In this document: piece after piece, positions 1 through 64,000 of the stretch
Position numbering within the stretch: position 1 is the stretch's first letter
Layout: every line of letters starts with the position of its first letter
DNA from: a virus
Strand: one strand, 5' to 3'
Virus record (IMG/VR): IMGVR_UViG_3300031963_000075
Coordinates: 1 to 64,000 of that record
DNA length: 64,000 bases
Notes under the pieces: generated by a model
Told to the model about the DNA's origin: nothing
Seen by the model: only the letters and a program-made list of their open reading frames with translations
Databases searched by the model: none
Made by a program: the position numbers and the translations under genes

Positions 1-716
1 ATCATATCAAAATAACCTGAACCAACCCCAACCTGTCTTATTTCGTACCTGATAGGTTGATTTGGTGATGACATATAAACATCAGGTTCGTTATTAGCAC
101 AATTATGTTCTGTAAAGTAAATTAATATCCCTGCTAAATCTAATCCAAATCTCATTCTACCAACACCTAACCATTGATAATCAACCGACATTAAATTAGT
201 GTTAGACCAATCTAAACCTATTGGGTCAAATTCATTACTGTTCCATGTGGTTGTTGCCGCAGTGTAAACTGTTGTACCCGACCTCCATATCTGAAAACTT
301 ATTTCATTTGTAACCCCATTACTTTCCAAAAAGTATCCATCAAAAACTGAATTGTATGGTGACCCTGTTATTGTTGTAAAAGCCCCAACCCTTTTTATGA
401 TATTTGTTTCTAACTGAAAATTTGAGAAACTCGCTTGAAATAACTGACTTTTACCTGGTTGATAAATTGGGTGTGTCTTACCTTGTCTAATCACCAAATC
501 ATTATTTGCGGATGTTGACATTCTAACTCTTGCATACTCTTGATTAAAAATGGATGTTGCAGTTCCTGCGGTTACCTCATTAATTTGTAACGGATTTTTA
601 TCGTATACGTGTTTAATATCCACTAAATTTTGAACTGCTGCGGTTCTCAATCTACCAAATGCATCCAAATTTGCACTATCACTATAAGAAATCTGATTAT
701 TAAAAATAAAACTCAT
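1..716 (-). CDS. Putative virion structural protein, 3'-truncated by the window start (not in ORF track)
   Basis: ATG at 716 overlaps the TGA of the upstream gene (ATGA). The frame MSFIFNNQISYSDSANLDAFGRLRT...YQPGKSQ...DYQWLGVGRMRFG is open to the window edge. DAFGRLR/YQPGKS/WLGVG motifs recur in phage virion proteins. Confidence 0.7.
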   Translation of the reverse strand, partial: MSFIFNNQISYSDSANLDAFGRLRTAAVQNLVDIKHVYDKNPLQINEVTAGTATSIFNQEYARVRMSTSANNDLVIRQGKTHPIYQPGKSQLFQASFSNFQLETNIIKRVGAFTTITGSPYNSVFDGYFLESNGVTNEISFQIWRSGTTVYTAATTTWNSNEFDPIGLDWSNTNLMSVDYQWLGVGRMRFGLDLAGILIYFTEHNCANNEPDVYMSSPNQPIRYEIRQVGVGSGYFDM

Positions 717-1246
717 ATTATATACCAATTTCCGTTTCTCACCATAACAGTAAGAGACATATAGTTTATATTCATATCAACGTATGAATTACCATCAATT
801 AAACCTGATGTTGGTGTTAATCTTATTCTGTATGTACCACAAGTTCCAGATTCATCTTTTATTGTTATAAAATAACCATCTTTACCAACAGTAGATGGTA
901 AAGTCAAATCTACATTCGAACTTCCACTAATACCCCAATATGATTTGTCCCAAATTAATGTTTGTGATGTTGTTATACCTGTTACGGTATAAAAATCGCT
1001 TCCACCAGTATAGAATCCTGTTACATTAAATGTTCCTCCCGTATTATTTCTAAATGTTACTGTTCCGTTAGAATATGTTCCACCAGTCACAAAAACATCA
1101 AAAAAAGCATCAAAAACTTGTTGTATCGACCCTTTATATGACGAACCGTCAGGATTTCCTTGAGAAACATCAGTCGGATCGACCACATGAATTAAGTCAG
1201 TTGGTTTAATGTATGAAATGAAAGTTCTATCGGTAAGATAACCCAT
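713..1246 (-). CDS. Tail fibre-like structural protein
   Basis: 177 aa; VTGGTYSNGTVTF repeat; C-terminal LTLP...ITIKD...LIDG...GNWYII domain typical of phage fibre proteins. Confidence 0.6.
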   Translation of the reverse strand: MGYLTDRTFISYIKPTDLIHVVDPTDVSQGNPDGSSYKGSIQQVFDAFFDVFVTGGTYSNGTVTFRNNTGGTFNVTGFYTGGSDFYTVTGITTSQTLIWDKSYWGISGSSNVDLTLPSTVGKDGYFITIKDESGTCGTYRIRLTPTSGLIDGNSYVDMNINYMSLTVMVRNGNWYII

Positions 1247-1271
1247 TATATCCTTTTAATTAATAATTATC

Positions 1272-1577
1272 TTAACTTTGAAAATCGTATGATATGTCAT
1301 CCATAAAAAAGAAGTTTTCCCCATTTTGAAACTGTTTGTTCTCAGGGTATACTAAACACGACAATATCTTAAAGTATTCACATTCGTTAAAATCTATTAT
1401 TTTAACTCCTATTGATGGTGCATAATTAAATTGTGGTGGTAGGGTTAAAGTTAATATTGGCGGTTGATAACTTCCGATAGTTGCTAAAATGGCGCATTGA
1501 TTTCCATACACATCACAAGCAAATACCTGATATGGTAATGCCAATGTTGTGCTATTTACAATTTGTATTTGTGACAT
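1272..1577 (-). CDS. Small Cys-containing structural protein
   Basis: Likely start ATG at 1577 (MSQIQ), just after the upstream stop at 1579; shares a ~75 aa module with the N-terminus of 1579..3759. Confidence 0.6.
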   Translation of the reverse strand: MSQIQIVNSTTLALPYQVFACDVYGNQCAILATIGSYQPPILTLTLPPQFNYAPSIGVKIIDFNECEYFKILSCLVYPENKQFQNGENFFFMDDISYDFQS

Positions 1578-1578
1578 T

Positions 1579-3759
1579 TTATATGAAAAAACTTGGGTCA
1601 ATTACGTTAGGTACACCACCTATTTGTTCGTATATTTTTACAAATGGATCTACCACTGGATATCCTGGCCACGTACCATTAACAGGAACATATGACCATA
1701 GTTCGAAGTCTTCAACATTTAATGGATTCGGTCTTGTTACTTTTACTTGTAAACCAATGTTGAGATAGTAACTCAAATTATTAGTTGGTGAATAACTACG
1801 AAATGTCCAATCACTAAAATTACAAGTTTTTGCACTTAAACTTGGGATTATCGTTAGAGGTAATCCAGAATATGGTATTGTTTCATTTATGTATTGAGGA
1901 ATGCTCATCTGAGTTCCAAATGTTGCCGCAGAATATGCAGAGGTACCGGTTTGAGTAACTGCCCATAGAACTATTGGTTGTTCTAACATAGACCCAGTAT
2001 TGCTAACAACACTAATATTATTTGTTGTAGCAGTAGACTGTATATTAATATTTGTAATCACATTGTTTACCACATTTTCACAATTAAAATCACATTGTGA
2101 AAAACTCGTACAATCTGGTATAGTTGGCATAGTAAATGATAATGTCCAAGGTCCAGTTCCACCGCTGGTTACCGTTGAGGAGGGGTGTATGATAAAAGTT
2201 TGGTATCCTGTATTATCTCCACAATTTTCAGCACCCTGTGCTAATGGAATTTGAAGTTGAAAGTACCTCAAATAACCGAGGCTAGTACAATCAAAAGGAC
2301 TTCCTGAGTATAATGAATATTTGGTTTGCCAATCATTATAATAATCAGACATATCATTAAAATCACTGAAAGTCATATTTATCAACCCTATTCCACCAGA
2401 AACTATTTTGTCATATGTTATTGTATTAGTATTTGGTATTTTACAAGATACTGGATATTGTACCGCAGAAATACTACAAAATAATTGAGATACAGAACTC
2501 AAATTATTTAATGTAAAAATATTTTCGTTATAAAATAAGTCTTCGTACACAGTATCAACCCATCTTGTATTAGTTAACATATATTGATAAAAGTCACTAT
2601 CAGTACAAGAGCTGACTTGAAATGTCATGTTTATTCTATCACACGCAGTTGGTGTTGTTTGTGTTATTGACGATTGTATTATTTTAAATGGTGGTGTGTT
2701 ATTTGTATCATAACATAATGAACAATCAAACGATTCTAAACATTCACAATAAAATTGATAATTTGTATTCAGATTAGTTTGATTTGGTGTTATTTTTATT
2801 TCTAAATAATCACCGTTATTTATTGTAAAACCTGTCAAAGTTAAAACTTTTGACAAGTAAGTTTCTGGTGTAAGAAACGGTTTTGCAGTTTTAGGGTTAA
2901 GAGAAAAGTTAAAATTTGTTTCTGTTAAGTCTAACCCTACGGACAAATTTTCAATCACTATTGGATCTTGATAATCGCTACCAAAAAATGTTATTGTAAA
3001 TGTATCAAATACCGAATACCCCAAAACTCGGAACGCAAAATATGGTTTAGTCGGATCTAATGCGAATGTACTATAAACTGGTTGTGGTATGACATTAGTC
3101 GTCGCACTATAAGAAATTTTATGCGAATATTGTGGATAATTTGTTGGTGAACCATTTGTACAAGTAAGTGCGTCAACATCAACAAATGTTGATGAAAAAC
3201 AATTCGCATCTGTGTATTCAACACCGTCTACTGTAATAATTCTTATGATAGGAGTATAAATACCCGCAGCAACAGGAACGGCACTTGTACCCGTTAAAGG
3301 GTGTATATATGTGTAGTCACCACTATATAAACTACCTAATCCTGAAGTGAAAGCAACGTTTGTACTTCCAATTCCAGGACCATACCAATCAATAACATAG
3401 TCGGTAATTGTTGTGTCACAACTACCCGTAACTACACCAACCGATATTTCAGATATTGGGTTAGTGTCATAAAAGTCAAATCCAATTTCACATATATCAC
3501 AAATTTGATTTATTGTTGTAGTTGTTGTAGTTGTTGTTCCAAATGTTTGACAATATATACAATTTTCAGAATCGACTATAGAAACCGAAAATGTTGGGTC
3601 TAAAGCATATGGTGGTGGGATTGTTATAGTTACTGGAACAGATGTGATTGTGTCGACTAATACACAATTAGTATCAGGACATCCTGAACAAACAAAAACA
3701 TCAACAGGATATGTTGCCGCTGATATAGAATTTATTGTAACTTCTGTTGGTGATGCCAT
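1579..3759 (-). CDS. Cys/Thr-rich putative fibre or decoration protein
   Basis: 726 aa; N-terminal Cys module, poly-Thr linker, beta-rich body, about 24 Cys; preceded by TATTTATA motif. Confidence 0.6.
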   Translation of the reverse strand: MASPTEVTINSISAATYPVDVFVCSGCPDTNCVLVDTITSVPVTITIPPPYALDPTFSVSIVDSENCIYCQTFGTTTTTTTTINQICDICEIGFDFYDTNPISEISVGVVTGSCDTTITDYVIDWYGPGIGSTNVAFTSGLGSLYSGDYTYIHPLTGTSAVPVAAGIYTPIIRIITVDGVEYTDANCFSSTFVDVDALTCTNGSPTNYPQYSHKISYSATTNVIPQPVYSTFALDPTKPYFAFRVLGYSVFDTFTITFFGSDYQDPIVIENLSVGLDLTETNFNFSLNPKTAKPFLTPETYLSKVLTLTGFTINNGDYLEIKITPNQTNLNTNYQFYCECLESFDCSLCYDTNNTPPFKIIQSSITQTTPTACDRINMTFQVSSCTDSDFYQYMLTNTRWVDTVYEDLFYNENIFTLNNLSSVSQLFCSISAVQYPVSCKIPNTNTITYDKIVSGGIGLINMTFSDFNDMSDYYNDWQTKYSLYSGSPFDCTSLGYLRYFQLQIPLAQGAENCGDNTGYQTFIIHPSSTVTSGGTGPWTLSFTMPTIPDCTSFSQCDFNCENVVNNVITNINIQSTATTNNISVVSNTGSMLEQPIVLWAVTQTGTSAYSAATFGTQMSIPQYINETIPYSGLPLTIIPSLSAKTCNFSDWTFRSYSPTNNLSYYLNIGLQVKVTRPNPLNVEDFELWSYVPVNGTWPGYPVVDPFVKIYEQIGGVPNVIDPSFFI

Positions 3760-3778
3760 ATTTTATAAATATTATTTT

Positions 3779-6700
3779 TTATGTAAAGTTTATTATATTA
3801 CATGATGGTAATTGTGATGCCCCGTTGAATAATAGTGTGGAGGTTTGTAGGAAGTTTAATCCATAAGGGAACGTTTCGTCAATTGTCCAAACCTGACCAT
3901 ATGATGTGACTATGTGTATTTTTGATGACTCTGTGTACAAACCAAAAGCATCTGTAATTGTTGGGCTAAGTTGTATGTCTATTTCTTGTACACCAGTTGT
4001 ATAATCATACTGACTTATATATTCATTACCATCATCCTTTGTTGTTACTATAAGTTTATTACTTGTAGTATATATAAAGTCACCAGACACTTGTCGTGTA
4101 AAAGGTATGTTAAACTTATTTGTAATTACAGGTGAAACACCACTTATGTCCATTTCTATAATTTGTGTCACACCTGTCACACATATCAATGTTGTGTCAT
4201 CAATTGCTGCCAATCCTGGTCCAAATTGTGTTGATCCAAAACTAATAGTTCTATTGTAATTACCTGAAAATGGTGAAAGTGTTATATCATATTCAAAAAT
4301 ATTAACATTTCCTAAGCTACTGTCTAACAACCAAAGTTTATTTGCTGTATGTGCGTTATCTGAAAAAAACGCAGACACCCAACCTGTAATAAAAGGAACT
4401 AAATTTGTTTCACTATTTGTGGGGGTAAAATACCCATAAACATTTGTAAAATCACAAACAATAACATCACAAGATAAAAGGTCAGGAGGTGTTGGTAATG
4501 ATGGTGTAGGTGTAGGTGTTGGTGTTGGTGAAGGTGTTGGTCCACATTCTCCTGTGTCACAAGAGTAAATGATTGACAAAGTAGCAGAACCAGGACCAGA
4601 AACAACTGTAGGTACTGATGTTGAACACACATAAGCTACTTGTTCTCTTAATAGTATTGATGTTGGTCCGATTTTACAATCATCATAGTCGAATATTGTT
4701 GCCACAAAATAATTACCATCTAAGAAATAACAAAAACAATTTGTAGGTGTCGGGCTTGGTGTTAATGTTGGGGTTGGCGTTAATGTTGGTGTAACACTTA
4801 TTGTAGGTGTGGGTGTTGGTGTTAATGTTATTGTTGGGGTTGGGGTTGCAAATTCAATATCAGCCTCGAAATCCTCACAAGAATCATTTAATGTTATATC
4901 CGCAATAAAATTATTACAATCACGCTGTTTACCACAAGTCTCACAAATTATCTCATATTCAATTAGAAGATTGATTTTAACATTAATATCTGCCAATTCA
5001 TTAAAATTAACCGATATACAATTTTTATTTTTTTCATCACAATTATTTGTTATTGTGATTTTGTTTGTTGCAACATCAATAAACACATCTCCTATTTCGG
5101 GATATTCATTAAGTGTATTTTGTAAGCTTTGGATCCAAAGGTACTCTGCAAAAGTGGCAAATGTTCCCCCAGTATAGGTATAAAATAAATTTTCTTTTAT
5201 ATTACCATCAATGTTTACTTGTGTTGTAAATGTGGCATTAATTATTTGACAACCTGTATTACCAACTGTCAAATCGAAGAATCCTTCATTCATCATTTGA
5301 AGTATCCCTCTTTTCCCATATTTACCCGTGTTAACAAAATCATCACTACAAATAGTATAGGACTCGTATATTGTGGTTATTTCTGTTCCACTTAAAACAA
5401 CCTCAGCCGTTTTAGTACATCCACTACTATCTATAACGGTTACAGAATATGTACCATTTGATAAATTAACTAAATGTAATCCTGTTTGTGAACCAACATT
5501 AGAACTCCAATTAATTGTAAACGGAGGAATACCATCTGTTATATTTAAAAATATTTCACCATCGTTTCCACTTACGGGTTGTATAGTCGAAAGGAAAAAA
5601 TCAACTGGTTGTGATGGTGATATATAAATTAACTCTTGTTGTACACAAGGTGGTGTTGCAGAATCAGAAACTGAAGCCAAATAAAAACCTGGTGTAAGAT
5701 TTGTGAATGTATTTGTTAATTGTGTTGTGGTTGTTATTGGTGTTCCACCTGACAAAGTATACGTTAATGGTAATGTACCTCCTGATGAAGCCGTAATTAT
5801 AACCGTTCCATTATTAAATCCACAAAATGTATTTGAGAAACTTGTTGCAATTGTGTATTTATTCTCATTTAAAACACTAAAACTTGTTGTAAAAATACAA
5901 CCTGAATTATTTGGTATATCTTGTATTGATAATGTATATAAACCACTTGTCAACCCACTGAAATCACAAATTGATAATGCGGTCGTAATTGTTGTATTTC
6001 CGAATGGGTCGGTCAATGTGTATTGAAAGTTTCCTGGTGCTAATCCATTATTTAACTCAATGTGAACTGAACCGTCGTTCAAATTACAGTTTGAATTTGT
6101 TACCTGTAAAGTTGTGACAATAAAACCGTTTGGTGTTAATAAACTAACGGAGGCTGTTGTTGTACATAATCCTGAGTCTGTTACAAATACTGAAAAAACT
6201 CCCGCAGGTAATCCTGTAAAGGTATGAGTATTTCCGAATTCAACTTGGATATCTCCGTTTGAACCTGAAAAATAATATGGTGCGGTTCCTCCTGATAATA
6301 CAACAGTAACCTCCCCATCATTTGTAAAACAACTTGGTTGTTCAGTTGTTAAAATAGAAGCAACTCCAAGTATTGGGACTTCAGATAATGTAATAGTTTT
6401 AGTTAATGTACAACCATTTGCATCTATTATTGTTACACCATAAGTTCCCGGATTTAAACCAATAACTTCAGGTCCTGTTTGAACACCCACATTTGGTGTC
6501 CAGTTATATGTGTATGGTGGTGTTCCTGTTAATCCTGTAACAAAAATTTTACCATTTCCATCTATTGATACGCAGCTAGAATCATTAACACCAAATAACC
6601 CAAAATCCAATGGGTCTGATTCCTTTATTAAACAAACTTCACTTTTTCCTGTACAACCCCCACCATCATTTCCAATCACATAATATAAACCTGGTGATAA

Positions 6701-7135
6701 ATTATTAAAAGTGTTATTAATGTTACTTCCAGTTCCAATTAAATTACCATCGATATCGTACAAATCTAAAGTTGATGTACCATATACGACAGATGTATTT
6801 GCGGTAATCGATCCATTGTTCAATCCACAAGTTGTTCCTGACGCTTCTATCGAAACACAACTTCCTGATGATATTGTAAAATTAAAATAACCTCTTGTGT
6901 GTCCTGGTTCACTACAACTGTCTAATATTTCTACAGTATATGTTCCAGCCGTCAAACTAGTTGCGGTATATGAGGTAACTGGTCCTGCGGGTGGTATTAA
7001 ACCTGTTGACGTAAATTCTGAAACTGAGTAAGGAGAGACACCCCCCGCTATTGTAAAGGAAAACGCCCCTGAACCTGTGTTTTGACAATCGCCTGTTATT
7101 TGAATATTATTCAATATTATTACACCACAACTCAT
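3779..7135 (-). CDS. SprB-repeat adhesin-like virion protein with Pro/Thr linkers and C-terminal beta-propeller-like domain
   Basis: 1118 aa; repeated (D/N)GxIxV...GGTxPY...L.PGxYxVxIxDxxGC units matching SprB repeats; (TP)n tracts; no signal peptide. Confidence 0.75.
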   Translation of the reverse strand: MSCGVIILNNIQITGDCQNTGSGAFSFTIAGGVSPYSVSEFTSTGLIPPAGPVTSYTATSLTAGTYTVEILDSCSEPGHTRGYFNFTISSGSCVSIEASGTTCGLNNGSITANTSVVYGTSTLDLYDIDGNLIGTGSNINNTFNNLSPGLYYVIGNDGGGCTGKSEVCLIKESDPLDFGLFGVNDSSCVSIDGNGKIFVTGLTGTPPYTYNWTPNVGVQTGPEVIGLNPGTYGVTIIDANGCTLTKTITLSEVPILGVASILTTEQPSCFTNDGEVTVVLSGGTAPYYFSGSNGDIQVEFGNTHTFTGLPAGVFSVFVTDSGLCTTTASVSLLTPNGFIVTTLQVTNSNCNLNDGSVHIELNNGLAPGNFQYTLTDPFGNTTITTALSICDFSGLTSGLYTLSIQDIPNNSGCIFTTSFSVLNENKYTIATSFSNTFCGFNNGTVIITASSGGTLPLTYTLSGGTPITTTTQLTNTFTNLTPGFYLASVSDSATPPCVQQELIYISPSQPVDFFLSTIQPVSGNDGEIFLNITDGIPPFTINWSSNVGSQTGLHLVNLSNGTYSVTVIDSSGCTKTAEVVLSGTEITTIYESYTICSDDFVNTGKYGKRGILQMMNEGFFDLTVGNTGCQIINATFTTQVNIDGNIKENLFYTYTGGTFATFAEYLWIQSLQNTLNEYPEIGDVFIDVATNKITITNNCDEKNKNCISVNFNELADINVKINLLIEYEIICETCGKQRDCNNFIADITLNDSCEDFEADIEFATPTPTITLTPTPTPTISVTPTLTPTPTLTPSPTPTNCFCYFLDGNYFVATIFDYDDCKIGPTSILLREQVAYVCSTSVPTVVSGPGSATLSIIYSCDTGECGPTPSPTPTPTPTPSLPTPPDLLSCDVIVCDFTNVYGYFTPTNSETNLVPFITGWVSAFFSDNAHTANKLWLLDSSLGNVNIFEYDITLSPFSGNYNRTISFGSTQFGPGLAAIDDTTLICVTGVTQIIEMDISGVSPVITNKFNIPFTRQVSGDFIYTTSNKLIVTTKDDGNEYISQYDYTTGVQEIDIQLSPTITDAFGLYTESSKIHIVTSYGQVWTIDETFPYGLNFLQTSTLLFNGASQLPSCNIINFT

Positions 7136-10100
7136 TAATTACACAACATATTGAAGTTTATTCCAACGTTAATTTTGAAGTCCTGTGTCACGCTTAATGG
7201 TAAACAGTTACCATTATATATAGTCACAGTTTGATTTGTATTATTTATAACATAACTTAACCCATCTGATTGTAAATCATCTAAAGCGTCCTTCAGAGAC
7301 ACTAACCAAGTGTTTGCACTTGGGTAACTTGCTATAGGATTTGTATTTCCGTAACCTGTAAAAAATTCTTTATGAACTAAGTTTACACCATTTAAAATCA
7401 AATCAACATACCATGTACTTTGTAAGGTGTCCGTTTGACAATTAGGTGGAAGTAAATTATTTGCCAACAATAAATTATTAAGTATCACGGCAAATGATGT
7501 GACATTAGGGTTAGAACCCCAAGGATATATAGGACAAACAACCTCTTGTATTGGACAATCAACCGCAAATAATTGACCAACCAAAGAACATGGTTTACAA
7601 GGTACTGGAACAATTTTACAACCCATTTGTCTTCTCCAAACAAATTTTTGTCGGTGAAAAATAGAGTTTTCTAATCTTACACCTGATGTTAATAAAGTTG
7701 TTGCGGGAATTAATTGACCAACTAATTTAATCCAATAATCACCTAATCCATTCACATACTCAATCATGGTTTTATATGTGAAATTATCATTCGGAATATT
7801 GATTGCTTGGTTAGATTCTAAATACCTCCAATAAATAGATTGTAAGGTTGGGTATCCCCCTGTTTTACCATCTGTTATAAATTGTCTATTTCTGACATTA
7901 ATCATGTTTTTCCAAAACGTTTGAGCGAACTCAAAAAATGTTTTTTGTTTTGGCTTAGGGTTAATTTCTGTCCAATCTATACCACCTCTATTTGGATATG
8001 GTCCATTTGGATATGGATTACAATATGTTGGTTCTATATAGTCCAACCCTTCGTTTGGTATTGGGTAATTGTATCTTCTTGACATAGACCAAACGTCATA
8101 TGCCAACCCTTGTGCCGGATTTAAGAAAACATCAACATTTTTAACATTTATAACAAATCTTTCATCATAAACTCTATAATAAGCGGTAAATCCACCATCA
8201 GAAGTATTTCTTAACCCGTCTTCATCAATTGTCCAACTTTTTTTGTTATCAATTACTTTAACTAAATCATACCCCAAATTCATAAATGGAAACCTTCTAT
8301 ATCTGTCAAGATATATTTGACCATAATTAAACGGTAATAAACTTGTCTGATAACTTGGATTAGAACCAACAAAGACTTGATTTGTTTCATTAACATTTTC
8401 TGGCATATGGTGGTCTGGTGTTGACTCGAACCATCCTCCCCCTATTTGAAAGAAGTAACTTTCAGAGTCTGGAACTGAAGATGGGTATCCTTGACTATCC
8501 ATAGGATAATCACTTCTACTCAAAGTTGTTGCACTAATAACTGTTTGTATTGTAAAACCCGTATATTGTACTCCCATAATTGTAAAAACATTTGTTGGGT
8601 CTAAAACAGGTATTTGTGTCACATATAATCCTCCTGATATATTTAAATATTGATTTTCAAATTGAGAAAGGTTAATTCTTTCATCCGCTAAGTAAACATA
8701 TTCATTAAAGTCTATCAAAGCTTCAGGGGCACCTACTAACCTTAACAAAATTTCTATTGACCTTCTCGTACCTTTGGATTTGAAAAGGTAAGCAGCGTTT
8801 AAAATTAAATTTTTATAATATTGGTAGTTAATTTCGTTTGGTGTCAAAGCTCTTGAGTAACCCGGAAAATTACTTGGTTCATTTGTTCCAAAAACTGATT
8901 GTATAAGTGTTTCATTACTTATTGGTGATATATTTGTTTTCCAACCTAATGTTTCAGCTAAGTTTTTTAGAAGTTGTGATGGTATATCATTTCCCGTATT
9001 GTAATTTACTGATGTCATGTTTGCTAATGACATAACAAATTTTCTCACTTCATCGAAACTTCTACCATATATTTGAAGTATTTTTTCGTACTTTCTATCA
9101 GAAGTATCAAATTCTTTTAATGCTCCTGTTGTGAAAAAACGTGATATTAAATCTGTCTTATATGAATCTAAATTTTCGCAGATTTCATTCAATGATGTTA
9201 AATACTTATCAAAATCATTTGTTCTAATATCCAAGTTCCAGTTTCCATCTAATGGCCAATTTATTACTTCTTGTACGATTGAGTATGTGCCATCATCATT
9301 TTCTTGTGGTACTTGGAATGTTGCACTATATATTGGTTTAATTAGTCTATTTAATAAAAATTGTTCTACCTCATCAAAAAACTCTGTAAATGATTTTTCT
9401 GTGTAAAAACTGTTTGGTCTTAAAACAATACTTTTTGTTGTTGCAGATAAACCATCAAAAGGATTTCCTTTAACATAAAATTTTAAATATTGGTCAACAT
9501 CAGTTGTTGGTGTCAGAAATGTTAAATTATACTCAGTATTGTCAACAAATATTGAATAATTTAAGTACTGTGTTGTCAAATTTCTTAATGGTGAAACCTC
9601 CACTTCACTTAATTGAAGGTTTCTTGTTGCATTTGATGTATAATCAATATCAAAAGGGTTTCGTATCCAATTTAATGGTAACTCCAAATATGTTTCATTG
9701 AGAACTTGGTTATAGACTATATTTACAGCAGTAAGTCCTGTTCTAAAATTTAAATTTGTGGATATACACTCAATAGCGGCCGGAAAATAATTTATTATTT
9801 TTGATACTGAGGTTGAAATTCTTTTTGATAAAGACCCGTATAAAGTAAAATTGGTAACCTCAGATAAATCAAAATTAGGATAAACCTGTAAACTTTGTGC
9901 AACTAGATTTTTAGACTCTTCAATTGAAGATAAATCCAAATCGGAAAGACTAATGGGACTTGAAAACGCCCCAATATTAAACCCTCTGTTTTGTTTTTCT
10001 GATAATCCTGTTGTAAATTCAAAATTGGCGTTTGTGAGTCCACCACCCGCAACTAATTGTACACCAACTAATTCATCGGCAAATGCACTTGCTCCAGTAT

Positions 10101-10137
10101 CTGTTTGTGGTGGCCATTTATATTTTATTACCGCCAT
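7135..10137 (-). CDS. Baseplate wedge protein (P2 gpI / T4 gp7-like domain)
   Basis: 1000 aa; LLKNLAETLGW...AYLFKSKGTRRSIEILLRLVG motif of the tail protein I family; baseplate context. Confidence 0.65.
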   Translation of the reverse strand: MAVIKYKWPPQTDTGASAFADELVGVQLVAGGGLTNANFEFTTGLSEKQNRGFNIGAFSSPISLSDLDLSSIEESKNLVAQSLQVYPNFDLSEVTNFTLYGSLSKRISTSVSKIINYFPAAIECISTNLNFRTGLTAVNIVYNQVLNETYLELPLNWIRNPFDIDYTSNATRNLQLSEVEVSPLRNLTTQYLNYSIFVDNTEYNLTFLTPTTDVDQYLKFYVKGNPFDGLSATTKSIVLRPNSFYTEKSFTEFFDEVEQFLLNRLIKPIYSATFQVPQENDDGTYSIVQEVINWPLDGNWNLDIRTNDFDKYLTSLNEICENLDSYKTDLISRFFTTGALKEFDTSDRKYEKILQIYGRSFDEVRKFVMSLANMTSVNYNTGNDIPSQLLKNLAETLGWKTNISPISNETLIQSVFGTNEPSNFPGYSRALTPNEINYQYYKNLILNAAYLFKSKGTRRSIEILLRLVGAPEALIDFNEYVYLADERINLSQFENQYLNISGGLYVTQIPVLDPTNVFTIMGVQYTGFTIQTVISATTLSRSDYPMDSQGYPSSVPDSESYFFQIGGGWFESTPDHHMPENVNETNQVFVGSNPSYQTSLLPFNYGQIYLDRYRRFPFMNLGYDLVKVIDNKKSWTIDEDGLRNTSDGGFTAYYRVYDERFVINVKNVDVFLNPAQGLAYDVWSMSRRYNYPIPNEGLDYIEPTYCNPYPNGPYPNRGGIDWTEINPKPKQKTFFEFAQTFWKNMINVRNRQFITDGKTGGYPTLQSIYWRYLESNQAINIPNDNFTYKTMIEYVNGLGDYWIKLVGQLIPATTLLTSGVRLENSIFHRQKFVWRRQMGCKIVPVPCKPCSLVGQLFAVDCPIQEVVCPIYPWGSNPNVTSFAVILNNLLLANNLLPPNCQTDTLQSTWYVDLILNGVNLVHKEFFTGYGNTNPIASYPSANTWLVSLKDALDDLQSDGLSYVINNTNQTVTIYNGNCLPLSVTQDFKINVGINFNMLCN

Positions 10138-11045
10138 TATTGAGTTATATTTGAAAAGTTTTTACTGAAATCAATATTATCACCTCTATCTTCTCTAACT
10201 TCGAATAGAAGTTCGTTGTATTGGTCTCTGATTTCAAATAGGTTATATTGTTTGTAAATATTGTTTTGAGTATCGTAAAGCGTATAGATACCGTCATTAA
10301 GTGACTTGGTTTGGTTACCAAACAATGCTATTGCCAATGTTGATATATCATGTTCTACTATTTCAATTTCCATTGTTACAGGATTAAAGAATGTATTTGA
10401 AATGATAATATCTTGATCTGGTTGGCCAATAAATGGTGTTGCGTTTGGTTTGTTAGATGGTGATGATGATGGTGAAAGAGTACAAAACATTAAATTAGTT
10501 ACACCATTAACATATTGATATCTAACAATACTTGTTGTTGTGTTCGTTGAGTTTTGTACAACGGGTTCACAATAAAAAGATGATGTTATAATTCTAAAAA
10601 AGTTTGGTATTTTTGCCCCATTTGGTTGAAGGTACTCAACTCTATATCCGATTAAACCTTGATTTACAAACTTGTCTCTGAATGCAACGGGAACATTATT
10701 CAAATCAACAACAATACCCTTTATATTTGGTAGTGAGGCCAAAATACCACAATCCGTAATTGTAGTTCTGATTTCAGCAGGTCTTATATATAATGTGTAT
10801 ATTCCTAACTGATTAAAGACATTTGCCGGTAATCTTAAGTTATACAAACCACCCAATATCTCAATGTCAGCGTTACCACCAGTGTTTGTATTATGAAAAT
10901 AAGGAGTTAAAACCGCAGAAGAGTTTAATTTCGTTAACTGAAAATCATTTGTCACATCTCTAGATTGAGTGTAATTTAATATAATATCTACGTCAGTTGG
11001 GCTAACATCAGCGGGTCTTATCGTTCCATATGTTCCTGTTGCCAT
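10137..11045 (-). CDS. Hypothetical virion/baseplate protein
   Basis: 302 aa ORF coupled to the downstream gene; TATTTATA motif upstream. Confidence 0.55.
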   Translation of the reverse strand: MATGTYGTIRPADVSPTDVDIILNYTQSRDVTNDFQLTKLNSSAVLTPYFHNTNTGGNADIEILGGLYNLRLPANVFNQLGIYTLYIRPAEIRTTITDCGILASLPNIKGIVVDLNNVPVAFRDKFVNQGLIGYRVEYLQPNGAKIPNFFRIITSSFYCEPVVQNSTNTTTSIVRYQYVNGVTNLMFCTLSPSSSPSNKPNATPFIGQPDQDIIISNTFFNPVTMEIEIVEHDISTLAIALFGNQTKSLNDGIYTLYDTQNNIYKQYNLFEIRDQYNELLFEVREDRGDNIDFSKNFSNITQ

Positions 11046-11079
11046 TTTTTTTCTTTTTGTTTTTTATAAATATTTAATT

Positions 11080-12225
11080 TTAAGTTTCTACATTAAAAAA
11101 TCCGTAACCATACTTAACTAAATCTCCAATGTTATCCACTTCACCTAATCTCATAATTGATTCAAGTGCTGAAACTCTTCCTCTTTCGATAAAAATATCA
11201 GACCTTATCTCTGGTTCATACGCAACACCTATCAACGCTTCTTCTTTTGTTATTGCAGAAAAAACTATATCATCTATTGTCAATCCTGACGATTGAACAA
11301 AATACAAAGTAGTTCCTCCACTTAAATCCCAATAGTCGACACCATTGATTGTATATGCCGAATATGAATTATTTGGTACCGCCCCATAATATGTCCCAAC
11401 AACCCCTGTTTCTCCTGTAACTTGAACACCTATAGGATACGGTATCGCCCCATATTGTTCTAAGTCAGCTAAAGCCGAGGTTGTATATCCTGAAACAATG
11501 AATGGTATGTTCACGTAACTTGAGGATATATAATCTATAATATTCGTATTCGAGTCTCCTGTAAATAAAAAATCATAACTTATTGGTATATTATTCCAAT
11601 TTCCTCCTTGTGGGAAAAATGTAACAGTTCCGTTTGGATTTAATGGAACAACGTTAACATATGGTACGGTTATTGTTTTTGAAACCGTTGTTATTCCCCA
11701 AGGCGTAGTTCCTGTTATTGTAACAGTATAGGTACCATTTGTCGCTGGATATGTGTGACTTACCGATGATGGTGAAAAAGTATTAATCGGAACTGATGGT
11801 GATCCGTCACCCCAATTAACTTCATATGTTGATTGTATTACGTTATTTGATGTGTTAAATACATAGAACGTATATGGATTAATTGTATCAGATGAGTATA
11901 TAAAATTGTTAAGAGTTTCTTTCTGATAAACTAGACCATCAAAAACAGAATACCAACCCATATCATAGGTTGTTTGCGTTAACATTATTGGTATTGTTAA
12001 ACCCGTTAACGTTGATGTACCATTAGTTCCTCCTGACAAGAGTTGTGTCATTGAGGAATACACATATGTTGTTCCTGTTTCACAATTTATGTATGTAACA
12101 CCAGAACCAGGACAACAAGGGTCTTCAATTATTATCTCCTCACAGTCACCTGTCCAATTTACAGGAAATATTTTATTCTTAATGTCCTCTAAACCAATTT
12201 GTATATAATATCTTTGTTCTTCCAT
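11080..12225 (-). CDS. PKD domain-containing structural protein
   Basis: 381 aa; VNWGDGS...VSHTY...GTYTVTIT PKD signature. Confidence 0.7.
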   Translation of the reverse strand: MEEQRYYIQIGLEDIKNKIFPVNWTGDCEEIIIEDPCCPGSGVTYINCETGTTYVYSSMTQLLSGGTNGTSTLTGLTIPIMLTQTTYDMGWYSVFDGLVYQKETLNNFIYSSDTINPYTFYVFNTSNNVIQSTYEVNWGDGSPSVPINTFSPSSVSHTYPATNGTYTVTITGTTPWGITTVSKTITVPYVNVVPLNPNGTVTFFPQGGNWNNIPISYDFLFTGDSNTNIIDYISSSYVNIPFIVSGYTTSALADLEQYGAIPYPIGVQVTGETGVVGTYYGAVPNNSYSAYTINGVDYWDLSGGTTLYFVQSSGLTIDDIVFSAITKEEALIGVAYEPEIRSDIFIERGRVSALESIMRLGEVDNIGDLVKYGYGFFNVET

Positions 12226-13007
12226 TATGGGTTAATATATTCATACCAGTTTATTGGGTTGTTTGTTCCAATTCTATTTCCGTTGTTATCTAAAATTGTA
12301 TATGTGAAATCGTTATAATCAAAGTTTACTTCATAGTAAAAATACACAGTAGGGTCGAAATTATAAGGAGTTGGGAGTATTAAATTCTGTGGTGTGTTTG
12401 TCATTACCACATACGAACCTGTTTTCCCGTTGAAGAATTTTGCCTTCATATACAAGGTATCAATATTGATATATTCAGTACTTCTTAACCAATATAAAAA
12501 GTACCCTTCTTTATCACCTAAAAAGTCCAACGTGAATTGTGGTCTTTTAATTGACACTGTTGGTAATGTTGGTGTTAAAACTTGACCTGATTGAGTCGCC
12601 CCTTGTTGTACTGGAATTATTACTGTTAAGTAATTTTTTTGTGTTGCATCGTCTTTAGTATCATACAAATCCAACTTAAAAAAACTTTTTGTGAATGGTT
12701 GTGAAAAATAATATAATTCATTTACAGTAAACCCTTCTGTCAAATAAGAAGGAGTGTAAATATTCAAAGCTTGTTCAAAAAAATTAAAGTTGTACCTAAC
12801 ATCTGTTCTATCACTATCATCATGTTTTTTGTGTGAAAATCTTGATATCTCAAAACTATTAATTGTACCAATGACATCTTCGATTGTTTCTTCAACAAAT
12901 TGGTCGATAGCATCATCATTACCATCAATATCCCATTTTATTTCAATAGGTATATTGACGTAATTGTCATTTGGTTTGTTCAATATTCTATAGTTATTCA
13001 CAATCAT
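12225..13007 (-). CDS. Hypothetical protein (baseplate cluster)
   Basis: 260 aa ORF overlapping both neighbours. Confidence 0.55.
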   Translation of the reverse strand: MIVNNYRILNKPNDNYVNIPIEIKWDIDGNDDAIDQFVEETIEDVIGTINSFEISRFSHKKHDDSDRTDVRYNFNFFEQALNIYTPSYLTEGFTVNELYYFSQPFTKSFFKLDLYDTKDDATQKNYLTVIIPVQQGATQSGQVLTPTLPTVSIKRPQFTLDFLGDKEGYFLYWLRSTEYINIDTLYMKAKFFNGKTGSYVVMTNTPQNLILPTPYNFDPTVYFYYEVNFDYNDFTYTILDNNGNRIGTNNPINWYEYINP

Positions 13008-14745
13008 CTATCGAAGGGTCTTGTATTGTATTAAAGTTATTCATATTATTTCCTAAACTAATATTATTACCGTCACTAAACAATCTGAAAATTATTTGAT
13101 TATATGGGTAATGGGCGCCATTTAAAAACGGGTAATCAACACCATAACCTTCACTATCTATGTATCCATAAGGGTAAATATCTCTCCATCTAAAAGTCTG
13201 ACTTATTATAGAATAATATGAGTAGTCGGGAACTATGTTCAAATTTTGGTAACCTTCCTCATTTATTGATGTAGAAAAGACTTTTATGGTAATTGGGTGA
13301 TGGGGTTTATAATAATATCCCAATTGATTTTGATAGGATAATAAATCAGGTGAAGAAAAGTAGTTAGGATTAAATGTGAATTTATGATACGAATCAGAAA
13401 TAACCCTTTCTATTTGTTCATAACCATTGTATTCACAAAAATCACCATTTAAAACATCACCAATATTTAAAGTGTCAACATAATAAAAATCATTAGTATT
13501 TGTGTTATATGTTGAAATCGGTAAATTAGTATCTGAGTTTGAGTTTGTTGTTGCCCACCATGTACTTGGTGTGGTACCCTCTAATGGTAAATTAAATTCG
13601 TACCCTTCTTTAAGTTGTGAGTTTGGACCTAATGTCCAACCAAAATACCCTCTCCATATTATTGAAACAAACAATTCTGAAACTGGTCTATACCAATTGT
13701 CTCTTAATCCGGCAATATCAATGTCCCTATTAAAAACAAGATTATAAGAATCATTACCTTCTTTGACTGAAATTCTATTTACACCGTTTGGTGTTAAAAC
13801 TGCCTTTTCATATTGAGTTACTTTCCTAAATATGTTTTTTTCAAAACCAGCATTAACTAATACTGTGTCATCTAATAAAGTTAATATTTTGTGTTTTCTT
13901 ACGTAATATCTAGATTCTGTATCCAAAGGATTCGTTTGATTTACAACCCTTTTAAATGTTCCTATTGTTCCAACATCAAATGTTGGTGGTAGATATCCAA
14001 TATTTTGTATGTTGAATATATATTCATTTGTACCAAAATTTTCATTCCCTAACGATGAAACTTGGAACAAATCAGTTCCATTATAATCAAAACTAAGTTT
14101 AACTGATTCTCCTATATTTAACCCGTGTTTCATTGGGCATCTAAAAGAAATAACATTATCCCCATATAACGAATTTGTTTCTATTATAAAAGGAATTCCT
14201 TCTGATGCCATCCATGTCCAATTATTAGTAGTCTGTCCATCATCGGCATACAATTCTCTATCAGTATTTTCATAAGGATATGTTATGTAATATTGCCAAT
14301 TATATGTTGTTGCACTTTTGTTTACAAAATTTACTTGTGAGTTAACACCAGTAGTGTATCCATTAACATTATTATCAGTTCGTATAAAATCAAACTCACT
14401 AAACTGTGGACATCCTTCCCATGGCGAAGAGGGGTTTGATGCCGATGAAACAGCATTTGCAATAGAGTCAGTATAAAATAAGTTGTTTTTATATGGATTA
14501 TAAGTTACATCTCCTTTGTATGCGTTTTCAAAAAGAAAAACTATTTTACTTGTTGGTCTAAAAATTGTTGATTCATTTCTTTCTTTTTGAAACAATTCAG
14601 CTAAATTGATTTGCTCTGTTCTATCAAACTCAACTTGTTGCTTGAAGGTTTGATTTAGTGGTACTCTGATTGCCTCGTCAACGTTACTTGATACCTTGTT
14701 CTTTTTAGAACCTAAAATAATTTTTATGTTTTCATTGTTACCCAT
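12994..14745 (-). CDS. Hypothetical structural protein (baseplate cluster)
   Basis: 583 aa ORF overlapping both neighbours; Tyr/Asn-rich. Confidence 0.55.
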   Translation of the reverse strand: MGNNENIKIILGSKKNKVSSNVDEAIRVPLNQTFKQQVEFDRTEQINLAELFQKERNESTIFRPTSKIVFLFENAYKGDVTYNPYKNNLFYTDSIANAVSSASNPSSPWEGCPQFSEFDFIRTDNNVNGYTTGVNSQVNFVNKSATTYNWQYYITYPYENTDRELYADDGQTTNNWTWMASEGIPFIIETNSLYGDNVISFRCPMKHGLNIGESVKLSFDYNGTDLFQVSSLGNENFGTNEYIFNIQNIGYLPPTFDVGTIGTFKRVVNQTNPLDTESRYYVRKHKILTLLDDTVLVNAGFEKNIFRKVTQYEKAVLTPNGVNRISVKEGNDSYNLVFNRDIDIAGLRDNWYRPVSELFVSIIWRGYFGWTLGPNSQLKEGYEFNLPLEGTTPSTWWATTNSNSDTNLPISTYNTNTNDFYYVDTLNIGDVLNGDFCEYNGYEQIERVISDSYHKFTFNPNYFSSPDLLSYQNQLGYYYKPHHPITIKVFSTSINEEGYQNLNIVPDYSYYSIISQTFRWRDIYPYGYIDSEGYGVDYPFLNGAHYPYNQIIFRLFSDGNNISLGNNMNNFNTIQDPSIDDCE

Positions 14746-17700
14746 TTGTTTGTGAGTTGTTTACATAAAGTTTTATAAACCTGTCAAGTGCGGTAAAACC
14801 ATTATTCAACCCAAAATAAAAGTGGAATGGTGCTCCCATAAGTATTGGGTCTTGACCTGGTGAATTAGGTGCTCCATAAACTACGTTTGTAATTGATGGG
14901 TCAGGAGATGGAGTAAAATTAGTTATATGCCAATCTTGTGTTGTAGTTGTTTTGAAATAATCTGATGTTTGTGGGTCTAAATCTTGATATCTTGATTTAT
15001 AAAAACCGTTGTTTGTTGTTAAAATCTGTGTATACCAATTGTTATTTTCTGTTCCGAAAATATTTTGAGTTGGTGTTGTTATTTGCCATTTATAAAAAGG
15101 CACTTCTTGAGTTGATGGATAACCAAAATTATAACCAACAAAAGGAGTTAAATTATATGTTTGAACTCCAGGTGAATATCTTTTTCTAGTGACTGTTTGT
15201 TCTGAATCTGATTGGTAAAAAACACCGAAAACAGGTCTAGCAGGTGACTGTGTATCTTCACCAACAAAAAGATAGTTATTTGGGTAATTCTCATTTAAAT
15301 ATGGTTTAACTTTAAACTCACTGTTTGCAGAAAAGGCTTGTGCGAAATCACCGTCAATTCTATCACCACCTCTATTACTATTAAAGAACTGTATAACTCC
15401 AATTCCTTCACCTTCATTACTGTTTGTGGCGATAGGTAACATTTGTTGTACTATAGTTTGGTTAATTAACCTTGAAATAATTCCCATTTGAAGTATATCT
15501 GAGTCATCATTATATGATGTTGACTTCATTTGATTAACAAAATAACCCTCAAGGTTTTCATTACCACAAACTTGATTTATAAAACCATCTCGTGGTCCTA
15601 AATCAACTATTGTTGTTGGTGATTGTAATTGTTTGTCATTATATCCAGGATTACTAACAACCAATGATGCTAAATTGTTAGGAGGTGTAGGTGATGGTTT
15701 ACCAATAAATTGATTAATAAATCTATCATAAGGTGACGATCTATAATAAAAACTATTTTGTGTGTCATCAAACACAATTGTATCTCTACAATAATTATAA
15801 GTGGGGTCTGTTACTGAGTTTGATGCGTATGTTGCGGTTTTATTAAACGACGGCATATATAAGAAACCGTTAATCCAATTGTTTTGGAATACTCTAGCAA
15901 ACACTCCTCGACAAGCGGCCAACATCAAAAGATATCTAACTTTCCATTCTAAAAATAATAAAACATCTTCTTTATATTCTGTAATATATTTTTTATTCAA
16001 TAGACAATAACAACCTTTTACTACTCTATCATCAGGTACGTCACAATTAGTACTGACACCAAAGTTAGTCCCTGATCCAGTATAACATTTTAATGATGTT
16101 AATCCTTCACAAGTAAGAGTGGATGTAAGACCTGTAATTAATCCTGATGAGTCAGCATAATTACCTGTCGGTGGTGTACCAGGCGATGATAATGTTGGTG
16201 TACTTCCGGCACTTCCTGGTTTGAAGTAATAGAAATTATTGTTTTGATGTAATCCATAACCCGTTTCAGAACCTACACCATCTTCCGTTCTTGTTGATGT
16301 TGGTAATCTATCACTTCTCATAACAAGTTTTGTTTCGTCAGAAAAGTTTACGGTACTTGCAAGATATCTATAATACGCTCTTGAATATAACGCATTGTAA
16401 CCACTTGGTGGATCCCCATACTCGTCGTTTGTACTAACACTATCTAAATAACAATAATATGTTGGTTGATTTGAAGGACCGTCTTGTGGAGTACCTGTAC
16501 ATCCAACCCCTGAACTTGTTGGTGAACCCGCACCAATGAATGTTCCTCCAACAAAATAATCTTGTACGTATTTAGGTATTACTTGATTGAAAGGGGAGTT
16601 TGTTAGAAGGTTATACGGTGCGGATGATTGGGATGATACAGGAATAAACACTGGTGATGTTGATGGTGTATATGACCCTGAATTATCATCAGTAGATAAA
16701 TAATAATAAGGTAATGTCGAAGTAAATGCCGTAAATTGTCCAGGTGTCAAATCAAAAGTTAATGATGGAAAATATAAATTTGTTGTAGTATTATCCAAAG
16801 TATCATGAGATAATGGTTTAACATTATTAGTTGAGAGAGGTTGAATCGGATAGTTGAAGTAATATTCTCCTGTCACTATTGGACCTGTACCATAAGATGT
16901 CTCACCAAAAATATATGATAAGTCATATTCAATTTCTTGTTTAGGAGTGAAAGGGTCAACACCTCTAGTTAATATAATTACTTCAAGTGAATTTCTGTTT
17001 GAGGCTTCAACATTGTCAATTGCCGGTCCTAAATTTTGAAAAAGTGGGTCAGTATTTGTATATGGAAAACATTGGTTCTCATACACGAATTGAATTTCAT
17101 GAAGTAAATATGTTAATGGATAATAACCTACATTGGTTATGTTAGCTAAGTTATAGAATGAACTATATGTCATACCTGTTATGACTTGGAAGTACTCTAT
17201 ATCTGTTGGGTATTGTAAATAATTGTCTGTATCTCCAGTATTCAATAAGTAGACATTTGCGGTAATTCCGACAGAACCATTAGAGGAAGGGTTGGCATAA
17301 TCAACAGTTCTTGATATTGGTGCAGATACGTTACCAAAAGCAGTAACCCCTGTAATTGCGTTATTATTGAATTGGTTTTCAGTCGCTCCTGTTATATTGA
17401 CAGAACAATTTGATGAATTTGGGTCTTGGAAGGTAACCAATTCTCCTGTCCCCAATTGTAAGGTTGTTCCCGCTTTAGCCAATAATACTATAACTTGGTC
17501 TTCTATTGGGTCACTTGGTGTTGAGGTTAACGACGGGTTCAAAACTGTTTTTATTTTATTGACACCTGTGCCAGGTGCGGAACCTACTGAATCATAAAAA
17601 TATTTATCTCTCGTATTAAATTCATTTAGTTTTTGGGGATAAGTTTCTCTTGTTGGGTAAGCAAACCATCTTTCATCACCACCGCTTGTTAATTCAGCGG

Positions 17701-20245
17701 CGAATAAGAAAGGTTGTGGAGCGTGAAGTTTATATTTTTCTGAAGGTTCTATAACATCATAACCCGAAAACATTCTTTGGAAATCTAATAAAGCCCTTTC
17801 TAAAACATTAGGGGTAATTTCTTCATTAAAAACTCTATTCAAAAGAGATCTATACCTACTAGATCCTCCACAATAAAATTTACCTCCTGCGTTGTCATCT
17901 ATGTCGGTATTGTCATCGATTTGAGCATAATTTGAGTGTTCAGATAGAGAATAAAATTGTGGTTGATTAACTGGTGCTAAAAATGTATTGTCGGTTGATG
18001 TCTGTGCTGGACTTCCAGCATCAGCTTGTTGTTGATTATAACCATCATTAAGTTGTTGTGTTACAGAACCAATATCAAAATCATCGTCAACCTCAACATC
18101 ACCACAATCACATGAACATGAATTACATTCGGGATATGCAAGCATAGGAAGTCCTATCCTCCTAAATCCTTTTAGTCTTACTATGTAAACTATTACAAAC
18201 GCAAAGAATAGTATGTATAACGCAAGTTTGAATAAAGCTTGTAATATTTGCCACGCCGCCCTTAGAACCGCACCTATGTTTATTACAGGACCTCCTGGTA
18301 TTGCCGTTGCGGCACTTTCAATTGCGGAATTAATCGCATCAATAGTTTCTCTTACTTGTATGTAGAGAAAATATATACATAATATAATAAGAACCCACTT
18401 TAAGACAGGCCATGCCCATGCAACAAAGTGTGCAACAAATAACAATATAAGAATTGGGAATGTTAAAATGTTTAATAACAACATCGCCAAGAAATAAATA
18501 AAATCAAATTTCTGAACCGCATCATTTACAGGAAATGGATTGTTTTTTGATATACATTCCCTGTCATCTATTTCTTTAATACCTAAATGTCTTGACCTCA
18601 AAATACCATTTTTGTATCTATCCAAGAACATTGCTGTAGTATATACTTTGTTATAATTAAATTCATAGAATCTATCTTCACAGTCAATTGCTTCTTGAAC
18701 CATTGCAGAATCACCGTAATCATCCCAATCTAAACTAAATGCATATGAACGATACGCATCGTAACTTGCTTGGTCATAAAATGAAAACTCAAAAATTTGA
18801 TTTTGTGATGTGTCTACCGCAGTACAGTTTACAACAATGTTAGCACCAGGTGATGTGATTGGGATAGACGTTAAACTACCTGTATATGGTACACCATTAA
18901 TTGTAATGGAAACGTCTTGACTGTTTGTAAAATTTTGTAATATTAACCCTCCTGTTTGTAGTGGTAAAACTAATGGGGGGGACGAAGAAGTTGATGTACC
19001 AGGAACGTTTACAGTAAAATCGGTTGGGGGGTTTAACGTTGGGTCAGCATTAGGTGTTGTTATTGCCCATCCGTATTCTTTAATATTAGGTACTAAAAAA
19101 TTAGCCCTTAGAATTTCATTCTCAATACCACCGTCATTTTGCCAACTTACCTTAAACCTATATTTTCCTTTTGTTGGTATACCGACATTTGGGTCTATTG
19201 ATAATATTTGGTTACCAAACTCATCTGTTGTCACATAATCTAAATTCATTGGGACTTTAACCAAAAAAGTACCATCTCCATCTATAACTTTACCACCTTG
19301 TTCGAAAAAATACTCTTCTAATATTGGATTTCCATTATCATCAATATTTATAGTTTGTCTTATTGCAGAAATTCTTCCTTGCCCTGCTTTCAAACTACAA
19401 AAGTTACCAGCTTTAAAAGGAACTCTACAATTAGTCTTTAACGCTTCCTCATCTTGTGTGGTTGCAATAGACCCCATGAATACTCCTGTAGGTTTTATTG
19501 TTAAATTAACTTCTGTCGATAAATCAAAGTCTGTTCTTGTAATACCAATAAAACAAATATCAGGGTCACCCCATAATGGTTCTACATTTACTTGTTTATA
19601 TAAAGTTAATATTTGAGGTAACTCGTTTAAGTTACTTGAGGATTTAAATTGAGATCCGTTTACTTGACTTTCTACCGCTAAACCAGCGTCAATCAAATCT
19701 TGTGGTGATAATGAAAAACAACCAATATCAGATAAATCGAGATTCATTACCAAAGTTTGCTGTCCTGTTGGGACACCAAAAATCATAAAGTCACCACTAT
19801 CGTTTGTTGATACAGTGTACTTATAATACTTGTCATAAACTTCTATTATAGATTTTTCAAGTAATACTTCATCTCTATCGAAGAATGTCCCTGTAGGAAC
19901 GTGTCCTACGTATTGTGGAGACTTAGGTAATAAATTATATTTATACCCATCTTCATTTTTATCTGTTGGTGTTTTATATGGGTATAGTTCTGATATTATT
20001 GGGTTATTTGAGTCTTCATTTGTTAATGGAATGAATACAGACAATTTTGCATTTGGTAAACCAAATCCACCGTTAACTGAAATTCTTCCAGCTATGACAC
20101 CATAATCAGAACATCTTCTTTGATATATTTCAGTTTGTGTTAACTTTAGTGAAAGAATCTCAATGAAATCGAAGTCTTGGTCAAATTGAAGATTAACTTG
20201 TTTATCAACTCCTATGTTGGTTCTGATTCTATATGAATGTGGCAT
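14738..20245 (-). CDS. Large baseplate-associated protein with internal hydrophobic (transmembrane-like) segments
   Basis: 1835 aa; N-terminal carboxypeptidase-regulatory-like fold (GVIAGRI...LPNAKLSVF...TNDSGDFMIFGVPTG); long hydrophobic helices near aa 580-690; follows the gp6-like gene. Confidence 0.6.
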   Translation of the reverse strand: MPHSYRIRTNIGVDKQVNLQFDQDFDFIEILSLKLTQTEIYQRRCSDYGVIAGRISVNGGFGLPNAKLSVFIPLTNEDSNNPIISELYPYKTPTDKNEDGYKYNLLPKSPQYVGHVPTGTFFDRDEVLLEKSIIEVYDKYYKYTVSTNDSGDFMIFGVPTGQQTLVMNLDLSDIGCFSLSPQDLIDAGLAVESQVNGSQFKSSSNLNELPQILTLYKQVNVEPLWGDPDICFIGITRTDFDLSTEVNLTIKPTGVFMGSIATTQDEEALKTNCRVPFKAGNFCSLKAGQGRISAIRQTINIDDNGNPILEEYFFEQGGKVIDGDGTFLVKVPMNLDYVTTDEFGNQILSIDPNVGIPTKGKYRFKVSWQNDGGIENEILRANFLVPNIKEYGWAITTPNADPTLNPPTDFTVNVPGTSTSSSPPLVLPLQTGGLILQNFTNSQDVSITINGVPYTGSLTSIPITSPGANIVVNCTAVDTSQNQIFEFSFYDQASYDAYRSYAFSLDWDDYGDSAMVQEAIDCEDRFYEFNYNKVYTTAMFLDRYKNGILRSRHLGIKEIDDRECISKNNPFPVNDAVQKFDFIYFLAMLLLNILTFPILILLFVAHFVAWAWPVLKWVLIILCIYFLYIQVRETIDAINSAIESAATAIPGGPVINIGAVLRAAWQILQALFKLALYILFFAFVIVYIVRLKGFRRIGLPMLAYPECNSCSCDCGDVEVDDDFDIGSVTQQLNDGYNQQQADAGSPAQTSTDNTFLAPVNQPQFYSLSEHSNYAQIDDNTDIDDNAGGKFYCGGSSRYRSLLNRVFNEEITPNVLERALLDFQRMFSGYDVIEPSEKYKLHAPQPFLFAAELTSGGDERWFAYPTRETYPQKLNEFNTRDKYFYDSVGSAPGTGVNKIKTVLNPSLTSTPSDPIEDQVIVLLAKAGTTLQLGTGELVTFQDPNSSNCSVNITGATENQFNNNAITGVTAFGNVSAPISRTVDYANPSSNGSVGITANVYLLNTGDTDNYLQYPTDIEYFQVITGMTYSSFYNLANITNVGYYPLTYLLHEIQFVYENQCFPYTNTDPLFQNLGPAIDNVEASNRNSLEVIILTRGVDPFTPKQEIEYDLSYIFGETSYGTGPIVTGEYYFNYPIQPLSTNNVKPLSHDTLDNTTTNLYFPSLTFDLTPGQFTAFTSTLPYYYLSTDDNSGSYTPSTSPVFIPVSSQSSAPYNLLTNSPFNQVIPKYVQDYFVGGTFIGAGSPTSSGVGCTGTPQDGPSNQPTYYCYLDSVSTNDEYGDPPSGYNALYSRAYYRYLASTVNFSDETKLVMRSDRLPTSTRTEDGVGSETGYGLHQNNNFYYFKPGSAGSTPTLSSPGTPPTGNYADSSGLITGLTSTLTCEGLTSLKCYTGSGTNFGVSTNCDVPDDRVVKGCYCLLNKKYITEYKEDVLLFLEWKVRYLLMLAACRGVFARVFQNNWINGFLYMPSFNKTATYASNSVTDPTYNYCRDTIVFDDTQNSFYYRSSPYDRFINQFIGKPSPTPPNNLASLVVSNPGYNDKQLQSPTTIVDLGPRDGFINQVCGNENLEGYFVNQMKSTSYNDDSDILQMGIISRLINQTIVQQMLPIATNSNEGEGIGVIQFFNSNRGGDRIDGDFAQAFSANSEFKVKPYLNENYPNNYLFVGEDTQSPARPVFGVFYQSDSEQTVTRKRYSPGVQTYNLTPFVGYNFGYPSTQEVPFYKWQITTPTQNIFGTENNNWYTQILTTNNGFYKSRYQDLDPQTSDYFKTTTTQDWHITNFTPSPDPSITNVVYGAPNSPGQDPILMGAPFHFYFGLNNGFTALDRFIKLYVNNSQTNG

Positions 20246-20319
20246 TAAATTATCTTTTTTTGATAAATAGTTTATTTCCTATTTTCAAAAAATAATCACA
20301 ATACTTGAAAAGGAAATTA

Positions 20320-22161
20320 TCAGCTGAATGTTACTGTTGATAAATTAAGAACACTAACTCTAATATCAACATTTGGGAATCGAACTTGATAAACCTGTGT
20401 TGGGTCGGCAAATATTGTATCTGATATCAAACCTATTTGTTTTGTTGACGGATTAGAATAAGGTTGTGATGTCTGAGCCGATGAATATTGTCCTCCTACT
20501 TTATTAAAGACTTGAATGTCGTCTATAGATAATACACCATTCTCTGATTGTATTTGTCTTCTTAGTTCAGATATATTGACATTTTCACCTAATTGTCTAT
20601 TAACTGGTGACATATATGTTGAGACTATATCTATTATTTTAGCAATTATCGCTCCTTGACTTTGAGATGAATCTAAAACAACCGATATATCAAATCCTAA
20701 ATCAATCACATTTGCACTTTCAACTGAAATGTAATCATTTATCATTCGGTAATTGGAAAGGTAATTTGCAATATTTGTTTTAATTGCATTTGGGGTTACT
20801 GATGTTAGTTTTCCACTAGAGTCGTATGAAAGTATTTTTATTTTAATTTTATTATTTTCTTCAACTATTGAGACTTTAGAGGGTGCTCCAAACTGTGAGG
20901 GCATAGTTCTCAATATAGAATCATAATCGTTAACCGTCACCGCTCTGTTTTGAGCAGAGAAATTAAACGCAACCAAATTTCTTATTTCTTCTAACGTAGG
21001 TGCAGGTGCTCCTCCAATGGCGGCAATTGGGTTCGAACAACTTAATGAATTTACAGTAGTTGTATTTATAATTTCTGATGGTCCGTTTACAAAAAAGTTA
21101 CTCCTTTGTACTTGACTAATAACTCCTACACCAACATTACTTGAAACTCCTCCACCAACTCTATACTGTATAAACAAAGTTGAGTTTGATTTTAGCGTAC
21201 TACCTAATCCTAAATTATCTGAATATTTATTTAGGTTCAAAACAATCCCATCTCTTGCAAAATCTCTTAATTGATTTTCTGCTGAATTGTTTCCACCACC
21301 AAAAGTCATTTTCATAAAACCTTGTGGTGTATATTCAGTTATAAATTTGTCACTTGTTGTTATATATTTTCCTATCTTTATACCAGGCGCATCAGACGGT
21401 TTAGTTGGGTCTTCAACAAAAACTCTATCTTCTACTAATGACCTTACTTCATACCACCTATTGGTTGTAGACAAAAATTCTTGGTCTGTGGGAACATTTG
21501 TGTAAGCGGTTCCATCTTTGACAATTACACTAGTCACACCTAAAACATTTCTTTCGGGTAAAAATAATTCAAAAAATGGTCTAACGTCATTTGGAGTAAT
21601 GATTCTTTTAAAAACTTTTGTTAAACCGTTAACAACAACTTCTCTTTTTGTTATCGTATAATTAAGTAGTCCTCCATCAGCATCAAAATTAGGTCTTACA
21701 ATTCTTGAGTTTGGTTGTCCTTCCCCATTAAATTGTGAAGAAAAGTCTATATCGTATACCGTTTCAAATGATTGTCCAGCACCGTTTACTTGTGTTCCTC
21801 TTCTTAAAATCCCACAATATCTAATATCTTCTTTATCACCAAATGCAGGTACAGTTATAGAAAAATCCACTAATGAAACAGAGGGTCTTTGTCCAGGAAT
21901 TTTTAAACCATAAGTTCTTGCTATATTATATAATGAGTTTTTTTGTTGAGCAAATTGTAAAACAGTTTCTTGTAAACTTCTGTCAATTTGATAATTAAGA
22001 TTATCGGCAACTGCCGCATTCATATCCATCAAAACTGAAAATACAGATGCGTCGTTAAAATTTTGTATTAACTCAGGATAATATGTTTTTACAAAATTTA
22101 TAAGTTCCCCTCTTACTGCTTGGAAGTCCCTTACTGTATACGAAATCTTTTTTTCTGCCAT
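20320..22161 (-). CDS. Baseplate wedge subunit (T4 gp6 / baseplate J-like)
   Basis: 613 aa; ISYTVRDFQAVRGEL start, AQNRAVTVNDY motif; adjacent to gp25-like gene. Confidence 0.85.
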   Translation of the reverse strand: MAEKKISYTVRDFQAVRGELINFVKTYYPELIQNFNDASVFSVLMDMNAAVADNLNYQIDRSLQETVLQFAQQKNSLYNIARTYGLKIPGQRPSVSLVDFSITVPAFGDKEDIRYCGILRRGTQVNGAGQSFETVYDIDFSSQFNGEGQPNSRIVRPNFDADGGLLNYTITKREVVVNGLTKVFKRIITPNDVRPFFELFLPERNVLGVTSVIVKDGTAYTNVPTDQEFLSTTNRWYEVRSLVEDRVFVEDPTKPSDAPGIKIGKYITTSDKFITEYTPQGFMKMTFGGGNNSAENQLRDFARDGIVLNLNKYSDNLGLGSTLKSNSTLFIQYRVGGGVSSNVGVGVISQVQRSNFFVNGPSEIINTTTVNSLSCSNPIAAIGGAPAPTLEEIRNLVAFNFSAQNRAVTVNDYDSILRTMPSQFGAPSKVSIVEENNKIKIKILSYDSSGKLTSVTPNAIKTNIANYLSNYRMINDYISVESANVIDLGFDISVVLDSSQSQGAIIAKIIDIVSTYMSPVNRQLGENVNISELRRQIQSENGVLSIDDIQVFNKVGGQYSSAQTSQPYSNPSTKQIGLISDTIFADPTQVYQVRFPNVDIRVSVLNLSTVTFS

Positions 22162-22167
22162 ATAATA

Positions 22168-22626
22168 TTAAATATTCAAAATAATGAAATCTCCACTTTC
22201 GAAAGATTCACTAGTTATTTTATAATCTATTCTAACTTTTGCCGTATGTTCTAATTGACCAATGTTAGGAACTGTGAATTCTTTTTGGTCATTACCACTA
22301 ATATACGTACCTTTATTTTCTAATTCTGTAGATGCGTCTGTGATTTTAATGTTGGTAATCAATACTCCAGGCATATATTGTTCGACAGAATCTCTAATTT
22401 CTGATTCTATCTCAGCGAATGTGGGTCCATCTAATGGTTCAAAAATATATTCATATATTCTTGTTCCAAAATCAGGTAAATAATATCTAGACCCCTTTCT
22501 TGTTAATAATAAGTGTGTTAAATTAGAACGAACTTCTTCTGATGAATAGTCAGTTAAATCTAAAAACTTCCCATTGAAGGAATCTCTAAAGGGGAAGGTA
22601 ATACCATATGTTACTCCATTTGCCAT
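22168..22626 (-). CDS. Baseplate wedge subunit / sheath initiator (GPW/gp25 family)
   Basis: 152 aa; NLTHLLLTRKGSRYYLPDFGTRIYEYIFEP gp25 signature. Confidence 0.9.
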   Translation of the reverse strand: MANGVTYGITFPFRDSFNGKFLDLTDYSSEEVRSNLTHLLLTRKGSRYYLPDFGTRIYEYIFEPLDGPTFAEIESEIRDSVEQYMPGVLITNIKITDASTELENKGTYISGNDQKEFTVPNIGQLEHTAKVRIDYKITSESFESGDFIILNI

Positions 22627-22663
22627 ATCATATAAATATAAACCTCATTATTTTTATATAAAC

Positions 22664-22692
22664 AAGAAATCACTGTTTTCACAGTGATTCCT
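22664..22692 (-). terminator. Probable intrinsic terminator ending the replication operon
   Basis: Minus strand AATCACTGT-GAAA-ACAGTGATT followed by TCTTGTTT; overlaps the stop of the DUF5522 gene. Confidence 0.6.
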
Positions 22693-22900
22693 TTAATGTT
22701 GTATTACCTTTTTTATGTTTGGGTTCATATGGACAATGGAGACAACCTGAACCACAACAACTTCCTCTTTTTTTGTGATAAAATTCCGTCATAACCATCT
22801 TACCGTCTTTCCAATAAAAGTCTGTATCCTGTAATTTAGGTTTTATAAATTCCCTAATATACATTTCTTGTATCCAATCTTTTGATGCCCCTACATTCAT
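22679..22900 (-). CDS. DUF5522 family small Cys-rich protein
   Basis: 73 aa; MVMTEFYHKKRGSCCGSGCLHCPY motif. Confidence 0.8.
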   Translation of the reverse strand: MNVGASKDWIQEMYIREFIKPKLQDTDFYWKDGKMVMTEFYHKKRGSCCGSGCLHCPYEPKHKKGNTTLKESL

Positions 22901-22901
22901 A

Positions 22902-22982
22902 TTAATTTTTTTTTCTTAAATTATACAACGCCAACAGTATTTGATATGTTAGCGTTGTATTATTACCCCATTGTACTTTCAT
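22902..22982 (-). CDS. Putative 26 aa microprotein (MKVQWGNNTTLTYQILLALYNLRKKN)
   Basis: ATG-to-TAA ORF fills the gap between nrdJ (3 nt away) and the DUF5522 gene (1 nt away); below ORF-track cutoff; contains a 14 bp hairpin. Confidence 0.45.
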   Translation of the reverse strand: MKVQWGNNTTLTYQILLALYNLRKKN

Positions 22983-22985
22983 TTC

Positions 22986-24845
22986 TTAAACAATTTCACA
23001 AGCTCCGCCAGCACAAGCTACTTCACCTCTTAAATCTGTATTGTCTTGTAACTCGATAACTTTTGTTAAATCAACATCTTTCAAAGTGTTAACTAATCTT
23101 TCAAAATCTTCTTTTGTACAATCTTCAAATGGAGCTTGTGTGTAAGTTCCTCCGTTATAAGGTAGAACAGACAAACCATTGTAGTATTTTCTGTTTTTCC
23201 ACATCCAATCACCTACAAGTTCCCATTCATCTTCTTTGATTGAAACTGTCGCTGATACATTATGTGAGTTCTGTCCACCTCTGTGTCCACTTCTTACCCA
23301 CTCTTGTGATACTTTCTTAACTCTTTCCAACATTTGGAACACAGATTCGTATCGTAGAATTGAACCTTCAGGTGCCATTTGAGGGATAGTAATTACAGCT
23401 GTATCATGAGGACGGAAGTATTCGTCTTCTACCAACTCTGGATGGTTGATTGCAAGATAAGAATAAATCGCTTCATTCTTACCAACACGGATTCTTCTCA
23501 AATAATAGTCATTATGCCAAGCGTGAATTCCTGAAGAAGTTCCCAATACTAATGATGATGTCCCTGAAGGTTTAACGGTTGTTGTTCTTGCTGCTTTATT
23601 AATTCCGATGAGGTTTGCAACTCTTTCGTTTTCTTCTTTTACCGCCTGTGCCGCAGCTTTCATATCATAACCTAAAACAACACCAGAACCAATACCTGTC
23701 ATACCAACACCAATAAGTGCGTCTTTTTCTGTTGTTCTTTTCCATACATCACGTAGGTAGTGGAAGTCAGTATATCCCGCTTGTAGTGTTCCGATGAATG
23801 CGGCACCTCTAACTCTTTTTTCAAAATCTTCTTGTGACTCAATGTCCGAAGCGTTTACCTCACACAAGTTACAGAATTGATAAGGACGAAGCCCAATTTC
23901 ACAACAAGGGTTTGTTCCCCAATCTTTGTCATTTGACAAGTAGATTCCTGGCTCTCCTGCTCCTGACAATTCAATTCGTTTCCAAAGTTCCATAAAATAT
24001 TCTTGTGTTACTTTGTGACGAAGAAGAACTGCTGAGTTATTTGCTCTACCTCTTTGTGGATTGTTCTCCCACCAATTACCTGACTTACAAGAAATCATTT
24101 CATCATCATCAGCACTGAATAATGAGATAAGTGCCGCTCTACGAATACCACCTGCTAATACCGCATCTGCAATATGACATACAATATCGTGAGTTTCAAT
24201 CGGGGTTAGTTTTTCTCCTTCTTGTTTTGCGTCCAACACTTTTGTAATGTTATGAATACAATCTTTAAGTGGTTGAGGTCCTGGTGCTTTTCCTCCTGAT
24301 GTTACAAGTAACGCTCCTTTATGACGAATATCAGAAAAATCAAACACAGGTGTAGATGATTTTGTCCCCAAGTATGATTCAATTAATACTTTAATAGCAT
24401 CTGCCCATCCTTCGATTGAATCTCCGATGAGGTATCTTCTTGTTCTGTTTGGATTTGGTTTTTTTATTTCAGGTAGTTTATCTACGTGGTGTTTTTGAAC
24501 TGAGAATCCAACTCCTGTTCCACCTAATAATAGGAACATAGTTTCTGCAAACGCATCTGTATGGTCGATTGGTAAGTAAGCACAATTGTAAACTCTGTTT
24601 GGCGAGATTTCAATTGGTTTACCACCAAATTGTAATGATCTCATTGATGGAAGAATTTTTTTATCATATACCATTTGATATACTTCTTCAATCTGATCTT
24701 TGATTTGTGGGTATTTCTTTTGGTGCATCTCTTTGTTTCGTGTCACCAATTCTTCCCATGTTTCCCTTCTATTTAATTCGGGAATAAATTTAGCGTATTT
24801 CATATACACTGTAATATCACTCAATATTTTTTGCGAAATATCCAT
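22986..24845 (-). CDS. nrdJ: Adenosylcobalamin-dependent (class II, monomeric RTPR-type) ribonucleotide reductase
   Basis: NCAY, TNPCCEI, TTVKPSGT motifs and C-terminal ACAGGACEIV redox pair; likely ATG at 24845. Confidence 0.92.
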   Translation of the reverse strand: MDISQKILSDITVYMKYAKFIPELNRRETWEELVTRNKEMHQKKYPQIKDQIEEVYQMVYDKKILPSMRSLQFGGKPIEISPNRVYNCAYLPIDHTDAFAETMFLLLGGTGVGFSVQKHHVDKLPEIKKPNPNRTRRYLIGDSIEGWADAIKVLIESYLGTKSSTPVFDFSDIRHKGALLVTSGGKAPGPQPLKDCIHNITKVLDAKQEGEKLTPIETHDIVCHIADAVLAGGIRRAALISLFSADDDEMISCKSGNWWENNPQRGRANNSAVLLRHKVTQEYFMELWKRIELSGAGEPGIYLSNDKDWGTNPCCEIGLRPYQFCNLCEVNASDIESQEDFEKRVRGAAFIGTLQAGYTDFHYLRDVWKRTTEKDALIGVGMTGIGSGVVLGYDMKAAAQAVKEENERVANLIGINKAARTTTVKPSGTSSLVLGTSSGIHAWHNDYYLRRIRVGKNEAIYSYLAINHPELVEDEYFRPHDTAVITIPQMAPEGSILRYESVFQMLERVKKVSQEWVRSGHRGGQNSHNVSATVSIKEDEWELVGDWMWKNRKYYNGLSVLPYNGGTYTQAPFEDCTKEDFERLVNTLKDVDLTKVIELQDNTDLRGEVACAGGACEIV

Positions 24846-24872
24846 TTTTAACAAATTTAATAATTTTTATTT

Positions 24873-26255
24873 TTATCCTTGATTATTTTCCCGTTGTTTT
24901 TTCTTTTCTAACAACTCCCTAACTCTTTGTCGTTGTCTTTCTTCTTTTTGTTCTTCCAAACCTAAAAACGTTGTTGTACTTTCGGTATCAATTTCAATCA
25001 TAGCATTGTCGAATTTACAATTTTCGAATACAACACCATCATCACCTATCCTTGATTTTGTAATTGCAATTGTAGCCAACTTCATCTCTTTTTGTTGTAA
25101 TGTCTTGGCCACTGTTATAATAACGTGTCCAACTTGTGCCTTTTTAATAGAACCACCCATTTGGTCTGTGGTTACTACTTCAGATGAAATTGAGTTTCTA
25201 TTTCCTTGTGTTGCTGTCCAACCAACTATGTTAAGTTCGTGACACATCGCCTCAAACGCTCTCATGACAGAACCTTCACTTTTCCATTCATCACCTAAGT
25301 TTTTGTCAGGAACAACACAATCTATATAATCCAAAACAATCATGTCAATTTTTGTACCATCAGCAATCATCTTACGAATTTCATTCTTAATTTGTAACAT
25401 TGTTTTTTGATCTGACGGTAATTTTTTTAATATTAGTTCATTTGGCATAGAACTTTTAATATCCCTAACCTTTGTCATAACCTCTTCTTTTTTGTTTGAC
25501 AATTCATCAGGATGAATCTTAGTCCAAAGTGTAAAATGTTTTCTTTGAATTACTTTTGGATTGTCTTCAAAAAACACTTGTAAAACGTTAAAACCTAAGT
25601 TAAATGCGTGGTTTGAAATCTTTGTTAACACTGTTGATTTACCAACTCCTGTTGGTGCAAGTATTACACCTATTTCACCTTTTGCTAAACCACCTTTAAG
25701 TAGTCTATCAATTCCTGGTATACCCATAGGAATTGGGTGTCTGTAATCCTCCTCAAGAACTTGGTCTAAGTTTGAAAAGACATCCATCATTGTTGTGTCT
25801 TTTGAACCTACTAGCAGTGCGTCTCTAACCATTTCTTCAAGGGTGTCGTAGTTTTCAAACTCACCCCCGTCAATGATTTTTTGTGCTTTTTTCATAACCT
25901 TCTGTAGTTCCTGTTGTTTACAGAATTTCAGAGCCTTTTCTTGTACGAAATCTACACCATCGATAGGTGCGTCCTTAATTTTTTTAATTGTATCAAGAAC
26001 AATCTTTGATGCTGTTTCTTGTTGTAACTCTGATTTTGTGATTTGCTCAAGAGTATCAAAGGATGGTGTGTGTTCATACTTTTTATGATACTCTTTAATC
26101 ATTTGAATGATAATTTTAAAGTATTTATTTTCAAAATAATCATTCTCAATAACGTCCACAATAGTGTGTGAAAAGTTTTTGTCTAAGATGATTTGGTTAA
26201 GTAATTGAAGTTGAAAATTGTTTCCTAAGTACTCGAAGTTTTTGTTTGTCGCCAT
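24873..26255 (-). CDS. dnaB: Replicative DNA helicase (DnaB / T4 gp41-like)
   Basis: 460 aa; Walker A APTGVGKS, Walker B IVLDYID, TATQGNR. Confidence 0.92.
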   Translation of the reverse strand: MATNKNFEYLGNNFQLQLLNQIILDKNFSHTIVDVIENDYFENKYFKIIIQMIKEYHKKYEHTPSFDTLEQITKSELQQETASKIVLDTIKKIKDAPIDGVDFVQEKALKFCKQQELQKVMKKAQKIIDGGEFENYDTLEEMVRDALLVGSKDTTMMDVFSNLDQVLEEDYRHPIPMGIPGIDRLLKGGLAKGEIGVILAPTGVGKSTVLTKISNHAFNLGFNVLQVFFEDNPKVIQRKHFTLWTKIHPDELSNKKEEVMTKVRDIKSSMPNELILKKLPSDQKTMLQIKNEIRKMIADGTKIDMIVLDYIDCVVPDKNLGDEWKSEGSVMRAFEAMCHELNIVGWTATQGNRNSISSEVVTTDQMGGSIKKAQVGHVIITVAKTLQQKEMKLATIAITKSRIGDDGVVFENCKFDNAMIEIDTESTTTFLGLEEQKEERQRQRVRELLEKKKQRENNQG

Positions 26256-26294
26256 AAATTGTTCTACTGTTAGTAATGATAAATACTACTGAAA

Positions 26295-26738
26295 TTAGAT
26301 TAATTCGGGATAAAAATAATTAAAATTTTTGCCTGAAAAAATGTCAGTCAGGTCACTGAGTATACTTTTCAAGTTTGGTCTAAGGTCCACAGTATATCTA
26401 ACCTTTGGGGGGTACAATTTAGCGTTAAAGGTTCTCTGACAAATTGTCATATCTCCAACCTTTATAAACAAATTAAAGTTTTCTTCACCCTCTGTGATAG
26501 ATGTGTTTAGAACTTCAGGGTTTTCTGTAATTTCATACTGATTGTCCATCATGTAAACAACTGTTCTCATTTTTAAATCATACTGTAGTTTGTTACAAAA
26601 ACTTCTAATGTAGTTGTACAATTCTTCTGATTTAGATGCACTTCTATTAAACCCCTTAACATTGAAGAATCTTTGTACTACAATGTTGTCGTTACATTTC
26701 AACAAAAACTCTACTTTTGTTACTTCTTGATCTCTCAT
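26295..26738 (-). CDS. Hypothetical protein in the replication operon
   Basis: 147 aa ORF between exonuclease and helicase; no recognised motif. Confidence 0.6.
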   Translation of the reverse strand: MRDQEVTKVEFLLKCNDNIVVQRFFNVKGFNRSASKSEELYNYIRSFCNKLQYDLKMRTVVYMMDNQYEITENPEVLNTSITEGEENFNLFIKVGDMTICQRTFNAKLYPPKVRYTVDLRPNLKSILSDLTDIFSGKNFNYFYPELI

Positions 26739-26750
26739 AAATTTTGTTTT

Positions 26751-27758
26751 TTACTTTTTGTTTCTAAATTTTGTTTTTTCTTTTCTAGAAAGTTTTAAAA
26801 ATGGTTTCAAAAAATTTACCCACGCTTCATCACCTTTTGGTAAAAATTTAAAGAATCCGTCTTCCATCATCATTCTAATTAAGTTTCGGTGTCCTCTTCC
26901 GTCTGGATCCATTGACTCTGAGTGATACATCCTAACTAACTCTTTTCCTTCCTCAGAAATTAATGGTTCTGATAAATCAACTAACTTCTTATTGATGATA
27001 AAAAACTCTTCCCCAAATATCCCCTCTTTGGTTTTTCCACTGAGTAGATTTTTCAAAGCGACATTATCTTTTTGTTCTTTGAGTAATTGTTCACCTTTTG
27101 ATAAAATATCGTTAAATGAAACTTCTTTTTCAAGGATTTCAGGAAATAATTTAATAAATGTTTTTTCTCCTAAATAATAAATCCCATCGATGTTATCTGA
27201 ACTATCACCTGTAAGAATTTTGTATGTTTTAATATTATAATGTGGAATTTCAGCATCGTATAATTTGATGTTGTCCCCATTAACATAATATTTTTTTTGT
27301 TGTGGTGAATATATTTTTACTTTCTCTGAAATGAGCTGTGTTAAATCTCTATCAGACGAAAATATTGTTTTTTCCTCATCTTCAGATATCTGACAATAAT
27401 ACGCAATTAAATCGTCGGCTTCTGAATTTGGAAATTCGACTTGTCTAACAAACATCTCTTCAAGATATTGTTTAACTCTGACTTTTTGATTTGAAAAAGA
27501 CTCTTCTTTAAATTCGTTTTCAGATGACTTTCTATTAAGTTTGTATTTGGGATAGAGTAATCTTCTCTGCGAAGAACTAGTTTCACTATCCCAAAATACA
27601 ACTACCTTATTGAAATTTGTTTCCTCTAAAAATCTTCTTAACGTGTTAAGAAAGTGCCAAGTACCACCGACGTGTTCTCCTTTGTGGAAAAAATCCCTAA
27701 CTCCATGAAATCCGATTTTTAATAAGTTGTTTCCGTCAACTAATAATGTTTTAGTCAT
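26751..27758 (-). CDS. 5'-3' exonuclease / flap endonuclease (T4 RNase H-like)
   Basis: 335 aa; LLVDGNN, EADDLIA, SSDRDLTQL, GDSSDNIDGI motifs. Confidence 0.92.
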   Translation of the reverse strand: MTKTLLVDGNNLLKIGFHGVRDFFHKGEHVGGTWHFLNTLRRFLEETNFNKVVVFWDSETSSSQRRLLYPKYKLNRKSSENEFKEESFSNQKVRVKQYLEEMFVRQVEFPNSEADDLIAYYCQISEDEEKTIFSSDRDLTQLISEKVKIYSPQQKKYYVNGDNIKLYDAEIPHYNIKTYKILTGDSSDNIDGIYYLGEKTFIKLFPEILEKEVSFNDILSKGEQLLKEQKDNVALKNLLSGKTKEGIFGEEFFIINKKLVDLSEPLISEEGKELVRMYHSESMDPDGRGHRNLIRMMMEDGFFKFLPKGDEAWVNFLKPFLKLSRKEKTKFRNKK

Positions 27759-27778
27759 TTGACTAATTTAAAAGGTTC

Positions 27779-28786
27779 TTACTCTACTTCTTCTTTTTCT
27801 GTTTTCAAATCAAAATCACCTTCAACTCCGATAATCGTTTTCCAATAATCGGCATATTCTTTTTTGTAATTTTCAATCGATGCCTTTTCTTCTGTCGTAT
27901 CTTTGCCAGGTAAAAATCCGTGTGGTGTTACTATAATTTTACCATCTTCAAATCCAAGTCCATTGATGTGGTTTTTCATGACAGATACTTTTGTTCTTGA
28001 AGCGAACTTAACAGTTCTCTTGTCTTTGGTTGCAGTAATCTTTGTTGTTCCCGCACCTTTTTGATTACCAAACAAGAACACTAAAGACGAATTTAACCAA
28101 ACCGCTTCACCACCTTTTGCTTTAATTTTTGGTTGTCCAAAAGGATTGTCAGGTAATTCAACCCAAGGCTGATTAACAATGATTAATGTGTTTTCGAACT
28201 TTGATTCTGACTTTCTTGACCCTGAAATTCTTTGGTTGATTCCCATACCGATTTTATCGGCAAGAACTGAAGCATTGTGTTGTTTACCACCTTTACCTTC
28301 ATATGTCATTTTACAAGGAACAGAACCTACTGAGTCCCATAGAAAACATAAATCATATTCCAACTCACCCTTTTCTTGTGCGTCTAACATATCATTGATA
28401 AAATCTGTAATCTGTTCGATATAATCAAAGTTGTTGTTAAAAATGTAAAACCCGTCCCAATCAAGTTCTCCTGTTTCTTCGTCTACTACTTCCTCACACT
28501 GAAACCCCATTAACTTCGCGTGTTCAAAACTCCACTTTTGTTCTGTAATAATGAATACAGGTAGTATTCCTTTCTTTTGAGCATCAACCGCAGTTTTTAC
28601 AAGTGCGGTAGTTTTACCTGTATCAGAGTGACCTAAGAACATATTAATGTGTCCAATAGCAGGACCTGGAAGTCCAACCGCATCTAAAAAAGATTGTCCT
28701 AAATCAAAGAATCTTTGTGGTTTGTATTTTGCTGAAGTTGAGAATTTTTTCTTCAGTGAACTAAAATCATTTTTTTTAATTGCCAT
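27779..28786 (-). CDS. recA: RecA/UvsX-like recombinase
   Basis: 335 aa; Walker A GHSDTGKT, Walker B FLWDSVG, IIVNQ, KGGEA, KNHING. Confidence 0.88.
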   Translation of the reverse strand: MAIKKNDFSSLKKKFSTSAKYKPQRFFDLGQSFLDAVGLPGPAIGHINMFLGHSDTGKTTALVKTAVDAQKKGILPVFIITEQKWSFEHAKLMGFQCEEVVDEETGELDWDGFYIFNNNFDYIEQITDFINDMLDAQEKGELEYDLCFLWDSVGSVPCKMTYEGKGGKQHNASVLADKIGMGINQRISGSRKSESKFENTLIIVNQPWVELPDNPFGQPKIKAKGGEAVWLNSSLVFLFGNQKGAGTTKITATKDKRTVKFASRTKVSVMKNHINGLGFEDGKIIVTPHGFLPGKDTTEEKASIENYKKEYADYWKTIIGVEGDFDLKTEKEEVE

Positions 28787-28805
28787 ATTTTTTATTAAAA
28801 AATAG

Positions 28806-28838
28806 AAAAAAACACCGACATTGTAAATCGGTGTTTTT
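28806..28838 (-). terminator. Intrinsic terminator downstream of the SSB gene
   Basis: Minus strand AAAAACACCGA-TTTACAATG-TCGGTGTTTTTTT. Confidence 0.75.
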
Positions 28839-28851
28839 GTGTTTGTGAATA

Positions 28852-29712
28852 TTAAAATGGTAACTCTTCGTCGATGTCATCATTAGCTTGAGGGTCTTCT
28901 ACTTTCTTTGATTCACTTTTAGAACCTCCCATAGAAATTTCACCTTCTTCAGAATTTGAGTATACATAACCTCCTTTATCTGAATCCCATCTTGGTGTTT
29001 CTCCTCGCGCAATCGCCTCAAGGTATTCAGTTGGCTTTTTAGAATATACATCCTCCCAAGTCAACTCGTCAGATAACCATTCAGACATTACTTCTTCATC
29101 TTCGTGGATTGGTGTTGGGTCATCATACATAACTGTTTGAATCACAGTGTAAAAAGCCCCTTTTGGTGTTTTTGCCTTTGTAAGTTCAAGGATTAAATCT
29201 CTTCCTTTATCAGCGTCGGCAACGTCTCCTTTTGCTTTATAGATTGGTATGATTTTATCAAAAATCCCTTCTTGTTTGTAATTGTGTTTAAATCTCCAAA
29301 ACTTAGGTCCGTCTTGTTCGTTATCACGATCGATTACTTTAACAATATAAAACTTACGTGGTTTGTATTGTTTTGCAAGTTCTTTATCAGAATCTCTACC
29401 TGTTGACATAAGCTCATCATGTACTTCATTAAGTGGAGAACGTTCGTTATCATTCTTTCCTGGATCGTAGAACTTTTGCCATTTTCCATCAACTAAAATT
29501 TCATGAAACCATACTTCTTTGAATGGTGATGAACCGTCTGTGGTAGGGAGGATTCGGATTCTTTTTTGTCCTTGTTTTTCGCTTTCTTTAAGGATAGCCG
29601 CGAAATATTTTTTCATTCTTTCTTCTTGTGACATTTTTGAAGTGGAAGAAGAACCACTTTGTTTTGAACTTTCGTACTGAGCCAAAACCGCATCTAAGAC
29701 ATTTGTCGCCAT
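28852..29712 (-). CDS. Single-stranded DNA-binding protein (T4 gp32-like)
   Basis: 286 aa; RIRILP...PFKEVWFH, GRDLILE, acidic tail DDIDEELPF; adjacent to recA. Confidence 0.85.
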   Translation of the reverse strand: MATNVLDAVLAQYESSKQSGSSSTSKMSQEERMKKYFAAILKESEKQGQKRIRILPTTDGSSPFKEVWFHEILVDGKWQKFYDPGKNDNERSPLNEVHDELMSTGRDSDKELAKQYKPRKFYIVKVIDRDNEQDGPKFWRFKHNYKQEGIFDKIIPIYKAKGDVADADKGRDLILELTKAKTPKGAFYTVIQTVMYDDPTPIHEDEEVMSEWLSDELTWEDVYSKKPTEYLEAIARGETPRWDSDKGGYVYSNSEEGEISMGGSKSESKKVEDPQANDDIDEELPF

Positions 29713-29743
29713 ATATTTGTGTTATTAAAAGTTTACAAGTTAA

Positions 29744-29772
29744 AATATAAATTATAAAAGTGTCGCAGTCAA
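29744..29772 (-). promoter_or_regulatory. Sigma70-like promoter of the SSB/replication operon
   Basis: Minus strand TTGACT-N17-TATATT, ending 32 nt before the ATG. Confidence 0.6.
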
Positions 29773-29788
29773 TATAGTTGTTAAAATT

Positions 29789-29818
29789 TTTGAAAGGGAC
29801 ATCCTTGTCCCTTTCAAA
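29789..29818 (-). terminator. Hairpin/probable terminator after the 229 aa gene
   Basis: Perfect 13 bp inverted repeat TTTGAAAGGGACA-N4-TGTCCCTTTCAAA directly after the stop; U tract is weak. Confidence 0.6.
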
Positions 29819-30508
29819 TTAGTATTCTTCGTCTAAATATTCATTAAATGAATCCTCAATTTGTCCAGAGGAAAAATCTTTAACTTCGTCGGAAGTTAAC
29901 ACATATTCATTTTTTCCCGATTTTTCCATCTCTTCTTGTTTATCAACAAAAAAATCGGATAGTTTTTGTTTGAAAGGACCTGAATCTAAACTTCGTAACT
30001 CTAATTTTTCTTGAGGTGTTTTTGGTTTATACCTTTCTACTTTATCTTCTATCGAGGTAAGTTTAGATGCAATTCCATCCATTTCTTTTAGTTTTGCATC
30101 TAAAGTTTCTAATTGTTTAAATAGATTTTGAAAATATTCCTCTTGTTTAGTTTCTATGTTTTTTTGAGCCGTAACTAAATCTGTGATGTCTAATTCTTCA
30201 TCCTCTTCTTCTTTACCTACTTCTTCGACATCAGGGTCGGTACTTACATCAACAGGGGCAGCTTCTGTTCCTCCTGCTGGTGGTGCTCCTCCTTCTGGTG
30301 CTCCTGCTGGTGGTGCTCCTGCTGGTGGTGCTCCTGCAGCCATTGGGTCACCTCCCGCCATTGGATCTCCTCCTGCTAACGGGTCTCCACCCGCTAACGG
30401 ATCTGCCGGTGGTGCTCCACCCGCTAATGGGTCTTCTTGTTCATTTATATAATTATTAATACTCCTGTATCTATTAATCTCCTCTAATATTTTTCTATCA
30501 ATATTCAT
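29819..30508 (-). CDS. Acidic low-complexity coiled-coil protein (possible internal head or scaffold-like protein)
   Basis: 229 aa; ILEE...INEQE leader, DPLAGG and APPAG repeats, acidic tract, coiled coil. Confidence 0.6.
   Translation of the reverse strand: MNIDRKILEEINRYRSINNYINEQEDPLAGGAPPADPLAGGDPLAGGDPMAGGDPMAAGAPPAGAPPAGAPEGGAPPAGGTEAAPVDVSTDPDVEEVGKEEEDEELDITDLVTAQKNIETKQEEYFQNLFKQLETLDAKLKEMDGIASKLTSIEDKVERYKPKTPQEKLELRSLDSGPFKQKLSDFFVDKQEEMEKSGKNEYVLTSDEVKDFSSGQIEDSFNEYLDEEY
30270..30432 (-). repeat. Degenerate 15-18 bp coding repeats (DP[L/M]AGG and APPAG)
   Basis: ggtgctcctgctggt and ccgctaacgg units visible on + strand. Confidence 0.7.
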
Positions 30509-30511
30509 ATA

Positions 30512-30739
30512 TTAACCATTTAATAATGTTTTTATTCCTGATTTTGTTTCTACCTGAATTTTTTTGAATTTGTTCATAGTGTTATCTACTCTTTCTATCA
30601 AACCATCTTTCATTCTTATTGTATAACAATCACCAGTATCTAAGTCACAAACTTCTTTGAATCCGTTACCTGTATCTTTTTCAGACATTCTTGTATTTTT
30701 ACCAAGAAAATTATCCAATATTAATTTTGTATTACTCAT
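30512..30739 (-). CDS. Small hypothetical protein
   Basis: 75 aa; EVCDLDTGDC; preceded by TATTTAT motif. Confidence 0.6.
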   Translation of the reverse strand: MSNTKLILDNFLGKNTRMSEKDTGNGFKEVCDLDTGDCYTIRMKDGLIERVDNTMNKFKKIQVETKSGIKTLLNG

Positions 30740-30786
30740 AATTCTTTTATTAATAAATATAATGAATTCTATAAATGTTCAACTTA

Positions 30787-33700
30787 TTAACTACTCAAGT
30801 TAATTGTTTTGGCTAATGATAAACAATTTTCCACTTCTTTAATTAAATTTGTTTTATCTAAAGGTTGTAATTGACTATATACATTATCATTAACTAAGTT
30901 TGGCCATTGGGTTATATATGTTTTTGCTAAATAATCAATTAATACGGTTGATGGATTTAATAAATCATTTGTTGTTAAATTAGATAATATATTGTCACCT
31001 CCACTTCTTACTAAAGCGATAAATCTATTAGCAATTACATACATAGGGTCTTTTACATCAGTAAAATATCCAACAGGAACGTTCTGTTTACCACCCATGT
31101 TTTGACAGAAATGATGTTTTGTTTTATCCATTATAAATTTATCAGAATCAGCTGAATAAGATACGTTCAATTGGAGGTTACCAAAATTTGATGCGTTTAT
31201 TTTGAACGTTGTTCCGTCGTAATTTGAAATATATCCTACAAGGAATGTCAAATATCTCAATGTTACTTTTTGATTCTGAGTAAGTGTTGATGATGTTGGT
31301 AACAAATTAACAGTTGTTTTGATATCAGTGGCAATTTGGGTATCACTTAATCCAGATGTCGCTGTTGATGCACTATATGATAGTGCTCGGAATGGTGATG
31401 CTAAATCTTGGGAACAAGAATCCGGTCCAGGCGTATTCGGTCCGTTTACTTCATTCATTTTTGTTGATTGTTCTCCAATAATATTAGTTGATATATTAGC
31501 TTCCGTTTCTGTTTTTGCTTTGGTTAATAATGGTGTTACAAAATTCTTATAAATTGTTTGTAAATAAGAATCTTGTGTTGATATTTCATATACAGGTTGT
31601 CTTGTTCCTGAAAAGCTAGTAGAGAATGTACCAGCGTTAATTCTATGAGAAACCTTTGTTATTTGATAAGGACCTGAAAACAATGGTACATTTCTTAAAT
31701 TGAAATACATTTTTGGTTGCATCAATGCATTACCTATCATTGTTACATCACAAGTGTAAACTCTGTATTTGTAAAAGTTGTACATTGATTGACTTTGAGG
31801 TGTTGCATTAATACCTCCACCTTGATTTGCAGTATAGTTTGCTAATCTTATTTCTTCTGCAGTTTTTTGACCTGAATTCATATTAACAGAAAAGGAAGTA
31901 AAAATTCCTTGATTTTGTCTACCTATATCCAAATTAAAAGCAACTAATTTATTAGATTTACCCCAATCTTGTTTTTTACTTTGGTCTTCAACTAAAGGAT
32001 TTTCAGATTGTCTGTTCAATTGGAAAACGTCATTTCTAAAATCACTATTTGGGATATCCAAATTTTTACTTGCTTCGTTTGCGAAAGTACACACCATTTT
32101 TGTTTTTGACTTTCTATAATCCACATTTAAAAAAGTTCCAAATAAATCATTCGCTACCGATGTTGAACCTTGATTTGATGGGTTAGGTCTAACTGTAACA
32201 TCATTAACGTCATAATAATTGACATATCCTGCGTGTTCTTCAATATTAAACCCACTACTTTGAATTAACTCTCTTAATATCAAACCAAGTTGTCTATCTG
32301 GAGTGTTAAGTACGGAATTTTCTAATTTATCTTTCCATAAGATGACATCACAATAAACTTCACTACTTATATTTCTTGATGCTCTATCTAAGAAAAGAAA
32401 ATCTTCAAATAATGTAAATTCTTTATAATCATTACCTGATATCCATTTATCATTCATTGCCTTTAATTTTTCCCAAATTTCAATTCTACCAATATCCCCT
32501 GTATAATTTGCCTTTTTTGGTTGTGGTGTGATGACAGTATTTGGTAAATTTTTAAGGACTTCTTCCATCAAAGTATTAATAATGTCATCTTTGAATAGGT
32601 TGTTAGTTTCTATTATGTTTGTGAGAATTTGTCTAAATTTAAATTCGTCTAATGTGTTGTCTTCAAGTTTTTGAGTAGCATAAATTTTAACTAATGGGGC
32701 AAAGTCTTTAATATTGTCCACAGTAAAAGCAATATCCAAATCAATAAAAAAATCAGTTATGAAAGAACCATTATCAGTATAAACTAAATTTGGTATTGAC
32801 GAATAACCAACATATGTTTCCAAAGCCCTCCACTCGTCTGAATAAAAATTTTGTGATTGTGCTAAAGTTGTTGTACCACCCAAATATGGTAATGCGTATG
32901 GGGTACTTAAGTTATAGGATACAGGATTTAATTTATCAACCAAAGGGGATGATGAAAGACTGTAAAATGTCTTTTTATTATAAAAAGACGGATTTCCATT
33001 ATTAAACATTATATCATAATTCATAAACTTGTTTAATAAACTATAAACATTATCTAATTGGGTTAATTTAATTTTCGATAACGCTTCATCACTAACACTT
33101 TCGTTAATAAAATCTTCACCAGGTATTCTGAACAATTCAGTTGCTAACAATTGGAAATTTCTGTATTTAATTAGAATATCGTCTTCAGACGCTGGATTTG
33201 TTTCAGGTGTTTTTAAAATATTTGTATAGTCATATTTAGATTTTGAGAAGTTTAAGAAGTGTTCCTCAAATAAATCTAATACTTGTCTTTCAAACACAGA
33301 AAACACTTCTTCAATACTCGTATATATATCTCTTGTCGATAGGACAAAAGGCCCAAAATTTACGTTACCATTTGTATCCCCGTTTATTGAGAAATTTTCT
33401 TGATTTTTTGATGTTTTTAAAACTGTTTTCAAGTACTCATTTGGTGAATTAATTGCCAATCTATTGTTATCAAAATATCCATAATTTGGGAGTGACCAAA
33501 AAGCTCTTACCGAACCATTGAATACCGCAGGGTTATCTTTTACTTCAGTTTTTAATTTTTGTTGTCCATCAGGACCTTTAAAACACTCATATTTTGTTTG
33601 ATTAAAACTACTACCAAAAGACGGTGTTATAAAATAATCTTCACTTTTATCATCTTTTACTAAAGTTGATAGTGTAGAAATATTCATAGCTCTGTTTTGG

Positions 33701-36700
33701 TCGGATGGGTCAAAACCAAAATCATAATTCAAAAGTGAACTTTCTGAAAGATTAATATATAGTTTTCCATTATCAATTTGTTCTTGAATTTCACTATCCG
33801 TATATGTATCAAAAATTGTCAGTCCGTTAAAGAACAAATTAAAGTCATCAACAAGTTTAGGATAAAACCCCAAATTCATTTGTGTACCTGTAAGAAACCC
33901 AGAAACGATATCTCTTTGTAATGAAATATCAACAGGGTCTGTTGTTATATTTGTAAAACCACTTAACGTATATACTTTTGAGATATCTTGTGTGATTGGG
34001 TCGTAATTTTCAGCGTAATTAAAATTATCCCAAGGAATCGTCATGTAATCAAATCCTGTCTCTACCCAACTTTTATATCTATTCCAAATTGAACCGTATT
34101 TGAGAACCCAAGCATATGGTAGTTTATGTACTGAACCAAATTTTTTAAATGTTGCAAACATATAATCTAAATCAGTACTTACAGTATTACTATACGTTTT
34201 ATATTTTTCTCTTAAAGTTGTTAATGGTAAAGAGTTTAAGAAAAGGTAAGCTGCTTCTCTAAATGGGTACTGATTGAATTCTCTAAAATTTTGTACCCCT
34301 TTTATTATTGAATTAACAAAATATGGAGTATTTAACATGGATGTTGTTTGTTCTCCAATCAATTGATTGTCATATTCTATATAATTGATATTACCTTCTG
34401 TTATATGTTGTTTATCAAAGTTTTTTGATTTATCCTCATAGTAAGCTTTTAGAGTTTCCTTATTTGTTATCTCAATTGATGGGTCATTTACGTTTGTTTG
34501 ATAAAAATATGTAAAAGGTCTTACAAAAAAAGAATCACTCGCATCTGTAAAATTTGCGGTTTGTACAATTTTGGTGTTATAAAAAATGGTTTTTGTTGTA
34601 TTGAAAGCTAAATTAGTATCTCCACTTATTGTTGCGGAATCTGCTAAACTTTCATTAACCCAATCTTCATTCACATATGGATAAATGTCTGTTTGGTCAA
34701 AACCATTATTCTTTGTTGACTCTAAAAAATTTATTACATTTTCACTTGTTCCAATTAAATCTTGTTTTATAGGATCAAATGAAGAAATATAATACGGAGT
34801 TTCAGTCACACTTTGTAAATATGGTGTATTGTATATACCTCTACTAAAGTTTTGCCAACTTTCACCAGCACCATCATTAGATATGTGTCTTAAAATTAAT
34901 TCAAAATTTTTAGCGTTAAAATTGTAATTTTTAAGTATCTGTATTAAAAATGGATTATCTGTTTTGAGTGCATTTTTGATATTTTGTGCTTCCATATCAA
35001 TTAACACTTTGTATACACTGTTATCCCTACTTCCAAATCTGTTTAATTTAGAATAAAATGCGTAAGTAATAACTCTTTCGTATATTTCATATATAAATTT
35101 AACATCTTCTAAGCTTGAGTATATCGTATAAGTAAGTGGATATTCTACCGTATTTAGAGACGTGAATGGTAAATTTTGTGTTTGATTTTGAGTTATAACA
35201 AAATTTGCTGGCGTATTTCTTAATATAAACCCATTCAAATATTCTTCCACAAACTCAACTTCCGGCCAAATTGTATAATCATTAGAACCTGTTTCTGTTG
35301 GGTAATCGCCTGGATATTTTACCTGATAACTTGTTTTAGTAGGGTTTGATGTATCCTCAACAATAAATTGAGGCCATGGATAAACAGGAGAAGTTGCCCT
35401 TGATATTTTAGGTCTATCAACAGATGCACTATTTGACACACTTTCCAATATCACTCTTCTTCTTGTTGGGTCATCTCTTTTGTTCCACGCACTTTTATGT
35501 ACATCATCCATAAGTCTCAGAAAAGCTTCAGCATTTGCCAATATTATACCAACCATATTATTTATAGTAGGTTTAAATCCTAAATTTAATTCTAAGGTTT
35601 CCTTTAATGATTCAGTAAGCGCACTTTCAATTTCTGTTTTTTTTGTTTTAAGTGCTGTTTCTAAATCACTTATCTTTTCTAAAAATGATTTATTACCTTG
35701 ACTAATACCTTCAAATATAAAATAATCGTTTGTTGGTAATTCAGTTGTTTTTACATTATTTTTGAATTCTACTAAGATAGGGTCTGTATCCCCTGAAGGG
35801 GTTGCATTATATCTCAATTGATACGATTTTTGATAATCTATTGGGTCAGCAGCAACCAACTTACTATCAATTTTATCAAAATAAAAATCTTCGAATTTTA
35901 TATCTACAGGTATTACAGAATCTGTCTTAACGTTTGCTATTGTATAACTTTTACTCGAACCTGACGCTCCAAATGTTGGGTTATTACCTAATTTTTTATT
36001 ATACTCATCAATAATACCTTTAAGATTATTAATCGCGGTTTCTCTTTTCTTGATATCAGTTTGTATCTCTTTTTTAAAAGGTATATTTTTTATATATTTA
36101 ATACTATTATCTGAAGTGTAAGAACTGAGAAATAGAGAGTTTGGCTCATATAAGTTTGTTTTTAACCATGAATCGTCATTTCGATAAATCTTATCTTTGT
36201 AAGATGTAATGTCATTTAAAAAAACTTCACAGTTAGTTAAAGCACTAAGAGATTCTTGATTTTGATAACTATTCAAAATATCCGTTATAAATGTTTTCAA
36301 CTTTTCTTTAAATTGATAAACGGTATATTCAGGTAAATTTTCATCTACAAGTTTTTTGTTCTTATATTCTTTGAAAACTTCTCTAATTTTTTGATATCCC
36401 TTTGTTAATTTTGCGGTTTGTCCTTCGTTTACATCTGTTACTTGTCCTGGTGTTGAGGTTACAACAGTATTAGCCTCATACATATGAGGTAACGCTAAAC
36501 AATCTGAAAGTTTAATTTCATTCAAAACTGAAAAAATATAAGGATCAAATTTTAATTCAATTTCAAAATTTCCCGAATCTGCATCAAAAGAACTCTTGAA
36601 ATCTGTTAACTGTAATTTATATTGAACTGCTTTACCATAGTATCCTTTAATCGTTAATGTAAAAGGTGGATATGGGTATTGGAAAAATACTCCGTATGGT

Positions 36701-37239
36701 GAATTGTCTGCCAACTCAAATAAAGCTCTACCTCTAACATCAATTAAAGAAATTGTTACTTGAGTTTTTAACGATAACTCAGTACTCACGTTTATTGACT
36801 TAATTCCTAATAAACCAGAGTCAACGACCTGATTTTGACCGTTACTCGTAAAAGTTTGATTCAAATAAAATTGGTCAGAATTTTTTGGGTCTTTAACTGC
36901 ATATTGATTTGCTTGATTAACACCTTGACCTTTGAGAGTTCCTTTTCCTGTAAACTCGTCTAAATATGAATTATCATAAAACTTTTTATCACCAGGATTT
37001 AAAAAATTAATTTTTGCAACAGACACTGTTTGTAAATCGTTGTTGTGTGGAACAGCACCAAGAAGAAGTTTTGTTCTAGGTAAAACTTTACATTCCAAAT
37101 TAGCATACATGACCATGTTTTCATGTTTGACTAATCTTTCTTTTACATTACCTTCGTTATCTACAATTCTGTTAGGGTCTATTATTATAATATTTTGGTA
37201 ATCAAAGTCAACTAAAATATTTTCGTCATTAATCGCCAT
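30787..37239 (-). CDS. Giant baseplate hub-like protein
   Basis: 2150 aa; N-terminal GIKSINV...ISLIDVRG...FTLTIKGYYG and C-terminal CDVTMIGNALMQPKMYFNLRNVPLFSGPYQITKVSHRI...STSFSGTR resemble gp27/late-control-D hub folds; follows the LysM gene. Confidence 0.6.
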   Translation of the reverse strand: MAINDENILVDFDYQNIIIIDPNRIVDNEGNVKERLVKHENMVMYANLECKVLPRTKLLLGAVPHNNDLQTVSVAKINFLNPGDKKFYDNSYLDEFTGKGTLKGQGVNQANQYAVKDPKNSDQFYLNQTFTSNGQNQVVDSGLLGIKSINVSTELSLKTQVTISLIDVRGRALFELADNSPYGVFFQYPYPPFTLTIKGYYGKAVQYKLQLTDFKSSFDADSGNFEIELKFDPYIFSVLNEIKLSDCLALPHMYEANTVVTSTPGQVTDVNEGQTAKLTKGYQKIREVFKEYKNKKLVDENLPEYTVYQFKEKLKTFITDILNSYQNQESLSALTNCEVFLNDITSYKDKIYRNDDSWLKTNLYEPNSLFLSSYTSDNSIKYIKNIPFKKEIQTDIKKRETAINNLKGIIDEYNKKLGNNPTFGASGSSKSYTIANVKTDSVIPVDIKFEDFYFDKIDSKLVAADPIDYQKSYQLRYNATPSGDTDPILVEFKNNVKTTELPTNDYFIFEGISQGNKSFLEKISDLETALKTKKTEIESALTESLKETLELNLGFKPTINNMVGIILANAEAFLRLMDDVHKSAWNKRDDPTRRRVILESVSNSASVDRPKISRATSPVYPWPQFIVEDTSNPTKTSYQVKYPGDYPTETGSNDYTIWPEVEFVEEYLNGFILRNTPANFVITQNQTQNLPFTSLNTVEYPLTYTIYSSLEDVKFIYEIYERVITYAFYSKLNRFGSRDNSVYKVLIDMEAQNIKNALKTDNPFLIQILKNYNFNAKNFELILRHISNDGAGESWQNFSRGIYNTPYLQSVTETPYYISSFDPIKQDLIGTSENVINFLESTKNNGFDQTDIYPYVNEDWVNESLADSATISGDTNLAFNTTKTIFYNTKIVQTANFTDASDSFFVRPFTYFYQTNVNDPSIEITNKETLKAYYEDKSKNFDKQHITEGNINYIEYDNQLIGEQTTSMLNTPYFVNSIIKGVQNFREFNQYPFREAAYLFLNSLPLTTLREKYKTYSNTVSTDLDYMFATFKKFGSVHKLPYAWVLKYGSIWNRYKSWVETGFDYMTIPWDNFNYAENYDPITQDISKVYTLSGFTNITTDPVDISLQRDIVSGFLTGTQMNLGFYPKLVDDFNLFFNGLTIFDTYTDSEIQEQIDNGKLYINLSESSLLNYDFGFDPSDQNRAMNISTLSTLVKDDKSEDYFITPSFGSSFNQTKYECFKGPDGQQKLKTEVKDNPAVFNGSVRAFWSLPNYGYFDNNRLAINSPNEYLKTVLKTSKNQENFSINGDTNGNVNFGPFVLSTRDIYTSIEEVFSVFERQVLDLFEEHFLNFSKSKYDYTNILKTPETNPASEDDILIKYRNFQLLATELFRIPGEDFINESVSDEALSKIKLTQLDNVYSLLNKFMNYDIMFNNGNPSFYNKKTFYSLSSSPLVDKLNPVSYNLSTPYALPYLGGTTTLAQSQNFYSDEWRALETYVGYSSIPNLVYTDNGSFITDFFIDLDIAFTVDNIKDFAPLVKIYATQKLEDNTLDEFKFRQILTNIIETNNLFKDDIINTLMEEVLKNLPNTVITPQPKKANYTGDIGRIEIWEKLKAMNDKWISGNDYKEFTLFEDFLFLDRASRNISSEVYCDVILWKDKLENSVLNTPDRQLGLILRELIQSSGFNIEEHAGYVNYYDVNDVTVRPNPSNQGSTSVANDLFGTFLNVDYRKSKTKMVCTFANEASKNLDIPNSDFRNDVFQLNRQSENPLVEDQSKKQDWGKSNKLVAFNLDIGRQNQGIFTSFSVNMNSGQKTAEEIRLANYTANQGGGINATPQSQSMYNFYKYRVYTCDVTMIGNALMQPKMYFNLRNVPLFSGPYQITKVSHRINAGTFSTSFSGTRQPVYEISTQDSYLQTIYKNFVTPLLTKAKTETEANISTNIIGEQSTKMNEVNGPNTPGPDSCSQDLASPFRALSYSASTATSGLSDTQIATDIKTTVNLLPTSSTLTQNQKVTLRYLTFLVGYISNYDGTTFKINASNFGNLQLNVSYSADSDKFIMDKTKHHFCQNMGGKQNVPVGYFTDVKDPMYVIANRFIALVRSGGDNILSNLTTNDLLNPSTVLIDYLAKTYITQWPNLVNDNVYSQLQPLDKTNLIKEVENCLSLAKTINLSS

Positions 37240-37552
37240 AATAAAAATAATAATTATCTATTGAATTTTTATATTCTTGTAATGACGCAATCAATGGAAA
37301 AGGAACTCTTAAAATAGAACCGTCTGGTATATTCCATTCTTCTCCTCCGAATTGTGGATTGTTCGCCATTATTAACCAACCAAAAAATGGAGTACCATAA
37401 AATTGTTGTGATATTTTATCCATTCTAGATTGACCGACTTTATAAATATAAGTCTTATCAGATGGTTTTGTATCTAATTTTACAAAAGGAACTGTTTTTT
37501 GTTCCCCATCAATAAGGAATTGATTGTATCTATTATAATATTGGGATGACAT
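37229..37552 (-). CDS. LysM-like baseplate protein (T4 gp53 / P2 gpX-like)
   Basis: 107 aa; RMDKISQQFYGTPFFGWLIMANNP...IPDGSILRVP. Confidence 0.8.
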   Translation of the reverse strand: MSSQYYNRYNQFLIDGEQKTVPFVKLDTKPSDKTYIYKVGQSRMDKISQQFYGTPFFGWLIMANNPQFGGEEWNIPDGSILRVPFPLIASLQEYKNSIDNYYFYYGD

Positions 37553-37554
37553 CT

Positions 37555-40500
37555 TTAACTTAATTTAACTTTACCATCAAAGGTCTTTTTATCCAAAATC
37601 CAATTCGTTGTACCATATATTTGTTTTAGAATTGATTTTCTTCTTGAGTCAATATCTTGTGATGTTGGGTTTTTAATTGTTTGATAAAGTCTTCTTCTGT
37701 TTGCATTTTCATCTAATGTGAAATTTTTTAAATCAGTATAAGCGGGACTTGTTTTATCCTCTTCTATAGTTTTTTTATCTAAATCATAAATCTCAACATA
37801 CTTATCTCTAATATCATTTAGATTTTCAGTCAACTCTTGTTTTGCCCCACCAATTTGTTCAATTTGTGGTGTTGATACAAATTCAACAAATAATATTTGA
37901 TATTTATCCTCATTTGTAAATGTTTGTGATGCTAAGGTGTAAAATCTTTTTTCAGCATCTGTCAAATCATTCATATAATCTTTAGAGGTCTGAAAACAGT
38001 TTTCAGTATCGTAAAATGTTTCCGTTGGTAAAGGAACAATTTTTGAGTTATTTTTTTGGTCAGCATATTCATTAAGTTTTTTTGTTACCTCCCCAACATC
38101 AACTATCATTTGTTCAAATACTTCTTCTTCTTCAACCAATAAATATAATTTAACATCCCCATCAGTTAAAATTTTTCCATCATAACCCCTTAATGGTGGA
38201 TAAAACGGTGGATTGTTAGGAAGTTCTTTTGTTGTAATAACATTCATTTTATTTAAGGTTTTCAAAAGTAGTTGTTCTACATCGACTATTGTTGTTACTG
38301 GTTGTGTTAAATTTTCAACCGCCTCTTTATCTAAACTTTCGACATATTTTTTTAACTTACTTTTTGCGTCTCTAATAATATCTTCTCTTTCTGCTAAAGA
38401 TGGTGAATTCAAAAACGCCTTAATTACTGGATTTTCATCATCATCAATATCTTCTTTTATTTTTTGTGCCAATTTGTTTACCTTTCTTTCAAACTCATCT
38501 GGTTTACCGTAAATTTTTGTATCCAATTTTGTTTCGGTATAAATTAAAGTATTACCTGATGTGTAATTTCTATTTGAATTAACAAGTTGTAACATACTAT
38601 AATTGTATTGGTCTACAATTGTCCCATATTGATTCGTGCTTATTTCCAAATATTCTTTATATTGTGTGGATAATTCTTTAAAGACATTTGTATAGTCTAT
38701 ATCGCCAGTTTCAGTATCACCACTTTTAACTGTTGTTAAAACAGTTCCAATTGTTTCACCACCATCTGTGGCTTGTTCATTATTAGTTGTTGCATTGGCA
38801 ATTGCCTTATCAACCAATTCTACAAGAGCATAGTTCAATTCTGTTTCTTCTGCTCTTTCATCATACATTTCCGTATTTGCGTAATAATTAAATGAAAGAG
38901 CATTTTGTAAAGTTTCTATTGGTTTTGCAAGACCATGACCTCCAATAAATTTTAAATCCACAGTAACACCAACAACCATAGGTTGTACACCAATACCTTC
39001 TGGGTTTAAATCAAGTAATGAACTCTCATAACTAAATGATATAGTTGTTGGTATAGCCTTTGTATGGTAAAAATCCCCCATTCTAATAACTAAAACAGGT
39101 GGAGCACCAAAACTTGTATTTAGTGCATCATCATATTTAGGTTTACCATCACTACCTATTACAGGAATAGTTTGACCTGGTCTTGTACATTGATTCAAAA
39201 ATGTAAGTCTTGCATTTAACCCTTCAGGTGTAATTGAATGAAATGCAGGGTTAAAATACTTTAGTTTATCTTTAAGTGTTTGAAACGCCATTGGGTCACT
39301 GTCTTTTAACATTTCAAAATAATCGCATTCGGTAAGTAATCTTCTTATAATTTTTTTCCCTATTGCTTGTTTTAATCTATCTTGTACATCAGTATTTGGT
39401 TGAGGTTTTACCCCTTGTGGATTTGTTTGGTCAGGAGTACTTTGATTTAGATTATTTTCTTGTGTTGGATCTGTTGACGATATATCATCTGAAATTGTTA
39501 TTTTACTAATAACAGCACAATTTATTGCCAAATTTGGATACGCATAAGGTACTTCTGTAGGGCTAAGTACTGTTGGTGGGATAGCATCTATTGTAAGAGA
39601 TGTGTCAAATGACGCACCATTTTCCCCAACATCTGTTGTATATCTTTTTACTGTAACCTTAGATAAACTACCACTTGTTTGTATAGTGACTTTTTTATTG
39701 TCAATCTCGGTTTGTAATTTTTCTGTTAAAAATGTTTTTGCCGAATCCGCAAAAACAGTTGTTTTCCCATCAATTGTAATGTCAACAATGTTTTTATTCG
39801 ACACAATACTTTTTATACCATCAACAAATTCAGAATTTATTTTATTATTATTTGATTGAACCACATCTTCAATAAATGCTTGTGTATCAGTATTGGTAAA
39901 TGGTTCTCCTGTTGATACAACAACATATGAAACAGGAGCTAATTCAGAATATTCTACCGCTTTGGATAAATAATCGGTAATTTGAGACGAATAATTTGTA
40001 TCTGTTGAATTTGGTTGAAAATAGAATGTCAATCCTTCAAAATTTGTTTGAAACTCTTTTTCGTCTTCAGGTGTATTCCCTATGGTGTTCGCGTTATCCG
40101 CTGATGTGTTTTCAGCGGGTATTTCTTTTTGTATTTGTTCTAATTCTTCTGGTGTTAATCTTGGGTCATTTAACAAGTTTTGGTACATTTCTAACTCTCT
40201 CAACGGAAGAGTATTAAATTTTGCCGCTAACTCATATAAATCGTATTTTGTACATCCAGCTATAAATGACTTTACCAAATCATCAAATTTTTGTGTACCT
40301 AATTTTTCCAATTGTTTATTCACCAACAAATTCATTATAGATGGGTGGTCAACAATAATCTTGAATCCAAGTTTACCTGATCGACCAGAATTTTTATACG
40401 TATGTATTTCTTCTGGTCTACCAAGAATTGGGATACTATCAAAATTAACTGAAGGTGTATCACTGAATGTTAAATCATATGGTGGAAACCACATTATTCT

Positions 40501-42396
40501 TCCCCCATTCGGCCCTCTCTCACATAAAGGTAACTCATCAACCGTAAAACCTGGTCTATCTGAAGTTCTCCAAGCTAAGTTTTCAATGGACAACATATAT
40601 TTTTTAACACCGTCTCTTGTTATATTTGTAGAACCTAAACCTTTTGTTGGTGCAATATTTAAATTATAAGTTTTATCTAAAACTGAATAGGTAAATCTCC
40701 TATTCTCTGTAGTCATACCATCTGTCTTTTGTAAGTCATTGAACGTATAATACGGTGTATCTTTTGTAAAAATTCTACAATATTCAATTCCTGCTTCTTC
40801 TCCTGTTGAATTATCAATATAGGACATTACTTTAGAACCTTTAGTTATTTCTCTATAACCGTCATGAAAAACTTTACTAACTTGATTAATTGCGTTTCCT
40901 GCGTGTTTTAATCTTCTTTTCCCAAAAAGATTATCTGCAGAATTAATTAATCTTTGTGTATTATCAAGTATAGAACCTTGTTTTAATCCAAAGTTAGTTG
41001 ATTCATTAAACAAGTACGGATTTGCGATTGATGGAAAATCTTCATCTATTGAGACCGCATCTCCCCCTTGTTTTACTTTGAATCCAGCGTTTTCTTTAAA
41101 TCTAGGTGATGTCCATACAAAACCACCATCAGGTTTACCTCCATTTTCTGTACTTATACCGTTAAGACCAAAGAACGCTTGTTCCATTCCTGTCCCTTCA
41201 TATTGGTTACCCATTTCATCTGGTCCAAATACAATAGCATTTGTTAACTTACCAAGTGAATTTATCGGTACAGCATTTACAGGTGAGGTAATAAATAGTG
41301 GATTGTTTACATCAGAACCCAAATAATACCCACCTGTTACAGTAGCCCCAACTGAACGTAGTATTGTATTAACACCAGCTATCGCTGCGTTTCCAATACC
41401 ACCAACCTGATAGTTTGGTCTATATATGTTTTTTTCTAATAAAGAATATAGTGTTGATATTTGACCTGCACCTGTTTGAGTAAGTAAAGATTTAGATGGT
41501 TGTAAAAATCTACTTGCTCCATCAGCCAAAAGATTAAATGACCCTGCTGCGGTGTTTTGTAAAACGTTTGCTATTTGGTCGCCAGTACTTGGGTTTCTAT
41601 TACTATCTTCATCAGTAAATAAAGGTCCAATCAATGGTGAGTTAGGGTCAAAGTCCCCTCTCAATCTATCTAAAAATGTAATATTACTTGGGGGTAGTGT
41701 AATTCTATAATCCTTACTTCCCCCTAAACCACTTCCAGCTAAAGCCGAAGGTGATGTAAGATTTGTACTTGTTTCTCTAAATAATTGTCTTTGTTGTTCT
41801 GCGGCAATTGTTGCGTTTAAATTATCACGTAACTTACTCGCAGACAAATTAGCTAAAAATGAATCGTTTGATAAAGGTCCGTTACTTCCAGATGGATTAA
41901 GAACCGTAAACATAGTATATGTATTATACGTTGACGGAGTAAAAATAATCGGATCATAATACGGTTGATGAATAGAGTTTATAAGTTGTATTTCTTCAAC
42001 TGTAAATTGTTCTAAATAACCTCCTATTGGACTGTACTTATTTTTAATGTAAGCTAAATTTTTAGATGGAAAACTTATAGAATCTAAATCACTATCTGTA
42101 AAATCATACTCACCCTCATTTGTTCCATTTATAATAGGATTTTGTTGTGTTCCTGGAGTGTTTGGAAATCCTCCATTAGGACCGAATTTATTTAAAACGT
42201 AAAAATTATTTGCAACATTTGTTGATCCGATGTTGGGACTATTTAAAACTGAATAATCAGATAAATTACTTTCATAATTTGTAGGTCCTGGTGGTGAACT
42301 ATAAAAACCTGGAACACTATATGGTGTTAGATTTCTAACTATTAAGTCGTTCCTAAATGAAGAACTATTTTGGAAACTTAAAAAACTCTCAGGCAT
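37555..42396 (-). CDS. Large tail/baseplate protein (tube initiator-like domain with large insertions)
   Basis: 1613 aa between tape measure and LysM genes; FPPYDLTFSD...GRPEEIHTYKNSGR and PPVLVIRMGDFYHTKAI...QPMVVGVTVDLKFIG motifs typical of tube-initiator folds. Confidence 0.55.
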   Translation of the reverse strand: MPESFLSFQNSSSFRNDLIVRNLTPYSVPGFYSSPPGPTNYESNLSDYSVLNSPNIGSTNVANNFYVLNKFGPNGGFPNTPGTQQNPIINGTNEGEYDFTDSDLDSISFPSKNLAYIKNKYSPIGGYLEQFTVEEIQLINSIHQPYYDPIIFTPSTYNTYTMFTVLNPSGSNGPLSNDSFLANLSASKLRDNLNATIAAEQQRQLFRETSTNLTSPSALAGSGLGGSKDYRITLPPSNITFLDRLRGDFDPNSPLIGPLFTDEDSNRNPSTGDQIANVLQNTAAGSFNLLADGASRFLQPSKSLLTQTGAGQISTLYSLLEKNIYRPNYQVGGIGNAAIAGVNTILRSVGATVTGGYYLGSDVNNPLFITSPVNAVPINSLGKLTNAIVFGPDEMGNQYEGTGMEQAFFGLNGISTENGGKPDGGFVWTSPRFKENAGFKVKQGGDAVSIDEDFPSIANPYLFNESTNFGLKQGSILDNTQRLINSADNLFGKRRLKHAGNAINQVSKVFHDGYREITKGSKVMSYIDNSTGEEAGIEYCRIFTKDTPYYTFNDLQKTDGMTTENRRFTYSVLDKTYNLNIAPTKGLGSTNITRDGVKKYMLSIENLAWRTSDRPGFTVDELPLCERGPNGGRIMWFPPYDLTFSDTPSVNFDSIPILGRPEEIHTYKNSGRSGKLGFKIIVDHPSIMNLLVNKQLEKLGTQKFDDLVKSFIAGCTKYDLYELAAKFNTLPLRELEMYQNLLNDPRLTPEELEQIQKEIPAENTSADNANTIGNTPEDEKEFQTNFEGLTFYFQPNSTDTNYSSQITDYLSKAVEYSELAPVSYVVVSTGEPFTNTDTQAFIEDVVQSNNNKINSEFVDGIKSIVSNKNIVDITIDGKTTVFADSAKTFLTEKLQTEIDNKKVTIQTSGSLSKVTVKRYTTDVGENGASFDTSLTIDAIPPTVLSPTEVPYAYPNLAINCAVISKITISDDISSTDPTQENNLNQSTPDQTNPQGVKPQPNTDVQDRLKQAIGKKIIRRLLTECDYFEMLKDSDPMAFQTLKDKLKYFNPAFHSITPEGLNARLTFLNQCTRPGQTIPVIGSDGKPKYDDALNTSFGAPPVLVIRMGDFYHTKAIPTTISFSYESSLLDLNPEGIGVQPMVVGVTVDLKFIGGHGLAKPIETLQNALSFNYYANTEMYDERAEETELNYALVELVDKAIANATTNNEQATDGGETIGTVLTTVKSGDTETGDIDYTNVFKELSTQYKEYLEISTNQYGTIVDQYNYSMLQLVNSNRNYTSGNTLIYTETKLDTKIYGKPDEFERKVNKLAQKIKEDIDDDENPVIKAFLNSPSLAEREDIIRDAKSKLKKYVESLDKEAVENLTQPVTTIVDVEQLLLKTLNKMNVITTKELPNNPPFYPPLRGYDGKILTDGDVKLYLLVEEEEVFEQMIVDVGEVTKKLNEYADQKNNSKIVPLPTETFYDTENCFQTSKDYMNDLTDAEKRFYTLASQTFTNEDKYQILFVEFVSTPQIEQIGGAKQELTENLNDIRDKYVEIYDLDKKTIEEDKTSPAYTDLKNFTLDENANRRRLYQTIKNPTSQDIDSRRKSILKQIYGTTNWILDKKTFDGKVKLS

Positions 42397-42443
42397 TATT
42401 TTATTTTACTTATAAATAGATTCAAAAGATTTTTTTATGTTCA

Positions 42444-44447
42444 TTATTGATAATTGAATCCTTTAATTCTATTTAAAACTGTTTTTATGTTGTTGACAAA
42501 TTCGTCTTTTAACACCACTGATTCTATTGTAGATTTTAACATTTCTTTATCAGTACCTGTTGGTACATTTTTCAAATCTACCATTATATCTAATTTATGA
42601 TTTATATCTGTTGAGGTTTTTATTTCACTTGGGGTTGTGTTTATTGGGTTTGGCTGCATCATTATTGATGTTAATTCCTCATTTTTTAAACCCATCGATT
42701 TTAAAGTTTCTAAATTTATCGGACTTATTGTTTCTACTGGTGCAGATACATAAGGATTTTGAGGTGATTTCATTCCTTCCATAAATTTATCAAAATCATC
42801 TTTTGTTTGTGGAAATTCTGTAGAACCAATTATAGTATCTTTAGGATTAATTCTAATTGCCCCTTCTTCACCTAACAACATTCTATTATCACCAGGAAAA
42901 CTAACAAAGTCATCCGCAACCCCAAAGAATTTTTTAATACTACCAGTAAAATCTCCTAATTTTGTAATTAAACTATTTAAATTTGTATCTAAAGTATCTA
43001 TTAAATTTTGCATTTCTGTAATAATTTTATCTCCATATTCTTCAACACCAGAGATTATAGTTGGCATTTTATCTTCAATATTTTTTCCAACTTTATCTAA
43101 ATAACTCAGTTTTAATTCAATCATTTTTCCCGCATCGTCTGTCAATTTATCTAAAGATTCTAATGCTGTTGTTGCTATTTTGTCTTGGGTATTAGCCATT
43201 GTTTCTATTATTTTTTCACCTCTTTCAGAACCAGCTATTTGACTTGGGATTACAGTTGATAGGGCTGCGAGTGAATTGGCAACTTTTTCACTTATTCCCA
43301 TTTGTTGTTCTATGAGTCCTTTCAGGTCTTTGTCTTCTCCTGGTTTTGCTTCAAACGTTTTTTCTATTTGGTCATTTTGTGTTTTTAAAAAATCGGCTAA
43401 TTTTTGTTGTTCGGTTTGTGACATATCTTGAATTGCCTTTGTCACTTGTTGACCATCTTCTTTATATGTTACTTCAAATCTTCCATCTTTACCTTTAATT
43501 AAAATGTTTTCCAATTTTTGCATTTCCTTCTCGTCAGGAATCAAACCTTTCAATCCAGTTTCATTAATAATTTTTTGTTTGTCTTGCATTTCTTTGAAAG
43601 CAATCCCCATTTCTGACAGTTGGTTAGCATTGAAGCTTGTTCCTTTGGCAAGTTCGTCCATGAAATCCATTCCAACCGCACTCATTTTACCTGTTTCATC
43701 GACAAAGGTTGAAGCAATTTTAGCAATTTCTTCTTGTAATTTTTCAGGGTCATTTCTTGATAAAAATCTAACTCGTTCAACATCCATCAATTCTGACTGT
43801 ACAATACCTAATCTAGATAACTTATTAACAAACTCTTGAGCCTGTTCAGGTTGATACAAAGATTTAGCGGTTTCAAGAGCTGCCGTCATATCCCCTCTTA
43901 ACATTGAGGATTTTGCTGCCATATCGGCCAACCCAATAACTCCGTCTTTAAAGTTGAATCTTGATAACTCTTTCAAATTTGCACCTACAAGTTTGGTAAC
44001 AGTTTGAGCGTTTACTCCTATCAAATCGGCACTCTCCATTATAGTTGCCATTTCTTCGTTTGCGGAGTATATTGATTTTCCCAAGTTTACATAACCTTCG
44101 AATAGTGTTTTAGTTTCAATACCAGTGGCTTGAGTTGTTGCAAACAATTCATCTGTTGCATTCTTGTTGAGAATAATTTGTGTTCCAAACGTTTCAAATA
44201 ATGCGGTTTGTTGTGCAACAATTTTTTCTAAATTACCACCTAATCTTGTTACTTCAGTTAAACCTTCTGTAAGGGTTTGTTTTAAAAGAAATGCCTGTTC
44301 TCGACCAAACCCAATAGTATTGGCCATTTTTCCAAACTGCTCGTCGATATTTTCAACCATGAGTTGTATACCCGTCAAGTTTGACTTTAAAGCGTCAGTA
44401 ACTCCACCTAACCCAAATTGGGTTTCACCTGTTACGAAAAACATCAT
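42444..44447 (-). CDS. Tape measure protein
   Basis: 667 aa, helical Ala/Glu/Lys/Met-rich; canonical position after tube and chaperone genes. Confidence 0.65.
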   Translation of the reverse strand: MMFFVTGETQFGLGGVTDALKSNLTGIQLMVENIDEQFGKMANTIGFGREQAFLLKQTLTEGLTEVTRLGGNLEKIVAQQTALFETFGTQIILNKNATDELFATTQATGIETKTLFEGYVNLGKSIYSANEEMATIMESADLIGVNAQTVTKLVGANLKELSRFNFKDGVIGLADMAAKSSMLRGDMTAALETAKSLYQPEQAQEFVNKLSRLGIVQSELMDVERVRFLSRNDPEKLQEEIAKIASTFVDETGKMSAVGMDFMDELAKGTSFNANQLSEMGIAFKEMQDKQKIINETGLKGLIPDEKEMQKLENILIKGKDGRFEVTYKEDGQQVTKAIQDMSQTEQQKLADFLKTQNDQIEKTFEAKPGEDKDLKGLIEQQMGISEKVANSLAALSTVIPSQIAGSERGEKIIETMANTQDKIATTALESLDKLTDDAGKMIELKLSYLDKVGKNIEDKMPTIISGVEEYGDKIITEMQNLIDTLDTNLNSLITKLGDFTGSIKKFFGVADDFVSFPGDNRMLLGEEGAIRINPKDTIIGSTEFPQTKDDFDKFMEGMKSPQNPYVSAPVETISPINLETLKSMGLKNEELTSIMMQPNPINTTPSEIKTSTDINHKLDIMVDLKNVPTGTDKEMLKSTIESVVLKDEFVNNIKTVLNRIKGFNYQ

Positions 44448-44477
44448 AATATTCTTTTATAAATAAATACGGTAATT

Positions 44478-44636
44478 TTAATTTCTTCTATTCATCTCAA
44501 TAACTTTCTCTACCATATAATTCCTTTGGTAGGTTGGGATTATCAAAAAATCTCTGTATGAGACATGAAGAAATTTAGAAAGAAAAATATATTGATCTAA
44601 AAGATATTTTTTATACGTCGAAGAAAGGCCGAAAAA
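44478..44636 (-). CDS. Frameshift-dependent extension of the tail/baseplate assembly chaperone (T4 gp51-like / lambda gpT-analogous segment)
   Basis: Open +1 frame FFGLSSTYKKYLLDQYIFLSKFLHVSYRDFLIIPTYQRNYMVEKVIEMNRRN begins at TTT TTT CGG near the end of 44611..45366; no early ATG. Confidence 0.65.
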   Translation of the reverse strand, partial: FFGLSSTYKKYLLDQYIFLSKFLHVSYRDFLIIPTYQRNYMVEKVIEMNRRN

Positions 44637-45366
44637 AGTCAACCCCAAACGATATCATAGTCGATACGTTTTCTCCTGACGGGGCTATTGCGTTGAGTCT
44701 TAAATCTACTCCAGGTTCATTTTCCGATATAAATCTTTTTATATATTTTGAATCCATAATTGGCATATTTTGTATAAAATCAATTATCGAAGATTTATCT
44801 CTACTACCATTAAGTTCTACAATCTGTTCTTGTAATGTCCAAACTGTTGTTGGTGTTACTCGACCTTTCAAATATGTAGATTCCATTTTGGTTATTTTTT
44901 GTTTTTCACCTAACGTCAAAAGTTTAAGTTTGACTTTAGCATTACTTTTTGGTAATGTTGTTTCAAATAGTCCTTCATTGTCAGGATTTACTTTTGGATT
45001 TTTGAAACTTAATTCTTCCAAACTAAATGTGTGGTCAAAAAGTTTTCCTGTTAATGGATCTGTTAATTTAACAGTATATTCAGGTCCGAATGATGTGTTT
45101 CTAAGAAATATTAATATTGCTTCAATATCTCCATCTAACATTTCTTCAGGTTTCAATTCAGGTTCATATACTTTATTTCTTAACAAAGTTACTAATAAGT
45201 TGTTATTTTTCAAACCTGATGAAAGAGCGTCTTCGTCACTTGCATTTAAAAAACCTACTTTGACACTTGATTTTTTTGATTTATAAAAAATACCTTTTGA
45301 TGGTAATTCAATAACATCATGTGGTATTGTAAAATTCATTTGACCATATTTTATTTCATCTTCCAT
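44611..45366 (-). CDS. Tail/baseplate hub assembly chaperone (T4 gp26-like)
   Basis: 251 aa; IELPSKGIFY, GDIEAILIFLRNTSFGPEY, C-terminal VDFFRP; between tube and tape measure. Confidence 0.75.
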   Translation of the reverse strand: MEDEIKYGQMNFTIPHDVIELPSKGIFYKSKKSSVKVGFLNASDEDALSSGLKNNNLLVTLLRNKVYEPELKPEEMLDGDIEAILIFLRNTSFGPEYTVKLTDPLTGKLFDHTFSLEELSFKNPKVNPDNEGLFETTLPKSNAKVKLKLLTLGEKQKITKMESTYLKGRVTPTTVWTLQEQIVELNGSRDKSSIIDFIQNMPIMDSKYIKRFISENEPGVDLRLNAIAPSGENVSTMISFGVDFFRPFFDV

Positions 45367-45381
45367 AATCTTTTTGTTAAA

Positions 45382-45409
45382 AATATAATTTCATGTATTT
45401 TTATGTAAA
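45382..45409 (-). promoter_or_regulatory. Sigma70-like promoter of the chaperone gene
   Basis: Minus strand TTTACA-N16-TATATT directly after the tube terminator. Confidence 0.4.
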
Positions 45410-45410
45410 T

Positions 45411-45441
45411 AAAAAACCCATACACAATATGTATATGGGTT
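45411..45441 (-). terminator. Intrinsic terminator after the tail tube gene
   Basis: Minus strand AACCCATATACA-TAT-TGTGTATGGGTTTTTT. Confidence 0.75.
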
Positions 45442-45462
45442 AATTTTAATGTTATATTATTT

Positions 45463-45951
45463 TTAGTAAACCAAAATTGCTCTATCCATTTTCAGAGTGA
45501 AGTTAACTTCACTCAAACCGTCTCCTGTGTAACCAAGAGAACCACCATCATATCCTAATGGAAATGCGTTAACCAATAACCATTTTTCGATAACAACACC
45601 CGTAGGATCTAACATTTCTAAATCTACATTTCTTTTATAACCTGCAGCATAACCCATACGTCCTGTAACAGATTCTGCAACCAATCTAACCCATTCCATA
45701 ACCGCTTGGGTGGTTGAAGGACCGATTGGGTCTAATAGTTTCACTGCAATTTCACCCCATGTGAACGAACCAGCAACATATGTTTCTGTATTTAAGAATT
45801 TAATTGCTTGTGAACCTATTGTAATTTTAGGTCTCGATGCTGTTTGTACTACCCACTCATTGATACCCAAATCGGTTGGGAATCTCATTAAGAACCTATT
45901 CTGTCTTTTTGGTTCGTAAGGTATGGGCATTTTCATTAAAAGATCAGCCAT
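45463..45951 (-). CDS. Tail tube protein (T4 gp19-like)
   Basis: 162 aa; YEPKRQNRF, TGRMGYAAGYKR, LDPTGVVIEKWLLVNAFP. Confidence 0.88.
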   Translation of the reverse strand: MADLLMKMPIPYEPKRQNRFLMRFPTDLGINEWVVQTASRPKITIGSQAIKFLNTETYVAGSFTWGEIAVKLLDPIGPSTTQAVMEWVRLVAESVTGRMGYAAGYKRNVDLEMLDPTGVVIEKWLLVNAFPLGYDGGSLGYTGDGLSEVNFTLKMDRAILVY

Positions 45952-46014
45952 GTTGTATTATTTTTTTTTCTTAGTTTATTTTATTATAAATATTAGTTAA
46001 AAAATTTTTTCTAT

Positions 46015-46935
46015 TTACTTCCTTTTATTTTGAACTAATCTTCTACTAGACCAGTTTTCATAAATATTTTTTTCTCCTCCTTTTGTTAAATAAATATTTA
46101 AGTTTTCTTTTTCTTTATCACTTAATTTATTTTTCATTGAATGGACATTTCTTTCGTCGTCATCTGAAAAACCAAATTTTGGTTCAACAAATTTAAATAG
46201 GTTACCTCCCACAGAATCATCTCCCGAACTAACGTGGTTAATAAAATAGGATTTCTGAAATTTTTTTGATGACCTTCTCTGATTTGTCATAAATCTTTTT
46301 ATTTCTCGTATTTTCGCTTCCTCTGGATTTGCAGCAGAACCTGCTCTGTATGAAACAGGTGAGAATTGACATCTCTCTAAATAATCGTTAATTAACCAAT
46401 TCTCATTTTCTACTTGTTTTAACCCAGCTCTTCTTCTATATTCTTTTAAATTTTTTATTAACTGAGATTTCTCAATTCCATGCATATTGTTTTCTATAAG
46501 ATATTTGACAGCTCTTTTTAGAACTGATGGTGTATGTCCTCTTGCTGTAATAATCGCAAACACACTTCCATAGTTGATAGCCTCTTTAAAGTCATTCCAC
46601 ACATCTTGTGATGCGATTGGTGCGTATTTAATATCTTCTAAAAATTTCCTGTCACCTGAAACTCCAAAATCTCTATATGGGTCTTTATCAAAACCTACTA
46701 TCATATGACCTTTATAATTGAACGGTTCTTGACCTACTAAAGTTCTGTATTCAGCAAAATCTTCAGTGGACATACCAATAACGTCACCATCTTCGTCTTT
46801 TAAATAAATAAGGGTCGGCATTTCCATTAAATTATCATCCCAATCAAAAGCATAATACTTAAGACCATATTTTAACATATTTTCTTGAGTGACCTCTGAA
46901 ATAATACGTTTTACTATTTTTTTGTAATTAAACAT
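46015..46935 (-). CDS. HAD-superfamily phosphatase
   Basis: 306 aa; motif I AFDWDDNL, motif II IITARGH, motif III Lys (EEAK), motif IV FSDDD. Confidence 0.75.
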   Translation of the reverse strand: MFNYKKIVKRIISEVTQENMLKYGLKYYAFDWDDNLMEMPTLIYLKDEDGDVIGMSTEDFAEYRTLVGQEPFNYKGHMIVGFDKDPYRDFGVSGDRKFLEDIKYAPIASQDVWNDFKEAINYGSVFAIITARGHTPSVLKRAVKYLIENNMHGIEKSQLIKNLKEYRRRAGLKQVENENWLINDYLERCQFSPVSYRAGSAANPEEAKIREIKRFMTNQRRSSKKFQKSYFINHVSSGDDSVGGNLFKFVEPKFGFSDDDERNVHSMKNKLSDKEKENLNIYLTKGGEKNIYENWSSRRLVQNKRK

Positions 46936-46957
46936 ATAATATAAATATTAACAAAAT

Positions 46958-46984
46958 AAAAAAAGGGGAATTTATGTTCCCCTC
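46958..46984 (-). terminator. Intrinsic terminator after the tail sheath gene
   Basis: Minus strand AGGGGAA-CATAAA-TTCCCCT followed by a T tract. Confidence 0.8.
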
Positions 46985-47004
46985 TTTCTTTGTTTTTATT
47001 TTAT

Positions 47005-50000
47005 TTAAACATCTTCGAAAGATGCTCCTGTTGGTGTTATGTAGAATGTTATATCAATAAATTCAAGTGAACGTGTTGGTTTGATATAAATTTTACCAGT
47101 CATTTGATTTCTATCTAAATCAGCAGTGTCGTTAGAAACTGTAACTCGGAAATCGTAAAGACCTCTGTCTCTTCTTATACCGTCAAGAATTGGATTAACC
47201 GCATTTAAGAAATCTTGTCTTACTTTTTCATCGTTTTGGTCAAACAACAACCTTACTGAAACCGCTGAAATTAATTTACGTGCTTGTAATAACAATCTTC
47301 TTACGTTAATTCTATCAAGTGCAGACTCTCTAACTTGTAGGGTTTTGTTACCCCAAATTACAGTACCAACATCTGAGAAAGTTGCAATTGGGTTAATTCT
47401 TCCTAAATATAGAACATCTCTATCTTCTTGTGTTAACTTTTTACGTGCTTTAATTGAATTAACAATACCACGAGTGTAACCCGCCGCTGCGAACCAAGGG
47501 AATGCTATATTATCGGTCAACGCTAAGTTTCTTGTAACTTCTGCCGTTGGTGGTATATAGATTTGAGTGTTATTAACACTGTCTCTTGTAAGAACCCAAG
47601 GATAGTAAGTTGCGGTATAATTGGAATCAATTCCAGTCTCTTCTAAATTGTCAACTGCTTCTTGTGGGTAAATAAGACCGTCAGCTCCTGTTGTTGTAGG
47701 AAGTAAAAGGTTATAATCTGGAGTTGTTGTTATATACAATGAATCCGCTCTTTCTGTCTCAATCATTTCTATTGTAGACTCAACCAAATTACTATTGTTA
47801 ACATAGTCAATACCTGGAGTTACAAATAAATTTATATTAACCGCTTCAGGATTAGAGAATGTTCTGATACCTAATAGATATGCGTAGTAGTCAGTATTTG
47901 CATAATCAGTTGTACCGTCACCAACAGAGATTTGTTTAAACGCTCCCCAACCAACTGCGTTTGGATATCTTGTAGTTGCACAAGCTCCGTTTAAATAACC
48001 TGTTCTACCTAAAACATATTTATCTTCATTTGTTCTTCTTTCACGGTATATATCCCATCCATCAAAACCTCCTTGTACTAACAAGGTAAATTTACGTGCA
48101 AATAATCTGTAATATGGGTTTGTATCAACAACAGGTTCAGAACTAAAGTCCGCACTACCAACGTAAAATCTTGGTTCACCACTTGTTGAGAAACCGTTAG
48201 AAATTGTTATACCACTTGCATTTTTATCCATGTGGAATCCTCTTGTTCTATATAACCAAGGTGACGATTCAGTTGCAAAACAAATGTTTGATGGATTTCT
48301 TTTACCCACATATTCGAAGAAACTTGGGTCGTAACCATAATCAGCACTTGTTGAGAAACCTAAGAATGTTTTTCTTATGTTATCACCAGAAGATAATCCC
48401 GCATCATCAGTTCCTGAAGGAGTTCCAAACGGAGGATTGAATACTAATTCTCCTGGAAAATCATACTTAGTTTTGAAAATTGGGAACGGTGATTTTCCTC
48501 CGCTATACTCTCTAAAGTTATAACCTTCGAAACCACAAGGTAAAGCATCTATTGGTGCATCCTCGTTCATTTCTACCATAATATATCTAGATTTGAGTTC
48601 AAACTCTCCATCTAATGTACCTACCTTTTTAGCAATAAAATTATTTTCTTGCGGATTCATTGAACAGTTAGTGTACTTTTCTAAAACAACAGGGTTTGAG
48701 TCTGTATCATAGTAATCTCTCACTAACACGGTAAATGTTTCGTTTGCGAAAGATATATCTGAAATAGAAATTTTAACTTCTGTGTTTGCACTGTTACCGT
48801 CAGATATAGTGTAAAATTTGAAAAGGTTATAAACTTTAGAACCTCTTACTTCTGATACTACCCAAGGACTTTCAGGTGATTGATATCTTTCTAAATACCA
48901 ACCAATTGATGTTGGGTCTTCACTTTGTGCTTCAGGTAAAGAGATTAAATCACATTTTAAACCTCTAATATATCCTTTGTTGTATGCCCATCTCAACATT
49001 GTTTGGAATCTTTCCTCAACAAAAAGTGGTACGACATTTCTAGGTTTTCCAAAGTTGTTTCCACCGAAAACTTTTGATATATATTCTGAATCACTTGTAG
49101 AGAAAGATGTAACAAACGTGAAGTTGTTACCTAAATAGTTTGTTGCGTTTATAGCAAATTTAGCAAACGGGTTTTTAAGTACACTTTCATATTGACCTGT
49201 ACAATCCATAGTTACGTCAGTTATACCAGTAATTTCATATCTTGGATTATTTTCATCACTGTATGTAGATATACCTCTAGATCTCAATGTCGCAACAACC
49301 AAATCATCATAATTTGTATACGCCATACCCGAATAAACATATATCATACCTATCATTGTACCCGAAAAACAATCCACCACAGTTGTAGTTGTTGTAGTTG
49401 TGGGAACAACAGGAGTTGGGGTGATACAAGGATTTGGTGTTGGTTCGGGTGTTGGTGCTGGTGTAGTTGTAGATGTTGTTATTGGGTTTATATTAGTTAA
49501 ACCACTAACTACTGACCAAAATGAGAACCCTGAATATTCCGCATTACCGATATTTTCAAACAAAGCATAATACCATGTATCATTAAATGGTGATGTGAAG
49601 TCAGTCAAACTTGCTGATGGTGACGGAACATTAAAAACATTTGTCGATGCAGTATATCCACTTGAGAGTATGTCATAATCATCTCCATCGATACTACCAA
49701 AATATGCTATAGATGTTTCTTCAGTTGCCGGATTTAATATTCTTTGATACGCAAAAAACTGTAAATCACTAAGTAATGTAGATGTATTACCATTAAATTG
49801 TTCATATTGTTCGTTTAATAATACTTCTATTTCATCAGGAAAAGATTCAAAAATTACAGATGAAACACCATTAGTACATCCTGTAAATTCTACAGTGAAA
49901 GGAATTGTTTTAGGTAAAATACAAACTGGTTCACAACTTCCAGATGGAGTAACCGCACTTAAACAATATGGGTTAATTGTTGTTGGGTCAACGTTCGCAC

Positions 50001-50337
50001 TAGTTGTAATAGACCAAGAAGGACCAGCGTCGTATCCTGATAGACCTAATATTCTTGAGACAAAAAGTTGATTTGATTGTTGTAAATAAGATTTAGCAAT
50101 ATATGCTGCTTCATATTTAGGTATTTGGGTGTTAACGAATTTTTCTGGAGATGTTCCCCCAAAGTAAGATTGGAATTCTTCGTAGTTTCTAATAAAAATA
50201 GGTTCGAAAGCCGGTCCTTTCAGGGTTTCTCCAGCAATCCCAAGAGTAGTAACACCAACACTTTGTGCTACAAAACTCAAATCTACTTCAGAAGTATAGA
50301 CACCTGGTGAAACAAAAATTTTACTATTAGTTGCCAT
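47005..50337 (-). CDS. Contractile tail sheath protein (T4 gp18-like) with large insertions
   Basis: 1110 aa; FVSPGVYTSEVD, KGPAFEP, PWFAAAGYTRG, INPIATF, WGNKTLQ, LDRINVRRLL, IKPTRSLEFI. Confidence 0.95.
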   Translation of the reverse strand: MATNSKIFVSPGVYTSEVDLSFVAQSVGVTTLGIAGETLKGPAFEPIFIRNYEEFQSYFGGTSPEKFVNTQIPKYEAAYIAKSYLQQSNQLFVSRILGLSGYDAGPSWSITTSANVDPTTINPYCLSAVTPSGSCEPVCILPKTIPFTVEFTGCTNGVSSVIFESFPDEIEVLLNEQYEQFNGNTSTLLSDLQFFAYQRILNPATEETSIAYFGSIDGDDYDILSSGYTASTNVFNVPSPSASLTDFTSPFNDTWYYALFENIGNAEYSGFSFWSVVSGLTNINPITTSTTTPAPTPEPTPNPCITPTPVVPTTTTTTTVVDCFSGTMIGMIYVYSGMAYTNYDDLVVATLRSRGISTYSDENNPRYEITGITDVTMDCTGQYESVLKNPFAKFAINATNYLGNNFTFVTSFSTSDSEYISKVFGGNNFGKPRNVVPLFVEERFQTMLRWAYNKGYIRGLKCDLISLPEAQSEDPTSIGWYLERYQSPESPWVVSEVRGSKVYNLFKFYTISDGNSANTEVKISISDISFANETFTVLVRDYYDTDSNPVVLEKYTNCSMNPQENNFIAKKVGTLDGEFELKSRYIMVEMNEDAPIDALPCGFEGYNFREYSGGKSPFPIFKTKYDFPGELVFNPPFGTPSGTDDAGLSSGDNIRKTFLGFSTSADYGYDPSFFEYVGKRNPSNICFATESSPWLYRTRGFHMDKNASGITISNGFSTSGEPRFYVGSADFSSEPVVDTNPYYRLFARKFTLLVQGGFDGWDIYRERRTNEDKYVLGRTGYLNGACATTRYPNAVGWGAFKQISVGDGTTDYANTDYYAYLLGIRTFSNPEAVNINLFVTPGIDYVNNSNLVESTIEMIETERADSLYITTTPDYNLLLPTTTGADGLIYPQEAVDNLEETGIDSNYTATYYPWVLTRDSVNNTQIYIPPTAEVTRNLALTDNIAFPWFAAAGYTRGIVNSIKARKKLTQEDRDVLYLGRINPIATFSDVGTVIWGNKTLQVRESALDRINVRRLLLQARKLISAVSVRLLFDQNDEKVRQDFLNAVNPILDGIRRDRGLYDFRVTVSNDTADLDRNQMTGKIYIKPTRSLEFIDITFYITPTGASFEDV

Positions 50338-50376
50338 AATTTTTTAGTTTAATTTATTATTATATTTTATTTTATA

Positions 50377-50428
50377 TATAAATACCCAAGATTTAGGCAA
50401 AAACTTTACTTCTAACAAACTATTTATA
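50377..50428. promoter_or_regulatory. Back-to-back TATTTATA putative late promoter motifs (sheath on -, RHH gene on +)
   Basis: TATAAATA at 50377-50384 and TATTTATA at 50421-50428 on the + strand; the same motif precedes about 17 genes in the window. Confidence 0.6.
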
Positions 50429-50463
50429 TCTTGGTATGATTTTATTCTGCCTTTTTTCTACCT

Positions 50464-50625
50464 ATGGAAAAAGATTCAAAAAAAATAAAAAATTTGAAGA
50501 TTTCTGTTGATGCTCACGATACTTTAAAAAAATATTGTGACAAAAGAGGTATTAAAATGTACAAGTTTTTAGAAAACTTAATTTATGAAAAGTGTAAAGA
50601 AAAAAAAGATATTTACGGTGAATAA
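50464..50625 (+). CDS. Small ribbon-helix-helix-like DNA-binding protein (not in ORF track)
   Basis: 53 aa MEKDSKKIKNLKISVDAHDTLKKYCDKRGIKMYKFLENLIYEKCKEKKDIYGE; alternating beta strand, helix, Gly turn, helix. Confidence 0.7.
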   Translation: MEKDSKKIKNLKISVDAHDTLKKYCDKRGIKMYKFLENLIYEKCKEKKDIYGE

Positions 50626-51657
50626 TTAAATTAACTTTTGTTGGAAAACTAATACAGAATCTTTGGTAATATCATCTTTGATAATATCTATTCTCAGATT
50701 GTCACTTGTATTAATTTGTATTTCAGAAATATCTTGACCATAAAAGTCATCATTAATATAAACCTCATAAGAATCTACGTTATTTATTTCAGAAACTTTT
50801 AAGTCAGTAGTGTAATAAATTATATCGGATTTGGAATCTGACCCTACACTGAATTTGAAAGTAAAATCCAACGGTTCTTCAGGATTTTTCTTTTTTCTTT
50901 TCTTTTTTATCGATTCATCAACCTCATACATTTGTATTGTTCTGACAATAGCAGGTTGTACTTCAAACTCGTCCTCATCTAATAATATCCCTTGTAAAGT
51001 CATTGGGTATTTTTGCATATAAAACTTTCTTTTTTCTAAATCTAATACTGATTCGTCAGAAGCGTCACTCATTATAATCGGAAGATAATGACCTTTTATA
51101 TTTTGATACGCTTGTCTTGATGCAAACGTCTGCATTATCTTTTTATTAAACTCATTTATTTCTCTCATTCTATTACAAATTATTATAACAGTATAATTTA
51201 TTTGTACTGGTATTGGTTGAGGTATTTTATAAACGTCTAATCCATGTCTTTGACCGTCCCAAGTTGGTACTTGAGCATAATGATATAGTCTTCTATTTGG
51301 TATATTATATTTTATTGATGGTTCTCCGAATTTAACTTCTGGTTGTCTGACTACTGTAATAAAAGGAGGTTCGGCATTTTTATCAATATTTTGGAAGTCC
51401 CAAGTTTCAGTGAATTGAGACCAATTTTGTGTTGTTATCAAAATATCTATCATCGGGATTTTTTTCCCATCAACCGTTACTGTAAAATTTTCATTTACAA
51501 AATCTAAAAACCCTCTATCTAAATCGGCATGTAATAGTCCTTTTGGTAAAAACGTACCTTTCTCCATTATCATATCCGTCAATTCATGTCTCCTTTCCAA
51601 TGGACCGACAGGAAATTTGAGTGATATATTCTTTTTTATTTTTTTCGGTAAACCCAT
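50626..51657 (-). CDS. Tail completion/terminator protein (T4 gp15-like)
   Basis: 343 aa; PFITVVR, IPQPIPVQINYTVII...EINEF; between neck and sheath genes. Confidence 0.55.
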   Translation of the reverse strand: MGLPKKIKKNISLKFPVGPLERRHELTDMIMEKGTFLPKGLLHADLDRGFLDFVNENFTVTVDGKKIPMIDILITTQNWSQFTETWDFQNIDKNAEPPFITVVRQPEVKFGEPSIKYNIPNRRLYHYAQVPTWDGQRHGLDVYKIPQPIPVQINYTVIIICNRMREINEFNKKIMQTFASRQAYQNIKGHYLPIIMSDASDESVLDLEKRKFYMQKYPMTLQGILLDEDEFEVQPAIVRTIQMYEVDESIKKKRKKKNPEEPLDFTFKFSVGSDSKSDIIYYTTDLKVSEINNVDSYEVYINDDFYGQDISEIQINTSDNLRIDIIKDDITKDSVLVFQQKLI

Positions 51658-51660
51658 ATT

Positions 51661-52173
51661 TTACAATCCTCTAAATTCGTTAGAACTAACTGGGGATGCT
51701 ATTATAGTTCTATAAAAAGGTTTATAACCTTTATAATTATGTTTTATGTCTGACACTACCCTACCATCATTTACAACGGTGTAATACCTAACAAAATTTT
51801 CAGTTTCATAATAACCAATGTAATCACCAAAACTAATATCAATATTTAATTCTTCCAATGTCTTTAAGTACACTGAAACTGTAATATTACCTGGTTCAAC
51901 TTGGTCAACTCTAGATGACCCCAACATTTTATTTTCGGGAGCGGCAATACCAATGTACGCATTAAACTCAACAGGTGGTAAATATATTATACCATCAGTA
52001 AGGGTTTCCCCATATACATCATCCTTTTTAGTTTTTGTCCTATCAACTCTATAAAGAACACAAGTGTAATTCATATCACCTATTAACCACTCTTGACCCA
52101 TTCCAATTTCTAAATTGAAGTCGTTATCACCAAAAAACTTACCAAGTCTCGTTATAGGAACTTTATTGTTCAT
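51661..52173 (-). CDS. Neck/head-closure protein (T4 gp14-like)
   Basis: 170 aa; VLYRVD...DDVYGE...PPVEF, ISFGDYIGY; position. Confidence 0.6.
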   Translation of the reverse strand: MNNKVPITRLGKFFGDNDFNLEIGMGQEWLIGDMNYTCVLYRVDRTKTKKDDVYGETLTDGIIYLPPVEFNAYIGIAAPENKMLGSSRVDQVEPGNITVSVYLKTLEELNIDISFGDYIGYYETENFVRYYTVVNDGRVVSDIKHNYKGYKPFYRTIIASPVSSNEFRGL

Positions 52174-52223
52174 GAAGTATTTTCTTGATAAATATCTTTT
52201 TTATTATTATTTTTTATCTAAAA

Positions 52224-53987
52224 TTGGTTTTGGACAATATTAAACCTCTCATAGAACATCAAGCTTTAGAAATATTAGACACCTATTCTGGTGCAAATAA
52301 CTATATTTTATCTTTGAGACAAAAAAAGGAATCAAATAAAAAATTTTACCCAACAAGGACACAATCAGACTACATTAATAATTACCATACTGTAACACCA
52401 AAAGTTGCTCGTAAATGGGTTGAGTTAGATACATATTTTGCAAAAAAGTTTGCGGAAGAAAAATATCTTTTACAGACTCCTGAAAAAATATATATAGAAA
52501 AGTTATTAGTAGAAAAAGAAAAATCATATCACATTTGGGGAAAATTTTTCGAAAAGGACGTACTATCTGAATTTTGGGTGCCTAAATCGGCATTGATTAA
52601 ATCTCACACAATTGAGAAAGTTGAGATTGATTATTCTAAATATGAACATCGTCCTCCACTTTCACACCAAAAAGAAGCGATAGAAAAATTGGTTGGTTCT
52701 CGTAGATTTATATTAGCCGATGATATGGGACTTGGTAAGACCACATCTACAATTATTGCCGCTTTAGAAACAGGAGCAAAAAAGATTTTAATTATTTGTC
52801 CCGCATCACTTAAAATCAACTGGCAAAGGGAGATTGAGAACTACTCAGATAGGAGTGTGTTTATTTCAGAAGGAAAAAAGTTTTCAACTGAGTCAGATTT
52901 TGTTATAGTAAATTATGATATTTTAAAAAATTTCCATGATTTAAAAGACAGTGAAAATTCTTTATTAAATCAATCCGACTTTGAACTTGTAATATTAGAT
53001 GAAGCACATATGGTGTCTAATGCTCAGGCGCAAAGAACAAAAATAATTAATCACTTTGTTAAAAAAATTAAAAGAGTTTGGTTATTAACAGGAACACCGA
53101 TGACTTCTCGACCAATGAACTATTATAATCTTTTGAGTATCATCGAAAGTCCCGTCGCACAGAATTGGATGGCTTATGCTATCCGATACTGTCAGGGATA
53201 TCAGTTTAAGGCGGGGAATAGAAAGGTATGGAACGTTCAAGGGGCATCAAATCTTGAGGAATTAAAAGATAGAACTTCAAAACAAATACTTCGTAGATTA
53301 AAAGAAGAGGTGTTGGATTTACCTGATAAAATCATAACTCCTGTTTATTTGAGAACCTCATCAAAAGAATATAAAGATTTAATGGGTGAGTATTACGAAT
53401 GGTTAGATAATCGTAAAGAAGAATCGTCATCACTTACCATTCAGTTTTCTAAACTTATGAAAGTAAGAAAGGTAATTGCAAATGAAAAAGTAAGACAAAC
53501 AATTGAATTTGCCGAAAATATTATAGAACAAGGAAAGAAAGTCATTATTTTTACAAACTTTACAGACACTCTACAATTAATCCATAATCATTTTGGTAAA
53601 CAGTCAGTTTATTTAGATGGGAGTTGTAATAAAGTTCAAAGACAATATGCGGTAGATCAATTCCAAGATAATGAAAAAATTAAAGTTTTTGTTGGTAATT
53701 TGAAAGCGGCAGGTGTTGGACTTACGTTGACGGCAGCTGAAGTTGTTATTATGAATGACTTATCTTTTGTTCCCGCAGAACACGCACAAGCAGAAGATAG
53801 AGCTTATAGATATGGACAAAAAAATAATGTATTAGTTTATTATCCTATATTTGAGAACACAATAGAAGGTGCAATATATGACATACTAAATAAGAAGAAG
53901 AAAATCATAGGAACTGTAATGGGGGATGAAGTTTCTGACTCAATAGATGTCGTAGAAGAAATTTTAAATTTAATTAATTTACGTTAA
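52224..53987 (+). CDS. SNF2-family (HARP/SMARCAL1-like) helicase
   Basis: ILADDMGLGKT, LVILDEAH, LLTGTP, AAGVGLTLT, QAEDRAYRYGQ; start uncertain (TTG at 52224 assumed). Confidence 0.9.
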   Translation: MVLDNIKPLIEHQALEILDTYSGANNYILSLRQKKESNKKFYPTRTQSDYINNYHTVTPKVARKWVELDTYFAKKFAEEKYLLQTPEKIYIEKLLVEKEKSYHIWGKFFEKDVLSEFWVPKSALIKSHTIEKVEIDYSKYEHRPPLSHQKEAIEKLVGSRRFILADDMGLGKTTSTIIAALETGAKKILIICPASLKINWQREIENYSDRSVFISEGKKFSTESDFVIVNYDILKNFHDLKDSENSLLNQSDFELVILDEAHMVSNAQAQRTKIINHFVKKIKRVWLLTGTPMTSRPMNYYNLLSIIESPVAQNWMAYAIRYCQGYQFKAGNRKVWNVQGASNLEELKDRTSKQILRRLKEEVLDLPDKIITPVYLRTSSKEYKDLMGEYYEWLDNRKEESSSLTIQFSKLMKVRKVIANEKVRQTIEFAENIIEQGKKVIIFTNFTDTLQLIHNHFGKQSVYLDGSCNKVQRQYAVDQFQDNEKIKVFVGNLKAAGVGLTLTAAEVVIMNDLSFVPAEHAQAEDRAYRYGQKNNVLVYYPIFENTIEGAIYDILNKKKKIIGTVMGDEVSDSIDVVEEILNLINLR

Positions 53988-54028
53988 TTTTTTTTAAATG
54001 ATTATACTATTTATAATAAAAAATTGTT

Positions 54029-54331
54029 ATGAATAGATTGAACGAAAGAAAATTAGAAAGACTTTTAAGAAGAATAGTTAAAGAAGAGGAAGTAAATTTA
54101 TCGGCAGATGTTGAGTTACTAAAAACTCACAGTAACATACCTGGATGTGACCCAGAAAGATTGGACTTCCAAAAATGTTCAACAGAAGCATTTAAAACTT
54201 TACCAGCACCTGAGTTTGTAAAATTGTTTGAAAAATTATCTCAACAATCAGATGAACCATTAGAAAACCCAATGGATTCAATGGGTGAAATGTCAGAGTC
54301 TCGAAGAAGATATTATAGAAATAGATACTAA
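54029..54331 (+). CDS. Hypothetical protein with LNE...RRIVKEE leader
   Basis: 100 aa; own TATTTATA motif and terminator; Arg/Tyr-rich C-terminal tail. Confidence 0.65.
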   Translation: MNRLNERKLERLLRRIVKEEEVNLSADVELLKTHSNIPGCDPERLDFQKCSTEAFKTLPAPEFVKLFEKLSQQSDEPLENPMDSMGEMSESRRRYYRNRY

Positions 54332-54356
54332 AATCTGTTATTAAACCAAAACAACT

Positions 54357-54380
54357 AACCTCGTCTAACGAGGTTTTTTT
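54357..54380 (+). terminator. Intrinsic terminator
   Basis: AACCTCGT-CTA-ACGAGGTT followed by TTTTT. Confidence 0.8.
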
Positions 54381-54402
54381 GTTTAAAGAATATTTATCAT
54401 TA

Positions 54403-55497
54403 ATGAATGTTACTTTTAAAAATATAAAATGTAAGTTAAATACAAAACAAAAAAATCTATTTAAAGATTTTTGTAAATTTTTACAAAAAAACTATGGTTT
54501 AAAAGATGATTTAATAATTTCATTTGTTGGTGAACGTATCGGTAAAATGACAACTGGTAGTCAACACGTAAAAAAAGGAATTAAAATACTAATTAATAAT
54601 AGAATGAATAGAGACATTCTGAGAACTATGGCTCACGAATGGATTCATGTATATCAAAGAAATGTATTAGGGAGAGAAAGAGGTCCAGACATTGGTGGAA
54701 AAAATGAAAACGAAGCAAATGCATTAGCTGGTTCTCTTTTAAAAAAATTTGAATCAAAAAATCCTAACATGGATGGAATAATTTATGAAGAGGTTAAACC
54801 AATACAAAATAAAATAAATTTATTACAAGAGCAAATATTATTAATAGATGGGGAAAAATTAAGGAATGAATTTATAAATGAAATGAAAAAAATAGGAATA
54901 GAAAAATTACCTTATTCATATTCATCATTAAGAAATTTTGTTGACCCAAAAACAATGAACATACATTATAATAAACATTATAAGGGTTATGTAAAAAAAT
55001 TAAACGATGCTTTATCGGATAAAAAATATGGTGATTTAGAATTAGAAGAAATTATTTTATCGGTTAGTAAATATGATGATGTTGTAAGAAATAATGCTGG
55101 AGGTGCTTTTAATCACGCTCTGTTTTGGAAAATGTTATCACCAAAAAAACAAGTCCCTAAAAAAGAGATTCTTGAAAAGATTAATAAGGATTTCGGTAAT
55201 ATTAAAAAAATGAAAGATGAGTTCAACGAAGAGTCCAAAAAAAGGTTTGGTTCAGGATGGTGTTGGTTGATAATTACAAAAAATAAAAAATTAAAAATTA
55301 TATCCACACCAAATCAAGACAATCCTCTGATGAATATTATAAAAGGAGGGGGATATCCTGTCTTGGGACTTGATTTATGGGAACACGCATATTATTTAAA
55401 ATACCAAAATAAAAGAGATGAATATATCAAAAACTTTTGGAATCATGTAAATTGGGATTTTGTTAATGAACTATTTTTGTCCCGAATAGATAATTGA
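54403..55497 (+). CDS. sodA: Fusion of N-terminal zincin-like (HExxH) domain and Fe/Mn superoxide dismutase
   Basis: MAHEWIH...ENEANA; then LPYSY, IHYNKH, NNAGGAFNH, FGSGW, NQD, DLWEHAYY; likely ATG at 54403. Confidence 0.88.
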   Translation: MNVTFKNIKCKLNTKQKNLFKDFCKFLQKNYGLKDDLIISFVGERIGKMTTGSQHVKKGIKILINNRMNRDILRTMAHEWIHVYQRNVLGRERGPDIGGKNENEANALAGSLLKKFESKNPNMDGIIYEEVKPIQNKINLLQEQILLIDGEKLRNEFINEMKKIGIEKLPYSYSSLRNFVDPKTMNIHYNKHYKGYVKKLNDALSDKKYGDLELEEIILSVSKYDDVVRNNAGGAFNHALFWKMLSPKKQVPKKEILEKINKDFGNIKKMKDEFNEESKKRFGSGWCWLIITKNKKLKIISTPNQDNPLMNIIKGGGYPVLGLDLWEHAYYLKYQNKRDEYIKNFWNHVNWDFVNELFLSRIDN

Positions 55498-55521
55498 AAT
55501 ATTTATATAAAAACAATCATT

Positions 55522-56646
55522 ATGTCTATTATAAGCAATGAAGAAAGAGAAAAACTCTACAAAAGAGTAAGACACGTATTGGGTGCTCCACTTAGGTCAG
55601 TTGAATTAGAAGATGAGCAACTTGACACTCTTTTGGAATTCTCCATTGAGGACTATTCGCAATACATACAAGAATGGTTGACTGAAAGTCAATGGACAAG
55701 TTTATGGGGATTAAACGTTGAAACCCAATCTTTAACAAATGCCTTCATGACTAAAAGTTTGGATTACGAAACAAGATATACTTATGCGTATTCAAAAATT
55801 GTAGGTTTGCAAGCCGGAGGTGATTGGGTACTAAAAAAAGATTATATTCAATTAGAACGAGGACAACAAATTTATGAGATACCTGCGGGTCGAGAATTAA
55901 ACGAATTGTTGTGGTTTACTCCACCAGAAATGAATAACCTTCTGTTCGATCCTTGGGCCTTTGGAGGTATTGCTGGTGGTGGTATATCAGGACCTGCAGG
56001 ATACGCACAAGTTGGTAACGTGTCAGGTAGTTATTTCTTAATGCCAGCATTTGATATGTTGTTGAGAATGCAAGAAATAAATATACAAAAAAGAATAATT
56101 GCTGGTGACTTAACTTATCGTGTGACCGCACTACCTAACGGAAAAAAAGGTATACACTTAATGAATACACCTGGAGGTAAATTTGATTTTGGTAACTCAA
56201 CTTTGATGAAAGGTAAAGTTTGGTATTGGTATTACGACACAAACGATGCTGATAGAGATAAATGTTTAAAAGATAATCCTGACATTATAAAACTTCCTTC
56301 GGATGTACCTTTTGATAAAATAAGTTGGAACGATTTAAATAATCCTTCTCAAATTTGGGTTAGAAGATGGTTTGTTGCTTCAGCAAAAGAACTATTATCA
56401 AAAGTTAGAGGTAAATTTAGTGGTAATTTGAAAACTCCTGATGGTGACCTAACTATGGATTATGCAACTTTAGCAACAGAAGGTAAAGACGAAAAAACTA
56501 AATTACTTGAGGAGTTGACAGGAGCTGAAGGAAGATTAACAAGACTTAGACCTGATAAAGTTTTAGAAAGAGAGGCATTAATTGCTGAAAATCTTAACAA
56601 GACTTTGAAGTTTAGAGCTATGCCAAGACAAATATACGTAATATGA
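55522..56646 (+). CDS. Neck/head-tail adaptor protein (T4 gp13-like)
   Basis: 374 aa; LGAPLRSVELEDEQL start, WVRRWFVASAKELLSKVRGKF. Confidence 0.75.
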   Translation: MSIISNEEREKLYKRVRHVLGAPLRSVELEDEQLDTLLEFSIEDYSQYIQEWLTESQWTSLWGLNVETQSLTNAFMTKSLDYETRYTYAYSKIVGLQAGGDWVLKKDYIQLERGQQIYEIPAGRELNELLWFTPPEMNNLLFDPWAFGGIAGGGISGPAGYAQVGNVSGSYFLMPAFDMLLRMQEINIQKRIIAGDLTYRVTALPNGKKGIHLMNTPGGKFDFGNSTLMKGKVWYWYYDTNDADRDKCLKDNPDIIKLPSDVPFDKISWNDLNNPSQIWVRRWFVASAKELLSKVRGKFSGNLKTPDGDLTMDYATLATEGKDEKTKLLEELTGAEGRLTRLRPDKVLEREALIAENLNKTLKFRAMPRQIYVI

Positions 56647-56987
56647 CAAATATACCACAAAGAAAAAATGTTATTAGGTATCAAAACACAATTGATATTC
56701 CTAAAATTGATGACAAGGCGGTTATTATTTCCGCTAAAGAGTATTGGACTAGAGATGAAAACTTATTAATTGTAAGAGGAGTGGATTCATCCGAAGTTAC
56801 TTTAAACTCAATTATAACTAAAAGAATAATAATAAAGTCATTGACTCAAGTTTTAGTTAAATCAGACACAGGTTTAATTGATGAGGAATGGGATGAGCTC
56901 CTTTTGGAAAAAGGAGCTTGCGTACAATTTCAGTTCGTAGAAGGTAATTGGTATATACTATCCTCCGACGGTCTCAAAATGTCTTAA
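56643..56987 (+). CDS. Small protein with fibre-type C-terminal domain
   Basis: 114 aa; VTL...IIIK...LIDE...GNWYIL resembles the C-terminus of 713..1246. Confidence 0.55.
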   Translation: MTNIPQRKNVIRYQNTIDIPKIDDKAVIISAKEYWTRDENLLIVRGVDSSEVTLNSIITKRIIIKSLTQVLVKSDTGLIDEEWDELLLEKGACVQFQFVEGNWYILSSDGLKMS

Positions 56988-59789
56988 TTCTTCTTCTCCT
57001 AAGAATTTTAACATAAATGGGTCTGCCAATCTATACATATGGAATGGTGATTCACCAACCTTATCCCAAAAAACCATTTCTTCATCTGATATTTGCATCA
57101 CATCTTCCAGTTTGTCTTGGTCTCCCTCCTCAAAAGGTTGTCCATTAATTAACTCACATTGTTCAGTTGTGAAGAAAGGTCTGTCTTCTGGATTTTTAAT
57201 CAATAAAGATTTTCTAACCTCTTGTTTAAAAACAACAAGTAACGGTTCTACTCTTTTGTTAAAAGTCGCAATTGCTCTTTGAATGTTATATTCTCCTAAC
57301 ATATCAGGATTGTTTTCTAAATCTGTTGGGTCTAATCTATAACAATTTAATTGGATTATTGAATCCATGTTATCTTCAGGGTATGTACCATATCCGTCAA
57401 AATAACTATCTAAATGTTCTTGTGTCCATCCTTTTTTAGGTTTGTTAACTTTTTGAACGTCTCCATGTGATGCCTTAGTTCCATTGTTAACGTAATAGAT
57501 AATATCACCAAGATTCACATTTAAGTTTTCTCTGATTGCAAGTTCCATGTGTGCTTGTCTTGACATTAAAGCCCCCGCCTTTGTCTTGGTTTTACTTCTT
57601 GCAATATAATCGTCAATAGATTGTTTGACTTTTGACTTGTTTGCAATTTGAGCCAAAGGAATTTTTTGATCGAATATTCTTTGTAGGTATTCATAATAGT
57701 ATTCTACAAATCCTTTACCATCACCATCAAGTAACATTTTAATCGCTTTATCTAAAAATACCTCAATATACTTTGGCATCTTTTTAGATTTGATTGAGTT
57801 ACCTGTAAGTTTGATTTTACCTTTACCTGTGATAAGGGCGTAGTTCTTTCTTGCTAAGTTAATACAGGCGGGCCACTGTCCATCAGTATCAAGTGCCATT
57901 TCACCTCTCATTGCTAAGTCATTAAACTCCATCACATCAGCTTCTTCACCTACATATTCTTTACCCTCCTTAACTTTCCAATTAAGTCCCTTACCAATGT
58001 ATCTTCTACTTTCTACACCATCGGGAACAGAGAAGTTAATACCATCCGTGTCCATCACAAGTGGAGTATATCCTCTATCCATAAAGAAATGAATCATCAT
58101 TCTTAGATACTGTCTTCCTGTACAAGTAATCATCTCACCTTTATCCATGTCACCCCAATGAAATACTTGTGGTGCAGATAATGAACCAAAGAATGCATTG
58201 ATAAAGATTTTGATTGGTAACTGTTTTCTGTCAAAAGAAAGTGACTTCTTCTTGTCAATACTCGCATATTCCTCAGCCAAATTCTTATACATAATACGGG
58301 TTGTTCTAAAATGTGATAACAAACCTTTCATCGCACCTGTTATATCGCATTCGGGAAATACATCATGAACCAACTGAATAGATGGGTATAGTGAAGAGTA
58401 GTCAAGTTTTAATACGTTCCTTGAATATCCTGTTCTGATTAACCTTGACAAACCACCAACAAAGTTTCTCTTCTCGTTTTTAGCAGGGATTGCAAGTCCA
58501 TGTTTGTAAGACCATGCTAACATCAACATTTTCCATAATGTCGCAGTTCCCATTGTTGAAACTCTTTCATATGTTGTTGGTACAAGTGAGGCGAGAAGAA
58601 AAGTTCCTTGATTGAACTCCTCATCAACAAGTAGGGTTTCCTCCAAGTCATCGTCAAGATATCTCTCTACAATATCGTCACCTGTTGTTTTGATATATAT
58701 GTCATTTCTTCTTTCACAAACCTCATCAATCTTGGTATCAATACCAACTTTTTTATAACCACCATTTTGAATGTTTAACCAATATTCGTTTTTATTAGAA
58801 TACATGGGGGCAATCTTGGTATGGTCAATATAGATACGGTCTTTTGCTTCCGCATCAATAAACTTTGTAATGTACTTAAGTCCCGCTTCTTTGATATTAG
58901 AATTGATTGCTTGTGCTCTACGAACTGAGTGTAGAATATCAATTACGTTATAACCCCACATCTGAACTTGATTATATTTCTCAACTTCATTTGCTAATTT
59001 TAACATTGACTCCTTTTGGGATATTGGTTTGTTTGAATTAAGAGATGTATTAAGTTTTTTGATATCCAAGTTTAGAGCTTTACATCTCTCAAAAATCCAA
59101 TACCAGTCAAAGTTCGCTGAGTTGTAACCTGATATGATTGATGGTTTAATTTCTTCTATTGTCCTGAAAAACTCAACAAGTCCTCTTCTTTCTTCATCTT
59201 CGTCTTTACACTCAATTACTTTAAGAAAACCTTTGTTAGTTTTCATACCTATCATAAATATCCTACCGTCTTTTGGTTCTAAAGCGGTAGTTTCCAAGTC
59301 GAATACAAACCTCGTGATATCGTTGTATTCCTCGAATCCTTTGAATAACCTTTTTTCTTTTGAGATGAGGTATTGTTCTACAGGCGGTAGAACCATTATT
59401 TTATCTTTTGTTTTTTCACCCCAAGGGTCTATTCCTCCGTCTCTAAAAAACTGAATGAGTGTTCTATATCCTTTAAGGGATTTAACCATAAAAGTTAAAC
59501 CCCTTTCTAATCTTTCATTACCATCGGTACGTAACTTCTCAATTACAATACCATATTTAGACATTGCCTCTTTTTGTAATCCTTTAGAATTACTATAAAA
59601 GTTTAAACCACGTAAATCACCAACCCATGCAAATGCAATAAGGTTATCTTTGACAATAGATTTACCTTTGTCAGGGACTTCTTTGATTTTAAAAATTTTG
59701 TCGGATGCGTAATCGTACTCTATTGATACGATGTACTCTTCTGGGTCATTCCCTTCAAGGAACTTTTGAATCTCTTCTTGTGAAATCAT
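56958..59789 (-). CDS. polB: Family B DNA polymerase
   Basis: 943 aa; Exo I FDLET, Exo II GYNSANFD, motif A LDYSSLYPS, motif B KIFINAFFG, motif C MDTDG. Confidence 0.95.
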   Translation of the reverse strand: MISQEEIQKFLEGNDPEEYIVSIEYDYASDKIFKIKEVPDKGKSIVKDNLIAFAWVGDLRGLNFYSNSKGLQKEAMSKYGIVIEKLRTDGNERLERGLTFMVKSLKGYRTLIQFFRDGGIDPWGEKTKDKIMVLPPVEQYLISKEKRLFKGFEEYNDITRFVFDLETTALEPKDGRIFMIGMKTNKGFLKVIECKDEDEERRGLVEFFRTIEEIKPSIISGYNSANFDWYWIFERCKALNLDIKKLNTSLNSNKPISQKESMLKLANEVEKYNQVQMWGYNVIDILHSVRRAQAINSNIKEAGLKYITKFIDAEAKDRIYIDHTKIAPMYSNKNEYWLNIQNGGYKKVGIDTKIDEVCERRNDIYIKTTGDDIVERYLDDDLEETLLVDEEFNQGTFLLASLVPTTYERVSTMGTATLWKMLMLAWSYKHGLAIPAKNEKRNFVGGLSRLIRTGYSRNVLKLDYSSLYPSIQLVHDVFPECDITGAMKGLLSHFRTTRIMYKNLAEEYASIDKKKSLSFDRKQLPIKIFINAFFGSLSAPQVFHWGDMDKGEMITCTGRQYLRMMIHFFMDRGYTPLVMDTDGINFSVPDGVESRRYIGKGLNWKVKEGKEYVGEEADVMEFNDLAMRGEMALDTDGQWPACINLARKNYALITGKGKIKLTGNSIKSKKMPKYIEVFLDKAIKMLLDGDGKGFVEYYYEYLQRIFDQKIPLAQIANKSKVKQSIDDYIARSKTKTKAGALMSRQAHMELAIRENLNVNLGDIIYYVNNGTKASHGDVQKVNKPKKGWTQEHLDSYFDGYGTYPEDNMDSIIQLNCYRLDPTDLENNPDMLGEYNIQRAIATFNKRVEPLLVVFKQEVRKSLLIKNPEDRPFFTTEQCELINGQPFEEGDQDKLEDVMQISDEEMVFWDKVGESPFHMYRLADPFMLKFLGEEELRHFETVGG

Positions 59790-59812
59790 ATATTTTATTT
59801 TGGTGTATTTGC

Positions 59813-59830
59813 TGTCGAGTTAGGTCGACA
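59813..59830 (-). promoter_or_regulatory. Hairpin in the polB 5' leader (candidate translational operator)
   Basis: Minus strand TGTCGA-CCTAAC-TCGACA, 23 nt upstream of the ATG. Confidence 0.45.
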
Positions 59831-59845
59831 TTTACCTTCAAATAA

Positions 59846-59874
59846 AATATAGGAGTAAAAATTACTCTTATCAA
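59846..59874 (-). promoter_or_regulatory. Sigma70-like polB promoter with palindromic spacer
   Basis: Minus strand TTGATA-N17-TATATT; spacer contains GAGTAA-N3-TTACTC. Confidence 0.55.
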
Positions 59875-60512
59875 CTGAGATTTTGAAAATGTTTAGCTAT
59901 TCTTTTACTGAGTCTTACTCTTGGGTCATCTTCAGTCCTCCCAACCACATTATATGGTACTATAAATCCAAAACTTAAGAATACCCTTCTTGAATTGAAC
60001 TCGTTTGTCCAATGTTTATAGAGTGAAGCTTCAAAACCATATAAATCGGTTTCTTCAATGTGGATAGATTCTTTGTCAACAAAAAAATTATAATTGTCAG
60101 ATAAAACACTTATATTACATTTATAGTTTATGTAACCGTCAAGTGATGCGTCATAATGTGGATTTATTTTTCCACCTTTACTCATATCAACCGCTTGTAA
60201 AAAAATGTTATCTTTTGGAAAATTAAATTCTTCAGAAATTTTATTTATTAAATTATATATAAAATTAGGTAGATGTTCTTTTGAAACATCGGATATTGAT
60301 TGAAATTTTGTAATATAATTTGTTAAAGGTGTATTGGAAATGTCAAACATAAAAGATTTACCATTAAGCGTTTTGGATAATTCTGTTAGGTGGTGATTAC
60401 TATTGTTACCACTATGATTAACAGAATCAATCCATTTTACTATTTGGTCTACTTCATCTTTTGAGATGAATTTTTTTTTTATCTTACAGGTTTCCAATTC
60501 CGTATTTTCCAA
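59871..60512 (-). CDS. 2OG-Fe(II) oxygenase
   Basis: 213 aa; INPHYD (HxD), YKHWT (distal His), RVFLSF (2OG-binding Arg). Confidence 0.75.
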   Translation of the reverse strand: MENTELETCKIKKKFISKDEVDQIVKWIDSVNHSGNNSNHHLTELSKTLNGKSFMFDISNTPLTNYITKFQSISDVSKEHLPNFIYNLINKISEEFNFPKDNIFLQAVDMSKGGKINPHYDASLDGYINYKCNISVLSDNYNFFVDKESIHIEETDLYGFEASLYKHWTNEFNSRRVFLSFGFIVPYNVVGRTEDDPRVRLSKRIAKHFQNLS

Positions 60513-60750
60513 TTTTTTTTAAATTATGTTTTTCCAAAAACTCTTTTGGGTTCATTACTTCAATAATTGTTAATTCAGCAGAATCCATAAGTTGTTTTGC
60601 CTTTTCTTCAGGAACTGCCATAACACACAATTTATGAGTTGCTGGTAATTCTCCTGTTGGTGATAAATCTATTTTTAAGATATTATCATTTTTCATTTTT
60701 TCTCTTGCTTGAAGAACTTTGCTTTCTTCACATAATATACAGATTCTCAT
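60484..60750 (-). CDS. Hypothetical protein
   Basis: 88 aa; LSPTGELPATH; overlaps the oxygenase start. Confidence 0.6.
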   Translation of the reverse strand: MRICILCEESKVLQAREKMKNDNILKIDLSPTGELPATHKLCVMAVPEEKAKQLMDSAELTIIEVMNPKEFLEKHNLKKIGKYGIGNL

Positions 60751-60770
60751 GTTTTGAATTTCTTATACGT

Positions 60771-63206
60771 TTATATAGTTATGTTGATGGTATCCGAACT
60801 ATCATAATAGGACAACCTTTTACTTCCACCCTGTCTCTCAAAAATTTGACAAGTATATGACTCATAAACTGATGGGTTAGAACTTACACCCGTTACTGTA
60901 ATAACAACATCATCATCAACATCCGTACCTCCTATTTGTGTTCCAAGTATTGTTATGGTATCACCTGTTTGATATAATTTGCCTTGTGTATTACCACTAA
61001 CACCAACTACAGATCCTCCTGAAACCTCAATATCAAAAGATGCATTTACACCAATACCGTTTGTTACACCAGTTAATGACGTGTATGTACTATTTATTGC
61101 GGTAGTTCCTGTTGCAGTAAATGAAAATCCTGTGATGTTTCCATAATTGGTTGTAAAATCAACTGTAGTGATAAATGTGTCTATAATATTCCATTGAAAA
61201 TTGTTACCTATTGTATTTTCATTAAAATCATTACCTATTGTATTTTCATTAAAATTTTCACCTATTGTATTTCCAGCAAATTCATTACCTATTGTATTTC
61301 TACTAAAATCAGGTCCTATTGTATTAGTATTAAACGCGGAACCCCAAATGTTATTACTAACATAACCTAAAAAGTCATTATTAAAAGTATATGAACCAAT
61401 ATTATTACCATAAGTACCTCCTGAAAACTGATTACCACCAACAAAAGAATCAACATTGTTTTCTTCAAATGACAGAAGCATCATATTACCTTTAAATTCA
61501 TTTGATATTTTGTTGTGATTGAAATTATCATAAATTGTATTATTTTCAAATGTATTACCGATAACATTATTAGTGGTTTGTCCACTTATGTCGTTATTAA
61601 AAAACGAAACACCAACGTTATTTTTATAAAAATCTTGAGTTATTATATTGTTGTTGAAATTGGTACCTATTTTATTTTCATTAAATGCGCTAATACCAAT
61701 GTTATTAATATCCCCTAGTGTGTTATTATTAAAATTATCACCAACTGTATTACTCTCAAACGAACTATATATATTATTACTGAAGAAACTAGGTCCGATT
61801 ATATTAACAATAAAATCTGAATATACTTTATTAATAAAAAACGATTCTCCGATTATATTATTTGTAAAATTATTAGTGTCTAATAAATTTTCATAAAAAC
61901 TACCAACAATTTGGTTATTCTCAAATCCTGAATCAATTATATTATTATAAAAGTCACTACCAATATTATTGTTTATAAAGCCATCTTGTGACATTGTTAT
62001 AAAGTTAGACGAAAAGTTTACACCAATTCTATTATTGTCAAAATCAAACCCATCATCATCCCCAATCATATTATCTTGAAATCTCTCCCCAATCAAATTA
62101 CCATCCATATCACAGTCGATAATATTTCTTTGGAAGTCCGTCCCGACTGTATTATCGTCAAAATCATTTGTAATAATATTATACTTAAAATTTGAACCAC
62201 AAATATTTGAATCCATGTCTTCGTTAAATGTATTACCTTCAACACCTCCACCAAAATAGTTATTTCTATAAGTTCCTGATAAAAATACATTGTTGGATAG
62301 TAAAAATGTGTTGTAATTATTAAAATTACCCAAATAAGTATTTAAATTTAAATTATTATTAAAAGTATAATATTCTGAAAACCCTGTATATCCAGAACTT
62401 ATAACGTTACATTGGAATGGACTCATATGTTGAGGTAAAGATATACCTCTTGAATAATATGTGTCGGATATGGTAGGTATTGTAGTTCCTGTGACATACA
62501 TTTCGGTATCACTTGTTATACTTGTAATTTCAAAATACCCAAAAGAACCAATCGGAAATTGACCAAAATTATTGTAAACTCCTAAAATGTCTCCAACAAC
62601 AAAGTCACTGTTAAAAAAAGTTGTAAACCCTGTAACAAGTCCTGTTGGGTCAATAGTAATACTACCATCTAGTAATTGTTCAGAAAAAAAACCTTCGTAT
62701 CTTATAAATTGAACTGCTCTGAAATCATAATCGGCTCTGTTATTTTTTTCATCAATTCTTTCTGTAATCCTACCCTTCGCAGGACTTGATGTGACCTCAG
62801 TTGTATTCCAATTTATATCATAAGTAATTTTATCTTGTGGGTATAATGTTGAATATACAGTTGGTGAAAATCCTGTTGTTGAAGTTGCTAATAATAACAA
62901 TGGTTCAGTATTACCCGTTTTATAGTTACCTGTCACAATTGGGTCACCAACATTATTGAAATTAGGTTGGTCGTAACAAGTTTGAAAATCGGTCATTAAA
63001 TAATAACCGCCAGGTGTTAAAGTTCCTCCAGTATATAAAGAATATAACTCATCGTAAGTTACTTCTTCATAAGTTCCTCCACCTGTTGATAAACCTGAAT
63101 AAGGAATATGAAAAGTGAAACCACTTTGTTCGATTGGAAATAACGAATTACTTGTTATTCCTGTTGATAGTGCTAATTCTCCTATTGTTTTTCCTGAAAG
63201 TATCAT
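60771..63206 (-). CDS. Beta-helix tail fibre/spike-like protein
   Basis: 811 aa; long run of 9 aa NxIGxxFxx repeats; YYLMTDFQT and KGRITERID...YDFR phage fibre motifs. Confidence 0.7.
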   Translation of the reverse strand: MILSGKTIGELALSTGITSNSLFPIEQSGFTFHIPYSGLSTGGGTYEEVTYDELYSLYTGGTLTPGGYYLMTDFQTCYDQPNFNNVGDPIVTGNYKTGNTEPLLLLATSTTGFSPTVYSTLYPQDKITYDINWNTTEVTSSPAKGRITERIDEKNNRADYDFRAVQFIRYEGFFSEQLLDGSITIDPTGLVTGFTTFFNSDFVVGDILGVYNNFGQFPIGSFGYFEITSITSDTEMYVTGTTIPTISDTYYSRGISLPQHMSPFQCNVISSGYTGFSEYYTFNNNLNLNTYLGNFNNYNTFLLSNNVFLSGTYRNNYFGGGVEGNTFNEDMDSNICGSNFKYNIITNDFDDNTVGTDFQRNIIDCDMDGNLIGERFQDNMIGDDDGFDFDNNRIGVNFSSNFITMSQDGFINNNIGSDFYNNIIDSGFENNQIVGSFYENLLDTNNFTNNIIGESFFINKVYSDFIVNIIGPSFFSNNIYSSFESNTVGDNFNNNTLGDINNIGISAFNENKIGTNFNNNIITQDFYKNNVGVSFFNNDISGQTTNNVIGNTFENNTIYDNFNHNKISNEFKGNMMLLSFEENNVDSFVGGNQFSGGTYGNNIGSYTFNNDFLGYVSNNIWGSAFNTNTIGPDFSRNTIGNEFAGNTIGENFNENTIGNDFNENTIGNNFQWNIIDTFITTVDFTTNYGNITGFSFTATGTTAINSTYTSLTGVTNGIGVNASFDIEVSGGSVVGVSGNTQGKLYQTGDTITILGTQIGGTDVDDDVVITVTGVSSNPSVYESYTCQIFERQGGSKRLSYYDSSDTINITI
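61204..61338 (-). repeat. 27 bp imperfect tandem repeat (about 5 units, NTIGxxFxx)
   Basis: cctattgtatt core recurs every 27 bp, with units starting at 61204, 61231, 61258, 61285 and 61312. Confidence 0.75.
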
Positions 63207-63269
63207 TTTTTTGTTTTTTTATATAAATATCATATTTTGTTTATTAATTAAGTTAAGATGTTACATCGT

Positions 63270-64000
63270 TTAGGTTGGTGTTGGAGTTGGTGTTGGAGTG
63301 GGTTCTTGTTCAAATTGTAGTTCGTTAACTAAAATATTTAATGGAAAATCAATGTCAATAGGTTGGATGAACACTTCTCCCGTTTTGGTTAACAAACTAT
63401 AATTTAAAGCAGGATTAGTAGAAATTGTTTGACCTGATGTCTCATTTTTTGGTATTATTACTGTTGACCCTATTGTTATATCCCCACCACCAATTAAATC
63501 TAAATTAACACTTATTGGTAATGAGACGTTTTTATTGATAGGGATATTTGAATTTACAGTAAAATAAGTAACAACTGAACCACTTGAGACATAAATACTT
63601 ACGGTATATATAATTTCTGGATCTTTATATTCCAAATAAGAATTGTTTTCCACATCAATGTATTCATGATTTTCGGTTATAATTGGGTTAATTAATACTT
63701 CAAACGTTGGTGTAACTGTAGGTGTTGGTGTAACTGTAGGTGTTGGTGTAACTGTAGGTGTTGGTGTAACTGTAGGTGTTGGTGTAACTGTAGGTGTTGG
63801 TGTAACTGTAGGTGTTGGTGTAACTGTAGGTGTTGGTGTAACTGTAGGTGTTGGTGTTGGGGTTATAGAGTAGATTTCATTTATAGTATATGTTAAATAA
63901 TTTGGACTAAATAGTATGTTAGAAAAAACATCATTTCTTGTAAGATTATTGTAATCCACATCTAAAATAACTTGTGTTGTCCCCGAAATATCTTGTAAAT
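63270..64000 (-). CDS. Pro/Thr-repeat structural protein, 5'-truncated by the window end
   Basis: Frame stays open upstream of the GTG at 63959 to the window edge (LQDISGTTQVILDVDY...); (TVTPTP)n tract. Confidence 0.7.
   Translation of the reverse strand, partial: LQDISGTTQVILDVDYNNLTRNDVFSNILFSPNYLTYTINEIYSITPTPTPTVTPTPTVTPTPTVTPTPTVTPTPTVTPTPTVTPTPTVTPTPTVTPTFEVLINPIITENHEYIDVENNSYLEYKDPEIIYTVSIYVSSGSVVTYFTVNSNIPINKNVSLPISVNLDLIGGGDITIGSTVIIPKNETSGQTISTNPALNYSLLTKTGEVFIQPIDIDFPLNILVNELQFEQEPTPTPTPTPT
63706..63857. repeat. Perfect 18 bp tandem repeat (GGTGTTGGTGTAACTGTA), 7 full units plus partial flanks
   Basis: Directly visible at 63721-63846; encodes TVTPTP. Confidence 0.95.

Follow-up and report, generated by a model that had tools for sequence, protein, structure and literature searches.

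Introduction

In two-residue beta-hairpin turns of type I' or II', the first loop position is taken by Gly, Asn, or Asp, and the latter two residues tolerate a positive phi angle; a generic hairpin of this kind does not need Ser/Thr at both flanks. Several described glycosylation systems also act on a structural element or on a short Ser/Thr-containing pattern. The heptosyltransferases TibC and AAH glycosylate AIDA-I and TibA in a manner dependent on the beta-helix structure, Ser-Gly-x-Gly is the site of proteoglycan xylosylation, and the collagen-like G-x-T repeats of Bacillus BclA and Clostridioides BclA3 are O-glycosylated. In family GT60, the GlcNAc-transferase acting on Thr of Trypanosoma cruzi mucins is a polypeptide alpha-GlcNAc transferase, and the known acceptors of GT60 enzymes are unstructured Thr/Pro-rich or hydroxyproline sites but not folded turns. 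We know of no described sequon of the form [ST]-G-x-[ST].

In phages, virion proteins of mycobacteriophages are O-glycosylated by phage-encoded glycosyltransferases (Freeman et al. 2023, as cited in PMC12619734), and the latter article places the glycans on C-terminal parts of the capsid and tail-tube subunits. Here, we describe a tail-fibre region of an uncultured giant phage, in which a first-pass annotation had suspected [ST]-G-x-[ST] to be a sequon for modification of the virion. The window analysed is a stretch of 64,000 nucleotides, corresponding to positions 1-64,000 of the 79.7-kb record IMGVR_UViG_3300031963_000075 with 53 ORFs; coordinates marked as genome and exceeding 64,000 thus fall outside the window. 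We show how strongly the motif is enriched and at which position, how its sites are conserved, and in what strand-turn context they are predicted to lie. We consider it probable, at roughly 60%, that [ST]-G-x-[ST] is a conserved structural beta-turn signature of an undescribed fibre architecture.

Results

Excess of the motif in fibre-type proteins

The features of the window on which the analysis relies are as follows.

60771..63206, minus strand: F811, a tail fibre/spike protein of 811 aa
63072..63206, minus strand: N-terminal ~45 aa of F811, starting with M-x-L-[ST]-G-K-T-I; four motif copies
62292..63071, minus strand: beta domain near the N-terminus of F811 (aa 46-305); invariant motif sites are K-T-G-x-T-E at aa 97 and V-T-G-x-T at aa 239
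61152..62291, minus strand: Asn-rich beta-solenoid of F811 (aa 306-685) with coils of the N-N-x-I-G-x-x-F type
60774..61151, minus strand: small C-terminal beta domain of F811 (aa 686-811); seven motifs in about 85 aa
11080..12225, minus strand: 381-aa protein with a weak PKD_4 match (PKD-like protein); motif in 10 of 12 [ST]G
713..1246, minus strand: 177-aa protein, residues 51-83 of which are one hairpin module of ~34 aa; motif in 5 of 8
63270..64000, minus strand: C-terminal part of a 476-aa stalk protein, the gene of which extends to 64700; motif in 4 of 8
63684..63887, minus strand: mucin-like (T-P-T-P-T-V)n tract of the stalk protein (aa 272-339), a candidate O-glycosylation acceptor
49219..49884, minus strand: insertion domain of the sheath (aa 152-373) with five of the seven sheath motifs and a Thr/Pro-rich tract
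4727..4864, minus strand: Thr-Pro linker tract of the SprB-repeat protein 3779..7135

Of the 25 [ST]G dipeptides in F811, 20 precede x[ST] (about 20 of 24 had been counted by hand), and the other per-protein counts of the first-pass annotation also held on recount, including the scarcity of the motif in enzymes, namely PolB (56958..59789; 2/7) and NrdJ (22986..24854; 1/9). The excess in the tail-fibre proteins of this phage is real and several-fold. Indeed, global shuffling of F811 leads one to expect only 3.5 motifs, and shuffling confined to 20-aa blocks 3.95, versus the 20 observed, a number reached in none of 2000 shuffles (conditional binomial 1.5e-10); in the PKD-like protein, 1.6-2.1 were expected, and the observed 10 were again reached in none of 2000 (binomial 7e-6). 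The excess therefore survives correction for composition, both global and local, and an artefact of composition is ruled out. Also, the excess is confined to one position: in the enriched set, the fraction of Ser/Thr was 0.66 at +3 (53% being Thr) versus 0.14-0.31 elsewhere between +2 and +10. A short pattern over-represented beyond composition, and specifically at +3, is what an O-glycosylation sequon would also present.

Position -1 was hydrophobic in 52% of the cases, and the full form of the motif is phi-[ST]-G-x-T-phi or, more loosely, phi-[ST]-G-x-[ST]-phi. The commonest residues at -1 were V, T, L, S, Y, or I; Asp is not among these six, and the motif is hence distinct, as had been stated, from the Bacteroidota sequon D-[ST]-[AILVMT]. 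Codons of the motif match the background usage, so that the motif is not encoded at the DNA level and a DNA repeat or codon motif is ruled out, again in agreement with the earlier view.

The motif had been said to saturate virion proteins, which proved too broad. The enriched ORFs are seven of the 53 in the record, all of the fibre type: 60771..63206, 11080..12225, and 713..1246 in the window and, in genome coordinates, 63270..64700, 70033..71241, 73266..74996, and 75822..78743. The largest unannotated ORFs of the tail/baseplate region (1835, 2150, and 1613 aa; no family match) have ratios of only 0.19-0.26, and the motif is missing altogether from the baseplate-J-like and T4-baseplate-like proteins. 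The recurrence noted in the sheath (47005..50337) was found at 7/20, but its enrichment is borderline (shuffle p 0.02).

Given that the proteins are rich in Ser, Thr, and Gly, the excess might follow from composition or descend from collagen-like G-x-[ST] triplets that have decayed; such triplets occur as giant (G-T-S/G-S-S)n fibres in relatives. Fibres ranging from 930 to above 2400 aa do occur in related loci, and they hold G-[ST]-S triplets by the hundred (576 of 634 [ST]G in 14799..22217 of locus L016); as in BclA and BclA3, T-G-x-T would then arise at every triplet. Such triplet arrays were nonetheless found only in other fibres of the relatives. F811 has no uninterrupted run with Gly at every third residue, and in F811 as in the PKD-like protein the motifs stand singly, at turns of beta domains and not in triple-helical segments, out of triplet register and flanked by hydrophobic strand residues. 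The shuffles and the position-specific analysis thus largely refute this explanation, which we regard as extremely improbable.

Context of the motif in F811 and other fibres

More than 900 metagenome homologues of F811 were found, with no Pfam or PHROG family, and a PDB sequence search gave nothing useful. Structural evidence was obtained from one AF2 model of the F811 monomer (pLDDT 75.6), read by DSSP only; the model of the 381-aa PKD-like protein reached a pLDDT of only 40.6. Foldseek returned weak matches of F811 to beta-helices of tailspikes and depolymerases (best E 1.3e-6, Klebsiella phage depolymerases; TM about 0.10-0.18). At 8 of the 11 sites with pLDDT of at least 70, a predicted strand ends no more than two residues from where the motif begins, and in five of them in the monomer model a strand restarts at +2 to +4; the SGGS at aa 729, flanked by a strand on either side, is a classic two-residue hairpin. 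In the C-terminal domain (pLDDT 79-88), the motifs lie mainly at strand ends or turns, with that at aa 692 inside a strand, while the solenoid, with its regular pattern of short strands (pLDDT 84-95), has only two motifs, each at a coil turn.

The N-terminal ~45 aa of F811 have a pLDDT below 50 in the model, but their LTGKTI is 95% conserved among homologues. By eye, this segment resembles the N-termini of the fibres 73266..74996 and 70033..71241 (genome), while no similarity was detected by BLASTP; given this likeness, it may be a fibre-docking segment. The motif could be a recognition or docking element for a partner, whether chaperone of the fibre, decoration protein, or adaptor, or for a glycan of the host surface, given that the first copies lie in an N-terminal segment that looks common to three fibres and may dock onto stalk proteins; the preference for hydroxyl residues would fit as well. 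Most copies are, however, spread over domain bodies at strand ends, twenty sites per protein are too many for a docking code, and no candidate partner gene co-varies with the motif. We hence hold such a role to be quite improbable, and nothing supports the binding site for a decoration protein that had been offered as an option.

The contexts of the motif have no mutual homology detectable by BLASTP or HMM. Among 12 fibre-region proteins, BLASTP gave a single match of 40 aa (60% identity, E 4e-10) between the 177-aa protein and the 576-aa fibre 73266..74996, which have in common the ~34-aa module "V-T-G-G-T-Y ... N-N-T-G-G-T-F"; an HMM of this T-G-G-T module (E 1e-17) matched only these two proteins, and one module behind all motifs is thereby ruled out. 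In the Ig-like SprB and PKD repeats of Bacteroidota adhesins (PF13573, PF18911), the tetrapeptide likewise stands at a strand end: the SprB-repeat protein 3779..7135 (PF13573, 1.8e-17) has it at aa 281, 451, and 462, and its Ig-like repeats bear a related V-[ST]-G-G-T-x-P-Y signature. Nonetheless, that protein is only mildly enriched (11/35), and Ig-repeat families have no match in F811 or the other enriched fibres.

Fibres from elsewhere do not have the enrichment. The ratio is 1/18 in gp34, 1/6 in gp12, 1/7 in Hoc, and 8/27 in gp37 of T4, so that the motif is not general to beta-rich fibres; enrichment in unrelated beta proteins, a possibility raised against the proposal at the outset, is not seen in the T4 fibres and Hoc. 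Also, residues 73-171 of F811 are homologous to the tail fibre of Clostridium phage phiCT453A, and the Clostridium phage homologue of the N-domain and solenoid has the motif in only 1/5 and K-T-L-E-V-E in place of K-T-G-x-T-E; the motif is therefore not a requirement of the fold. T4 and phiCT453A together rule out that it is common to phage fibres or Ig-like phage proteins in general.

Conservation at fixed positions

Among 40 homologues of F811, the share of x[ST] after [ST]G rises with conservation of the site, from 0.28 (sites in 1-2 sequences) through 0.29 (3-6), 0.51 (7-15), and 0.68 (16-30) to 1.00 (31-40), the Ser/Thr background being 0.18. The PKD-like family behaves alike (0.17 at private and 0.99 at near-invariant sites), and seven of its sites are at least 87% conserved among homologues of about 52% identity. 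The slight enrichment at private sites of F811 means that there is no sign of selection for the density of a sequon. At +1, we counted G 595, T 45, S 42, N 39, and D 16, where T and S may partly reflect overlapping or shifted sites; besides these two, the commonest substitutes for Gly are thus Asn and Asp, which places Gly/Asn/Asp, compatible with positive phi, at the first loop position. The features in common with type I'/II' hairpins are this replacement and the dominance of polar residues at +2; in the F811 model, a predicted strand also stops just ahead of the motif and often resumes at +3. Different from generic hairpins is the 66% Ser/Thr at +3, with hydroxyl preferred over other beta-branched residues. 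Indeed, the S:(V+I) ratio is about 4.3 at +3 and 3.1 at position 0 versus 0.9 at control Thr columns; since exchange of Thr for Ser is favoured over that for Val/Ile at both flanks, the hydroxyl itself seems to be under selection.

The signature is found, as judged from sequence, throughout a very large fibre superfamily. In 150 representatives of the protein 73266..74996, the ratio is 2929/5260 = 0.56, and some of them have ~34-aa modules in tandem, each with two T-G-G-T hairpins, with up to 20 matched stretches in one protein.

On the structural reading, the motif would mark the point where a beta-strand ends and a tight turn begins; Gly (or Asn/Asp) would occupy a positive-phi position in the turn, and hydroxyl residues would flank it on both sides. 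Within this jumbo-phage lineage, fibre and spike domains rich in hairpins would reuse the motif repeatedly, and purifying selection would keep it at fixed positions of each domain, so that the whole family of each such protein would be in excess while other ORFs and enzymes would not. We infer that the geometry of the turn, rather than a modification, is what selection preserves. Against this reading speak the rarity of the motif in T4 fibres and in the Clostridium phage homologue, its occurrence in mutually unrelated contexts, the preference for hydroxyl residues at both flanks, and the location of a glycosylation cluster within the fibre module.

A glycosyltransferase cluster among the fibre genes

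Beyond the window, a five-gene cluster lies on the same strand between fibre genes; the 476-aa stalk protein sits between F811 and this cluster.

64729..69945 (genome), same strand: five-gene cluster
68698..69945 (genome), within the cluster: 415-aa PF11397/GT60 'GlcNAc' glycosyltransferase (2.9e-72; 244.5 bits versus a cut-off of 21)
within the cluster: HtrL_YibB-like glycosyltransferase (6e-18)
within the cluster: two methyltransferases, FkbM-like and CmcI/rhamnosyl-O-methyltransferase-like
within the cluster: possible GT-B protein

The best stretch of the PF11397 match covers profile positions 97-349 of 352 and scores above the curated cut-off; Pfam describes this family as the enzyme that adds the first GlcNAc to a protein (Dictyostelium Gnt1 on hydroxyproline of Skp1). 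A putative protein glycosyltransferase is hence encoded together with candidate targets. The cluster is located within 10 kb of an F811 homologue in 24-26 of 80 related loci, and thousands of clusters have GT60 proteins of 76-84% identity, compared with about 50% for the fibre. A literature search on GT60 or PF11397 in phages found nothing relevant.

These genes suggest that the motif might be an O-glycosylation acceptor, where the GT60-type enzyme, as a phage-encoded cytoplasmic glycosyltransferase, would start a glycan on the Ser/Thr that flank the turn, the HtrL-like and GT-B proteins would extend it, and the methyltransferases would cap it, so that exposed hairpin turns of the fibres would become coated. 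The conserved cluster among the fibre genes, the specificity of the enrichment to fibre proteins and its absence from T4 fibres, and the hydroxyl preference at both flanks all favour this sequon, and each near-complete relative examined encodes some glycosyltransferase. The relatives, however, do not tie the motif to the cluster. G008 (100% complete) has no match to PF11397 or PF09612, but its fibres have ratios of 19/29, 10/15, and 17/30. In G006 (87% complete), for which seven families were tested, none of GT60, HtrL, GT2, GT8, GT2_4, and Glyco_trans_1_2 was found; seven of its fibre proteins are enriched (e.g., 43/80, z 10.6), and the invariant sites (aa 59, 97, 239, and 595) are retained in its homologue of F811. 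Retention of the motif without GT60/HtrL means that the cluster does not explain it, and strict dependence on the cluster is ruled out. Across the 80 loci, moreover, the ratio was 0.32 with the cluster adjacent and 0.39 without, that is, motif density does not co-vary with the presence of the transferases.

Neither relative is free of glycosyltransferases. G008 still encodes GT2, GT1, and GT2_4, while a Pfam sweep of 108 of the ORFs of G006 gave one Glyco_trans_1_3 (3.7e-35), so that G006 fails as a glycosyltransferase-free negative. This hit is probably the 359-aa ORF near 108.5 kb with a marginal GT1 match; the fibre genes of G006 are at 168-219 kb, far from that ORF. Such a distance from the fibres would count against a sequon, as do the near-background private sites and the kind of acceptor known for GT60, of which the present genome has tracts. 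The glycosylation proposal of the first-pass annotation therefore stands in part: the excess is real and genes for adding sugars do lie inside the fibre module, but the link between the two is unsupported. We consider a sequon for the cluster enzymes unlikely.

The likelier acceptors would, from their sequence, be the Thr-Pro tracts. Long mucin-like (TPTVTP)n tracts are present in the neighbouring stalk proteins, which together with the PF11397 match resembles the GT60 systems, whereas the [ST]-G-x-[ST] turn does not resemble the acceptors known for GT60 enzymes; the fragment showed no prolyl hydroxylase. Thr-Pro tracts occur in 92% of the loci with the cluster versus 54% of those without, and the Mann-Whitney test on tract length gave p 0.07 on non-independent data. 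G006 has no such tracts, and G008 has them without GT60. The link of the tracts to glycosyltransferases is thus suggestive.

Discussion

As in the mycobacteriophages, glycosyltransferase genes adjoin structural genes and virion proteins are the presumed target. The differences are that fibres and stalks are the candidates here, that the enzyme is of a GT60-like family, and that the system is known from genes alone. A variant of the sequon would accommodate relatives without the cluster: exposed [ST]-G-x-[ST] hairpin turns might be acceptors defined by structure, served by phage-encoded cytoplasmic glycosyltransferases, namely a GT60-like enzyme here and non-orthologous enzymes in the relatives. 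TibC/AAH and the xylosylation site are comparable in that their acceptors are defined by a strand-loop-strand element or by Ser-Gly-x-Gly, but they involve other enzyme families, none of which is present here, and serve as an analogy only. We judge this variant rather unlikely; if true, an abundant aquatic lineage of jumbo phages would sugar-coat folded fibre domains via a sequon undescribed in any organism.

If, as we favour, the motif is structural, it would be a compact sequence fingerprint of undescribed and widespread modules of phage fibres. The neighbouring fibre alone has about 1000 representative clusters, none of which, like the F811 homologues, has a Pfam model, and such a fingerprint could assist the annotation of receptor-binding proteins in jumbo phages from metagenomes. 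The cluster, found in passing, may matter more than the motif: a strongly conserved GT60-type enzyme, other transferases, and two methyltransferases beside Thr-Pro stalks are a candidate for virion glycosylation outside mycobacteriophages, and such glycosylation would be relevant to the shielding or tuning of fibres by phages.

F811 and its relatives

The virus record of which the window forms the first 64 kb is 79,694 bp long with a GC content of 32% and a CheckV completeness of 27%, and its relatives are jumbo phages of 220–318 kb with tail genes distantly T4-like. The 811-aa protein F811, designated here as a fibre/spike protein, matched no family when Pfam and PHROG were searched, and none of its >900 homologues in metagenomes carries a name. 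Residues 73–171 are similar to a protein of Clostridium phage phiCT453A that is annotated as its tail fibre; in that fibre the homologous N-domain is also followed by an N-rich region similar to the F811 solenoid. An AlphaFold model, for which 40 homologues were the input (mean pLDDT 75.6), starts with an ill-defined N-terminus, followed by a beta domain, an Asn-rich beta-solenoid and a small C-terminal beta domain. Tailspikes and depolymerases were matched only weakly by Foldseek (best E 1.3e-6, TM-scores only ~0.10–0.18). The family-B DNA polymerase gene (56958..59789) directly adjoins the fibre module (59871..63206) on the same strand, and the order p943, p213, p88, F811 is kept in many related loci.

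Features of F811 (window coordinates)
60771..63206, minus strand: F811 gene, 811 aa
61152..62291: Asn-rich beta-solenoid, aa 306–685 (~380 aa), short N-N-x-I-G-x-x-F coils, pLDDT 84–95 (AlphaFold)

Enrichment of the motif in fibre-type proteins

The first-pass annotation held that the tetrapeptide [ST]-G-x-[ST] saturates virion proteins, and its counts were reproduced: the fraction of [ST]G dipeptides followed by x-[ST] was 20/25 in F811, 10/12 in the PKD-like protein (381 aa, 11080..12225) and 5/8 in the 177-aa protein (713..1246), with 7/20 in the sheath and low values in enzymes, as had been stated (PolB, 2/7; NrdJ, 1/9). Correction for composition left the excess in place in F811 and the PKD-like protein: when each was shuffled globally or within 20-aa blocks (n = 2000), the expectation was 3.5–4 for F811 (observed, 20) and 1.6–2.1 for the PKD-like protein (observed, 10), and the observed values were reached in 0/2000 shuffles. 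The observation is real and robust. Seven of 53 ORFs were enriched, four of the seven at or past the window edge.

Motif-enriched ORFs (genome coordinates, motif ratio)
63270..64700: ORF, 4/8
70033..71241: fibre with a Peptidase_S74 chaperone domain, 7/14
73266..74996: 576-aa protein, 16/22
75822..78743 (13822..16743 in locus L001): 973-aa protein, 7/15

The 973-aa protein of the fibre module also contains Cys-rich segments, poly-Thr tracts and a C-terminal papain-like Peptidase_C1 domain (3.6e-6), which is not an enzyme one would usually expect in a virion protein.

The claim of saturation stands for fibre-type proteins but is too broad for virion proteins at large, because ratios of only 0.19–0.26 were obtained for the three longest ORFs that lack an annotation (1835, 2150 and 1613 aa; no match in a family search) and the baseplate-like proteins had zero motif copies. 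The signal is, therefore, a property of fibre-type proteins.

A single shuffled module was rejected as the source of all motifs; BLASTP gave a single 40-aa match, between the 177-aa and 576-aa proteins. In this genome, an HMM of the ~34-aa hairpin module with two T-G-G-T turns (window 998..1096; aa 56–89 of the protein at genome 73266..74996) matched just these two proteins, and a Pfam search for the module found no model. Other fibre proteins of metagenomic phages carry it in tandem arrays, as many as 20 stretches being matched in one protein, and the fibre superfamily of the 576-aa protein has a ratio of 2929/5260 = 0.56 (150 representatives).

Form and lineage of the motif

In the enriched set, position +3 was S/T in 66% (Thr in 53%), while the remaining positions from +2 to +10 were near background (S/T, 0.14–0.31); position −1 was hydrophobic in 52%, the residue before G-x-[ST] was S or T in 61%, and Gly at +1 was 3.75-fold enriched given [ST]-x-x-[ST]. 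Together these preferences define one coherent motif, phi-[ST]-G-x-T-phi. Its codons match background usage, in agreement with the earlier view that it is not a DNA repeat. The preference for a hydroxyl on both flanks speaks for the proposal that the motif is an O-glycosylation sequon, as does its absence from the fibres of T4 and a Clostridium phage. No excess was found in T4 fibres and the Ig-like Hoc (gp34, 1/18; gp12, 1/6; gp37, 8/27; Hoc, 1/7), and the Clostridium phage fibre with an F811-like N-domain and solenoid had 1/5, with K-T-L-E-V-E at the site of K-T-G-x-T-E in F811. Beta structure as such thus does not require the motif, which characterizes a lineage or architecture.

Conservation and structural context

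All 40 of the 40 aligned F811 homologues had ratios of 0.50–0.82 with an S/T content of 0.16–0.20. The sites K-T-G-x-T-E (aa 97) and V-T-G-x-T (aa 239) are invariant; L-T-G-K-T-I (aa 4) shows 95% conservation, and further motif sites vary. The ratio climbed with the sharing of an [ST]G site among the homologues (0.28, 0.29, 0.51, 0.68 and 1.00), and in the PKD-like family it was 0.17 at private and 0.99 at near-invariant sites. Newly arisen [ST]G dipeptides thus lie near background, and it is the sites kept by purifying selection that account for the excess; this pattern counts against the sequon. Residues found in place of Gly at +1 were T (45), S (42), N (39) and D (16); overlapping or shifted motifs may explain part of the T and S counts, and N and D are residues tolerating a positive phi angle. 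Exchange of Thr to Ser at positions 0 and +3 was far above that to Val/Ile relative to other Thr-majority columns, with some ascertainment bias since the sites were chosen by S/T.

In the F811 model, the motif starts no more than two residues from a strand end at 8 of the 11 sites with pLDDT ≥70, and at 5 of the 11 a strand begins again at +2 to +4; residue 729 is modelled as a textbook two-residue hairpin. Strand context was read from the DSSP string of this model alone, and the structural context refers to F811 only; the model of the PKD-like protein has a pLDDT of 40.6.

A putative glycosylation cluster in the fibre module

Candidate machinery for glycosylation, for which the first-pass annotation had proposed to look, is present within the fibre module and also speaks for the sequon: a cluster of five genes lies between the fibre genes and on the same strand.

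Glycan cluster, past the window edge (genome 64729..69945; L001 2729..7945; minus strand)
64729..66411, minus: HtrL_YibB-like (HtrL) glycosyltransferase, 6e-18
66414..66995, minus: FkbM-like methyltransferase
66999..67694, minus: CmcI/rhamnosyl-O-methyltransferase-like protein
67695..68711, minus: possible GT-B protein (Atlas lead Glyco_trans_1_2/GT90)
68698..69945, minus: PF11397 "GlcNAc" glycosyltransferase, 2.9e-72

The C-terminal half of the HtrL_YibB-like protein may be a second GT-A domain (an Atlas lead only). In Pfam, PF11397 (CAZy GT60) is described as the enzyme that places the first GlcNAc on Skp1, a protein; the family also includes protist enzymes glycosylating mucin threonines. 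The phage GT60-like enzyme retains 76–84% identity across thousands of metagenomic clusters, and the fibres are far less conserved.

The motif does not, however, follow the GT60/HtrL cluster, which lies within 10 kb of an F811 homologue in 24–26 of 80 related loci; the pooled ratio in the 80 loci was 0.32 with the cluster and 0.39 without. In two related genomes, G003 (100% complete) and G005 (86%), GT60 is absent locally and present elsewhere in the genome. Neither PF11397 nor PF09612 was found in G008 (100%), the fibres of which had 19/29, 10/15 and 17/30. A search of G006 (87%) for GT60, HtrL, GT2, GT8, GT2_4 and Glyco_trans_1_2 found none, with a marginal match only to GT1, but seven fibre proteins were enriched (best 43/80, z 10.6) and the F811 homologue retains the conserved sites aa 59, 97, 239 and 595. 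This independence argues against the sequon, unless other enzymes serve it: G008 has GT2, GT1 and GT2_4 genes, and a Pfam sweep of 108 ORFs of G006 gave one Glyco_trans_1_3 (3.7e-35) among the best 25 of 74 matched families. The latter is probably the 359-aa ORF near 108.5 kb with the marginal GT1 match, far from the fibre genes (168–219 kb). The same sweep of this 222-kb genome also gave a class II tRNA synthetase core domain, IMPDH/GMP reductase, PAS domains, a family-A DNA polymerase and an Fe/Mn superoxide dismutase.

Thr-Pro tracts

Candidate acceptors of a conventional kind, furthermore, are present: polypeptide O-glycosyltransferases classically prefer Thr with Pro close by, and "stalk" proteins with mucin-like (T-P-T-V-T-P)n tracts adjoin each fibre gene.

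Thr-Pro (TP) tracts
genome 71261..72517: 418-aa protein, mucin-like (T-P-T-V)n tract of ~245 aa
genome 75026..75859: 277-aa protein, mucin-like tract of ~170 aa
between the cluster and F811: 476-aa protein, two tracts, one at window 63684..63887
window 4727..4864: SprB-repeat protein
window about 49360..49500: sheath insertion
973-aa protein: tract(s)

The GT60 gene adjoins a TP-rich protein in G003 too, and 92% of the cluster-bearing loci have TP tracts vs 54% of the others, the loci not being independent; G008 has TP tracts and no GT60, and none was found across the 222 kb of G006. The link of TP tracts with the glycosyltransferase cluster is hence suggestive only. Relatives also encode giant collagen-like fibres with hundreds of G-T-S/G-S-S triplets and regularly interspersed G-I-D.

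Collagen-like fibres (one ORF >2400 aa and continuing beyond the end of its locus)
locus L016, 14799..22217
locus L009, 14801..17599
G003, 312217..317847

With its sites conserved as they are, its independence of GT60/HtrL and conventional acceptor tracts at hand, the motif is unlikely to be an O-glycosylation sequon. We instead favour, at a probability of roughly 60%, its reading as a conserved signature, a strand end with a tight turn, of a fibre architecture that is undescribed and very widespread. If the phage glycosylates its virion, the TP-rich stalks would be a likelier acceptor than the motif.
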